Source of the DNA: Takakia lepidozioides
Taxonomy: Eukaryota; Plantae; Bryophyta
Assembly: GCA_030704615.1 (NCBI GenBank)
Contig: JAKLZA010000010.1
Span: 1-64,000 of the forward strand
DNA: 64,000 nt
Direction of reading: 5' to 3'
The notes below the pieces were generated by a model that made no database searches, was not told where the DNA came from, and saw nothing but the letters and a program-made list of their open reading frames with translations. Made by a program: the position numbers and the translations under genes. Of this stretch, positions 1 to 64,000 are shown in pieces (position 1 is the stretch's first letter; each line of letters starts with the position of its first letter).

Positions 1-1
1 C

Positions 2-1129
2 CCGTTGTTGGCCAGCAAATGAAGGGAGAGACCCCTGCATTTGAGGTCCTCTCTGCCCTTCCCTGAGCTTCACCTGAGCCCCCTTGTTGCCTTGAGCACG
101 TTGAGGTAGTGGTTGGCTAGGAGCACCACTACCCCGTGGTGTCTCCTTAGCAAATCCCACCATGACCACTCGTTCCTCCACCATGTTGAGCTCTATCCGC
201 TCTGCCAGCAAAAACACATTTGCTAAGGTGGGTTGGGCCGCTTGTAGGAGAGTTGCATCCCGCACCCTTCTCCTCAGCTCCTTGTCCAATATCCCATACC
301 AGAATTGGACTGCCTGAGCTTCCGTAACCCCTTGGGTTACATTTATCAAGCGCCTCATGCGAGTGAAAGCCTCCCTCAAGCTCTCGGTCGGCTTCCGTTG
401 GAACTCTTGCAAGCTCCGCAACTTCTCTGTCCTCACCCCTTGGTAGTTCCCTCTCAACTCTTCGAAGAACTCCACAACAGGGTTGAAGGCAGGCACGGGT
501 GCTAGTGCTGGTGCGGTAGTGGCTTGGGTGGACGTCGTAGCTACTGTACCACCAGTCCCACTGCTGCTTGATGAAGCTGCCGGTGCAGCGGCAGGTGTAG
601 CCACTGCCCTCGTGGCTCTAGTGCCCCTAGTGATGGAGACATAGTCGGGTGACCAGTACATCCTCCACTCCTCGATCTCAACCTCATGCCCCCGCCTGAA
701 CTCATGGTAATCATCCATAGGCGGCCCCTCAAGGTGCTGAAACAGCCCTTTCCATGCCATGAACGGCGTAAATAGTTGTGGATTGCGCATTTGCTGCAAA
801 TCACACCAACTATCAAACTCTTGGATAAAATCATCCAACTCAATGGTGCCCACCGCCCTAGAGTACCTTCGTGGCCCCTTGGTAGCTCCATACATCTCCT
901 CCATTGTGTCCCACAATAATGGCAAAGAAACAACTTGCACCGCCGGTATGAGCCCTCCTGATTCACAATCCGAATCAGAACCTTCCGTGGAAGACACAGG
1001 AGGTGAAGGTGGCCTAAACCGCACACCTCGTCTCGTGTACCGACTAGTATCGCTAGTGCTCGAACCGGCACTGTCCCCAGCAACTAGTGGCACCTCTGTG
1101 TTGACACTCAACCGGTCATGAACATGTCC
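2..1129 (-). CDS. gag: Gag (capsid) of family A Ty3/Gypsy element; runs off the left edge of the window
   Basis: Not in the ORF track (open-ended). Manual translation is stop-free from 1129 to 2, first ATG at 904: ...ELDDFIQEFDSWCD...LQEFQRKPTESLREAFTRMRRLI...QFWYGILDKELRRRV... It ends in LREGQRGPQMQGSLPSFAGQQR, matching the start of ORF 5143; bases 1-67 are the reverse complement of ~5149-5215. Confidence 0.85.
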
Positions 1130-1374
1130 CTAACCCCCTCTCCACAAGGTAACCGGGTAGAGAACCTGTTGCGGCTTATGGTTTGGAATACTAAGTTCCT
1201 AACATAGCCTACACCTGAACTTGCATGACCATGGGAATATCATGAAGATACTCCTCAAACCGCCCTCCACGAGCTTCAAAATTTGGCCTTCCAGACCACA
1301 TGCCAGTCCTTAGTCCACCAGTGCCTCCACGAGTCAGCACAGGCCATCCACAGGTCAACACGGGCCACCACAGA

Positions 1375-3460
1375 CCAGCACAGGCCCACACAGCTCACTG
1401 GTCACAGCCGTCACAGTCCCACAGGCCACTGGGCACAGCCTGTCACAGCCCCTCACAGCTCGTCACAGCCTCAAAGGCCTCAGGCACAGCTAGTCACAGC
1501 CCCTCACAGCCCGTCACAGCCCCAAAGGCCTCAGGCGCGGCCCCTCACAGCCCCTCACAGCCCCAAAGGCCATGGGCACGGCCTGTCACAGCCCCTCACA
1601 GCCCGTCACAGCCTCAAAGGCCTCAGGCACGGCCTGTCACAGCCCATCACAGCCCCAAAGGCCTCAGGCACGGCCTGTCACAGCCCCTCACAGCCCGTCA
1701 CAGCCCCAAAGGCCTCAGGCGCGGCCTGTCACAGCCCGTCACAGCCCCAAAGGCCATGGGCACGGCCTGTCACAGCCCCTCACAGCCCCTCACAGCCTCA
1801 AAGGCCTCAGGCACGGCCTGTCACAGCCCCTCACAGCCCGTCACAGCCCCAAAGGCCATGGGCACGGCCCGTCACAGCCCGTCACAGCCTCAAAGGCCTC
1901 AGGCACGGCCTGTCACAGCCCATCACAGCCCCAAAGGCCTCAGGCACAGCCTGTCACAGCCTGTCACAGCCCATCACAGCCCCAAAGGCCTCAGGCGCGG
2001 CCTGTCACAGCCCCTCACAGCCCGTCACAGCCCCAAAGGCCATGGGCACGGCCTGTCACAGCCCCTCACAGCCCGTCACAGCCTCAAAGGCCTCAGGCAC
2101 GGCCTGTCACAGCCCCTCACAGCCCCTCACAGCCCCTCACAGCCTCAAAGGCCTCAGGCACGGCCTGTCACAGCCCCTCACAGCCCGTCACAACCCCAAA
2201 GGCCTCAGGCACGGCCTGTCACAGCCCCTCACAGCCCATCACAGCCCCAAAGGCCTCAGGCACGGCCTGTCACAGCCCCTCACAGCCCGTCACAGCCTCA
2301 AAGGCCTCAGGCACGGCCTGTCACAGCCCCTCTCAGCTCGTCACAGCCCCAAAGGCCTCAGGCACGGCCTGTCACAGCCCCTCACAGCCCGTCACAGCCC
2401 CAAAGGCCTCAGGCACGGCCTGTCACAGCCCCTCTCAGCCCGTCACAGCCCCAAAGGCCTCGGGCACGGCCTGTCACAGCCCCTCACAGCCCGTCACAGC
2501 CCCAAAGGCCATGGGCACGGCCTGTCACAGCCCGTCACAGCCCGTCACAGCCGCAAAGGCCTCAGGCACGGCCTGTCACAGCCCCACAGGCCTCAGGGCA
2601 CAGCCCATCACAGCCCCAAAGGCCACTGGGCACAGCCTGTCACAGCCTGACACAGCCCGTCACAGCCCCACAGGGCACAGGGCACAGCCTGTCACAGCCC
2701 ATCACAGCCTCAAAGGCCTCAGGCACGGCCTGTCACAGCCCCTCACAGCCCATCACAGCCCCAAAGGCCATGGGCACAGCCCGTCACAGCCCCACAGGCC
2801 TCGGGGCACAGCCTGTCACAGCCCCGCACAGCCCGTCACAGCCCCAAAAGGCCACTGGGCACAGCCTGTCACAGCCTGACACAGCCCGTCACAGCCCCAC
2901 AGGGCACAGGGCACAGCCTGTCACAGCTTGCCACAGCCTGTCACAGCCCGTCACAGCCCGTCACAGCCGCAAAGGCCTCAGGCACGGCCTGTCACAGCCC
3001 CTCACAGCCCATCACAGCCCCAAAGGCCATGGGCACAGCCTGTCACAGCCCGTCACAGCCCCACAGGCCTCAGGGCACAGCCTGTCACAGCCCCGCACAG
3101 CCCGTCACAGCCCGTCACAGCCCCACAGGGCACAGGGCACAGCCTATCACAGCCCATCACAGCCCATCACAGCCTCAAAGGCCTCAGGCACGGCCTATCA
3201 CAGCCCCTTACAGCCCATCACAGCCCCAAAGGCCATGGGCACAGCCTGTCACAGCCCGTCACAGCCCCACAGGCCTCAGGGCACAGCCTGTCACAGCCCC
3301 GCACAGCCCGTCACAGCCCCGAAAGGCCACTGGGCACAGCCTGTCACAGCCTGACACAGCCCGTCACAGCCCCACAGGGCACAGGGCACAGCCTGTCACA
3401 GCCCATCACAGCCTGTCACAGCTTGCCACAGCCCGTCACAGCCCGTCACAGCCCCACACA
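1375..3460. repeat. Tandem array of 10-bp TCACAGCCC(G/C/A) units with higher-order ~40-50 bp units (CCAAAGGCCTCAGGCACGGCCTG) in the family A 5' leader
   Basis: Directly visible; lies upstream of the minus-strand gag. Confidence 0.95.
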
Positions 3461-4645
3461 TGGCCGCTCTGGCAGTTTAGCCATTTCTCCAAGGGGTTTA
3501 GCCACGCCAAGCTAGGGTTTGTGTCTCTTGGACTCTAGGCTTCTTTCCACCGAGCTATGGTGGCTGTGAGGAAATCAGCAAGGTATCCTTGCTCTTTCGG
3601 CTCCCACACACCACCATAGTAGCCCTAAGCCATGAGGTGGTTGCCACAAACCAAGCCTTCTTTCTCACTTAGCCTACCCAAACATGCCACTAAACTCAAT
3701 GGCAAACAACCAAGCCCTGCTGGTTCCCAGCCCTTGTGAGCACTCATTCAAGCACTCTCCTTGGCCATAGCATCTGTCTTAGAGCCTCGTCCAGCCCCCT
3801 ACACCTGCTGCTTCAAGAGTTGCGCTCCCTTCAAGCTTGAAGTTGAAACCCCAACTCAAATAGGCCCTACAAGTGCTTTTCTTTCACTCCAAGTGGAAAC
3901 CAGCCCTAGACCTTCCGTTCTAGCTCTCTAAAGCTTGAAAACAAGAGCCTCAATGGGCTGAAGGCATGCTCCAGACATGCCCCACTCTCACCATAAAAGA
4001 ATCAGCTCCTTTGCTTCATTTCTTGCACCCACAAACCTGAAAATACAAGCTTCAGCATGCTGAAAGCATGCTCCACATGCCCTACAGGGAAACCAGCCCC
4101 TTCCTTCCTTTCTTGCACTCCCACACCTGAAAGTGCAAGCCTTCACCAGGCTGATAGCATGCTCCACACATGCATTGCCCTCACATAAGGGAAGTCAGCC
4201 CTTCCTCTTCCTTGCTTGCCCTCCAAGCTTGAAGATGGAAGCTCAATGAGCTGAATACATGCTCCACACATGCAACCTCTTCACACAAGAGATATCAGCC
4301 CCCTATCTTGGCTCCTTGGCTCCTTGATGCTCTCTAAGACAAGACTAAGCACTCCATAGCCTTTGCCAAGCTCCTGAAACCCTAAGGCTTACATTTCCAG
4401 CCACAAGACACTTCTCTTGTGGTGCAAGAGCTCTTCTTCCAAGCTCTGTAACCCTAGGTGCACATTCCATGGCCTTGCCGCACCTCTTAGCTCCTGTTCC
4501 AGCCCTGCTCTCGCCATGACAAGAGCCCTCTCAATGCTGAAGCTCGAGATTGAAACCCAATCTCACCATACTCCACAAAGTGCACTGATTTGCCCCAAGC
4601 CAAATCAGCCCTTTCGCTTGGTCTTGCAATCCTTCACACAATGAC

Positions 4646-5152
4646 AGCTCGCATTCCCAAGTCCAGTTCTCAGCTTTGCCACCAAAGCCACTATAACCTG
4701 CTCTTGACTGGTCCTCTTCCCAATCGTGCTTGCTCATGCATGTACACAATCTGAAACCATCAAGGTGCTCTGGAATTACCTACAGTATGGTGCTTTCATC
4801 TCTGAAGCTGAAGATCGAATGCCAAGGTTTACCACCTCGTAACCCACATCGCCTCCACTTCTAACAACCAAGAGCTCCACGGTGCTCCTTGCATAACAAC
4901 TTGGTTTATCTCATTCTCAAGCAAAAACCACAAGTGCTACAACTAACTCGTATCTAGCACTCATAGATACGAGCTCATCTTTCTCGAGTGATAAAGAAGA
5001 AGAATACAAGCACAAGCTCATGCGAACTCACAAAGCTGAAGCATAAACTCATGCATATATAACCTCATCACTCAAATACAAGTCAAGCCAAGTGCACCCC
5101 ACGCCATGGGGAATCCACACTACGGCGCCATAGCTAGGCGCGGTGAGGCTCA
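4646..5152. repeat. 507-bp direct repeat, copy 1 (LTR/terminal sequence of family A)
   Basis: Matches 11686-12192 with 3 substitutions seen by eye. Confidence 0.92.
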
Positions 5153-8100
5153 GGGAAGGGCAGAGAGGACCTCAAATGCAGGGGTCTCTCCCTTCATTTG
5201 CTGGCCAACAACGGGCGGATGTGGTGTGCTGGACATGTGGAGGACCCCATGTCAAGAAGGATTGCCCAGAGGGAGGCAAAGGGTCGGCACATGCACAGCC
5301 TGCACAGTTGCAGTGTGGGCATTGTGGCAAGCACGGGCATGGAGAGGCCCAGTGTTATAGTTTGCATCCTGAGTTGCGCCCAGGCCAGTTCCAAGGGAAC
5401 AATGGTGGCCGGGGGCGAGGTGGAGCAGCCCAGAGAGGACAAGGTGGCCAGCCACGAGGTGCAGGCCAAGGGCAAGCTCAACGTGGCCAAGGACGCGGAG
5501 GTCAGGGTGTTGACCAAGGCATGGCCAACCGGCTTCAGCAGCTAGAGCAGAGGCTCGCTGCCATGGCTACAGCTCAGGTGGTACCGGCTCTAAGGCCGGA
5601 TGGTCCACCTCCTGCTCCTGAGGGAGGAGATATGGGAGGCATGGGATTCATGTGTGGAGCAGCACTACCACTAGTGCAGGTGGAGTCTGCTGCAGCCGTG
5701 ACTCGAGGAGCAGCACGAGTTCCTGAGCCACGAGGTGCAGAGGTGGAGTTGGATCCACAGCGTGGGGAGGCAAGCCGTCAGGCTAGGCTTCCTCAGTCAT
5801 TCACATTGGCGGAGACAGTGTCGACGCCACCCATGGCACCTAGTTCTCGCCCGACTATTACCGAGGCGGAGGTTACTATGCCATTGGGGAGAGCTACACG
5901 GGCAGCACCACTACCTAGTGTTGCCAAGGCTACGGCAGCTAGTGTGTTGTTAGGAGCGGCCACATCTGTGTGCCAGGCTCCATTGTTCTCGGCTACCATG
6001 ATTGCGACGCCGGGGATAAGACCAGCTGAGGTGTTCAGGCTGGCAGCTACACTCTGTGAGAGTGGGGAGGTTACTTCATCTTCTGCAGAGATAGTGGGAG
6101 GTGTAGTGCCGGAGGGATCCTCGGATTTGAGGGTCAAGACTGCCACGGCGGCGCCATGGCAAGCTGCAGCTGCCAGGTTGATGGAGTTGCCAGCTAGGCC
6201 AGCCATTGAGCGCGCCATGGTGACACTTGGAGTTGTCATGTTAGACAACCAGGATGGCATTTTCTGTTTGAGTGGACCGGCAGGCAAGAGGTACCGGCCA
6301 CTGCGAGTCTTGTTGGACTCGGGAGCTCAGCCACTGATGCTGGGCAGAGCTGCTATTGCAGGCTTGGGCCTCACGGAGGCGGATATGGAGCCTTGTCCTT
6401 TCCAGATACAGACGTCTCTGGGAGGATCAGAGCAGGCTCGGGGCATGACACGGCATGAGTTGGCTATCAGACTACGGCCGGATCACCCTACAGATGGCTC
6501 AATGATGCGAGCCAAGGCCATTGTGACAGACGCAGTCTCATACGATGTCCTGGTTGGTGGGGCAGTGTTGTACCCCATGGGCTTCACCCTGGATTTTTGG
6601 GAGGAGTCAGCTTCCTATAGGCCTGCATGGCAGTCAGGGGAGGGCCGGCATGTGCAGCTCCCTGTGACGTTCATAGGAGGAGTTGCGGTTGCCCAGCGAG
6701 GCAAGATGCCGACACTAGCAGCATTCACAGCGGCAGTGAGTTGGCCTAGAGAGTTGCTTGAGGGCAATGCTCATTCAGAGGATGTACAACCTCCGGGAGA
6801 GCAGGATGACATGTATGGTATGGCGGAGTTGCCTACCATGGTTGCTCAGACTCCATTGTGGGGCACGAGCAAGGATTTGCAGCGGGATGCTGATCGACGG
6901 GTGCAACAAGCCTGGGTGGAGGCTTTTGTACCGTCAGGAGAGGAGGAGAGTGTGGGGATTGCACCAGGACCACCTCAATTGTCTCCATTGGACACCACAC
7001 CTATTGTGTGGCAGTCTCCGGATGAAGGCATTTGTCTTCTGGACTTGTTTGGCGGGATCAGCACCGGATTGGCTGCTGTGTTACAGGCAGGTGTACGAGT
7101 TCGGCGTTACCTGTATGTGGAGAGGGATGAGACTGCACGACGCGTTTCACTTCGCCATGTTGCTCAATTGGTGCAGCGGTACCCTGAGTTGTTGTCGGTG
7201 TCTGCAATTCGTGGATATCAGCAGGCCTTGCCAGCAGACATTTCGTTGCTGGGGGCGCAGGATTTGGAGCGGGTTGGCTCCATTGATCTGGTAGTGGCAG
7301 GTTGGCCCTGCCAAGGGCATTCATCAGCCGGGCATGGCAATGGATTGCAAGACTCGAGGTCGGGTCTGTTTTGGGAGATGGTGCGGGTTTTGCGCCACTT
7401 GCAGCTTCATCAAGCTGTATCTCCAGCATACATCTTGGAGAATGTGCCACTGATGGGCGATTCTCGGGCCAGGGTGATGGCCAGTGTGCATCAAGTCCGG
7501 TCGTGGCTTGGGTCAAAAGTGTTGCTAGATGCAGCTACAGTGGGGTCACGGGCTCATCGTCCACGGCTATGGTGGACTAACATGATGCCACCCGCACTGC
7601 TCAAGCGTGCATTTGATGGGGTGCAGCGGCCAGCACATCTCACAGTGGATAACATTCTAGACACAGGGAGGCAGTCTCAACGTGTGAGACACGATGACCG
7701 TTCGCCTTTGGCAGTGGTCAACAAGGTGGGTCAACCACGAGCAGCATTACCTACACTGCTCAGGATCGCATGCTTTCCGGGATAGTGGACCTGGCCTCCT
7801 GCGGGATGCTCAGTTGCAGCAGTTAGTGGAGCCTAATGCTGACGAGCGTGAGCGGGCAATGGGTTTTACCACTGGTACCACGGCGGTGTCGTCTCTTTCT
7901 GAGGCATCACGTCGTCAAGTGTTGGGGCAAGCAATGGATCTCAATTGCTTGACCTGGATTATCAGCTTGGCTCTAGCTGAGCAACGCAGAGTGCGGAATA
8001 CACTTCCTTCAATGGTCTCTCTGCCTACCGAGACGGTACAGGCAGTGAGTGGGGGCGAGCATATGAGGACCACGGGGTGCATGCATCCATGGCACACGTG

Positions 8101-8269
8101 GGAGGTGCTCGAGGTTCAGAGGGAGTTGGCAGCCAAGGCGGCTGTGATGGATGAGGTTGGGGATTCTTCTCGAGTTGAGGAGGTCCTCAAGGATGAGATG
8201 ATGGGGCAGGATGATGCCTTGTCATTGACTGAGCAGGTAGGGAGTACTGCTCAAGAGGTTGCAGCATAG
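5143..8269 (+). pseudogene. Gag C-terminus (2 CCHC knuckles) - aspartic protease - C5 cytosine DNA methyltransferase; one frameshift at ~7762
   Basis: CWTCGGPHVKKDC and CGHCGKHGHGEAQC knuckles; protease VLLDSGA...YDVLVG; then the DNMT domain. ORFs 5143-7785 and 7694-8269 are joined by a small deletion relative to copy A2. Confidence 0.9.
7030..7980 (+). other. DNMT3-like cytosine-5 methyltransferase catalytic domain
   Basis: Motif I LDLFGGI (~7039), II YVERD, III DI, IV DLVVAGWPCQG (catalytic Cys 7309-7311), V SGLFWE, VI ILENV (7438), VIII AHRPRLWWTN (7558), IX ERERAMGF, X RRQVLGQAMD (~7922), all in canonical order. Confidence 0.93.
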
Positions 8270-8275
8270 CAACCA
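8267..8275 (+). promoter_or_regulatory. Putative leaky stop / read-through signal TAG CAA CCA
   Basis: In frame with upstream DNMT and downstream RT; matches UAG-CAR-YYA; identical in copy A2 (40365-40357, -). Confidence 0.65.
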
Positions 8276-11200
8276 CGGGACGCGTCCTCTACCTCTAAGC
8301 CCACTGGACTTAAGGTTGTAGTTACGGAGGACAATTGGGAGCCTGACATTGGACCCATTGTCACCGGAGGAGAGAGACGACGTATACGGCGGTTCCTGAG
8401 GGCTTACAGGAATTGCTTTGCCTTCAGTTTGAAGGACTTGGGAGCACTGAAGGGTCAAGAGATCCGTATTGAGTTGGCCACTGACACGCCAATCTTTCGG
8501 AGACCCTATAGATACAGTGACATGGAGAGGTCTTTGATTCAGATGAGGACTCAAGATCTCTGGGAGGCAGGTTTGGTGGAGCTCTCTGGTGGAGAGTATG
8601 CTTCAGCCACAGTGATGCCAGCCAAGAAGGATGTCTATGGCAATTGGACGGAGAGACGTATGTGCGGTGATTACCGGCCTGTAAATCGTCAGACCAAGTC
8701 CGATAAGTATGCCATGCCAACACCAGAGGAGATCTTTGATGCCATCGGGCATGCTAAGGCCTTTAGCACTTTGGATTTACGATCCGGATATCACCAGTTG
8801 CCAATCAAGGAGGCGGACAAGCAGAAGACGGCATTCTGGGGGATCAATGAGCACGGCAAGGATTGCCTATATCAGTGGCGGTTCTTACCATTTGGGCTTA
8901 AGAATGCTCCTGCAGAGTTTCAGAGAGTCATGGATAGGATTCTAGCAGGGGTGGACTTTGCTCGGTGCTACATAGATAACATCATCATCTTTAGTGTTAC
9001 GATGGAGGAGCATGAGAGACACCTTCAGGTGGTATTGGAGCGCTTGAGAGCGCACGGATTGAAGTTGCATCCGGGGAAGTGCAAGTTTTTCCACAACCAG
9101 ATTGAGTATCTGGGTCACATGATATATTCTGGAGGATTGGGGGTACAGCAGACTAAGGTAGAGGCCATTGCACAAATCCCACGCCCCACGGATGTGAGCC
9201 GAGTTCGAGCTTTCATGGGGTTGGCAAACTATTATAGACGGTTTGTCAAGGGATTTAGTACCATTGCAAAGGCTCTAACCAAGCTGACCAAGGTGGACCA
9301 GGAGTGGCAGTGGGAAGATGAGCAGGAACGAGCTTTTCAAGAGCTCAAGGCGAGGTTGACCTCGGCGCCTATCTTGAGACGACCTATCAGGGGGCGTCCC
9401 TTTCAGCTGCATACGGATTGGAGCATGCTGGGGCTTGGAGCGGTGCTCACACAGGTGGATGATGAGGGAAGAGAGTTCGTAGTGGCTTACGCTAGCCGCT
9501 CGAACAACGCTGCAGAGGCTAAGTACAGCTCATATGAGGGAGAGTGCTTAGCTGCAGTGTGGGCCGTGGCACACTTCAGGTGCTATCTATACGGCAATCT
9601 TTTCACCCTTGTCACGGATCACCAGCCACTCAAGTGGTTGATGGAGTCAGACAAGCTTACGGGGAAGCTTGCACGGTGGGCACTTATACTCCAGGAGTAT
9701 GACTTTCAGCTTGTGCATCGACCAGGTTTGGTCAATCGGGATGCGGATGGATTGAGTCGCAATCCATGCAGGAGCCAGCAGGATGACACTGGAGCTCGGT
9801 GGCATGGTGAGACGGACGAGGAGATGGTGCCGAGGAGATGGTGCCGGGATGGCACGCATCTGCATTTTTGTGTATCTTGGCATGGGGAGGTCATATTGGA
9901 CCTACAATAGGGATGACTGTAGACGGAGTGTCTGAGGACCCTGAGGCTAGTGATGAGCTAGGTGGTGCCAGAGATATACATGAGGATTCGGCTGTGTTGG
10001 ACTACCTCCGCACGGGAGACACGGCAGCCATTGTGACTGCCAGGGAGAGGGATCGGATCCTGCAACGAGCCAAGAGGTTCAAATGGGAGGGGATACACCT
10101 ACTTCGAGTGTGGGAGAGTGGTCGGGTGAGGATTGTGCCTCACCCCACACAGCGTGCACGGTTAGTGCGGCATGCCCATGAGGAGTTGGGGCATTTTGGA
10201 GTGCGACGCACTCACAGTTTACTGCAGGGGCAGTATTGGTGGCGTGGTATGCATACAGAGGTGCAACAGTTTGTGGCTAGGTGCATGGTGTGTGACAAGG
10301 TGCGTGCTTTGTTTAACGCCCCTACACCACAGTTGCATCCTTTACCTATCATGGGATTGGGCTACAGATGGAGTCTTGACTTCGCAGGACCGTTGCCACT
10401 GACTATGCGCCACCACAGATATGTGTTGGTGATGGTGGAGCACTTCTCCAAGTGGATTGAGTTGGTTCCATTGCCTGACAAGGCTAGTGAGGGGGCTGCG
10501 TATGCATTCTTGGATCGTGTGCTTAGCCGATTTGGTGCTCCAGCTGAGGTACTCACGGACCAAGGGAGAGAGTTCTTGGGGGAGTTTCAGGATTTGTGTG
10601 ATAAAGCCTTGATAGACCACCGCACCACTTCTCGGGATCATCCTGAGGCCGATGGCTTAGCAGAGAGAGTTGTTCAGACGGTGAAGAGGGGTTTGCGCAA
10701 GTATGGCTTGCAGAAGGGACACCTAGGAGATTGGGATCTTCAGGTTCCTTGGTTAGCCATGGGCTACAGGTTCAGCAAACAAGCATCACTTGCCTCCTTC
10801 TCACCATATTTCCTTCTCTTTGGCCGAGAGCCGGATTTGCCTGCAGCCATTCGTAGGGACACTGCTCAAGTCCTTAACCTTGACGATCCGGACGTGTGGG
10901 TACGTGCATGTGATCAGCATGCAGAGTTGGTCAAGAAAGTCATGCCCATGGCTTTTGAGAACCTTGCCATTGCACAGCACCGTGATACGTTGAGGTATGC
11001 CACTATACGTGGTGGAGGATATCGTCCTGGGGTTCGGAGGTTTAGCCCTGGTGACTATGTTTATTTGTAGCAGACTGCTCCTACGACTCTGGATGTTACT
11101 GCAGGGCGTGTTATTCTGAGGGTTCGAGAGGTGTTGCCCTCAGGGGTCCTGATCTTGGAGGGTCGGGATGGCATGACTTGGAAGGACCATGTGCGTAATT

Positions 11201-11418
11201 GTGCGCCATGTCACCTTCCCAATGTCGATGGCAGAGTTGACCCAAACTTGGCAGTGGTACCTGCAGGTTTGAGGTGCATGCTCTGTGGGTCTGCCAAAGG
11301 GGCAGCCACCATGCTGGTGTGTGATCGGTGCTCAAGGGGTTGGCATATGGGATGCTTGACACCACCTCTTGAGAAGGTTCCTGACGGAGATTGGTTGTGT
11401 CCACACTGCTTGGGATAG
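8270..11418 (+). pseudogene. pol: Pol: RT - RNase H - integrase - C-terminal PHD finger
   Basis: RT RMCGDYR, LPFGLKNAP, YIDN (YIDD in A2); RH LHTDWS, YEGECLA, TDH; INT H-H-C-C, WSLDF, TDQGREF, DGLAER. Lesions: 14-bp tandem duplication 9818-9845 (frameshift) and TAG at 11068 (CAG in A2). Confidence 0.95.
11275..11410 (+). other. PHD finger (C4HC3) fused to integrase C-terminus
   Basis: CMLCGSAKGAATMLVCDRCSRGWHMGCLTPPLEKVPDGDWLCPHC; in frame with integrase. Confidence 0.93.
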
Positions 11419-11667
11419 TGGCAGTGGACATGACTGGAGGCAGCTAACAAGACATGGGAGGCCAAGCTCATAGGAGTCAATACATGAGATCCCAAGCTCA
11501 AGTTCACAGGTTGCAAGACGGCGACTAACGATGGGGCAACTCTTGCACCCAGCCTCTTGATCTATCGAGTTTGAGTGTAGTAGGGATAGTGGTGGAGGAC
11601 TTAGTGAGGCTATGGTCACTATCACATCTTGTGGCTACCTGGACTTAGAGGGACCTAAGCACCAGCT

Positions 11668-11678
11668 AGGGGGGCGAT
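11668..11678 (+). promoter_or_regulatory. Polypurine tract of A1
   Basis: AGGGGGGCGAT directly followed by TGTG; A2 has GGGGGCGAT|TGTGG at the equivalent site (~36977-36969, -). Confidence 0.7.
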
Positions 11679-12355
11679 TGTGTGGAGCTCGCATTCCCAA
11701 GTCCAGTTCTCAGCTTTGCCACCAAAGCCACTATAACCTGCTCTTGACTGGTCCTCTTCCCAATCGTGCTTGCTCATGCATGTACACAATCTGAAACCAT
11801 CAAGGTGCTCTGGAATTACCTACAGTATGGTGCTTTCATCTCTGAAGCTGAAGATCGAATGCCAAGGTTTACCACCTCGTAACCCACATCGCCTCCGCTT
11901 CTAACAACCAAGAGCTCCACGGTGCTCCTTGCATAACAACTTGGTTTCTCTCATTCTCAAGCAAAAACCACAAGTGCTACAACTAACTCGTATCTAGCAC
12001 TCATAGATACGAGCTCATCTTTCTCGAGTGATAAAGAAGAAGAATACAAGCACAAGCTCATGCGAGCTCACAAAGCTGAAGCATAAACTCATGCATATAT
12101 AACCTCATCACTCAAATACAAGTCAAGCCAAGTGCACCCCACGCCATGGGGAATCCACACTACGGCGCCATAGCTAGGCGCGGTGAGGCTCAACTCGAGA
12201 AAGATGAGCCTCCCGCGCTTGCCGTGAAGATAACCACTCCAGGGCCTAAATCTGCCTTGACCCCTGGATTGACACTTGGGCCAATCCCAAATGTCAATAT
12301 GTAAAAGCTAGCTATTTCCTAGCTAGTTTCACACTAGTGGTAAAATAACTTGACA
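11679..12355. repeat. Family A LTR/terminal block (TG...CA), orientation ambiguous
   Basis: Contains the second 507-bp repeat. Its 3' part (12186-12355) is homologous to 36709-36883. It ends ...TAACTTGACA where the family B accessory ORF is interrupted. Confidence 0.7.
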
Positions 12356-13348
12356 CCCTTCTTTCTCCAAATCAATTATTTCTGGTGGAACTGCATGGAC
12401 AACTTGTGGTAACTCTGTGACAAGCCGATCATCTGGCTGTGATGGCTGTGATACTGAAGTAACTTCCTCTTCCCTCTCTGAAGGTCCCGCTTTCAATAAT
12501 AGCAGTTTTTTGTGCTGCTGTGCCCCTTCCTGCACAAGAGCTTGGGAAACATTATCATGCGGTTTCCGTGAAGCCAGTGGATCCGCCACTATAGTCTTTC
12601 CCCGCCTCTGTCTCTTAGTCTGGGGTTGCCCTGCCAGTCCACCCTCACTGTGTGAAGAGCCTTGCTCTTCCATTGCAGTGGTTTCAGTCTCAAACACTCC
12701 CATCTCGTTTCTTTCTCGAGCATCAAGTATGCCAGAATCAAGAATTATTTGAGCAATGATTGGGCCAGACACTATGATAGGAGACTTTGCGGCAGTGCCC
12801 TGTAATCTTTTCATCTCCTCTACCAGTGCATTGTACATTATGTCCGCCCATTCTACCTCTTCTCCTCTCAGGGCTTTGAGTATTTCCTCTGTGAAGGATC
12901 TGCTCAAATACTGTTGGTTCTGTTTCATGGCAAATAGAACGTTCAATACCTGGCCTATCTCCCTTAGCCCTGGGTACACGGCCTTGGTACAAGCATAAGC
13001 CTGAGTTTTAAAGAAACTCCCTTCTTGGAATAAGTCCCCTATTTGCAGTCTTGCCCTGTGCTCCTCCACATGCACCTGGCCTGTTGGCAATCGAAACAAT
13101 TGCTGTAGGTATAGGGGAGTAATTTCTAATTCAACTCCCTTCACCGTTGTTGCTCCTGTCCTAGGCTCAAAGTTCTGCAAGAATTGTAACATGTACTATC
13201 TATGGTGCAATGTCCAATCTTTGCTTTGCAATCCTTCCAATCGCAGCTCCTTCAGTAACTTTACCGCCTGTGGAGTAGCAATCGTTTGTTTCTGCAGGAT
13301 TGTGGTGCTCTTCACCCTGATTTCTTCCATTCCTCTCACTCTCTTCAT
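12356..13348 (-). pseudogene. 3' accessory ORF of family B (plant transposon protein / Transposase_32-like)
   Basis: DWTLHHR*YMLQFLQNFEPRTGATTVKGVELEITPLYLQQLFRLP...GEEVEWA; homologous to ORF at 33887-34721; in-frame stop at 13196-13198; truncated at 12356. Confidence 0.6.
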
Positions 13349-14059
13349 TCTAGACCCACAGAAAGGTTTTGGCTGTAACAATTGAAGAAATGCCTGCAGG
13401 GCACAAAGCATAAACGTATGGTTGCCACAAAATGCTACGGGTAATTTCTTGTAAGCCTGCGGGGCTTGCAAGCATCGATCAAGAGAAAAGATTCGCTCTG
13501 TTCTTCTGTCCCTATGCCACTGCGTAAGTAATATTGCGAGCGTATAGTTTGTTGGTTCCTCCATAGCTTCAAAGCTATAGCATTGATGGTTTGTCCCGTC
13601 AAGACGCCCGTTACTTAGAACGACGCCGACTCTTGCGCTTAAATTCCCTCCAATTTCTTGATCCCTTTTCTGGCTTTCGATTGGCTGTAACCGCTGTGAC
13701 TGGATTTTAGATTTAATTTTCTTTAGTGGACTTTCCCTGCTGGACTGTCCACTAGGATAACACATGTGACAAGAATTTTGCTTTTCTGTACTTGCCGTTT
13801 GTTCTGTTGCCCTTTTTCCGTATTCATTAATGGGCCCGCCATTCATCCGAATTGATGTGCTAAGTAGGTATTTTGACGGCCATTCTTGTCCTCTTTCTTG
13901 ATGACACCTGTTCTTGCACTTCCTTCTCAGCTGTGTGTTGCGCCCTGACTTCCACGTGTCCCTTTCTAAACTGGCTTCCGTCCTTTCTTCTGCCGGCCAT
14001 TTCCCTGAAGTTATCATGCGTCCACCTGTCACTGATTCTATGGATTGTGTAACCCTACT

Positions 14060-14300
14060 AGACTATGTTGAGCTGTGACAGGCTGTGTCATACTGTGGTA
14101 CGCTGTGATAGGCTGTGTTGCACTGTGGTAAGCTGTGATACGCTGTGATACGCTGTGGTAGGTTGTGATAGGCTGTATTGCACCGTGTTGGGCTGTGATA
14201 TGCTGTGTCGCGCCTTGCTGGGCTGCGATAGGCTGTGTCGCGTCGTGCTGGGCTGTGATAGGCTGTGTCACGTCGTGATGGGCTGTGATAGGCTGTGTCG
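14060..14300. repeat. 10/30-bp GCTGTGATAG (TCACAGCC-type) repeats at the end of the B1 integrase
   Basis: Visible; same as 63110-63440. Confidence 0.9.
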
Positions 14301-15548
14301 CTCTTGTTTAGCCCGCCCTGGTCATATATGCTCAGCTTAGCGACAAGTGCTCCATACTCCGTTGGTATCACTGGCGCCGCCCGTGACTGCTTTTGCGTTT
14401 CAACATGCAAATCATGCTGCAATGGTTTGTCATTGATACCACTGTACCCCTTCAACTTATTGGCATTGACTCTTCCCAGCATCTCTTTGTTAATGGTTTG
14501 TAACATGGCGGTGTTGTTATCATACATCTTCTGTATGACATAAGATCATTTCCATGGTGATTTAAGCTTAGAAGCTTTAATCTTTCCCTTCTTCTGCAAC
14601 CATAGAACCAAATCTCCCATCTTAAAAGTCTTTATCTTGCCTTCATCAAACTGTTCCTTTCTTTTCATCTGAATTCTGGTCATGTTATCAGCTGCATCAG
14701 CACGTACTTCTTCCACATGGTATAATTCATGTTTCCTGACCTTAATGGAATCTTGCAATTTCATTGTCTTTCCCCATTCCGTTCTCATGGTAGGTAACAG
14801 GAATTCCACTGGAAGTAAAGCTTTCATACCATAAACTAATTGGAATGGTGTATACTTAGTGGTGACTTTATATGAAGTCATGTATGACCACAAAGCTGTC
14901 AGCAGCTTTGTATCCCAATCCGTTCTGTTTGCATTGACTATCTTAGCCAAGATAGTACATAGTATTTTGTTGGTAGCCTCTGCCTGCCCATTACCCTGTG
15001 GGTAATATGTTGTACTCTTCCTATGCACAATCATGAACTCTTTAGTCAATAATTCAATGGTCTCATTAATGAAGTGACTTCCCTGATCACTGATAAATTC
15101 CAAGGGACAGCCAAATCGTGTAAGTATGTTCTCATACAGGAACCTTGCTGTGGACTTGGTTGTGTTGTCCCTCAAAGCTTTAGCTTCCACCCACTTCGTA
15201 GTATAATCAGTGGCTGTAATTATGTACCTGTTCTGTGTATTCTTGGCTGGTGGGTTAATTGGTCCAACAAAGTCTAGTCCCCATTTCTGAAATGGTTCCG
15301 TAGGCATTGTAGGATGCAAAGCCATCTTCCCAGATCTCTGCAAAGGTCCTAGCCTCTGACATTCATCACAACTCTGACAATACTTGTGTACATCTTTGAA
15401 CAAAGTAGGCCACCAGTAACCTGCATGTAGTATCTTCCTGCTGGTAGTCTCTTCTCCAAAATGACCTCCTGCCACTCCTTTATGAACTTCCTCCAAAACT
15501 TTATTAACTTCATGGTGGTATAAGCATCGCTTCAGCACTCCATCTGGT
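14063..15548 (-). pseudogene. pol: Integrase of B1 (3' part of pol, after MULE insertion)
   Basis: H-H-C-C, WGLDF, SDQGSHF, GQAE; near-identical to 61870-63500. Confidence 0.93.
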
Positions 15549-15711
15549 GGGGGCTGCTATTTCATGAGCGGCATGAGCATGAGCAGAAAAAAAAAAAACA
15601 TGAGCAGACCATTGTAAGTCCACGGAAATAGGGTTAGGAGGCACGGAAATAGGGTCATGTGAAGTTGGAATGTGGCACCAGTGGACTTGAAATGCAACAT
15701 TTTATTGCATT

Positions 15712-16652
15712 TACTTGCCGAAAATGGCTAAGTCCCAGATCTGACTAGGCCCGGAACTGGAAAAATGGCGCCGAATTTCCGATTTTGGTGCCAGTCAGAT
15801 CTGGGACTTAGCCATTTTAGGCCCCGAACTAGAACAATGGCGTTTTTTTTGTTTTTTTTTTTTTTTTTCGGTGCCATTTTACCAGTTCGGGGCCTAAAAT
15901 GGCTAAGTCCCAGATCTGACTGGGCCCGGAACTGGCAAAATGGCGCCGAATTTCCGATTTTGGTGCCAGCCACTCTAGGGACTTAGCCATTTTCGGCCCT
16001 GAAAGTACCCACTGGCTATGCCTCTGCTTTCAAAAAACATGTGGTCAAACAAAAGTTGAGCCAATTGAACTCGTTCTAGTACTTGAGATGGAGAGTGGGT
16101 GAGGTCTGTATGGTGGAGTCTTTTAGCAAAGGTGCCATTGGCTTGACTTATATAACGTGATAGAATGGTTTCTCCTCTTTTCACCATTTCCGTATCACTA
16201 GAAGAAGACCTGCTTACATCTATAAGTGCAAGGTGTTAGCATAGTTAACACTTGTGTGTGGAAAAGAGCTTGATAGATAGCTCGTAAGTTACAAGCTGTT
16301 GCAGGGTTTGCAAGAAGAAAGTCTTGTGGTGTTTATGTACAAGAGGAGGTCTTCAAGAAGAGCATCATTGAAAGTTTGAGAGCTTGTGAAGAAGCTCTTG
16401 TTCTGCAAGTGTTGCAGGGTTTGAGGAGTTCAAGAAGAGCTCGGGTGTTAAGGAAGCAAGTGGTGCATGTGTGGAGTATGGTTTCAGCTTGTGGGAGTCT
16501 TCAACTTCCATTTTTCCTGTTCGGGGCCGAAAATGGCTAAGTCCCAGATCTGACTGGGCCCAGAACTGGAAAAATGGCGCCGAATTTCCGATTTTGGGTG
16601 CCAGTCAGATCTGGGACTTAGCCGTTTTCGGCCCGGAACTAGAAAAATATCC

Positions 16653-16696
<44 letters not shown>

Positions 16697-17593
16697 CGGC
16701 GCGATTTATCCAGTTCGGGGCCGAAAATGGCTAAGTCCCAGATCTGACTGGGCCCAGAAATGGAAAAATGGTGCCGAATTTCCGATTTTGGGTGCCAGTC
16801 AGATCTGGGACTTAGCCGTTTTCGGCCCCGAACAGGAAAAATGGCGTTTATTTATTTATTTTTATTTTCTTTTTATTTTATTTTCGGCGCCATTTTTCCA
16901 TTTCGGGGCCGAAAATGGCTAAGTCCCAGATCTGACTGGCACCAAAATCGGAAATTCGGCGCCATTTTTCCAGTCATGCAGGTAATTCGAAGAGCGGATG
17001 GATGGAAATCCGGCGCCGGATTACCATCCGCCAACTAGGTCGGCGCGCAAAATTTCCGTCATGCAGGTAATTCGAAGAGCGGATGGATGAAAATCCGGCG
17101 CCGGATTTCCATCCATCCGCTCTTGGAATTACCTGCATGACTGGAAAAATGGCGCCGAATTTCCGATTTTGGGTGCCAGTCAGATCTGGGACTTAGCCGT
17201 TTTCGGCCCCTAACAAGAAAAATGGCGTTTTTTTTTTTTTTTTTTTTTTTTCGGCGACATTTTTCCATTTCGTTGCCGAAAATGTCTAAGTCCCAGATCT
17301 GACTGGCACCAAAATCGGAAATTCGGCGCCATTTTTCCAGTCATGCAGGTAATTCCAAGAGCGGAGGGATGGAAATCCGGAGCCGGATTTCCATCCACCA
17401 GGTAAGTCGGCGCGCAAAATTTCCGTCATGCAGGTAATTCGAAGAGCGGATGGATGAAAATCCGGCGCCGGATTTCCATCCATCCGCTCTTGGAATTACC
17501 TGCATGACTGGAAAAATGGCGCCGAATTTCCGATTTTGGGTGCCAGTCAGATCTGGCACTTAGCCGTTTTCGGCCCCGACATGGAAAAATGGC

Positions 17594-17628
<35 letters not shown>

Positions 17629-17969
17629 GCGCCATTTTTCCATTTCGGGGCCGAAAATGGCTAAGTCCCAGATCTGACTTGCACCAAAATCGGAAATTCG
17701 GCGCCATTTTTCCAGTCATGCAGGTAATTCGAAGAGCGGATGGATGGAAATCCGGCGCCGGATTACCATCCGCCAACTAGGTCGGCGCGGAAAAATTTCC
17801 GTCGTGCAGGTAATTCGAAGAGCGGATGGATGAAAATCCGGCGCCGGATTTCCATCCATCCGCTCTTGGAATTACCTGCATGACTGGAAAAATGGCGCCG
17901 AATTTCCGATTTTGGGTGCCAGTCAGATCTGGGACTTAGCCGTTTTCGGCCCCGACATGGAAAAATGGC

Positions 17970-18008
<39 letters not shown>

Positions 18009-20700
18009 GCGCCTTTTTTCCATTTCGGGGCCGAAAATGGCTAAGTCCCAGATCTGACTTGCACCAAAATCGGAAATTCGGCGCCATTTTTCCAGTCATG
18101 CAGGTAATTCCAAGAGCGGATGGATGGAAATCCGGCGCCGGATTTCCATCCACCAGGTAAGTCGGCGCGCAAAATTTCCGTCGTGCAGGTAATTCGAAGA
18201 GCGGATGGATGGAAATCCGGCGCCGAATTTCCATCCGCCAGCTAGGTCGGCGCGCAAAATTTCCGTCGTGCAGGTAATTGGAAGAGCGGATGGATGGAAA
18301 TTCGGCACCGGATTTCCATCCGCAAGGTTGGTCGGAGAGCGGATGGATGGAGATCCGGCACCGGATTTCCATCCTGCAGGTAAGTGGAATCCCGGATGGA
18401 TGGAAGTCCGGCGCCGAATTTCCATCCTGCAGGTAATTCGAATCCCGGATGGATGGAAATTCGGCGCCGGATTTCCATCCAGCAGGTGGAATCCCGGATG
18501 GATGGAAATCCGGCGCCGAATTTCCATCCTGCAGGTAATTCGAATCCCGGATGGATGGAAATCCGGCGCCGGATTTCCATCCTGCAGGTAATTCGAATCC
18601 CGGATGGATGGAAATCCGGCGCCGGATTTCCATCCTGCAGGTAATTCGAATCCCGGATGGATGGAAATCCGGCGCCGGATTTCCATCCTGCAGGTAAGTG
18701 GAATCCCGGATGGATGGAAATCCGGCGCCGGATTTCCATCCTGCAGGTAAGTGGAAACCCGGATGGATGGAAATCCGGCGCCGGATTTCCATCCTGCAGG
18801 TAATTCGAATCCCGGATGGATGGAAATTCGGCGCCGGATTTCCATCCTGCAGGTAATTCGAATCCCGGATGGATGGAAATTCGGCGCCGGATTTCCATCC
18901 TGCAGGTAATTCGAATCCCGGATGGATGGAAATTCGGCGCCGGATTTCCATCCTGCAGGTAATTCGAATCCCGGATGGATGGAAATTCGGCGCCGGATTT
19001 CCATCCAGCAGGTAAGTGGAATCCCGGATGATTGGAAATTCGGCGCCGAATTTCCGTCCAGCAGGTAATTCGAATCCCGGATGGATGGAAATTCGGCGCC
19101 GCATTTCCATCCAGCAGGTTATTGGAATCCCGGATGGATCGAAATCCGGCGCCGAATTTCCATCCTGCAGGTATTTCATCGCTGAGAATTACCTTCCTGC
19201 AGGTAATTCTGATCAATGAATTACCTTCCTGTAGGTAATTCTCAGCGATGAATTACCTTCCTGCAGGTAATTCTGAGCGAGGAATTACCTTCCTACCTTC
19301 GTCGATAAGAATTACCTGTAGGAAGGTAATTCATCGCTGAGAATTACCTGCAGGAAGGTAATTCATCGATCAGAATTACCTGCAGGAAGGTAATTCTCAG
19401 CGATGAAATACCTGCCTAATGGAAATTCGGCGCCGAATATCCATACGCCAGCGATCCGACTTACCAGCTGGATGGAAATTCGGTGCCGGATTTCTATCCA
19501 TCCGGGATTCAACTTACCTGCTGGATGGAAATTCGGCGCCGAATTTCCATCCATCCGGGATTCGAATTACCTGCAGGATGGATATGCGGCGCCGGATTTC
19601 GATCGATCCGGGATTTCACTTACCTGCTGGATGGAAATTCGGCGCCGAATTTCCATCCATCCGGGATTCGAATTACCTGCAGGATGGATATGCGGCGCCG
19701 GATTTCGATCGATCCGGGATTTCACTTACCTGCTGGATGGAAATTCGGCGCCGGATTTCCATCCATCCGGGATTCGAATTACCTGCAGGATGGATATGCG
19801 GCGCCGGATTTCGATCGATCCGGGATTTCACTTACCTGCTGGATGGAAATTCGGCGCCGGATTTCCATCCATCCGGGATTCAACTTACCTGCTGGATGGA
19901 AATTCGGCGCCGAATTTCCATCCATCCGGGATTCGAATTACCTGCAGGATGGATATGCGGCGCCGGATTTCGATCGATCCGGGATTTCACTTACCTGCTA
20001 GATGGAAATTCGGCGCCGAATTTCCATCCGGGGGCTGGTCTCTGTCGGAGAGGTGCCGGCCTCTCCGCCGCTCTGTTGGATATTCGGTGCCGAATTTCCG
20101 TCCGGCGGTTGAAATATGACGGCCAGGTGCCGACCTCTCCCCCCTCCCCAACCGCATTGGAATGGCCCCGGATTGAAATTCGGCGCCGTTTTCCCATCTG
20201 GGGAGGTTTTTATGTCGGCCAGTTTTCAGTCTGACACCCCGACAAGACTTCCTTGGGGGGCCCGGATGGAAATTCGGCGCCGAATCTCCATCCAAGGGAT
20301 GCTCTCTGTCGAACACGTGCCGACCTCTACGCCCGAGGCGACTTCATCCGGGCGTCCCCTGTTCGATATTCGGTGCCGAATTTCCGTCCGGGGGTTGAAA
20401 TGTGACGGCCAAGTGCCGGCCTCTCCCCCCTCCCCGACTGCATCCGAACCGCCCCGGATGGAAATTCGGCGCCGTTTTTCCATCTGGGGATGTTTTTATG
20501 CCGGCCAGTTTTCGGCCTGACCCCCCGACACGACTTCCTTTACCTGCTGGATGGAAATTCGGCGCCGAATCTCCATCCAGGGGATGTTCTCTGTCGCACA
20601 CGCGCCGGCCTCTGCGCCCGAGGCGACTTCATCCGGGCTTCCCCTGTTGGATATTGGGTGCCGAATTTCCATTCGGGGGTAGTAATGTGACGGCACGGTG
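15712..20700. repeat. Subterminal array of palindromes GGAAAT(T/C)CGGCGCCG(A/G)ATTTCC: ~365-bp foldback modules with poly-T centres, then 53-bp units in two opposed arms
   Basis: Directly visible; orientation flips at ~19300. Confidence 0.92.
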
Positions 20701-20976
20701 CCGGCTTCTCCCCTTCAGCCGTCATCATCCGGACGGCCCCCCACTTTCTGACTGCATACCGTTGGCAGTTATTGCGCAAAGACCAGGGGCCGCATTCCGG
20801 AGACAAGGTTCATTAACACTCTGACTGTGGATTTTTGAGATAGTTGGCTCCCTGGATTTGGATCAGGCTTCATCGCTCGGACAAATCGGCATCGCATTCA
20901 TTCCCATCGCTGCATCCCCCTTCTACCAGGGAGCTTCCCCGCACTCCATCCTGGGAGTCTTGTGTGTACATCTCCC

Positions 20977-23064
20977 ATGGCGGAAAACCCGAGCGCTACA
21001 GTGTACTGCCCTCCTCACGAGCATAGAGCTTCATTTCCGTGCAGAGGGGACACCTGCCGGGTGATGGAGAAATATCTGTGCGTTCGATACCACCTGAAAC
21101 CGGGGTCGGTTTTTTTGGAGGAGGAAAGGAAGGACTCTAACGGCCTTGTTGTCGACAGTATTGTTGTGCTCCACGATGATTTCGGCGATGGCAGGGAATG
21201 GCGAGTTCCACCATTGGACAGCGTCATATACAGGGCTGTTGGGGACTTTATTTGCCCGCCAAATGCACCTTCTATCCTGGCGCCTTCCACGAAACAATCC
21301 GCGAATCAGAGAGTGGCTACCTCAAAGAGAGAAGTCCGCAACGAAGTAAATCCAGAGCCGAACCCATCCATGAAGACGAGCCAGAACCGGGTTGTTCACA
21401 ACCTGTCCGACTCAGACGAGGTCATGGAAGTTCCGAGGTCGTCCTGGAGATCAGGCAAGTCCTCAATGGACGTCAGTGGAGGAGGGAGTCATATTCCCAG
21501 CACGAGCACCGCAGTTCGATCTATTCTTGAAATTCTGCGAGGGCTTCACCTGGAGGGACACCGGTCGGAGCTGGCCGGGCTGGACTACAGCAAGTTCGCA
21601 ATTAAATCGGTTACATGCCTTCCCGCCGACGTCGACGGTAATATCTTCTTTGAGTTCCCTCCTCGGGCGGACTACTCGAGGGCGTCCGGAATGTTGACAG
21701 ATATGGATAGAAAACATGACGGTCATCCTTGGTGCGTTACCAAAACCACCAGCATGAAGATGCTCGATGGTGTGCGGGTGCGCTACGTTGTTTGTGCGGG
21801 CGCGTTGCGGTGTTTCTCCCCAACTTGCTTCCACTTTAAATCCAGAGGTCACAGGAACGAGACCGATTGGACAGGCACAGCTCATCAACCATTTCGAGCT
21901 CAGGAGAAGGTTCCGAACTCCACATTTAAGTGTGCGCATTGCAAAGAACCACCACACTGCATGTCTATTTGTAATGCCAAGCAGTTCTATGTGTTGCACC
22001 GTTTCCCTGACCTCACACCAGCTTGCATACACGTTGGTTCCCATTGTCACAAATTGGCGAGGGGGAACTCGCGGGAGGCTGCCCACGAAGCAGAGCAGCT
22101 CGTTCAGGAGGAGGTTAAGTTGAGATCGGGTGCCAAACCCAAACAGATACAGCTCCAAGCCGCCCATAAGATGGCATTGGCCAGAATTATGTCGGAAGAC
22201 GGCTCCGATAGAGTTCCTCTCGACGAGAAGGAAATGGAGGCATTGCTGGAGTCGGTGTCCCACGTATGTTCACCGAATGTCCGAAACCACATTGTCTCAT
22301 GCAAACAGAAAATTGGGCGTGGCTCGGATATGCACTCCATTCTGGAGGTGAAGCGACGATGTGGATATGACTACATTCATGGAAGTAGGTTTCCAGGACA
22401 ATGGACTGAGGCAGATCGTTGTTTCGTATTCAAAATGTCCACGTGTGGACCTGGCAGCGGCGTCGAACTGGTTGACAGGATGACGAGTAGGAACTTGTCA
22501 AACAGTTTGGTCATGTTCGACCATATCAAGTGAATTACAAATCACCAGTGGGTGACAATGGGTGCACATGTCTACGACACCCACTGCAGGATGCTAATGA
22601 CAATTGCTATTTGTGAGATGAAAGGAGAGGACACACAATCGGAGATGCTTCTTTGGCAGGGAATAAACGAACAGATGGCCAAGGCGGGATTGCCCCCTCC
22701 GAATTTCCGTGGTTTCATGGCAGACAACGCACAAGCAAATTGGGCTGCCATCCGAAGGGTGTACGGGCAAGACCCCAATGTTCCCATGGAAGGCAAGGAG
22801 AGATCTTGTGGGTTCCATTTTCTGCAAAGCCTTTCGCAGTACACAACCAGGCTCGTGGCGCCAGATTTCAGAGAGGAGCACCGTTCCATGTGCCTTGCGT
22901 GGAAGCGCGCTCCTACCTTGGATGATGCAGAGACACAGTTTGCATGCATACGGGCTTGGTGGACATCGTCAGGTGTTGTAAGGAAATCAGACGAGGGAGC
23001 AATGGTCAGTTGGCTAGCATGGTGGCATTATCGTTTCCTCCAGTTCGGCGACTATATGCGGGAG
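20977..23064 (+). pseudogene. MULE transposase exon 1 (GCM-like Zn domain + DDE core), 3' exon missing
   Basis: DGHPWCVTKT...CAGALRCFSPTC...CAHC...C...HVGSHCH; MFDH, FMADNAQA, RSCGFHFLQ; TGA at 22531 (Arg in homolog); ends at donor GAG|GTGAGT 23065. Confidence 0.85.
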
Positions 23065-23510
23065 GTGAGTTGCACGTCTGAAAATGCTAAGTCCGAACTG
23101 GCTAAGTCCGAACATGCACTGGAAAAATGGCGCTGAATTACCTGTCATGAGGGGACCTATAGCCGCGGAATTCGTTCCCATTTTTCGCCAGAGAGACCTA
23201 TTACCGCGAAATACATCGCCGTTTTTCAGGTTACGGACCCTATTACCGCGAAATTCGGCGCCATATTTGCACATGTCGCTGGGAATTGGCATGAGCGGAA
23301 GACGAAATATCATGAGCACAACTGTCAAAAGTGCAATTTTCCCTTCAAGGGGCCGATTAATATATTTGTTTTTCCTGACACATTGCATTAAATTATTGTT
23401 TTTTATTGTTTTTTATTTTCGAAATTTGTACTTCTGCTCATGAAAACCGATTGTGTTACTACTCTGCTCATGCCGCTCATGCCGCTCATGCTCATGAAAT
23501 AGCAAACCTC

Positions 23511-26500
23511 CATCTGGTCCTAGCTTATACATTCTGCTCCCTACCATAGTGTAAGGTAGAGCCTTGATAGCAATTCTCTTTCTCTGCTCCTTTCCATAAC
23601 TTGGTGGGCACTGACCATGAGCAAGGTAGTATCTGATTGGCCACTGCCAATCTAACCAGTCATCTGCACTTCCCTGCACCTCCACTTCAAATAGACTCGC
23701 ATCTGGTAATTGATCATCTACTCCCGTGGCTGGTTCTCCTGTTGATAACCGTGACAAGTGATCCGCCACAAGATGCAGCCTCCTAGGCTTGTAAACAACC
23801 TCGAACTCAAACTCGTGCAAGATTATCAACCATCTTGCTATTCTTCCGCTTATCAGAGGTTTGTTTACCAGGTATATCAGAGCCTGGTGATCCACATAGA
23901 ACATAAACTTCTTGCCCAACAGGTAATGCCTGAATTTCTTCACTGCATAGATCATTGCCAATGCTTCTCTTTCCGTTGTGCTATAATTTCTTTCAGCATT
24001 GTTCATCAATCGGCTAGCATAGTACACAGGTGAATCTATCATTCCTTTAACATTTTGGGCTAACAGTGCTCCTAGTGCTTCTCCAGAAGCATCACAGTGA
24101 ACATGAAATATTTCCTGCCAGTGAGGATTAATCAGCACAGGTGTAGTTGTTACTGACAATGTAAGTTCCTCAAAAGCCTGTTGACATTCAGGTGTCCATG
24201 CAAACACTGCATCTTTCTTCAGAAGTTTGCTCAATGGTGCTGCTATCTGTGCATATCGTCTGACAAATCTTCTGTAATAGCTGGTTTGTCCAAGGAATCT
24301 CCTTAGACTCTTAACATTCACTGGTGGTGGAGAGGCTTTAATGGCCTCTGTTTTCCTGGGATCCACAAGAAGTCCCCTCTTACACACAATGTGTCCCAGA
24401 AGCACCCCTGAGTTCACATAGAAAGTACACTTCTCTGGATTCAGGCCCAGACCTCTCATCCTGAATCTGGCCAGACATAACTCCAATTTATGCAAGTGCT
24501 CATTCTTAGAGCTGTACACACTGAAATCATCCAAGAACACGTGCATGAAATCATCCAGATACTCATGAAAAGATTCACTTATCACTCTCTGAAAGGTCGC
24601 TGGTGCATTACAAGGTCCAAAGGGCATGACTTTGTATGCGTAAGCACCCCAGTCTGTGATGAAAGCTGTCTTTCCTTGGTCTTCTTCTGCCACTTGCACT
24701 TGATTATAACCACTGAAGCCATCCATGAATGAGTACATCTCATGGCCTGCCACAGTGTCCAATACTGCTTCTGTGAATGGCAAAGGGAAAGGATCTTTCT
24801 TCGTACAAGCATTCAGCTTCTTGTAGTTCACACAAACTCTTAGTTTACCATTCTTCTTGGGAACTATTACAATGGGTGACAACCAAGTTGTATACTCTAT
24901 TGGGTATATAAACTTAGCCTGAGCCAACTTCTTGATCTCTTCTCCAACCTTCTGTGCGTAGTTGGGATTCATTCTGTACCTTGCCTGCTTGATTGGTACT
25001 GACCCTGGTTCCAGTTCAATCTTATGCTGACAGATTTCAGGTGGTATCCCTTTTAGATCCTCATAGCTCCAAGCAAATACATCTCTGTATTTGATGAACA
25101 AGCTCTTAGCTTCTTCAAAGAATTCTGGCTCCAAATCAGCTCCTACCTTCACCATCCTCGGTTCCTCTTTAGTTCCCACATTCACTTCCCTCACCTGCTC
25201 ATCAGCTGTGATTGTCCAACCAGTCACCACTTCATCCTGTAAACTCACAATGGCTGGTTCTTCTAGGATTTCCATTTCTCCTTCTCTTTCTTCATAGAAA
25301 TGTGATGGATAACTGTTGGTTTCCTCTTCAATTGGTGTTGCTGACACTACACCACAACAGATACCTCTTAAACAACTTAGGCCTTCCAGCCGCATCTCTG
25401 CAACCTGCTCCCACTCTGGGTGTGTAGCAAACAGGGTAGCTTCCTGCTCCTCATCCAGTCCTCCTCTCCAGTCATACTCTCTGACCCCTCGAGGTCTTCT
25501 CGTAGCAGGTAATCTACTCGATTTCTTTGTGGTAATTTGTATCTCGTGTATCCCATTATGCACGGTTAGTAATTGAGAATTCCAGTCATGGAATACCCTG
25601 GCTTGTTTCAGCCACGGACGTCCCAATAATAAGGAGTAAGCCTCCATGACTTCATCCATCTTCAACACAGTTACTGTGATCATAAAGATCATCTTCTGTA
25701 TCTATATCTTAACTCCTCTTATTAATCCCAATGGTTGTACACTCCTTTGATCTGCCATTATTACTGTAAATGGGGCTGGTTTCATGTTACTTAGACCAAG
25801 CTTCTTTTTTAATTGGTCTGTCATGATATTTACTCCAGAGCCTCCATCTATCAGTACATCAGTTCGTTCTGTGCTTCCAATTCTCAATTGGATTACTGGC
25901 ATAGAATCATCAAAGTCCATGACTGTTTCTCGCCCTTCCGGCTTCACATTATAACTGGTCAACTTGCTGTTCAGGTTTGTGTTTCCTGTCTCCTGGGCAA
26001 TTTGATTGATTGCTTGATACAGCCTGTGTCTACAATAAGGTGCCACAGCCAATAGCTGTCCAATGGTAATCTCTGCTTTGGTCTGGCATATTACTTCAGC
26101 CAAAGTCCCTTCATTACTTTGCATGTCTGCATCTTCTTTCTTCCTTTCATCCTCACTCACTTCTTCTTCTCCATCAGAATCAGAGGAATCTGCCACAGGA
26201 ATATCAGTACTCTTCTGCATTTCCCTTATGGTATCTGCCACTTCCTTGTGCAGTTCCTTCTCATCTCTCCAAGCCTCATCATCTTCAGGCATATCACTGC
26301 CACCTTCATTATCATCATCTTCCTCAACTACTGGAGGTATTAGTTTGGCTTTGCTTATTGTTACTATCATTGTACTTACTTCTGGTACAACACATGGCCT
26401 AACCATGTGAGCTGCCACCACTGGGCCCTCATTCACAGGAGCTCTCATCTCATTCTGGTGTCTAATCCAGAATGAATAGGCTGCCTTGTGATGTCCTGGC

Positions 26501-28413
26501 TGATAACAATAGTAACACAGTTCTTCACCATTGGGTCCTCGCCCTTGGTCTGCTCTTGGATTATTTCTATAATCCTGATTCCCTGGCTGGTAATTCCCCC
26601 TTGGATTACCCTGATAGTTGCCTCTGGAATTTTCTTGGTAATTCCCTCTTGAATTACCTCTCCCTTCCATGCCATTGTTATAACCACCAGGCCTACCATA
26701 GTGGTCCTGATCACTGTTTCTTCTTGGCTGGGGCTGCACTTGATGCACCCTTACTTGCCTAGGTTCTCTAGTTGTTGTCCTTCTGTTGTAGTAACAATTC
26801 TCAGTAGAATGGTTATCCATTTTACATATAGTACAGTGTTTCTCCTTCGTGTGGCATTCAGTGGTGGTATGGCCTTCATTCTGGCACTTTGCACACCAAA
26901 CACCCTTCCTCCAATGTGTTGCAGCCTCTGTGGCATACTTCTTCAAGATTTCTTCTAATCTTTTCTCATAGTTATCCCTCTTCAACTTCTCCTTTCTCTT
27001 ACTCTTCCTTTTCAGTTCTTGCTCTTCTTCTTCATCTGACTCATCCTCAGAGTCCTCATCATCCCTTTTCTCTCTCCTGAGCATTCCCAATTGCTCAATT
27101 CTGTTTGCCGTTTCAAATGCCTCCTCCACTGTATTATGGGGTAACATATCCACTTTCTTTTGCAACTCTGGTCTTAGTCCACTCACAAACCAAGTCTTCT
27201 GTAAACCTGGTGCTGGTACAGCAGCCAGCTTTTTCATCATCGATTCCATCTTTTCCATATACTCCTCAACAGTTTCATGCTTCTTTTGCTTTAACTGTTG
27301 TAAACTTCCATACACTTCATCCTCAGTTTTACTTGTCCTGAACCTATTTCGGAATGCTGTATTCAAGCCATTCCAGGTTAGGAAATGATTATCAGGGAAT
27401 CTTGCATACCATTCACTTGATTTCTTGATAAGTGAACAAGGAAACAATCTCATCTTGGCATCATCGCCATTCTCATTGTGCACTATACACATGTGCTCAA
27501 ATTGGCTAATGTGTACATCGGGATCCCCTTTTCCTGAATATATTGGAAAAGGTGGTTTTGCCCGTGTTGGTTGTAACACCATCTGTGGCCCTACCTTCTG
27601 CCCACTGACAGGTGCTTGCACCCTTGCTGGTGCTGGTCCTTCAGGACCTGTTGTTGTTGTGGTGGATCTTCCACCAAGTGGTGGCCCTTGAGCACTCCCT
27701 GCTACTGGCCCCACGATATTCACAGTATTCCCAGCTCCAGTTGCACTACTTCCCACACTCCCTGTCCCCCCAGAGCCAGATTCAGGCAGCCCGCCTGATC
27801 CCCCTGAGCCGACACCTTCGTTGGCCTGTGATCCAAGTGCTCCACTTGATCCAGGTCCAACGGGTTGGGATGTCCTGGTTGTAGTCTCAACCTCAGCTGT
27901 TGGGTCTACTTCTTCATACTCTTCCTCTTCCAATTTCTTCTCTCTATTTTCATCCTCCAAGTTCTGCCCTTGGGTTTCTTCTTCACTCATGTAACTCAAC
28001 TGCAATGGTGTTGGAGAGTCTGAACTCTCCGTTGGCTCTGCCACATCCTCTCCTCCTTCTTCACCTTCCGCTTCAGAAACTGGAGTTCCTGCTTTTGGTG
28101 TTCCATGCCAACTCTTATCAAAGATTTCTGTCAAATCTTTTATCCAGGGATGTACCTCAGATCTTTCACCTCGTGATTGATCTTCTTCCCGTACCAATTC
28201 CCTTAATCTTTTTTGCAAAGAAAAAGAAGGAGTGGCATCCAACTCTAGTTCTTCCGGTATGGGTGATGTACTCTCTGATCTTAATGGTGTGAGAGGTCCA
28301 GATGATTCCCCTATGTCTATTCCTCTCTCCCAAAGATATGGATAATTAGCTTTCATATAGCTTTCTCTTTTTGCTGAATATCTCTGGCGTCTAGCTTCTC
28401 TTTCATCACTCAT
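23511..28413 (-). pseudogene. gag-pol: Single-frame gag-pol of B1 (Gag, CCHC knuckles, PR, RT, RH)
   Basis: Gag FPIYSGKGDPDVHI; CAKCQNEGHTTTEC; PR VLIDGGSG; RT FLDDF; RH VHCDAS. TAG at 25702-25704 is CAG in B2. Confidence 0.93.
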
Positions 28414-28434
28414 GTCCCATGTCTTTCATTTCTT

Positions 28435-29130
28435 TTAATGTGGCAATAACCAAAACTCTCTTCTGTAATATCTCTCGTATATGCCTGGGTTCCTTTCAAG
28501 CTTCAATGCACCCTTAGCTATACTAGAAGTCTCCGTTACCATATAACCATATGGCAAACAAGTCTGGAAAGTTGTTCTTGGTGTGAGTTTGATCCACAAA
28601 ATATCCTTTGGAATCCAATTCTTTACCAGTACAAGCTCTTCATGCATATGAGTATAAACATTCACCTTTCTTTCCTCCCAGCCTTCAAACTCTACTCGCT
28701 TAATGGATAGCAATGCTATCACATGAACCAATGTTGGTAACCAACGTGCTCTTCCTCTACAGGCCACCTGATAAATCTTTATCACTCCTTTTTCCAGACC
28801 CCACTCAGGATCAGCATCATGCACTCTCTTAAGAATGTTTTCTTTACAACCGTCTGGCAATTCCAAGAACCTCTGAAAGAATCGTTTGGACAATCTTCCC
28901 TTCTCAGTTTCACAAGGAATTTGATTCACATCAAATTCTTTAATTCTCCAACCCCCATAATCCCACCAGATGCCTGTCACATCTGGTTGTTCATGACCCA
29001 GTTCCCCAGTATGGTCGCCAAATGTCGCGCGGCTTTTATTCACCCATCCCTTCGCTATCCGAGGCGGAAACTCCAAGATAGAAGAGTTGGAAATCTCTAA
29101 GCACTCAGCCCGCTCAGAACAATCAGTCAT
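28435..29130 (-). CDS. Upstream accessory ORF of family B (231 aa, unknown function, F-box-like motif)
   Basis: Intact in B1 and B2; homologous to family C ORF 50218-50724. Confidence 0.7.
   Translation of the reverse strand: MTDCSERAECLEISNSSILEFPPRIAKGWVNKSRATFGDHTGELGHEQPDVTGIWWDYGGWRIKEFDVNQIPCETEKGRLSKRFFQRFLELPDGCKENILKRVHDADPEWGLEKGVIKIYQVACRGRARWLPTLVHVIALLSIKRVEFEGWEERKVNVYTHMHEELVLVKNWIPKDILWIKLTPRTTFQTCLPYGYMVTETSSIAKGALKLERNPGIYERYYRREFWLLPH
29003..29020 (-). promoter_or_regulatory. Primer binding site (tRNA-Arg-type) of B1
   Basis: TGGCGACCATACTGGGGA 2 nt after LTR end ...GCGACA. Confidence 0.8.
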
Positions 29131-30033
29131 GAGCTACAACTAGTGTATCATGGGGGTGTTTCCTATTTGTTTTCCTTCCCGCATTCATGTTAGCTAGTTA
29201 CCTTACTGTTGGTAATTAAGTATCAGTTTGCTTCAGCAATCTATCGGATTCCATCAACTCATCCATTCATTCCACAGCTTCACTCAGATCTCTCTACACA
29301 GTGTGAGTATGAAGTATGTATCAGATTAATATCTATCAAGTATCAGGCTGAAGCCATGGAGTCTCTAATCTGCTCTACATTACAACTCTACTGCTTGCAT
29401 TCATCAAGCATCAACAGATCGTCCTCCTCCTACTCTGTGCTCTCCCTCTTTCTGCTCAGAGATGCGCTCTCTGCCTCATTTCCCCCAGTGATGTCCGAAG
29501 TCCCCCCAAGAAGTGCTCTCCCAGAATTCATTGCTCCTGGCTTTATCTTCCTACCCATTGTTCTAACCGTTTCCCTCACTAACCGTCATCCGTGAACTAA
29601 CATGTTCCATTCGCAGATGTTGTTCCCCACAGTCGTTCCCTGTCCTGCTATCCGTTCACTATGGTCGTGACAGCTGTGTCAAGCTGTGACTGGCTGTGAC
29701 GACTGTGTCTGGCTGTGTCGGCTGTGTCGGCTGTGTCGGACTGTGACGGGCTGTGTGGGACTGTGACGAGCTGTGTTGGCTGTGACGGGCTGTGTCGGAC
29801 TGTGACGAGCTGTGTTGGCTGTGACGGGCTGTGTCGGACTGTGACGAGCTGTGTTGGCTGTGACGGGCTGTGTTGGCTGTGACGGGCTGTGTCGAACTGT
29901 GACGGGCTGTGTAACCCCCCCTAAAGTGCACTGCTGTCACCCCTAAGGCTCCTGTTGGTCTCAGTCTGTGTAAAAATTAAGGGTACCCCACAGATCCCGT
30001 AAAAGTGCCTAAGTCCCAGACAGTCCTCTAACA
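29023..30033 (-). repeat. 5' LTR of B1 (~1 kb, TGTTAGAGG...CGCGACA) with internal CACAGCC repeats
   Basis: Matches 55577-56510; TG...CA ends; inserted into the family C RT (..YKDLKGIP). Confidence 0.88.
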
Positions 30034-33000
30034 CTACAAAGATTTGAAGGGTATACCTTCCAACATCTGTCAACACTGAATTGAATTGGAAGTTGACACA
30101 AAACCAATTCGTCAGAACCGTTACAAAATGAACCCCAACTATGCAGCTAAAGTTTGGGAAGAAATCAAGAAATTACTGGATGCAGGATTCATATACCCAG
30201 TAGAGACACCACAATGGTTATCGCCCATTGTGATAGTACACAAGAAAAATGGAAAATTACGAGTATGTGTGGACTACCGCAAGTTAAATGCAGGAACCAA
30301 GAAAGACCCCTTTCCACTACCTTTCACCGAAATAGTGTTGGACACAGTGGCCGGACATGAGATGTACTCATTCATGGATGGGTTTAGTGGGTACAACCAG
30401 GTGCAGATGGCAGAAGAAGATCGAGAAAAGACCGCATTCATCACTGAATGTGGAGCCTATGCTTACAAAGTCATGCCATTTGGACTTTGCAACGCACCAG
30501 CCACGTTTCAGCGAGCAGTATTTGAGATATTCAAGAATTATCTCAACGATTTTATGCAGGTATTTTTGGATGATTTCAGTGTCTTCGGACAGAAATCCAA
30601 ACACTTGGCATAGTTAAAACTTTGCCTACAAGCCTGCAGAAACAATGGAGTAAGTCTCAACCCGGAAAAATGTACATTTTGTGTGAATTCAGGATTATTG
30701 TTGGGACACATTGTGTGCCAACAGGGAATTCTGGTAGATCCAAAGAAAGTAGAGGTTATCCAGAAAATACCACCACCAGAAAATCCTAAGAAACTCAAGA
30801 GATTTCTGGGACAGACAAGCTATTACAGAAGGTACATGAACAAATATGCTCACAGAGCGGCACCAGTCTATAGACTACTGAAGCAAGATGCCGAATACCG
30901 ATGGTCTCCAGCTTGCCAGGAATCATTTGATTCACTAAAAAGAGCACTCATAGCAGCACCAATTCTGATAAATCCAAGATGGGATTTACCATTTCATGTA
31001 CACAGTGATGCATCAGGCATTGATGTTGGGAGCAGTTCTAGCTCAGAATGTGACAGGCACAATAGATTCACCAATCTATTATGCAAGCAGATTGTTGACA
31101 GCAGCCGAGAAGAACTATAGCACCACAGAAAGGGAAGCATTGGCAATGATTTATGCTGTTCAAAAGTTTCCGCATTATTTACTTGGCAATCACTTTAAGT
31201 TTATTGTTGATCATCAGGCTCTAGTTCATTTAGCAAATCGACCACTAGCTAGTGGCAGGGTTGGTCGATGGTTATTACTTCTTCATGAGTATGATTTTGA
31301 AGTTGTTCATAAACCAGGAAGATTACATGTTACAGCAGATCATCTATCAAGGATTACTACAGGAGAACCAGCCACGGGGGTAGAGGATCAACTTCCCGAT
31401 GCATTTCTATTTGCTGTTCAACCAGAAGCACCAGATGAAGAGACAGATCCTATAGACGCTCTGGGAATGTTTCAAGGAGACTATGACCTTCCAGATGCTC
31501 TTAAACTCATGGATGACACTGATGAAGAAGAGGACTCATCAGATGAAGATGAACCTCTTGATGAAGGACCTATTATTGAGGAAGAGCCAGATCCAGAAGA
31601 AGAAGATGACAAGAAAAACAAAGAAACAAGCAATCAAGAATTGGCCAATATCAGTATTGGAGCTTATACAGTTACCAAGGAAGAATCAGAAGACATTCAG
31701 AAGCAAGATCAAGATGATTGGCAATGGCCAATCAAATACTATCTGAACACAGGGAAATTTCCTGAAGACTACACCAAAGATGACAGGAGAAAGCTTTCAA
31801 TGAAAAACAAGCCATACACAGTAATCAAGGGGATTCTGTACAAAAGAGGAATTGACTCCATAATGAGAAGATGTGTAAACAAAGAGCAAGCCAAAACAGT
31901 GATGCAAGAGCTACATTAAGGAAATGTAGGAGGACACTTCAATTCGGACCTGATAGCAAAGAAGATATTATTAGCAGGTTACTGGTGACCTACTGTATTT
32001 GGAGATACTTATGAACACTGTCAACAGTGTGATGTTTACCAGAGAATGGGACCAGTAGAACGAACTGGGAAGGGTACTATGCACCCAATACTACCAACGG
32101 AACCATTTCAGCGATGGGGGCTAGACTTCGTGGGGCCCATTAAACCTCCAGCAAGGTACACACAAAACCAATACATCCTCACAACCACTGACTACACTAT
32201 CAAATGGGTAGAGGCCAAGGCACTAAGAGACAACACTGCCAGATTGACAGCCAAATTCTTATATGAAAACATCATCACACGATTTGGTTGCCTAGTGGAA
32301 TTCGTCAGTGATCAGGGATCACATTTTATAAATGATGCCATAAAATGCTTGACGGAGGAATTATGATCGTACATCACAAGAGTACTGCTTACTATCCCTA
32401 AGGAAGTGGCCAGGCCGAATCTACCAACAATATATTATGCACTATCTTAACCAAGATAGTAAATGCCAATCGTACAGATTGGGACACCAAATTGAACATA
32501 TCACTATGGGCATTCAGGACATCATACAAGGTGACCACGAAACATACACCATTTCAACTGGTGTATGGAGCAGAGGCACTATTACCCATTGAATGTATGA
32601 TACCCACACTACGAACCGGAACTCATGAACGATGGGGTTTAGAGGAGTCTCTACGAGTCAGGGAATATGAGTTATTCCATCTAGAAGAAGTTCGGGCAGA
32701 CGCCGCAGATAACATGGCACGAATTCAAGAACAACGAAGAAAAAGAATATCCGAAGGGAAAGAGAAATCTTCCCAGGACGGAGACATTGTTTTATGGTTA
32801 CCAAAAATCAAGAAGATCAAACTGGGCGGAAAATGGAAATGTCATGGATGGGACCATTTCAAATCGAAAAGGTACATGACAATGGAACTGTTGATTTGCA
32901 GACCTTGGAACAAGAATTCGTGGGACGAATTAATATTAACAAGTTAAAAGGCTACCAAGGAATACATGACAAAACCCTTATACATGACTTATACGCCAAC

Positions 33001-33294
33001 GAGGAAGATCAAACTGAAGATGAGGAGCATGAAACTGCCAGTGCATACTACATTCATCACAACACGGTGAATTGGCATGTACTAAGACAGGTGGCAACAC
33101 GGATTCAGGGCACCACGACGGCTAGACCACCATTCATCTGGAAGACAACATTACCACCCCGTATACCGTATGGTGAACCGTGGCCAGCACAGATGCCCTA
33201 CAGAACCGTGAACGAATACGAAGCAGCCAACGAGTCACTGCTTGTGTTAAACTCCAAGATGTACTCTCTCAGATCACCCCACCGACCGTGGTAA
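30034..33294 (+). pseudogene. pol: Degenerate pol (RT-RH-INT) of a related Ty3 family (C)
   Basis: LRVCVDYR, FLDDF, HVHSDAS, WGLDF, SDQGSHF; multiple stops and frameshifts; acidic insert between RH and INT. Confidence 0.92.
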
Positions 33295-33886
33295 TCATAT
33301 ACCACTAACCATCGATCATAACACGGAGGCAGAACAACGGCGCAATCCAACAGATTGCCAAAAGACGGCGGATGATAAGGGCAAAGCCATTAAACCAAGC
33401 TGCAAGTACTGCGCACACGCCGCCCATCTAAAAACGGACCACGTACCAAAGTGGATGAACACATCCAAGATGGATGAACATAAATTGACCGAAACCGGAC
33501 AATCATCAACGACCATCAGTTCGATCCAAGACAAACCACGAAGAAAACACCAACGGAAGAAAATCAGGCACAAAAGGGATGAAGTTTACTCAAAACCATT
33601 ACCAGAAGCTAAATGCTTCTTGATGAGCCTGGGCCGAGCAATTAAAGCTAACTGCGCTTTAAACCTAGGCAAACAGCAGGACAAAATTACCTCCATGAGA
33701 ACCTCGAGAGAAGTTAGAGGAGAAGCCTATAGAGGAGAACCCCTACTTAAACCCAGAAACCAACTCCTCAACTTCTCTTCCGCAAACTGGAAATTATTGT
33801 CTACACAACTTCCAGTGTGCTTCATATTGCTTGTGATACAGGAATTGGTGCTCCAATTCCTTACAGCAACCGCAAGACTAAGGGAA

Positions 33887-34721
33887 ATGGTAGGCACCAA
33901 GCGGAAGGCACCAAGTTCTTATGCGCAAGTGAATTTCAAAATCAGCCCGGCTTGCGGAAGATCGAGCAGGACACAAAGACACAGGAGACGTTGGACAGTC
34001 TTGGCCTGCAATACTTCATCACCACGCCGGACTGGAACCTTAAGCACGACGAGTTGTGCAGGGAGTTCTTGGAGAATTACAACACCAGCACTCGAAGCAC
34101 AAATGTCCGCGACACACAGATTCTGCTAACGGAGAAGTAGTTGGCGGAAGTATTTCACCTTCCCAGTCTGGACGTACCGGCGCACAACGGCAAACCTCCA
34201 AGGTTTGTACTTGCAGATTTGTTTGAGAATCTCAACCAAGCCAATCAGGGCTACATATGCAGTCACAGCAAAAACCCCGGCTTTAGGAAGATAGCCCCAG
34301 TACTTAGCACGTTGCTTTGCCACAGGCAAAACCACATCTACTATACTAAGGAGCTAATCGATCAAGTGTTGATTTGCCTCAATGGGCAAATTGTGGATTG
34401 GGCAAGCTTCTTATTGAAGAAGTTAACCCAAGAATTGACCCGATTGACAAAGAAGAAGAAGGAAGCGACTGTTACCATGGCTACTCCCTTGTTACTCCAA
34501 ATGATTCGACACACTGTACACCTGACACCCGAAGAGCAAACAATGTTGGGAATTATGCAGCTGGTAGATACGATGGAGGAAGAAGGAAGTGACACGGCAG
34601 CAGGTCAAGAAGAAGAAGAGGGCGGACTTGCAAAGAGAGCCCGGATCAACGAAGCAACCACAAGTGCAGCAGCAGAGGACATCATCAACTCAACAGCTGA
34701 TTCCACAGTGCAGAGAGAAGG
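33887..34721 (+). pseudogene. 3' accessory ORF of family C (Transposase_32-like), truncated by LTR insertion
   Basis: DWNLKHDELCREFLENYN...VRDTQILLTEK*LAEVFHLP...GQIVDWA; aligns to 12356-13348. Confidence 0.6.
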
Positions 34722-35600
34722 TGTCGCGGCCCTTTGCCTTGAGGGCAGGGGGGGTCGGGACACGAGAGGGGCTGCCCTTGTGGTGGGGGCGGTGGCAACA
34801 ATAGATGCGGGGGCTGAAGCACCCTTTAGTGCCCAAAGGCACTCGAGGAGGCGGAGGCGCTCACTAGGTGGAGCCCCGCACACCGGGTTGCGGTGGGGGT
34901 GGTTCCACGAGGGGTGGTAGTAGCTTAGCGGGACTTAGTGGGGGTGGCATAGGACTCACCATGGGGCGGAGACCTTGTGGTGGGAGTCGTGGGGAGTCTT
35001 GGGACTCATCATGGTCCAATGGGCCGTGGTGGGTGGGCCAAGACTCACCGCGACTCATCACCGGGAATCGAGGGTCTTCGTGGTGGTTTGCCATAAAAGG
35101 ATGGTGTTGTTTGTGGAACCCCCGCGCATAGTCACAGAAAAGTATATATAGGGAGTAGTAACCCCGAGAACGGTGCAAACCCGTTGGTGACCAAAAACTA
35201 GTGAGTAAGCGAGCGAGCCGAAAAGCGACCAAGGAATGGGGAGCTATTCTGGACTGCCATCTACCAAAGGGAATTTCCACTGGGCCCAAATTGGTGGAGG
35301 GTCTGTTGGGGGAAGAAAGGGGGACCGTTATGTCCCGGTGAGCAGCCAAAGCTCCGAGTTGGCCCGGCGGCCAGGTTGGGAGTTAGGTGCGCGCATCAAA
35401 GCGAGTAACTATGACTTGAAGGGGAGCTTACCGAAGTGAGGTGCGCGACACTTGGTATCAAAGCTTAGAGTTCAGTACGCGATCGTCCTTGGGATCGACC
35501 CCGTCATGGGGTCGGGCAAGCCAAAGCGAAAGTGGAACGGCCCGAAAGATGATGATCCTGGTGAGCCCGATGGGGGCGACGTGTCACCGAAGCGGCCATT
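34722..35600 (+). mobile_element. LTR (34722-35450) + Met-PBS + gag start of a further LTR retrotransposon, truncated
   Basis: TGTCGCG...CGCGACA termini; TGGTATCAAAGC at 35453. Confidence 0.8.
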
Positions 35601-35930
35601 CACTAGAAGAGAAACCGACTTTTTCCACGGTTTTTTCCACACTTTTTGCTGTGGAATCAGCCGCAGTCCACACCTGCCGTGGGTGTAAGGAACGACTAGT
35701 GCTTTCGGACACCCTGTGTACGGTCTGGCTCTCGGGTGGCCCTGTGGAAAAGTCCACGGGAGGCTTTTTCCATGGGTGGGCTTTTTTCATGGGGTGCATG
35801 GTGACATGGCCGGTGACATGGCAGAGTGTGAAAAAGGCCAGTGTGGCATGTTTCACGGCGGATTTCACACCTCGAACAAGCCACTATGCGACAAGTGTCA
35901 TATTTCACACCTTCGACAAGTCACTATGCA
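35601..35930 (+). mobile_element. Probable CACTA transposon left end
   Basis: Starts CACTAGAAGAGAAA, followed by direct and inverted TTTTCCAC/GTGGAAAA subterminal repeats; partner end not found. Confidence 0.55.
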
Positions 35931-36443
35931 ACACGTATTCATTCCTGTGTGGTGGTACACATTAATTATTTAATTATTTGCTTTCCAATATTAAGTTTGA
36001 ATATTAATGGATTTAAATTATTATTATTATTATTATAGGAAAAATGGACAGTGGCCTAGATGAGAACATTATTAAATAACAAAATATTGAAATTATGTTT
36101 TTAGAAATTATATTTATTCACTCAGATACCAAAACACACCCTTTGCAGGGAAGGAGAGTTTGCCTTAGTGTCTATGCTGAGTTGCGTCTCCTACTCTCTG
36201 TAATCGGGGGCTGCTATTTCAGGAGCGATGAGCCAGGAGCGGCATGAGCCATGAGCAGAGTCGTAAGTGTAAAAAAAAACATGAGCAAGACTATTTTCCG
36301 GAAATGAGTGTCCGCGGGAATAGGGTTTAGGGTGTCACGGTCATAGGGGGAGAAGGACCTCCCGATGAAGGAGGTTCGGCAATGTTTTTTAGAATTACAT
36401 ATTGAAAGGCAATGTTTCGCGAATGGTAGGGTGGTATTGCTCT

Positions 36444-36968
36444 TGTCGTGCGCATACGTATCGCTACACAACTACATCGCTGTCCAAACCACCCCACACA
36501 TATATGCACAATAAGTAGTCTGCCACAATGATAAGAAAAGCTAAAAACACACTGTTCACACAAGAAACAACATGAATCCAACAGCATCACTCGTTAAAAC
36601 AAAAGTCGAGCCAGGGGCACCCCAAGCTGTGGGGACTCCACCCCACAGCAACCTACACTCCCATCATGAGCACACTCAGTCCTAAACGATGCAGGAGCTC
36701 GGTCGCGCAGGCTCAACTCGAGAGAGATGAGCTGCGCGACTGCCGCTCTCGTGAAGATAAGACGGGTTAGGTGTCAAACTAAACTTGACACCTGATTTAA
36801 CACTTGACCTAAATCCAAGTGTTAAATACAAATAACTAGCTTTATTCTAGCTAGTTTCACACTGTGCTTATTTAACTTGAAACTGTCGTGCGCATACGTA
36901 TCGCTACACAACTACATCGCTGTCCAAACCACACCACACATATATGCACAATAAAGTAGTCTGCCACA
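36444..36968 (-). repeat. 3' terminal block of A2: ~85-bp repeat - ~355-bp segment - ~85-bp repeat
   Basis: 36444-36529 is nearly identical to 36884-36970; the second abuts the PPT. Confidence 0.8.
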
Positions 36969-39900
36969 ATCGCCCCCATAGCTGGTGGATAGGTCCCTCT
37001 AACTCCAGATAGCTACAAGATATAATAGCCACAGCCGTACTAAGTCCTCTATCACTATCCCTATCGTGCTCAAAATCTATCAACCAAGAGGCCAGGTACA
37101 GAAGTAGCCCATCGTTAGTCGCCGTCTTGCAATCTGTGAACTTGAGCCAAGATCTCGTGTGTTCAAGGTCTCCTGTAGCTTGGCCTTGCATTTCTTGTTA
37201 GCCTTCCATGGTTGTATCCACTCCCACTATCCAATGCAATGTGGACATAACCAATCCCCATCCGGAACCATCTCAAGAGGTGGAGTCAAGCATCCCATAT
37301 GCAACATCTAGAGCATCGATCACAACACCAGCATGTGGTGCCCCTCTAGCAGCCCACACAACATGCACCTCAAACCTAACACACAACCCGCAAACCTGCA
37401 GATACCACTGCCAGGTTTGGTCAATCCTGCCATCAACATCGGAAGGTGACATGGCGCACAATTACGCACATGGTCCTTCCAAGTTATGCCATCCCGACCC
37501 TCCAAGACCAAGACGCCTGAGGGCAAGACCTCTCGAACCCTCAAAATAACACATCCTGCAGTCACATCCAAAGTCGTAGGAGCAGTCTGCTGTAGATAGA
37601 CATAGTCACCAGGGTGAATCTCCGAACCCCAGGACGATAGCCCCCACCACGTATGGTCGCATACCTCAACGTATCACGGTGTTGTGCAATGGCAAGGTTC
37701 TCGAAAGCCATGGGCACGACTTTCTTGAACAACTCTGCACGCTGCTCACATGCACGTGCCCACACGTCCGGATCGTCAAGGTTAAGAACTATAGCAGCTT
37801 CTCTGCGAATGGATGTAGGCAAATCCGGCTCTCGGCCAAAGAGAAGAAAGTATGGTGAGAAGGAGGCAAGTGATGCTTGCTTGCTGAACCTGTAGCCCAT
37901 GGCTAACCAGGGTAACTGAAGGTCCCAATCTCCTAGGTGTCCCTTCTGCAAGCCATACTGCGCAAACCCCCTTTTACTGTCTGAACAACTCTCTCTGCCG
38001 AGCCATCGGCCTCAGGATGATCCCGAGAAGTGGTGCGGTGGTCTATCAAGGCCTTATCACACAAAGCCTGAAACTCCCCCAAGAACTCTCTGTCCGTGAG
38101 TACCTCAGCTGGAGCACCAAATCGGCTAAGCACCAATCCAAGAGATGCATACGCAGCTCCTCACTAGCCTTATCAGGCAATGGAACCAATTCAATCCACT
38201 TGGAGAAGTGCTCCACCATCACCAACACGTACTTGTTGTGGTGCATGGTCAGTGGCAACGGCCCTGCGAAGTCAAGACTCCACCTGTAGCCCAATCCCAT
38301 GATCGGAAGAGGGTGCAATTGTGGAGTAGGGCCGTTGAATGAAGCACGCACCCTGTCACACACCATGCACCTAGCCACAAATTGTTGCACCTCTGTGTGC
38401 ATACCACGCCACCAATACTGCCCCTGCAGTAGACTATGAGTGCGTCGCACCCAAAATGCCCCAACTCCCATGGGCATGCCGCACTAACCGTGCCCGCTGT
38501 GTGGGTGAGGCACAATCCTCACTCGACCATCCTCCCACACTCGGAGCAGGTGTGTCCCCTCCCACTTGAACCTCTTGGCTCGTTGTAGGATCCGATCCCT
38601 CTCCTGGCAGTCACAGTGACTGCCGTGTCTCCAGTGCGGAGGTAGTCCAACACAACTGAATCCTCATGTATATCTTTGGCGCCACCTTGCTCATTGCTGG
38701 CCTCAGGGTCCTCAGACACTTGATCTACAGTCATCCCTGTCGAAGGTCCAACCTGGCCTTCCGTTGCCAAGATACACAGAAATGTAGATGCATGCCATCC
38801 GGGCACCATCTCCTCGTCCGTCTCACACATGCCACCGAGCTCCAGTGTCATCCTGTTGGCTCGTGCATGGATTGCGACTCAACCCATCTGCATTGCGATT
38901 GACCAAACCCGGTCGATGCACCACCTGAAAGTCATACTCTTGAAGGATGAGTGCCCACCGTGCAAGCTTCCCCGTAAGCTTGTCTGACTCCATCAACCCA
39001 TTGAGTGGTTGGTGATCCGTAACAAGGGTGAAGAGATTGCCGTATAGATAGCACCTGAAGTGTGCCACGGCCCACACTGCAGCTAAGCATTCTCCCTCAT
39101 ATGAGCTATACTTAGACTCTGCAGCGTTGTTCGAGCGGCTAGCATAAGCCACTACGAACTCTCTTCCCTCATCATCCACCTGTGTGAGCACCGCTCCAAG
39201 CCCCAGCATGCTCCAATCTGTATGCAGCTGAAAAGGACACCCCCTGATAGGTCGTCTCAAGATGGGCGCCGAGGTCAACCTGCCTTGAGCTCTTGAAAAA
39301 GCTTGTTCTTGCTTATCTTCCCACTGCCACTCCTGGTCCACCTTGGTCAGCTTGGTTAGAGTCTTGCAATGGCACTAAATCCCTTAAAAAACCGTCTGTA
39401 ATAGTTTGCTAACCCCATGAAAGCTCAAACTGGCTCACATCCGTGGGGCGTGGAACCTGTGCAATGGACTCTACCTTAGTCTGCTGTACCCCCAATCCTC
39501 CAGGATATATCATGTGACCCAGATACTCAATCTGGTTGTGGAAAAACTTGCACTTGCCCGGATGTAACTTCAATCCGTGCGTCCTCAAGCGCTCAAATAC
39601 CCCCTGAAGGTGTCTCTCATGCTCCTCCACCGTAGCACTAAAGATGATGATGTCATCTATATAGCACCGAGCAAACTCCACCCCTGCTATAGAATCCTGT
39701 CCATGACTCTTTGAAACTCAGCGGGAGGGTTTTTAAGCCCAAATGGTAAGAACCGCCACTGGTATAGGCAATCCTCCCGTGCTCATTGATCCCCCAGAAT
39801 GCCGTCTTTTGCTTATCTGCCTCTTTGATCGGCAACTGGCAATATCCGGATCGTAAATCCAGAGTGCTAAAGACCTTGGCATGCCCAATGGCATCAAAGA

Positions 39901-42000
39901 TCTCCTCTGGTGTGGGCATGGCATACCTATCGGACTTGGTCTGACGATTTACAGGCCGGTAATCACCGCACATACGTCTCTCCGTCCAATTGCCATAGAC
40001 ATCCTTCTTGGCTGGCATCACTGTGGCTGAAGCATACTCTCCACCAGAGAGCTCCACCAAACCTGCCTCCAGAGATCTTGAGTCCTCATCTGAATCAAAG
40101 ACCTCTCCATGTCACTGTATCTATAGGGTCTCCGAAAGATTGGCGTGTCAGTGGCCAACTCAATACGGATCTCTTGACCCTTCAGTGCTCCCAAGTCCTT
40201 CAAACTGAAGGCAAAGCAATTCTTGTAAGCCCTCAGGAACCGCCGCATACGTCATCTCTCTCCTCCGGTGACAATGGGTCCAATGTCAGGCTCCCAATTG
40301 TCCTCCGTAACTGCAACCTTAAGTCCAGTGGGCTTAGAGGTAGAGGACGCGTCCCATGGTTGCTATGCTGCAATTTCTTGAGCAGTACTCCCTTCCTGCT
40401 CAGTCAATGACAAGGCCTCATCCTGCCCCATCATCTCATCATTGAGAACCTCCTCAACCCGAGAAGAATCCCCAACCTTATCCATCACAGCTGCCTTGGC
40501 TGCCAACTCCCTCTGAACCTCGAGCCACCTCCCACGTGTGCCATGGATGTCTACACCCTGTGGTCCTCACGGCTCGCCCCCACTCGCTGCCTGTACCGTC
40601 TCGGTAGGCAGAGAGACCATGAAGGGGAGTGCACTCCGCACTCTACGTTGCTCAGCCATAGCCAAGCTGATAATCCAGGTCAAGCAATTGAGATCCATTG
40701 CTTGCCCCAACACTTGACGCCGTGATGCCGTGATGCCTCAGAAAGAGAAGGCACCGCCGTGCGTGTCCCAGTGGAAAACCCCATAGCCCGCTCTCGCTCG
40801 TCGGCATTAGGCTCCACTAACTGCTGCAACTGAGCATCCCACAGGAGGCCAGGTCCACCATCCCGAAAAGCATGGGATCCTGGAAGCTGAGCAGTGTAGG
40901 TAATGCTGCTCGTGGTTGACCCACCCTGTTTACCACTGCCAAAGGCGAACGGTCATCGTGTCTCACACGTTGAGACTGCCTCCCTGTGTCCAAAATGCCA
41001 TCACGGTGAGGTGAGGTGTGCTGGCCGCTGCACCCCATCAAATGCACGCTTGAGTAGTGCGGGTGGCATCAAGTTAGTCCACCAAAGCCGTGGACGATGA
41101 GCCCGTGACCCCACGCAGCTGCATCCAGCAACACTGCTGACCCAACCCACGACCGGACTTGATGCACACTGGCCATCACCCTGGCCCAAGAATCACCCAT
41201 CAGTGGCACATTCTCCAAGATGTATGCTGGGAGATATAGCTTGATGAAGCTTGCTGCAAGTAGCGCAAAATCCGCACCATCTCCCAAAATAGACCCGTCC
41301 TCGAGTCTCGCAATCCATTGCCATGCCCGGTTGATGAATGCCCTTGGCAGGGCCAACCTGCCACTACCAGATCAATGGAGCCAACCTGCTCCAAATCCTG
41401 CCCCCCAGCAAGGAAATGTCTGCTGGCAAGGCTTATTGGTATCCACGAACTGCAGACACTGGCAACAAGTCAGGGTTATTGCTGTACCAACTGAGCAACA
41501 TGGCGCAGTGAGACGCGTCGTGCAGTCTCATCCCTCTCCACATACAGGTAACGTCGAACTGTATACACCTGCCTCACAGCACTGCAGCCAATCTAGTGCT
41601 GATCCCGCCAAACAAGTCCAGAAGGCATATGCCTTCATCCGGGCACTGCCGAAAGCTTCTACCCAAGCTTGTTGCACCCGTCCATCAGCAGCCTGCTGCA
41701 AATCCTTGCTCGTACCCCACAATGGAGTGTGAGCAACCATGGCAGGCAACTCCGCCATACCATGCAAGTCATCCTCGCTCTGCTGGAGGTGGCAATCCTT
41801 TGCATGGGCATTGCCTCAGCAACTCTCCAGGCCAACTAACTGCAGCTGTAAAGGCGGCTAGTGTTGGCATCTTGCCCCGCTGGGCAGCCGCTATACCCCC
41901 CAATGAATGTCACAGGGAGCTGTGCACGGCGACCATCGCCTGACTGCCATCCAGGCCTGTAGGATGCTGACTCCTCCCAAAAGTCCAGGGTGAAGCCTAT
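36444..42000 (-). mobile_element. Family A copy A2 (PR end-DNMT-RT-RH-INT-PHD), many 1-bp indels, cut by assembly gap
   Basis: SIDLVVAGWPCQG (~41341-41380), YILENVP, AHRPRLWWTN, CYIDDII, WSLDFAGP, PHD remnants ~37230-37370; colinear with ~6580-11682. Confidence 0.92.
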
Positions 42001-42500
42001 NNNNNNNNNNNNNNNNNNNNNNNNNNNNNNNNNNNNNNNNNNNNNNNNNNNNNNNNNNNNNNNNNNNNNNNNNNNNNNNNNNNNNNNNNNNNNNNNNNNN
42101 NNNNNNNNNNNNNNNNNNNNNNNNNNNNNNNNNNNNNNNNNNNNNNNNNNNNNNNNNNNNNNNNNNNNNNNNNNNNNNNNNNNNNNNNNNNNNNNNNNNN
42201 NNNNNNNNNNNNNNNNNNNNNNNNNNNNNNNNNNNNNNNNNNNNNNNNNNNNNNNNNNNNNNNNNNNNNNNNNNNNNNNNNNNNNNNNNNNNNNNNNNNN
42301 NNNNNNNNNNNNNNNNNNNNNNNNNNNNNNNNNNNNNNNNNNNNNNNNNNNNNNNNNNNNNNNNNNNNNNNNNNNNNNNNNNNNNNNNNNNNNNNNNNNN
42401 NNNNNNNNNNNNNNNNNNNNNNNNNNNNNNNNNNNNNNNNNNNNNNNNNNNNNNNNNNNNNNNNNNNNNNNNNNNNNNNNNNNNNNNNNNNNNNNNNNNN
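42001..42500. other. Assembly gap (500 N)
   Basis: N run. Confidence 1.
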
Positions 42501-42959
42501 AGCCCGATCGCATGGAGCTCTCACTAGTGGCTGGGTTGCCTGAGTGGCCTGCTGCTCGGAGATGGCAATCTCCTCCTGTAGACGCATCTTCTTCCTCCCC
42601 TTCGGCATTGGCCTACGTCCGAAGTATAATTTTCGGAGCTTGCGACGAGGTCTCCTGTCTAGTGCACGAACTCCCCCCCTCTCAAGTTCGAGCATAAGAA
42701 GAACAGAGACAGGGAAAAGGGGCAAAGAGTGCAGATGGAAAGGGCGCGAGAGGGGTGACTGAGAAGACACGACAAAAGTAGATGAAACGGCGGTGATGCA
42801 CCACTTGGGTTCGAAAGGGTTCGACGAAAGTGTCTCCTCGTGGACTTTGCGTCATTACGAAATTCGAATCGTTCAGGGTACGCCTGCCGTCCGAAAAACA
42901 AACATCATTATCCAACGGTCAGGCCGCGCCGCCTCATGCCACTTCTGTCAGATAGAGTG

Positions 42960-44635
42960 CCGACATGTGCCGCAATTCCGTTGCTCCACGTGTTCACATT
43001 TCAAGGCATTTCCGTCCCAGCGTCTGATGAGTTGGAGTGAAAATGCGAATGCGGCGCCGCATTTCCGTTAAGTACCATCACGAAGCTACACATCCGTACT
43101 TGTTGGAAGAAAATGCGGCACCGCATTTCCGTTCCACCTTCACATACCTTAGTTGTTGAACGGAAATACGGTGCCGCATTTCTGTCCCACAGCTCCATGT
43201 ATGAGATACAAAAGTGAAATGCGGCGCCGCATTTCCGTTCAGGAATGTGGAAAGGTGCGATTCGGACGGAAATGAGGCACAACATTTCAGTTCCCGTGGT
43301 TCATGATTTTCAATGTGAACGGAAATGCAGTACCGCATTTCCGTTCCCCCTTCACATACCTTAGTTGATGAACGGAAATGCCATGCCACATTTCCGTTCG
43401 GGAAAGTATAGAGGTCTCACCTGAACAGAAATGCGGTGCCACATTTCCGGTCTAGAAAGTTTGAAGGTCTCACATGGATGGAAATGCGACACCACATTTC
43501 CGTCCCACAGCTCCAGGCCTCATATACAAAACGGAAATGCGGCGCCGCATTTCCGATCTAGAATGTCGGAAGGTGCGACTCGGACGGAAATGCGGTGCCG
43601 CATTTCTGTTCCCGTTGTTCACGATTTTCAGTCAGAACGGAAATGCGGTACCGCATTTCCGTTCTGTAGAGTATTAAGGTCTGACCCTGGCGGAAATGTT
43701 GTGCCGCATTTTCGTTCCACATCTCCATGCCTCACATACAAAACGGAAATGCGGCGCCGCATTTCCGTTTTGGAATGTCGGAAGGTGCGACTCCGACGGA
43801 AATGCGGTACCGCATTTCAGTTCCGATGTTTCACGATTTTTCATCAGAACGGAAATGCGGTGCCGCATTTGCGTTCTGGAATGTTGGGAGGTTTGACTCG
43901 GATGGAAATGCGCTACCGCATTTCAGTTCCGATGGTTCACGATAGTATGAATGTCTCAAGTGGTCGGAATTGCGCTGTCTCAAGCGGTCGGAATTGCACT
44001 TGGCTCCATGCAGCAGATACAAAATGGAAATTCGTCGCCGCATTTCCGTTCTGGAATGTCGGAAAGTGCGACTCCGACAGAAATGCGGTGCCGCATTTCT
44101 GTTCCCGTTGTTCATAATTCTCAATCAGAACGGAAATGCGGTACCGCATTTCCTTTCCACCTTCACATACCGTGCTTGTTGGATGGAAATGCGTTACCGC
44201 ATTTCCGTTCAGGAGAGTATGAATGTCTTGTGAGGACGGAAATGTGGTGCAGCATTTCTATCCCTCAGCTCCATGCATCAGATACAAAATGGAAATGCGG
44301 CGCCGCATTTCCGTTCTGGAATGTCGGAAAAGTGCGACTCGGACGGAAATGCGGTGCAGCATTTCTGTTCCCGTTGTTCATAATTCTCAATCAGAATGGA
44401 AATGCGGTACCGCATTTCCGTTCCACCTTCACATACCGTGCTTGCTGGATGGAAATGCGTTACCGCATTTCCGTTCTGGAGAGTATAAAGGTTTCGCCCG
44501 GACAGAAACTCGGTGCCGCATTTCCGTCGCTCTGGTGCATGACCAAGATGCAATACGGAAATGCGGCGCCGTATTTCCGTCCAGCAGCAATCGAAAGAAT
44601 CACTGGGGACGGGAAATCTGGAACCTCATTTCCGC
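42960..44635. repeat. Array of palindromes CGGAAATGCGG(CG/TA/TG)CCGCATTTCCG upstream of the second transposase
   Basis: Dozens of copies at ~50-65 bp spacing. Confidence 0.9.
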
Positions 44636-45015
44636 ATGCTGAACCTGAATGGGTTGCATTGTTCCGAAACAACACAATTGCGGCCAGTCTTGATGAGCAC
44701 AACTTGGTTGTCTGACCGTTTTAACTAACAGTACTGGCACTTGTCAGTGCGAACGTTCCTGTCTGCACCGAGAATACTGCTGGATCCACCCTCAGGAGAA
44801 ACTGTCAGGAGATGTTATTTCGTCGCCGAATCGGCCATCATTGTCATACTTACTGGCTATGGAATCAAACCTCCCACCTTCATGCATGTAGCTTGAAACA
44901 ATACTTTCCACTTCAATGTGCGACTTCCAATCGTCGATGGACTCCGCATGGTGCCTGTGAGCCTTGGTCTGTCGCTATACTGAACCTCGCACTTGCCAAC
45001 TTCGTGCGGTGTTCG

Positions 45016-48000
45016 ATGGCTCCGAATTCCTACGCTATAGTTTGCTGTCCTCCGCAACTTGGAAGAGCCTGGATCCCAAACGAGAGAGGACGTTGCAGAG
45101 TGACTGAAACTTACCTTTGCTCCAAATTCAAGCTCAAACCGGGCACAATTTATTTGGAAGAAGAAAGGAAGGATGTTCCTGGACACGTTGACGAGACCAT
45201 TGTCGTGCTAGGTAACGACGGAGGTTGCGGAATCGAATGGCACGTACCCCCATCAGACACCATCCTGTACCGAGCTGTGGGAATGCCCATTCCCTTTCCG
45301 AATCAGTCGCTGCCCACACCATCCACAAAGGAGTCCGGAAACCGACAGGCGGCCACTGCCAACAGAGAGGTATGCAACGATAATCATTCCCGACCTGGAC
45401 CGTCAAGACCCTCCATAGCTTCTCGTGTGGACGTATTCGACATTTCCGACGAGGAAGATGATTGCATTGAGGTACCCATGCCCACACGGTCGTTCAAATC
45501 CGGCATGGACGTCTCTGTAGGTGCTACGCATGTGCCCTCGAGCATAACTCCAACCCGGTCCATTGTGCAGCTCCTACGACAACATCACCTCGATGGTTCT
45601 CGCTCCGAGCTGGCTGCTCTCGACTATGCCAAATTCCCAGTCAGAAAGGTAACGTTTCTGCCTCCCGAAGTCGATGGCAATGTCATCTTTGAGTTTCCAC
45701 CTGTTTCTTCGTCAAACAAAGCCTCCGGGATGTTAACAGACATGGATCGAAAGCATGACGGACACCCCTGGTGTGTGACGAAGACCAGTAGCACGAAAAT
45801 TGCTGATGGTGTTCGTGTACGATATGTCCTCTGTGCGGGGAAGCTGAGGTGCCTCAATCCCACCTGCTTCCACTTTCTCTCCAAAGGAGGGCGGAGAAAC
45901 GAGACGGATTGGACTGGCACAACGCATCATCCATTCATTGTCTCCAGCCAAGCTCCTGCGGGTTCTTTCAAGTGTGCACATTGCAAAGAACCACCGACGT
46001 GCATGTCCATGTGCAGAGCCAAGCAATATTACGTAATCCATTTGCTCCCGGACTTGACTAGAGCTTGCATACACGTTGGGGTCCACTGCCACCCCTTGGC
46101 GAGAGGCAACATGCGTGAGGCTGTGCAGGAAGCACACGACATCATAAAAGAGGAGGTGAAATTGAGCCCCGGAGCCAGACCAAAGCAGATTCAGCTGAAG
46201 GCAGCCCACAAGATTGCTCTTGGCAAAATCATGTCTGAAGATGGTTCCGACCGAGAGCCCTTGACCGAAGACGAGATGCGTGACCTCTTGGAGTCCGTCT
46301 CGCACGTTTGTAGTCCGAATGTGCGGAATCACATCGTATCTTGCAAGCAGGAGTTCGGCAGGGGGTCGGACATGTACTCAATCCTGGAGGTGAAACGAAT
46401 GACTAGATATGACTACATCCAAGGTAGCAGGTTTCCAGGGCAAGGCAGCGAATCCGATCGTTGTTACATTTTCAAAATGTCGACGTGTGGGCCTGGGAGT
46501 GGAGTCGACTTGGTCACTCGCATGACAACTGGAAACTTGTCGAATGCTTGGGTGATGTTTGATCACATCAAGAGAATTACAAACCATCAGTGGGTGACTA
46601 TGGGTGCGCATGTTTATGACTATCACTCCAAGAGGCTCATGACGATTGCAATCTGCGAGATGAAAGGGGAGGACACACAGTCCGAGATGCATCTGTGGGA
46701 GGGCATAAACGAGCAGATGGCAAGGGCGGGATTGCCAGAGCCCAATTTCAGGGGATTCATGGCAGACAACGCTCAGGCCAACTAGGCAGCGGTGCGGCGT
46801 GTGTACGGTGAGGACCCCAATGTTCCAATGGAGGGGAAAGAGAGATCCTATGGATTCCATTGGATGCAGAGTCTATCCGACTACACTACCAAATTTGTTG
46901 CTAGCTCATTCCAGGCTGAACACCGTGTCCTTTGTACGGCGTGGAAGGATGCACCCGCATTTGATGACGCGGAGGTAAAGTTTGCTATCATCGAGGCTTG
47001 GTAGAACACGTCAGGTGCAGTGGAGACAACCAATCTGGGAGCATTGCACAGCTGGTTGGGGTGGTGGCATTTTCGGTATCGACAGTTCGGACAGTACATG
47101 CGGGAGGTAGGCTGCTGTTATTTTCGTTCATTTGTCTTTCTGTTACGGACATTTCGATTGGTCCCTCACCATTGTTTGTGTCCTTCTAGGAGCGGTGCTT
47201 GGATTCCGACACGGACATGCCGAACACGAATATGGCAGAATCGGTCCACTCCTCCTGGCGAGCGTCTTCTGCCGCACATCTGGTGGACGTAGTGACGGCC
47301 ACAACGGAGGACATCGACAGAGCAATCATGCAGCAAGCCACGTACTACAAGTTCCTGAGCGGCAAACAATGGGGCTTTGGGCCGGACAGGGAGGAATTAA
47401 TGGTACGAACAGCTTCGAGGTCCAAGAATCCAGTGAAATGGGCGACAGCATTGCGAGAGAAGATCAAAGGGACGCCTCTGCACCGCAGAGGTGAACACCT
47501 AGAGGGGGACGTCCGGACTCGCCCTGTCAGGCGGAGGATTGAAGAGGAACCCGGGTGCGAAGAGGATTCCTGGAGATCCGACAGGAACATTCGGACAGCA
47601 CCTCGAGGTCCCGTCATGTTGCCGCACAATGTGTCTTCCAGCAGTGGAAGCCCAAGAAATTCCAGATCGCCGTCGCCTTCAACCGGGGATTTCGTGCAAA
47701 AAATTCCCACCGCTCCCTTGCCCTAGATTCCGCCCGCTGTTATGCAGTATGGCCAAGCCATTGTGGAGACGACTGTGTCTGCATCACAGTGGAGAATTGC
47801 TTGCACAAAGCCGTCGTTTCGAGGAAGGTGTTCCGCAATTCGTGTGGATACACGGCAACGTTGTTTAGAGATGATAAGGAGGAATCCAGATGGGGCTGTC
47901 CCTGCTCCTACTTTTACAGGAAGATTTGTCCATGCAAAGTTTGCGGAGGCGACAACCACCCAGTTCTGGTTCTGCAGGCACGACATTATGACTTGCGTGT

Positions 48001-48620
48001 ATGGAAAGCCCAAGTACGGCATACAAACAATGCCAGAGGCTCCCCCGGTGTGGCCGGTGGAACCAGGCTGCGATCTGAGTTAGGTTGAGGCCGACGCCCT
48101 TACCGCCGCAGGATTTCGGATGGTGTAGCGCACTAACGTCCCCAGACAACCATTTCCGCTTCCACAGCCTCCACCACCGACCCCTGTGAGAGCAAGAACA
48201 ATGGGACACGACAGCTCTAAGCATCCTACACACCGTTGGGGGAAACCGAAGAGGCGGCGACCTCCCTCAAAAGTGAACGAGACAAGGATGGGGAATGCAC
48301 TTCGGATGAACTGTACAATCCAGAGCTCGACAGAAGTGCCCCCACCAGGATTCGGGCGTGTGTATCAGATGGCCACGGCGGGCTCAGCTGTTCACAATGA
48401 GGTGTACACCATCACCATTTCAGAACTACCCACCTGCAATTGCACCGACTTCCAGATCATGGCGAACAAGGGGGCATCATACTGCCCTTGCAAGCATTTG
48501 TACTACGTGTACCTAAAGAGACTCCGTTGTAATTCCACAACTCATCACTTCATACATGCACCAGGGTTGAGCCCCCAGGAGGTTCACACTCTTCTAAATA
48601 TGGATCCAGGGGACCAGTGA
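45016..48620 (+). pseudogene. MULE transposase: GCM-like domain, DDE core, SWIM zinc finger; intron 47107-47189
   Basis: Close homolog of 20977-23064; FMADNAQA, YGFHWMQ, NTNMAESVH, CNCTDF...PCKH. GT...TTCTAG phase-0 intron restores the frame. In-frame TAG stops at 46783, 47002, 47724, 48081 and 48126. Confidence 0.88.
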
Positions 48621-48709
48621 GCTTGGCTTGCGGTCCCGATACAATGGTACGCCCATCCTTTTCGGATAGTAGAACTGTACTGCTGCTAGTACCTCAGACT
48701 CTGGCCACA

Positions 48710-50055
48710 GAAAGGTCCGACATATGTCTTGCCTACCAGCTATGTGGCATTCCGTTGCCAAGTGTCATGCAGTCCCGCATTTGTGACACCATGTTGCCTT
48801 CCGTGGCCCTTCATCTTTAAAATTCTTGATAGCCTCTGCTGTCTTCTGATCCAAAGTGGTTTTGTCAATCACTTCTTTCTTCTTTTGCTTGGGCTTTTCT
48901 TCATCATCAGAGTTCTCTTCTTCCAAGGGATCGTTGGAATCTTTACTTCTGCTCTGATGAAATCCCAATTCCAATTTCTTTGCAGTTCCTACTGCTTCAG
49001 CCAAAGTGTTGTTAGGCATGACTGTAACCATGGTTACATATTCAGGACGAAGTTCGTTGATGAATCATGATTTTTGTAAGTCATCACCTGGTGCTTGAGA
49101 TAGCTTCCGGATCAGAGTCTTCATTCTCTCCAGGTAGTCGACTACCAATTCTTTCTTTTTCTGTCTCAGGTTCTGTAATCCTGTGAAGATTTCAAACGTG
49201 GATTTGTTGGATCTATATCTTTCTTGAAACGCGGCTCTCATATCCTCCCAATTTGCAAAGTAATTGGCTGGAAAGGTTGCCAACCATTCAATGCCTTATC
49301 TGGCCATTGAATAGGGAAATAATCGGATCTTTTCCTGGTCTATTGCTTCATTGTAAATGGTGCACATGTTCTCAAATTGATTAAGATGGATATCCGGATC
49401 AGATTTCCCATCATATAAAGGGAACGGCGGTCTGGTTTTGCGTGCTGCTAAAGCCATTGGTGCTGCTGGTGCAACTGTGTCCAAACTGGGATGGTCCCGC
49501 TGCTGCTGACTGTGGTGGTGTTGGGATTGTCAAGGCTAGTGGTGTTATTGGTGTTTGCCTTCCAAACAATGATTCAAAGCTAGGAGGTCCTTGTCCCAAT
49601 GATAGCCGTCTTCCAGCTGATGTCCCTACTAAGCTTAATGAATCTTTAAAAGCTTTGAGTGCAGTCCTGGTTATCCTTTCTGGAGAAGTAGTTTCACTTC
49701 TTTCACCTTCTTCACTCAGAATATTCTCAAATCTTTCTTCCAATATTTCAGCAAAGCCTCGATTTGGACTTGTTACTGTAGAAGGTCCTTCAGATCTTTC
49801 TTGTGGTAACCATTCATCAAGTGCATTACTGGCAACTCTTTCTGGAGTAGTGTTCTCACTTTCCAACGATCCGATTTCCTGGTCTTCTGGTTTATCACCG
49901 TCAATTTGTCTTGATGTCTCACTTTGAATAATATTCAAGTTTTGTAATACTAGGAACTCTTTTCTCAACCGAGCTTCCCTTTCTGCAACATATTTCTCTA
50001 TTCTTTCAGCTCTGTCTTGTTTAGCTTTGTCTTTAATTTCCTCATTCATTCCCAC
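48710..50055 (-). pseudogene. gag: Degenerate gag of a family C-like element
   Basis: TRPPFPLYDGKSDPDIHLNQFENMC, LQNLRQKKKE, WCHKCG; homologous to B gag. Confidence 0.85.
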
Positions 50056-50217
50056 ATCATATACAAAATTCCTTTTCAGTACCCTTTAATCAGTCTTGGT
50101 ATGTCAGTAAAGAAAAATTATAGTGGTTTTTACCATTTCTCCAAGATTTATCCTATCTTGCCAGAATCCGTATTACGACTTAATTTTTTTCCCTTTTTCT
50201 GATTGATCACCAATCTT

Positions 50218-50724
50218 TTAATGGGCACAATAATACCATTTGTCTTTCTCAGTGTATCTGACTTGTAACAAGTCTTTGGGTATCCAGTACTCCACTGCTT
50301 CTATGATCATATGACAATATTCATAATTTGAACATCCTTCCCTGAAAATATAACTAGTGTAGCAAACTTTTCTGATTGGGATTAGAGTAATCAATAAAGC
50401 TAGACGGGACAACCATTCTTCACTTCTGATTCTACATTCCCAAGGTGCTCGTGTAATACTGATCACTCCTCCCTTTAAGCCCCATTTGTCATCTTCTTTC
50501 GCAATTGAAAGAAAGATCTTCTGTTGTATTGCTATTGGTAAGCCATGAAATTTTGTCAGGAATGCTTTCCATTCCTCTGCTTCCGTTGACTCGTTTTTTT
50601 GTGATTTCAAGAAATCACTGAATAACCATCCTTCCTTGAGTTCACTTGAACTCAACATACCGTTAGTCCCCAGTATGGTCGCCAAATGTAGGCTATCAGC
50701 ACTACTGCCCATTTCCCAAGACAT
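50218..50724 (-). CDS. Upstream accessory ORF of family C-like element (168 aa)
   Basis: FHGLPIAIQQKIF..WGLKGGVI..WIPKDLL aligns to the B ORF FLELPDGCKENIL..WGLEKGVI..WIPKDIL. Confidence 0.7.
   Translation of the reverse strand: MSWEMGSSADSLHLATILGTNGMLSSSELKEGWLFSDFLKSQKNESTEAEEWKAFLTKFHGLPIAIQQKIFLSIAKEDDKWGLKGGVISITRAPWECRIRSEEWLSRLALLITLIPIRKVCYTSYIFREGCSNYEYCHMIIEAVEYWIPKDLLQVRYTEKDKWYYCAH
50667..50684 (-). promoter_or_regulatory. PBS identical to family B
   Basis: TGGCGACCATACTGGGGA after ...CCTACA-TT. Confidence 0.8.
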
Positions 50725-51653
50725 GCAACAGAGGTTGTCTGACGGTATGCTTTCAGAAACGATTATTAAGTAATTGTTTTAAGGATAGCTAAACCATGAA
50801 CGTCGTATGAATCCATATCCCTACAAGCTGCTTAATCATATTGATTAAGTCCAACCTACAGTCTCTTTGGCATAAAAAGTTTTAGTCAAAAAAACTGAAG
50901 CCTCTTTGTTTCATACAAACAGATGGTAATCAAGACAAAACAAGAACTATTATGAGATGACACACATTGTCACCATCTCACGTTCTCTCATAATGCACAT
51001 TTCTCCATCTCACGTTCACTCTACATAGAGATACTTCGAATATCATGGCTTTACTTCAAAGTTCGTCACATCATCACAGAAGTACACATTGAATCCATCT
51101 GAGTCCCCTGAATACACACTGATCACTGATACTCACACTGCCCCCTTCTAAGTTGAGTGCAGTCTTTTTATACTATGCTCGAAAGAGCCGTTACAGCCTA
51201 CGGTCGTTAATGACCGTTTGCCTAAATGCCTACGCAACCTAAAAGGTTTGCTAAAAAAGTGGCTCGTTGTAGTGGTCGTGAGCCATAGTGGTAAACGGTC
51301 CACTAATCCCTCTATTGGTTAAAGCCGATGCTAACGTGGCCGTGTGATATCGTGGTTCATGGCCCACGGTTACTACACTACCCACTACTGCTCCCGTGGT
51401 AATGTACCCTTGTTCCGCCATTTGCTAAATACCGCGTACTTAGCCTTTTCTGCCCGTGACCAGGTAGTGTACACCAATTCTTCTTTTATAATAAAATCGG
51501 AACCGTCTTTGGCTGCTACGACGTTCCATTATTTTAATTAAAAACAATTACAAAAAATAAAAATTATCCCGATTTTAACAAATATAAATACCCAGTATGT
51601 CCCCTTGTGACCCTCGCTGTTTGGCCCTCATAGCATAGCCGTTATCAGCTACA
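50687..51653 (-). repeat. Probable 5' LTR of the family C-like element
   Basis: TGTAG...CTACA inverted termini, adjacent PBS; no second copy to confirm the outer boundary. Confidence 0.6.
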
Positions 51654-51785
51654 CTCTTGCTCAAGGAATAGAGAACATTCACTCGCCACAAAAGTGTTTG
51701 CCACAAAAGAAGTGAGAGGCATTGTGACCACCTTATATACCCTCCAGCCTCCAAGCCTCACACGCTCGACGAGTCAGAATCCAAT

Positions 51786-52266
51786 GTTGCGACCGGCCCA
51801 GGTCGCATGAGGAAGTCACATGTTATTTAAATTAATTAACAAATGTTGCGACCTGGTCGCACATATTAATAATAAAAAAATGCTGCGACCACCCCCATGA
51901 TCGTGGTCGCAGATATTAAAAAACAGAAAAATGTTGCGACCACCCCCGTGCTGGTGGTCGCACCTATTAAAAAAACAGAAAAATGCTGCGACCACCCCCA
52001 TGTTGGTGGTCGCAGATATTAAAAAACAAAAAAATGTTGCGACCACCCCCTGATGGTGGTCGCACCTATTACAAATAAAAAATAAATTGTGCGACCACTA
52101 GTAGTGGTGGTCGCAACTGTTTAAGAAAAAAAAAAATGCGACCACCCCTGCTGGTGGTCGCATCTATTTTTTAAAAACAAAAATGATGCGACCACCCCTC
52201 TGCTGGTGGTCGCAACTATTAAAAAATAAGATAAATTCTGCGACCACCAACATTTGGAGGTCGCAC
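51786..52266. repeat. About nine TGCGACC(ACC)...GGTCGCA hairpins separated by A-rich spacers (DNA transposon subterminal-type array)
   Basis: Directly visible. Confidence 0.8.
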
Positions 52267-54391
52267 CAATTTAACAATAATTATTTAAAAATGACCTCAA
52301 ATACTGGCGGATGGAGTAATTTATAAAACAATTCATTCACTTGCCAAGGTGTCGCTTGGAATACAATGTGTCTACCTACGTGGCATATTTTTCACCTAAC
52401 TCATGTTTTACTGATTTTTCGGCAAAACTGACGTGGCGTTGGTCGCGTCAGCGTCAGGTCCGATGTGACGTGACGTCACTAACGTGTGCAACCCTGCAAG
52501 CTCTAAGGGTTAGGAGCCATTATCTAAGGCGCCAGTGGTAGATAAAATCTAGGATTTTGGGAGGATGTAGCCTTGGAGGGGAACGTTCTTATGACTCCAA
52601 GAGAGAGCCAAGCGGGTCTGTGGGCAGTGAGCTAGAGGCGGAGACCTCGAGAGACAAGGGAGGAGAAAAAGTACTCTGTCCTAAAAACTCGGCTACAGTG
52701 CGCCTTTGTATCAGAGCCCAAGATAGAGGATGACTTTTTCCACGAAGGGAAAGCGCACCAGCGCCTTAAAATAATGTAAAGGGGTGAAATCTGGCTTGGA
52801 CCCACTAGTGGTTATTTTATTATTTACGCATGCATGTTCTGGACTAATGAATGTAATGGCAGGGATGAGCTCTCAGCGAGATTCATTCATCCGATAGGGC
52901 TGCGGCAGTTCCCCGCGGCAGGGATCATCGGTTCTCATTGGGTTCCCACAGGGTTCCCAAGGGCATCTTTAGGCGCCAAGGGTATCTTTGGATTCCCCAC
53001 ATGATTTCCCATAGGGTAGGTATTTTTCCTGATTTTCTTAATTTCTTTTATTTTCCAGCATTTCTGATTTGCGAAATTGCTTAAATATGATAGATGCACG
53101 TGTTGCACGTTATAGCCTGAAGGGCGTTGATTAAACTTATTGAACTTATTGAGTTGAGGGGCTTAGAGCCACCTTATTGAACTTGGTGAACCTATTGGAT
53201 TATGATAGGTATTTTGGCCACTCATTTGCTAAGACAAAGTATTTTAGGCACTGGGGTAGGAAGCGTTGGCCTTTCCATCAGAGATGACTTGAACTTAAGC
53301 ACTCGGTGAAGGAGGGGCATTGGGAGAGGAAGATTTTCCCTCTTCTTCCTAGGCTCGGCAGGTGCCTTGTGAATGGATTAAAACATGTCCCGGCTATAGG
53401 CGGCTCGGGGGCCTAGGCGGTAGGAATTAGACAATAAAACACAAAGACTTGGAAGGCAGTTACTAAGTAGATTGTAGGATACCGTAGGACTTAGAAACGC
53501 AAACTCGCCCTGTGAAAGGTACGTGATTTCTCTTTGCCGGTAGGACTTAGATAGTGATCATAGCCACCATGTACGACCACGGACCCCCTGCACTAACCGC
53601 AGTCGGGTAGGCGGTTCAGTGAGCCCAACCTACACCGCAACTTACCATGACCCCCCTAGACTAATATGCCGTCACCCTGACCGCGCGCGCTCAGGGCTTG
53701 TCACCTCCTCCGTGTGGGTCGCATAGTATTCTGCTTTCGCCTTCAAGCCTGTCTTTTTTAAGACTATTTTTGAAGCTGGCCCTAGTGTTGCCTGGCCACG
53801 GAACCTTGATTATGCTATGAATTGCCACTTCCGAGAGATAGATCTTCGTATTGCTTAATGTTTCGTGTCTTCTAGTCTTTTGGGAAGTTTGGGGATCAAC
53901 CTTGCGTCAACGCGACATTGATTACAAGGGGGTTTAATGGGATTTAACAGGCACCTGCTTCATCTGTGTTTTTTGAATGTGTGGTTCAGGTACATCTACC
54001 ATGTCCTCATTCCGGGGAAGTACCTTAGCGATGACCCTAACTTCATCTACACATGGGCGGACCCCTCAAATGATTGGAGCAAGGCGCACTTCAGAGACTG
54101 CGGGTGGTATCTTGACCTTCCAAAACAAGACACACCATTCGACGAGGTCGTGTTGAGGAACCTGAATGACAACGTCGTAGTGCTTGCAGCACGCACTGAC
54201 AAGGACATTCAAGAGAGACTCATACAAGCACTCAACGCAAAAGAGCCTGAGAGATGCAGCTAACTCCCAAACGGAAGAGGAATGCAGGGGAAGGGGAAGG
54301 GGAAGAATGCAGCTGGACGGGAACTCAAGAAACTACTACCGCCAGCCTTCTCCGACACGAAAGGAGAAGAGAACTCCGAAAACGAAGGAGC

Positions 54392-55167
54392 TGTTAGAGG
54401 ACTGTCTGGGACTTAGACACTTATACGGGATCTGTGGGGTATCCTTAATTTTTGCACAGACTAAGACCAACAGGAGCCTTAGGGGTGACAGCAGCGCACT
54501 TTAGAAGGGGGTTACACAGCCCGTCACAGTCCGACACAGCCAACACAGTCGTCATAGTCCGACACAGCCCGACACAGCCAATACAGTCGTCACAGTCCGA
54601 CACAGCCCGACACAGCCACACAGCCACACAGCCAGTCACAGCCCAACACAGTCGCACAGCCAGTCACAGCCGGTCACAGTTTCACACAGCCAATCACAGC
54701 TTGACACAGCTGTCACGACCATAGGGAACGGATAGCAGGACAGGGAACAACTGTGGGGAACAACACCTGCGAATGGAACATGTTAGTTCACGGATGACGG
54801 TTAGTGAGGGAACAACGGGTAGGAAGATAAAGCCAGGAGCAAGGACTGGAAAAAGATCAATTCTTGGATCACTTCGGGGGGGGGAATTTCGGACATCACT
54901 GGGGGAAATGAGGATAGAGCGTATCTCTGAGCAGAAAGAGGGAGAGCACGGAGTAGGAGGAGGATCTGTTGATGCTTAATTAATGCAGGCAGTAGAATTG
55001 TAATGTAGAGCAGATTAGAGACTCCATGGCTTCAGCCTGATACTTGATAGATATTAATCTAATACACACTTCATACTCACACTGTGTAGAGAGATCTGAG
55101 TGAAGCTATGGAATGAATGGATGAGTTGATGGAATCCGATAGATTGATGAAGCAAACTAATACTTAC
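54392..55167 (+). repeat. Truncated family B LTR
   Basis: Starts TGTTAGAGGACTG; near-identical to 55577-~56315. Confidence 0.88.
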
Positions 55168-55559
55168 AGCAAGTTTTAAAATATAAACTTCCAGACATGG
55201 TAGGACAACATTGTATGCCCCAGAGGATTCCACAAAAAGTTCGACAATTAAAACACCTGAGAGGCGATGAGGATTTTGATACAACTGTTTCTTCAGCGGA
55301 TTCTTTTGACATGGGAGAAGACTATGCAATTCAGATGGCAGAGAAGAAGCGACGGGGGTCTCCTATGCCTGAAAGGTTACCTCGATATCAGCCTCCAGAG
55401 GGCCTCACATATCCAGGTAGTGTTCAATCATCTCCATCAACCAGTGACAGACCTCGGGCTCGTACACACAGTCCGCCACGAAACTCTCAACGTTAGAAAG
55501 GTGCTCGCTCACAAAGGTTTGCTAATCCCAATCAGTAAACCGTGAGGACACGGCTTTTT

Positions 55560-55576
55560 GAGAGGGGAAGGGGTAA
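55560..55576 (+). promoter_or_regulatory. Polypurine tract preceding the B2 LTR
   Basis: GAGAGGGGAAGGGGTAA|TGTT. Confidence 0.75.
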
Positions 55577-56510
55577 TGTTAGAGGACTGTCTGGGACTTA
55601 GACACTTATACGGGATCTGTGGGGTACCCTTAATTTTGGCACAGACTGAGACCAACAGGAGCCTTAGGGATGACAGCAGCGCACTTTAGAAGGGGGTTAC
55701 ACAGCCCGTCACAGCCCGACACAGCCAACACAGTCGTCACAGTCCGACACAGCCACACAGCCAGTCACAGCCCAACACAGTCGCACAGCCAGTCACAGCC
55801 TGACACAGCCGGTCACAGCCCATCACAGTTTCACACAGCCAGTCACAGCTTGACACAGCTGTCACGACCATAGGGAACGGATAGCAGGACATGGAACAAC
55901 TGTGGGGAACAACACCTGCGAATGGAACATGTTAGTTCACGGATGACGGTTAGTGAGGGAACAACGGGTAGGAAGATAAAGCCAGGAGCAAGGACTGGAA
56001 AAGGATCGATTCTTGGATCACTTCGGGGGGGGGGAATTTCGGACATCACTGGGGGAAATGAGGATAGAGCGTATCTCTGAGCAGAAAGAGGGATAGCACG
56101 GAGTAGGAGGAGGATCTGTTGATGCTTAATTAATGCAGGCAGTAGAATTGTAATGTAGAGCAGATTAGAGACTCCATGGCTTCAGCCTGATACTTGATAG
56201 ATATTAATCTAATACACACTTCATACTCACACTGTGTAGAGAGATCTGAGTGAAGCTATGGAATGAATGGATGAGTTGATGGAATCCGATAGATTGATGA
56301 AGCAAACTGATACTTAATTACCAACAGTAAGGTAACTAGCTAACATGAATGCGGGAAGGAAAACAAATAGGAAACACCCCCATGATACACTAACTGTAGG
56401 TCATGACTGATTGTTCTGAGCGGGTTGAGTACTTAGAGATTTCCAACTCTTCTATCTCGGAGTTTCCGCCTCGGATAGCGAAGGGATGGGTGAGTAAAAG
56501 CCGCGCGACA
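55577..56510 (+). repeat. Family B LTR (934 bp) followed by PBS 56513-56530
   Basis: TG...CA; homologous to 29023-30033. Confidence 0.9.
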
Positions 56511-57098
56511 TTTGGCGACCATACTGGGGAACTGGGTCATGAACAACCAGATGTGACAGGCATCTGGTGGGATCATGGTGGATGGAGAATTAAAGAATTT
56601 GATGTGAATCAAATTCCTTGTGAAACTGAGAAGGAAAGATTGTCCAAACGATTCTTCCAGAGGTTTTTGGAATTGCCAAACGGTTGTAAAGAAAACATTC
56701 TTAAGAGAGTGCATGATGCTGACCCTGAGTGGGGTCTGGAGAAAGGAGTGATAAAGATTTATCAGGTGGCCTGTAGAGGAAGAGCACGTTGGTTACCAAC
56801 ACTGGTTTATGTGATAGCATTGCTATCCATTAAGCGAGTAGAGTTTGAAGGCTGGGAGGAAAGAAAGGTGAATGTTTATACTCATATGCATGAAGAGCTT
56901 GTACTGGTAAAGAATTGGATTCCAAAGGATATTTTGTGGATCAAACTCACACCAAGAACAGCTTTCCAGACTTGTTTGCCATATGGTTATATGGTAACGG
57001 AGACTTCAAGTATAGCCAAGGGTGCATTGAAGCTTGAAAGAAACCCAGGCATATACGAGAGATATTACAGAAGAGAGTTTTGGTTATTGCCACATTAA
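56403..57098 (+). CDS. Upstream accessory ORF of family B (231 aa)
   Basis: Intact; about 10 aa differences from B1. Confidence 0.7.
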   Translation: MTDCSERVEYLEISNSSISEFPPRIAKGWVSKSRATFGDHTGELGHEQPDVTGIWWDHGGWRIKEFDVNQIPCETEKERLSKRFFQRFLELPNGCKENILKRVHDADPEWGLEKGVIKIYQVACRGRARWLPTLVYVIALLSIKRVEFEGWEERKVNVYTHMHEELVLVKNWIPKDILWIKLTPRTAFQTCLPYGYMVTETSSIAKGALKLERNPGIYERYYRREFWLLPH

Positions 57099-57120
57099 AA
57101 AGAAATGAAAGACATGGGAC

Positions 57121-60100
57121 ATGAGTGATGAAAGAGAAGCTAGACGCCAGAGATATTTAGCAAAAAGAGAAAGCTATCTGAAAGCTAATTATCCATATCT
57201 TTGGGAGAGAGGAATAGACATAGGGGAATCATCTGGACCTCTCACACCATTAAGATCAGAGAGTACATCACCCATACCGGAAGAACTAGAGTTGGATGCC
57301 ACTCCTTCTGTTTCTTTGCAAGAAATATTAAGGGAATTGGTACGGGAAGAAGATCAATCACGAGGTGAAAGATCTGAGGTACATCCCAGGATAAAAGATT
57401 TGATAGAAATCTTTGATAAGAGTTGGCATGGAACACCAAAAGCAGGAACTCCAGTTTCTGAAGCGGAAGGTGAAGAAGGAGGAGAGGATGTGGCAGAGCC
57501 AACGGAGAGTTCAGACTCTCCAACACCATTGCAGTTGAGTTACATGAGTGAAGAAGAAACCCAAGGGCAGAACTTGGAGGATGAAAACAGAGAGAAGAAA
57601 TTGGAAGAGGAAGAATATGAAGAAGTAGACCCAACAGCTGAGGTTGAGACTACAACCAGGACATCCCAACCCGTTGGACCTGGATCAAGTGGAGCACTTG
57701 GATCACAGGCCAACGAAGGTGTCGGCTCAGGGGGATCAGGCGGGCTGCCTGGATCTGGCTCTGGGGGGACAGGGAGTGTGGAAAGTAGTGCAACTGAAGC
57801 TGGGAATACTGTGAATATCGTGGGGCCAGAAGCAGGGAGTGCTCAAGGGCCACCACTTGGTGGAAGATCCACCACAACAACAACAGGTCCAGAAGGACCA
57901 GCACCAGCAAGGGTGCCAGCACCTGTCAGTGGGCAGAAGGTAGGGCCAAAGATGGCGTTACAACCAACACGGGCAAAACCACCTTTTCCAATATATTCAG
58001 GAAAAGGGGATCCCGATGTACACATTAGCCAATTTGAGCACATGTGTATAGTGAACAATGAGAATGGCGATGATGCCAAGATGAGATTGTTTGCTTGTTC
58101 ACTTATAAAGAAAGCAAGTGAATGGTATGCAAGATTCCCTGATAATCATTTCCTAACCTGGAATGGCTTGAATACAACATTCCGAAATAGGTTCAGGACA
58201 AGTAAAATTGAGGATGAAGTGTATGGAAGTTTACAACAGTTAAAGCAAAAGAAGCATGAAACTGTTGAGGAGTATATGGAAAAGATGGAATTTGATGATG
58301 AAAAAGCTGGCTGCAGTACCAGCACCAGGTTTACATAAGACTTGGTTTGTGAGTGGACTAAGACCAGAGTTGCAAAAGAAAGTGGATATGTTACCCCATA
58401 ATACAGTGGAGGAGGCATTTGAAATTGCAAACAGAATTGAGCAATTGGGAATGCTCAGGAGAGAGAAAAGGGATGATGAGGACTCTGAGGATGAGTCAGA
58501 TGAAGAAGAAGAGAAAGAACTAAAAAGGAAGAGTAAGAGAAAGGAGAAGTTGAAGAGGGATAACTATGAGAAAAGATTGGAAGAAATCTTGAAGAAGTAT
58601 GCCACAGAGGCTGCAACACATTGGAGGAAGGGTGTATGGTGTGCAAAGTGCCAGAATGAAGGCCATACCACCACATAATGCCACATGAAGGAGAAACACT
58701 GTACTATCTGTAAAATGGATAACCATTCTACTGAGAATTGTTACTACAACAGAAGGACAGCTGCAAGAGAACCTAGGCAAGTAAGGGTGCATCAGGTGCA
58801 GCCCCAGCCAAGAAGAAACAATGATCAGGACCACTATGGTAGGTCTGGTGGTTATAACAATGGCATGGAAGGGAGAGGTAATTCAAGAGGAAATTACCAA
58901 GGAAATTCCAGAGGCAACTATCAGGGTAATCCAAGGGGGAATTACCAGCCCGGGACTCAGGATTACAGAAATAATCCAAGAACAGACAAAGGGCGAGGAC
59001 CCAATGGTGAAGAACTATGTTACTATTGTAATCAGCCAGGACATCGCAGGGCAGCCTGTTCATTCTGGATTAGACACCAAGTGGCAGTGATATGCCTGAA
59101 GATGATGAGGCTTGGAGAGATGAGAAGGAACTGCACAAGGAAGTGGCAGATACCATAAGGGAAATGCAGAAGAGTACTGATATTCCTGTGGCAGATTCCT
59201 CTGATTCTGATGGAGAAGAAGAAGTGAGTGAGGATGAAAGGAAGAAAAAAGATGCAGACATGCAAAGTAATGAAGAGACTTTGGCTGAAGTAATATGCCA
59301 GACCAAAGCAGAGATTACCATTGGACAGCTATTGACTGTGGCACCTTATTGTAGGCACAGGCTGTATCAAGCAATCAATCGAATTGCCCAGGAGACAGAA
59401 AACACAGACCTGAACAGCAAGGTGACCAGTTATAATGTGAAGCCGGAAGGGCGAGAAACAGTCATGGACTTTGATGATTCTATGCCAGTAATCCAATTGA
59501 GAATTGGAAGCACAGAACTAACTGATGTACTGATAGATGGAGGTTCTGGAGTAAATATCATGACAGACCAATTAAGAAAGAAGCTTGGTCTAAGTAACAT
59601 GAAACCAGCCCCATTTACAGTAACAATGGCAGATCAAAGAAGTGTACAACCATTGGGATTAATAAGAGGAGTTAAGATACAGATACAGAAGATGATCTTT
59701 ATGATCACAGTAACTGTGTTGAAGATGGATGAAGTCATGGAGGCTTACTCCTTATTATTGGGACGTCCGTGGCTGAAACAGGCCAGGGTATTCCATGACT
59801 GGAATTCTCAGTTACTAACCGTGCATAATGGGATACACGAGATACAAATTACCACAAAGAAATCTAGTAGATTACCTGCTACGAGAAGACCTCGAGGGGT
59901 CAGAGAGTATGACTGGAGAGGAGGACTGGATGAGGAGCAGGAAGCTACCCTGTTTGCTGCACACCCAGTTGGGAGCAGGTTGCAGAGATGCGGCTGGAAG
60001 GCCTAAGTTGTTTAAGGGGTATCTGCTGTGGTGTAGTGTCAACAACACCGATTGAAGAGGAAACCAGCAGTTACCCATCACATTTCTATGAAGAAAGAGA

Positions 60101-63100
60101 AGGAGAAATGGAAATCCTAGAGGAACCAGCCACTGTGAGTTTACAGGATGAAGTGGTGACTGGTTGGACAATCACAGCTGATGAGCAGGTGAGGGAAGTG
60201 AATGTGGGAACTAAAGAGGAACCGAGGATGGTGAAGGTAGCTGATTTGGAGCCAGAATTCTTTGAAGAAGCTAAGAGCTTGTTCATCAAATACAGAGATG
60301 TATTTGCTTGGAGCTATGAGGATCTAAAAGGGATACCACCTGAAATCTGTCAGCATAAGATTGAACTGGAACCAGGGTCAGTACCAATCAAGCAGGCAAG
60401 GTACAGAATGAATCCCAACTACGCACAGAAGGTTGGAGAAGAGATCAAGAAGTTGGCTGAGGCTAAGTTTATATACCCAATAGAGTATACAACTTGGTTG
60501 TCACCCATTGTGATAGTTCCCAAGAAGAATGGTAAACTAAGAGTTTGTGTGAACTACAAGAAGCTGAATGCTTGTACAAAGAAAGATCATTTCCCTTTGC
60601 CATTCACAGAAGCAGTATTAGACACTGTGGCAGGCCATGAGATGTACTCATTCATGGATGGCTTCAGTGGTTATAATCAAGTGCAAGTGGCAGAAGAAGA
60701 CCAAGGAAAAACAGCTTTCATCACAGACTGGGGTGCTTATGCATACAAAGTCATGCCCTTTGGACTTTGTAATGCACCAGCGACCTTTCAGAGAGTGATA
60801 AGTGAATCTTTTCATGAGTATCTGGATGATTTCATGCAGGTGTTCTTGGATGATTTCAGTGTGTACAGCTCTAAGAATGAGCACTTGCATAAATTGGAGT
60901 TATGTCTGGCCAGATGCAGGATGAGAGGTCTGGGCCTGAATCCAGAGAAGTGTACTTTCTGTGTGAACTCAGGGGTGCTTCTGGGACACATTGTGTGTAA
61001 GAGGGGACTTCTTGTGGATCCCAGGAAGACAGAGGCCATTAAAGCCTCTCCACCACCAGTGAATGTTAAGAGTCTAAGGAGATTCCTTGGACAAACCAGC
61101 TATTACAGAAGATTTGTCAGACGGTATGCACAGATAGCAGCACCATTGAGCAAACTTCTGAAGAAAGATGCAGTGTTTGCATGGACACCTGAATGTCAAC
61201 AGGCTTTTGAGGAACTTACATTGTCAGTAACAACTACACCTGTGCTGATTAGTCCTCACTGGCAGGAAATATTTCATGTTCACTGTGATGCTTCTGGAGA
61301 AGCACTAGGAGCAGTGTTAGCCCAAAATGTAACAGGAAGGATAGATTCACCTGTGTACTATGCTAGCCGATTGATGAACAATGCCGAAAGAAATTATAGC
61401 ACAACGGAAAGAGAAGCATTGGCAATGATCTATGCAGTGAAGAAATTCAGGCATTACCTGTTGGGCAAGAAGTTTATGTTCTATGTGGATCACCAGGCTC
61501 TGATATACCTGGTAAACAAACCTCTGATAAGCGGAAGAATAGCAAGATGGTTGATAATCTTGCACGAGTTTGAGTTCGAGGTTGTTTACAAGCCTGGGAG
61601 ACTGCATCTTGTGGCGGATCACTTGTCACGGTTATCAACAGGAGAACCAGCCACAGGAGTAGATGATCAATTACCAGATGCGAGTCTATTTGCAGTGGAG
61701 GTGCAGGGAAGTGCAGATGACTGGTTAGATTGGCAGTGGCCAATCAGATACTACCTTGCTCATGGTCAGTGCCCACCAAGTTATGGAAAGGAGCAGAGAA
61801 AGAGAATTGCTATCAAGGCTCTACCTTACACTATGGTAGGGAGCAGAATGTATAAGCTAGGACCAGATGGAGTGCTGAAGCGATGCTTATACCACCATGA
61901 AGTAAATAAAGTTTTGGAGGAAGTTCATAAAGGAGTGGCAGGAGGTCATTTTGGAGAAGAGACTACCAGCAGGAAAATACTACATGCAGGTTACTGGTGG
62001 CCTACTTTGTTCAAAGATGTACACAAGTATTGTCAGAGTTGTGATGAATGTCAGAGGCTAGGACCTTTGCAGAGATCTGGGAAAATGGCTTTGCATCCTA
62101 CAATGCCTACGGAACCATTTCAGAAATGGGGACTAGACTTTGTTGGACCAATTAACCCACCAGCCAAGAATACACAGAACAGGTACATAATTACAGCCAC
62201 TGATTATACTACGAAGTGGGTGGAAGCTAAAGCTTTGAGGGACAACACAGCCAAGTCCACAGCAAGGTTTCTGTATGAGAACATACTTACACGATTTGGC
62301 TGTCCCTTGGAATTTATCAGTGATCAGGGAAGTCACTTCATTAATGAGACCATTGAATTGTTGACTAAAGAGTTCATGATTGTGCATAGGAAGAGTACAA
62401 CATATTACCCACAGGGTAATGGGCAGGCAGAGGCTACCAACAAAATACTATGTACTATCTTGGCTAAGATAGTCAATGCAAACAGAACGGATTGGGATAC
62501 AAAGCTGCTGACAGCTTTGTGGTCATACAGGACTTCATATAAAGTCACCACTAAGTATACACCATTCCAATTAGTTTATGGTATGGAAGCTTTACTTCCA
62601 GTGGAATTCCTGTTACCTACCATGAGAACGGAATGGGGAAAGAGAATGGAATTGCAAGATTCCATTAAGGTCAGGAAACATGAATTATACCATGTGGAAG
62701 AAGTACGTGCTGATGCAGCTGATAATATGACCAGAATTCAGATGAAGAGAAAGAACAGTTTGATGAAGGCAAGTTAAAGACTTTTAAGACGGGAGATTTG
62801 GTTCTATGGTTGCAGAAGAAGGGAAAGATTAAAGCTTCTAAGCTTAAATCACCATGGAAAGGACCTTATGTCATACAAAAGATGTATGATAACAACACCG
62901 CCATGTTACAAACCATTAACAAAGAAATGCTGGGAAGAGTCAATGCCAATAAGTTGAAGGGGTACAGTGGTATCCATGACAAACCATTGCAGCATGATTT
63001 GCATGTTGAAACGCAAAAGCAGTCACGGGCTGCGCCAGTGTTACCAACGGAGTATGGAGCACTTGTCGCTAGGCCGAGCATATATGACCAGGGCGGGCAG

Positions 63101-63532
63101 AACAAGCGCGACACAGCCTATCACAGCCCATCAAGGCGCGACACAGCCTATCACAGCCCATCAAAGCGCGACACAGCCTATCACAGCCCATCAAAGCGCG
63201 ACACAGCCTATCACAGCCCATCACGGCGCGACACGACCTATCACAGCCCATCACGGTGTGACACAGCCTATCACAGCCCATCACGGTGCGATACAGCATA
63301 TCACAGCCCAGCACGAAGCAATACAGCCTATCACAACCTACCACAGCGTGTCACAGCCTATCACAGCTTACCACAGTGTATCACAGCCTATCACGGCATA
63401 CCACAGTATGACACAGCCTGTCACAGCTTAACACAGCCTACTAGGGTTACACAATCCATAGAATCAGTGACAGGTGGACGCAGGATAACTTCAGGAAATG
63501 GCCGGCGGAAGAAAGGACGGAAGCCAGTTTAG
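57121..63532 (+). pseudogene. gag-pol: gag-pol of B2 (frameshifts ~58290, ~59970, ~62755; stop 58676; ~150-bp deletion ~59080)
   Basis: Gag, PR, RT (FLDD), RH and INT motifs across ORFs 57121, 58256, 58685, 59092, 59988 and 62798. Confidence 0.93.
63110..63440. repeat. TCACAGCC-type 10/30-bp repeats at the B2 integrase end
   Basis: Visible. Confidence 0.9.
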
Positions 63533-64000
63533 AAAGGACACGTGGAAGTCAGGGCGCAACACACAGCTGAGAAGGAAGTGCAAGAACAGATGTCATCAAG
63601 AAAGAGGACAAGAATGGCCGTCAAAATACCTAATCAGCGCGTCAAATTGGATGAATGGCGGGCCCATTAATGAATACAGAAAAGGGGCAACAGAACAAAC
63701 GGCAAGTACAGAAAAGCAAATTCTTGTCACATGTGTTATCCTAGTGGACAGTCCAGCAGGGAAAGTCCACTAAAGAAAATTCTAAAATCCAGTCACAGCG
63801 GTTACAGCCAATCGAAAGCCAGAGAAGGGATCAAGAAATTGGAGGGAAATTAAGCGCAAGAGTCGGCGTCGTTCTAAACGGGCGTCTCGACGGGACAAAC
63901 CATCAATGCTATAGCTTTGAAGCTATGGAGGAACTAACAGACTATACGCTCGCAATATTACTTACGCAGTGGCATAGGGACGAAAGAACAGAGCGGATCT

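Follow-up and report, generated by a model that had tools for sequence, protein, structure and literature searches.

Decayed land-plant copies of a Gypsy retrotransposon carrying a DNMT3-like methyltransferase, with a leaky-type stop and permuted terminal repeats

DNMT3-like cytosine methyltransferases (DNMTs) are carried by retrotransposons of Symbiodinium and of the alga Klebsormidium nitens. SymbioDIRS-Dnmt3 of Symbiodinium combines its DNMT3 with A-coding-B-A-B repeats, and in yeast the enzyme is described as a de novo methyltransferase of CG sites (de Mendoza et al. 2018, PMC5890265). It is a tyrosine-recombinase DIRS element of independent origin, whereas the family analyzed here has a DDE integrase and TSDs. 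KnitGypsy-Dnmt3 of Klebsormidium is described as having the same intronless DNMT3-like domain in a Gypsy polyprotein, the same order of protease (PR), DNMT, reverse transcriptase (RT), RNase H (RH), and integrase (IN), purifying selection, and a DIRS-like repeat layout (PMC5890265; bioRxiv 10.64898/2026.05.21.726589). As described there, its host is an alga and its DNMT is placed in the Pol ORF, whereas our family occurs in land plants and has the DNMT in ORF1, before a leaky-type stop. A Ka/Ks of <0.2 is reported for the Klebsormidium DNMT, which gave no methylation in yeast, a result its authors called inconclusive (de Mendoza et al. 2018, PMC5890265). The text of that paper contains no mention of a PHD in KnitGypsy-Dnmt3, and its description of the repeats, as far as it goes, gives no mechanism for them.

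EpiLTRs of Cymbomonas and Euglena are likewise LTR elements with methyltransferase writers and a histone reader, but they join DAM and a DNMT4-like enzyme to a chromodomain, whereas our family has a DNMT3-like enzyme and a PHD and no DAM (bioRxiv 10.64898/2026.05.21.726589). The green-lineage Gypsy-7a_cRei of Chlamydomonas has a PHD histone reader proposed to steer insertion, but no DNMT is listed for Gypsy-7a. REM1 of Chlamydomonas has an antisense PHD ORF. Chromoviruses are described with a chromodomain as histone reader in place of our PHD. Tf1/Sushi and plant Tcn1 share with our family a primer-binding site (PBS) complementary to their own 5′ repeat instead of a tRNA, but they are described with chromodomains and ordinary LTR ends. 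The REXdb descriptions of Phygy and Selgy, as far as they go, mention neither DNMT nor PHD. The role of a retrotransposon DNMT, a question dating from 2018, has lacked a tractable host; the clade is multicopy in Marchantia polymorpha, a genetic model in which methylation mutants reactivate many TEs.

Copies in the window and family placement

The window, a stretch of 64,000 nucleotides from Takakia lepidozioides, contains decayed copies of a land-plant KnitGypsy-Dnmt3 (Gypsy-DNMT3) retrotransposon, of which A1 and A2 are both non-intact (Table 1). The domain order is Gag-PR-DNMT, a stop, and RT-RH-IN-PHD, and PR, RT, RH, and IN stand in Ty3/Gypsy order, the integrase being of the DDE type. In Pfam scans of A1, A2, and relatives, we detected an rve integrase and not the tyrosine recombinase that is the hallmark of DIRS/Ngaro elements; at the integrase C terminus, the scans found only a PHD and not the chromodomain of chromoviruses. 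An integrase scan of viral contigs returned four pattern matches and no relatives.

A preliminary description had treated 5143..11418 as a retrotransposon in its own right. We found A1 instead to be an internal piece sitting in inverted orientation within the 5′ region of A3, without the 5′ part of gag and forming no free-standing element. The A1/A3 join is an 11-nt near-match (5142-5152), the A1/A3 overlap is identical at 63/63 nt, and contig comparison revealed loose ends at 5142 and 11686, where other copies continue differently from A1. Judged from contigs, the inversion may be genuine or an assembly chimera. The 507-nt repeats were ruled out both as the LTR pair of A1 and as an LTR of the neighboring Gypsy element, as they consist of A3 repeat A and UTR. 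A1 is frameshifted between DNMT motifs VIII and IX and again at ~9820, has a stop at 11068, and reads YIDN where the RT catalytic motif YIDD is expected, which is present in A2. A2 is ~90% identical to A1 at the nucleotide level and separated from it by 41 indels (39 not multiples of 3), but part of this decay may be assembly error because A2 adjoins an N gap. CpG observed/expected ratios were 0.51 in A1, 0.54 in A2, and 0.24-0.31 in neighbors, which does not tell self- from host methylation.

Table 1. Positions of features of the DNMT-bearing family in the window
Feature	Position	Strand	Remarks
A3 gag 5′ part	1..904	-	exits left edge of window; ATG at 904
507-nt duplicate	4646..5152	-	copy of 11686-12192, 3 mismatches; part of A3 repeat A and 5′ UTR
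A1	5153..11685	+	inverted internal segment: from 3′ part of gag through polypurine tract (PPT) to nt 7-8 of repeat B
Two Gag CCHC zinc knuckles	5227-5265, 5314-5355	+	translation of A1
Aspartic protease	6205..6660	+	LLDSGA 6310-6327
DNMT3-like C5-cytosine methyltransferase	7027..7987	+	motifs I-X; frameshift ~7762 in A1
DNMT motif I LDLFGG	7039-7056	+	
DNMT motif II	7114-7128	+	
DNMT motif IV GWPCQ	7300-7314	+	
DNMT motif VI LENV	7435-7446	+	
DNMT motif VIII AHRPRLWW	7552-7575	+	
DNMT motif IX	7832-7867	+	
DNMT motif X LGQAMD	7922-7939	+	
In-frame TAG then CAA CCA	8267..8275	+	predicted readthrough signal, ORF1 (Gag-PR-DNMT) / ORF2 (RT-RH-IN-PHD)
Reverse transcriptase	8270..9124	+	PF00078, E=7e-32
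RNase H	9311..9700	+	PF17917/PF17919
DDE integrase	10144..11070	+	PF17921, PF00665; H2C2 finger, core D-D-E at 10372-10677; premature stop 11068
C4HC3 PHD finger	11275..11418	+	integrase C terminus; PF00628 E=1.5e-11 at ~11275-11409
PPT and truncated start of repeat B	11664..11685	+	
Primer-binding site	12013..12028	-	A3; abuts the end of repeat A, to which it is complementary; does not start with TGG
A3 5′ terminal repeat A	12029..12355	-	begins TGTCA, finishes TTATCA; A3 sits within a different Gypsy element
Predicted self-primer (predicted RNA 5′ end)	12194..12209	-	inside A3 repeat A
A2	36444..42000	-	second copy: DNMT, stop, RT, RH, IN, degenerate PHD; 5′ part lost in N gap
A2 3′ end	36444..36968	-	B1 36968-36884, A 36882-36529, B2 36527-36444
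A2 TAG-CAA-CCA	40365	-	counterpart of A1 stop
A2 DNMT motifs	41621-40693	-	same motif set as A1

In the RT and DNMT phylogenies that the preliminary description had called for, A1 grouped with Klebsormidium nitens KFL_009030040 (UFBoot 100 for RT-RH and 90-98 for DNMT; 26-taxon subset of 40 elements). This protein has PR, DNMT, RT, RH, and IN in the same order as A1, and we infer from species and architecture that it is a KnitGypsy-Dnmt3 copy. The A1 protease shares 57% identity with Marchantia ORF1 and 40% with KFL_009030040, and relatives gave weak aspartyl-protease Pfam matches; the 5′ part of A3 gag is 60% identical to residues 1-298 of Marchantia ORF1. Relatives occur in the land plants Marchantia, Calypogeia, and Sphagnum and in Coleochaete (RT-integrase-PHD only). 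The streptophyte group was not a clade in a distant-outgroup RT tree; the root branch of that tree is very long, and we read the tree only as an unrooted split. By sequence comparison, the family forms the land-plant branch of KnitGypsy-Dnmt3, and its architecture has already been described in an alga. A novel architecture is not supported, since the Klebsormidium protein shares the domain order and clusters with A1 in the RT and DNMT trees alike and since a PHD behind integrase is the rule throughout the clade.

Terminal repeats and integration ends

Elements of the family have A at one end and PPT-B-A-B at the other; the PBS is complementary to repeat A, and the TSDs are 4 bp long. The A-coding-B-A-B layout is complete in L017, with A2 showing the 3′ end and A3 the 5′ end. 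Repeats B1 and B2 of A2 are identical at 83/84 nt. An internal joint, GACA-GY-TGTCA, is conserved. We observed the B|A joint in L017, L022, L025, A2, and 22-24 contigs per run and the A|B joint in L017, A2, and 12 contigs, with B-A-B seen in full in 2 genomic copies only. Loci with single-B ends (L010 and L011) may reflect assembly collapse or B-by-B recombination.

The A3 self-primer and PBS form a perfect 16-bp complement (-27 kcal/mol; the maximum in 500 shuffles was 11). All three families tested have a perfect PBS complement of 15-16 nt (shuffle maxima 11-12), whose sequence differs from family to family, and TATAAA or TATAAT lies 26 nt upstream in two of the three. Among eight closely related 5′ ends, three have the full 16-nt complement, two have 9-10 nt, and three have a mutated PBS. 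It is very likely that the RNA would start inside A and act as its own primer, like that of Tf1, to yield an ordinary cDNA whose LTR is B+A. The cDNA ends would then be joined (CA-(A)T-TG), and integrase would probably open the resulting 2-LTR circle or head-to-tail dimer at GACA-GY-TGTCA to leave A-internal-B-A-B. As read from these arrangements, the permuted ends, self-priming PBS, joint, and 4-bp TSDs fit 2-LTR circle integration; a literature search did not find this combination in print.

Alternatively, the A...B-A-B ends may have arisen without a circle being opened, by DIRS/Ngaro-like template jumps in the course of reverse transcription or through rearrangement of ordinary LTR insertions at a later stage. 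The arrangement equals that described for split-repeat DIRS elements, and the circle-precursor model, once tested for retroviruses, was abandoned there, with linear cDNA as the proven precursor. However, we consider this alternative unlikely: the PBS directly after A and the PPT directly before B define an LTR of B+A, all 7 distinct left ends begin TGTCA and all 5 distinct right ends finish GACA at the same internal site, TSDs (AAGG and CACA) were found at 2/2 loci having both ends, the B-repeat pair (104/111) and A-repeat pair (313/339) of L017 are equally diverged, and the Pfam scans found no tyrosine recombinase. Circle integration, as suggested by the permuted ends, predicts circles as integration substrates, and LTR finders requiring matching terminal repeats would likely miss such elements. 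If true, the pathway abandoned for retroviruses would be the normal route of a DDE-integrase retrotransposon, one abundant in liverworts and peat mosses.

The methyltransferase and the leaky-type stop

The proposed HMMER searches matched both PF00145 (E=9.2e-13 on frame 5134-7782) and PF00628. The C5-methyltransferase had been called complete; its full motif set and its position between protease and RT hold, but the frameshift at ~7762 leaves A1 with no open frame for it. Similarly, two diverged copies had been credited with DNMT and PHD, and we found the DNMT motifs in both, but the A2 PHD is degenerate, with no Pfam match on the one frame scanned. The DNMT3-like domain is intronless and unrearranged, with catalytic residues conserved. 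The closest solved relatives of the A1 domain are DNMT3A (E=7e-10), then DRM (1.5e-5) and HhaI (2e-4), and the predicted structure of the DNMT of a relative (P0001) matches DNMT3A (E=6e-17, TM(target) 0.82). Sequence and fold both rank DNMT3A/B first; the trees contained no host DNMT3 sequences.

Between A1 and A2, pN/pS was 0.42 [0.24-0.82] for DNMT motifs I-VIII, 0.20 for motifs IX-X, 0.16 for PHD, and 0.18 for RT, with an interval of 0.04-2.11, which includes 1, for the TRD. Against L001, L007, L010, and L017, motifs I-VIII gave 0.25-0.30 with pS saturated. Rows left out were those for the ORF1-end spacer, the PHD of L007, and both the IN-PHD linker and the PHD of L001, which could not be aligned or ran past the contig end; the A2 protease row has too few codons, and JC-corrected values of 0.00 reflect saturation only. 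The DNMT is less constrained than RT/IN, but these ratios indicate that the family DNMT is under purifying selection; within the window (0.20-0.42) they argue against the neutral decay that the proposed dN/dS check might have revealed, and selection across relatives bears out DNMT and PHD as a propagated family trait. The DNMT of live copies would likely be active.

At 23/23 ORF1/ORF2 junctions, we observed a leaky-type stop (TAG/TAA-CAR-YY), with the full CAR-YYA in 6; DNMT and RT did not share a single open Pol frame at any of them. In L022, exactly one stop lies between a 1369-codon and a 1047-codon frame. The CAR YYA context and ~10% readthrough are documented for TMV. The other 17 junctions show CAA-CCC ahead of an ATG and all come from a single, closely related family in which several loci are duplicates, which leaves room for re-initiation or splicing. 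Because the stop between DNMT and RT is conserved, we file the element as a variant within the KnitGypsy-Dnmt3 clade; a literature search did not find such a stop in print. Readthrough a minority of the time would very probably yield Gag-PR-DNMT as the major product and RT-RH-IN-PHD as the minor one, which we hold with considerable confidence. Since the stop separates these parts, production of the DNMT would match that of Gag, predicting capsid-like amounts inside particles. Four relatives, Klebsormidium among them, carry DNMT and RT in one frame (P0118, P0120, P0123, and P0213), so Gag-level DNMT is not universal.

We lean modestly toward a reading in which a DNMT3-like enzyme is made in bulk with Gag, packed into particles, and methylates the element's own new DNA; that this would occur on cDNA before insertion has about an even chance. 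The enzyme could instead act mainly on host chromatin, at the target site, on the fresh insertion, or in trans on rival elements. Gag-level expression, as suggested by the stop, would far exceed the enzyme need of one cDNA, and Klebsormidium copies are described as carrying CHG/CHH methylation, but Pfam scans of ORF1 found only PF00145 and no nuclear-targeting or reader domain, and the Klebsormidium methylome is not unusual despite such elements, making action on the host improbable. Still less probable is that the DNMT is retained to bind or shield DNA, for example by securing the ends of cDNA or keeping host enzymes away, with catalysis dispensable. The reported negative yeast test of the Klebsormidium domain is compatible with this idea, as is the sister clade with DNMT after RNase H, in which Pro-Cys occurs in only 14/50 domains and most read W-E-C-Q and ENT. 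Yet even there the Cys is retained in 48/50, and in the upstream-DNMT clade that holds A1, Pro-Cys is intact in 51/54 domains, with gaps in the alignment accounting for the other 3, and the motif VI Glu in 54/54. Returning to particle-packed DNMT, a green-lineage-wide Gypsy class in which a leaky-stop DNMT3 fills the particle, cDNA is pre-methylated, and a 2-LTR circle is cut at a hard-coded internal att site is a tentative proposal that we rate as somewhat doubtful in its entirety.

The PHD finger

The PF00628 match lies downstream of the integrase core, as initially described. The A1 finger lacks the Trp two residues before His, and Gly occupies that site in 67/71. Its closest single-PHD solved matches include KDM5A/B PHD1, ATXR5, PHF21A, and BAZ2, readers that we take to be specific for unmodified H3 tails. 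Bryophyte PHDs lack the acidic residue before Cys1, so their K4 specificity is uncertain. From its sequence, the family finger is a canonical PHD and not an ADD. On balance, we favor a PHD that stays on integrase and would tether it to histone H3 N termini, by analogy with the chromovirus chromodomain and independently of the DNMT. A coupled writer and reader, proposed previously, in which the PHD would guide or activate the DNMT in the manner of the ADD of animal DNMT3, is highly unlikely: the two domains co-occur across the clade, the finger resembles presumed unmodified-H3-tail readers, and a readthrough product would briefly carry both, but DNMT in ORF1 and PHD at the end of ORF2 are separated by the leaky-type stop and ~1100 codons, and with processing by the polyprotein's protease they would end on different mature proteins, which weakens the ADD analogy. 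Marchantia gene models annotated as hypothetical proteins or as DNA methyltransferases actually represent ORF1 of these elements.

Domains and coding state of the copies

The window contains a retrotransposon that bears both a cytosine methyltransferase (DNMT) and a PHD finger. All motifs named in the preliminary description were found at the positions claimed in A1, and the DNMT motifs claimed for a second copy were also present in A2 (Table). The Pfam check that it had proposed matched both profiles in A1. A C5-methyltransferase (PF00145, E=9.2e-13) shares one frame with two zinc knuckles and an aspartic protease. The frames downstream encode RT and RNase H, together with a DDE integrase and the PHD finger (PF00628, E=1.5e-11). 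Solved relatives of the A1 DNMT ranked DNMT3A first, followed by DNMT3B, DRM and HhaI. P0001, an unbroken relative, was 76% identical to the A1 DNMT over the 254 residues queried, and its AlphaFold model, with the DNMT part mostly at pLDDT > 80, matched DNMT3A (E=6e-17, TM 0.82 of target).

Table. Coordinates of features in the window
Feature	Position	Strand	Remarks
A1	5153-11685	+	frameshifts near 7762 (in DNMT) and 9820; stop at 11068
Zinc knuckles, protease, DNMT frame of A1	5134-7785	+	
A2	36444-42000	-	5' part cut off at gap
Scaffold gap	42001-42500		500 N
A3	from 12355	-	begins inside unrelated Gypsy element; gag starts at 904, then runs out of window
Arrays in A3 5' UTR	1229-3467		similar to 10-bp CACAGCC-type arrays of young Gypsy family
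Young neighbouring Gypsy family	12329-15556; 23413-29431; 56102-63532		inverted arms 96-99% alike; extra 3' ORFs; 10-bp CACAGCC-type arrays
Arrays, 53-bp units	18180-20081; 43022-44596		first is a large foldback, arms 732 nt, 13 nt apart
Two long related ORFs	20839-22533; 44725-46785		564 and 686 codons; 71% alike over 300 nt; no Pfam match

Judged by their reading frames, neither A1 nor A2 could give a functional product. Besides its frameshifts and stop, A1 reads YIDN at the RT active site. A2 adjoins an N gap and differs from A1 by 41 indels, mostly single-base, which may in part be sequencing error. The CpG observed/expected ratio was 0.51-0.54 over the DNMT copies (4640-12200 and 36400-41990), a weaker depletion than in neighboring Gypsy elements (0.24-0.31).

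Neutral decay of the DNMT, which the preliminary description had held would count against its reading, was not what we observed. Between A1 and A2, pN/pS was 0.42 (0.24-0.82) for DNMT motifs I-VIII, 0.36 (0.04-2.11) for the TRD, 0.20 for motifs IX-X, 0.16 for the PHD and 0.12-0.18 for RT, RNase H and integrase. The DNMT core gave 0.25-0.30 against four related loci and 0.45 against two distant ones, comparisons in which synonymous sites are saturated. Within the clade of A1, the catalytic Pro-Cys was retained in 51 of 54 domains and the motif VI Glu in all 54.

The PHD is a canonical finger, with closest solved matches that include CHD4, PHF12, KDM5 PHD1, ATXR5, PHF21A, BAZ2 and UHRF1; PHDs of these types read unmodified H3 tails. 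None of the 71 PHDs matched among the 120 relatives listed has the Trp of the H3K4me3 cage at the position two residues N-terminal to the His, this residue being Gly (67), Ala (3) or Pro (1). In the portions available of the respective sources, PHD-transposon fusions are broadly reported (bioRxiv 2021.11.30.470311), and a PHD in a Gypsy element is already known from Chlamydomonas Gypsy-7a (bioRxiv 2022.06.16.496473).

Relatives and a predicted leaky stop after the DNMT

Searches with the DNMT returned 50 proteins, including those of Marchantia polymorpha, Calypogeia fissa and Sphagnum, with identities reaching 74-77%. The integrase search returned 193; most of the best 120, which were listed, have a C-terminal PHD. 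These listed matches also include a Coleochaete scutata transcript with RT-RH-IN-PHD only, Klebsormidium nitens KFL_009030040 and proteins of the chlorophytes Haematococcus, Pleodorina and Tetrabaena. KFL_009030040 has the same PR-DNMT-RT-RH-IN order as A1, and the suggested novelty of the architecture did not hold. This protein is a partial model that stops short of the PHD position; a PHD is present in P0130, its close sister. In IQ-TREE analyses of 26 of the 40 elements with both domains, hand-picked to span groups, A1, Marchantia and Klebsormidium were joined with UFBoot of 100 (RT-RH) and 90-98 (DNMT), bearing out the affinity that the preliminary description had asked about. In the sister, chlorophyte-type clade, the DNMT lies downstream of RNase H and upstream of integrase. 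The tree makes a bryophyte-grade land plant the most probable host of the window, with horizontal transfer a less probable alternative. We conclude that the window family is a variant of the KnitGypsy-Dnmt3 kind, described in PMC5890265.

The passages and three supplementary files covered of that paper gave no match for Marchantia or PHD. Streptophyte Gypsy-DNMT3 is mentioned in the parts covered of PMC12344493 and bioRxiv 2026.05.21.726589, with land plants named in neither; the latter describes EpiLTRs, which combine a writer with a chromodomain. The portion seen of bioRxiv 363937 makes no mention of the bryophyte family, and the literature searched, with few subscription papers and sources covered in part, gave no report of the family, of its predicted readthrough stop or of the proposed integration of circles.

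Several relatives deserve separate mention. In the chlorophyte-type clade (P0033-P0219), many DNMT domains were missed by Pfam, and 36 of 50 lack Pro-Cys, most reading W-E-C-Q plus ENT with the Cys retained. P0045 (1417 residues) is EpiLTR-like, with a C5-methyltransferase and a Dam domain in one protein. P0310 (CAA9586175.1), an RT-RH-IN-PHD cluster member labeled 'uncultured Synechococcales cyanobacterium', probably reflects eukaryotic contamination of the bin. Marchantia gene models P0004, P0006, P0051, P0052, P0058 and P0059 (e.g., Mp_4g09160, Mp_8g17980 and Mp_Vg00370) carry host labels, either hypothetical protein or DNA methyltransferase, but are ORF1 of the retrotransposon.

We examined 23 ORF1/ORF2 junctions from 33 metagenome loci, A1 and A2, the remaining loci ending earlier or being rearranged. 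Each of the 23 had a single stop, in the RT frame, with CAR-YY directly behind it: TAG-CAA-CCC (10), TAA-CAA-CCC (7), TAG-CAA-CCA (3), TAG-CAG-TTA (2) and TAG-CAA-TCA (1). These junctions are not independent, as a single close family accounts for 17 and several represent an insertion that was sampled twice. In TMV, CAR YYA following UAG signals readthrough, with an in vivo efficiency of about 10% according to the passages covered of PMC2754532. Five of the Marchantia models (all but P0052) are Gag-PR-DNMT proteins of 1248-1281 residues that end at the matching site. The DNMT would thus be produced at the level of Gag, and the PHD would be produced only along with integrase. Klebsormidium and three other early-branching relatives have DNMT and RT in a single frame, indicating that placement of the DNMT before the stop is a derived variant. 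Predicted Gag-level production of the DNMT is a specific and testable feature for which the literature searched offers no explanation.

Arrangement of A1 within A3

A1 is an inverted internal segment lodged in the 5' region of A3, with a 507-nt duplication. The 507-nt repeats flanking A1 were considered as LTRs and rejected, being a duplication within the A3 5' region. A1 and A3 were identical at 63/63 shared positions, and other copies sampled in sequencing runs show the normal continuation at both joints. The layout may reflect either a genuine rearrangement or a chimera of the assembly. In the runs that matched best, the entire internal region including the DNMT was covered in 30/30 bins, each run giving about 83,500 contig pieces, and the family is therefore large and varied in the source organism.

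Terminal repeats and integrated ends

One metagenome locus, L017, contains a whole element ordered A - internal - PPT - B - GC - A - AT - B and flanked by the TSD AAGG; A2 ends in the same B-A-B and A3 starts with the same A. Distinct left ends started with TGTCA (7/7), distinct right ends stopped with GACA (5/5), and both loci having both ends had 4-bp TSDs. Immediately downstream of the 5' A is a 15-16-nt perfect complement to a stretch inside A; its sequence differs in each of three families, and its length far exceeds that in shuffles. This resembles Tf1-type self-priming, in which the element's own repeat is complementary to the PBS (PMC6317226, in the part covered).

With the PBS after A and the PPT before B, reverse transcription should yield an LTR of B+A. 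The integrated form, as read from its repeat order, is a circular permutation of this predicted cDNA. End joining of cDNA termini would give the sequence present at the A|B joint, CA-(A)T-TG. At the B|A joint stands a conserved near-palindrome, GACA-GY-TGTC, and its two halves correspond to the integrated ends. Both joints were seen repeatedly in contigs of the source organism. In the simplest reading, integrase would act at the internal B|A site to open either a 2-LTR circle or a head-to-tail dimer. We are cautious over circle opening mainly because the circle model proposed for retroviruses was later dropped, according to the text seen of PMC11054761. A figure legend in PMC5890265 gives a DIRS-like layout for KnitGypsy-Dnmt3, with the mechanism absent from the passages covered. 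These permuted, circle-type ends are likewise a specific and testable feature that the literature searched leaves unexplained.

A scrambled copy at metagenome locus L012 (5915-13462; also in L013) has inverted pieces and a deleted 3' half, yet retains the A start, B end and 4-bp TSD, and looks as if a rearranged circle was inserted.
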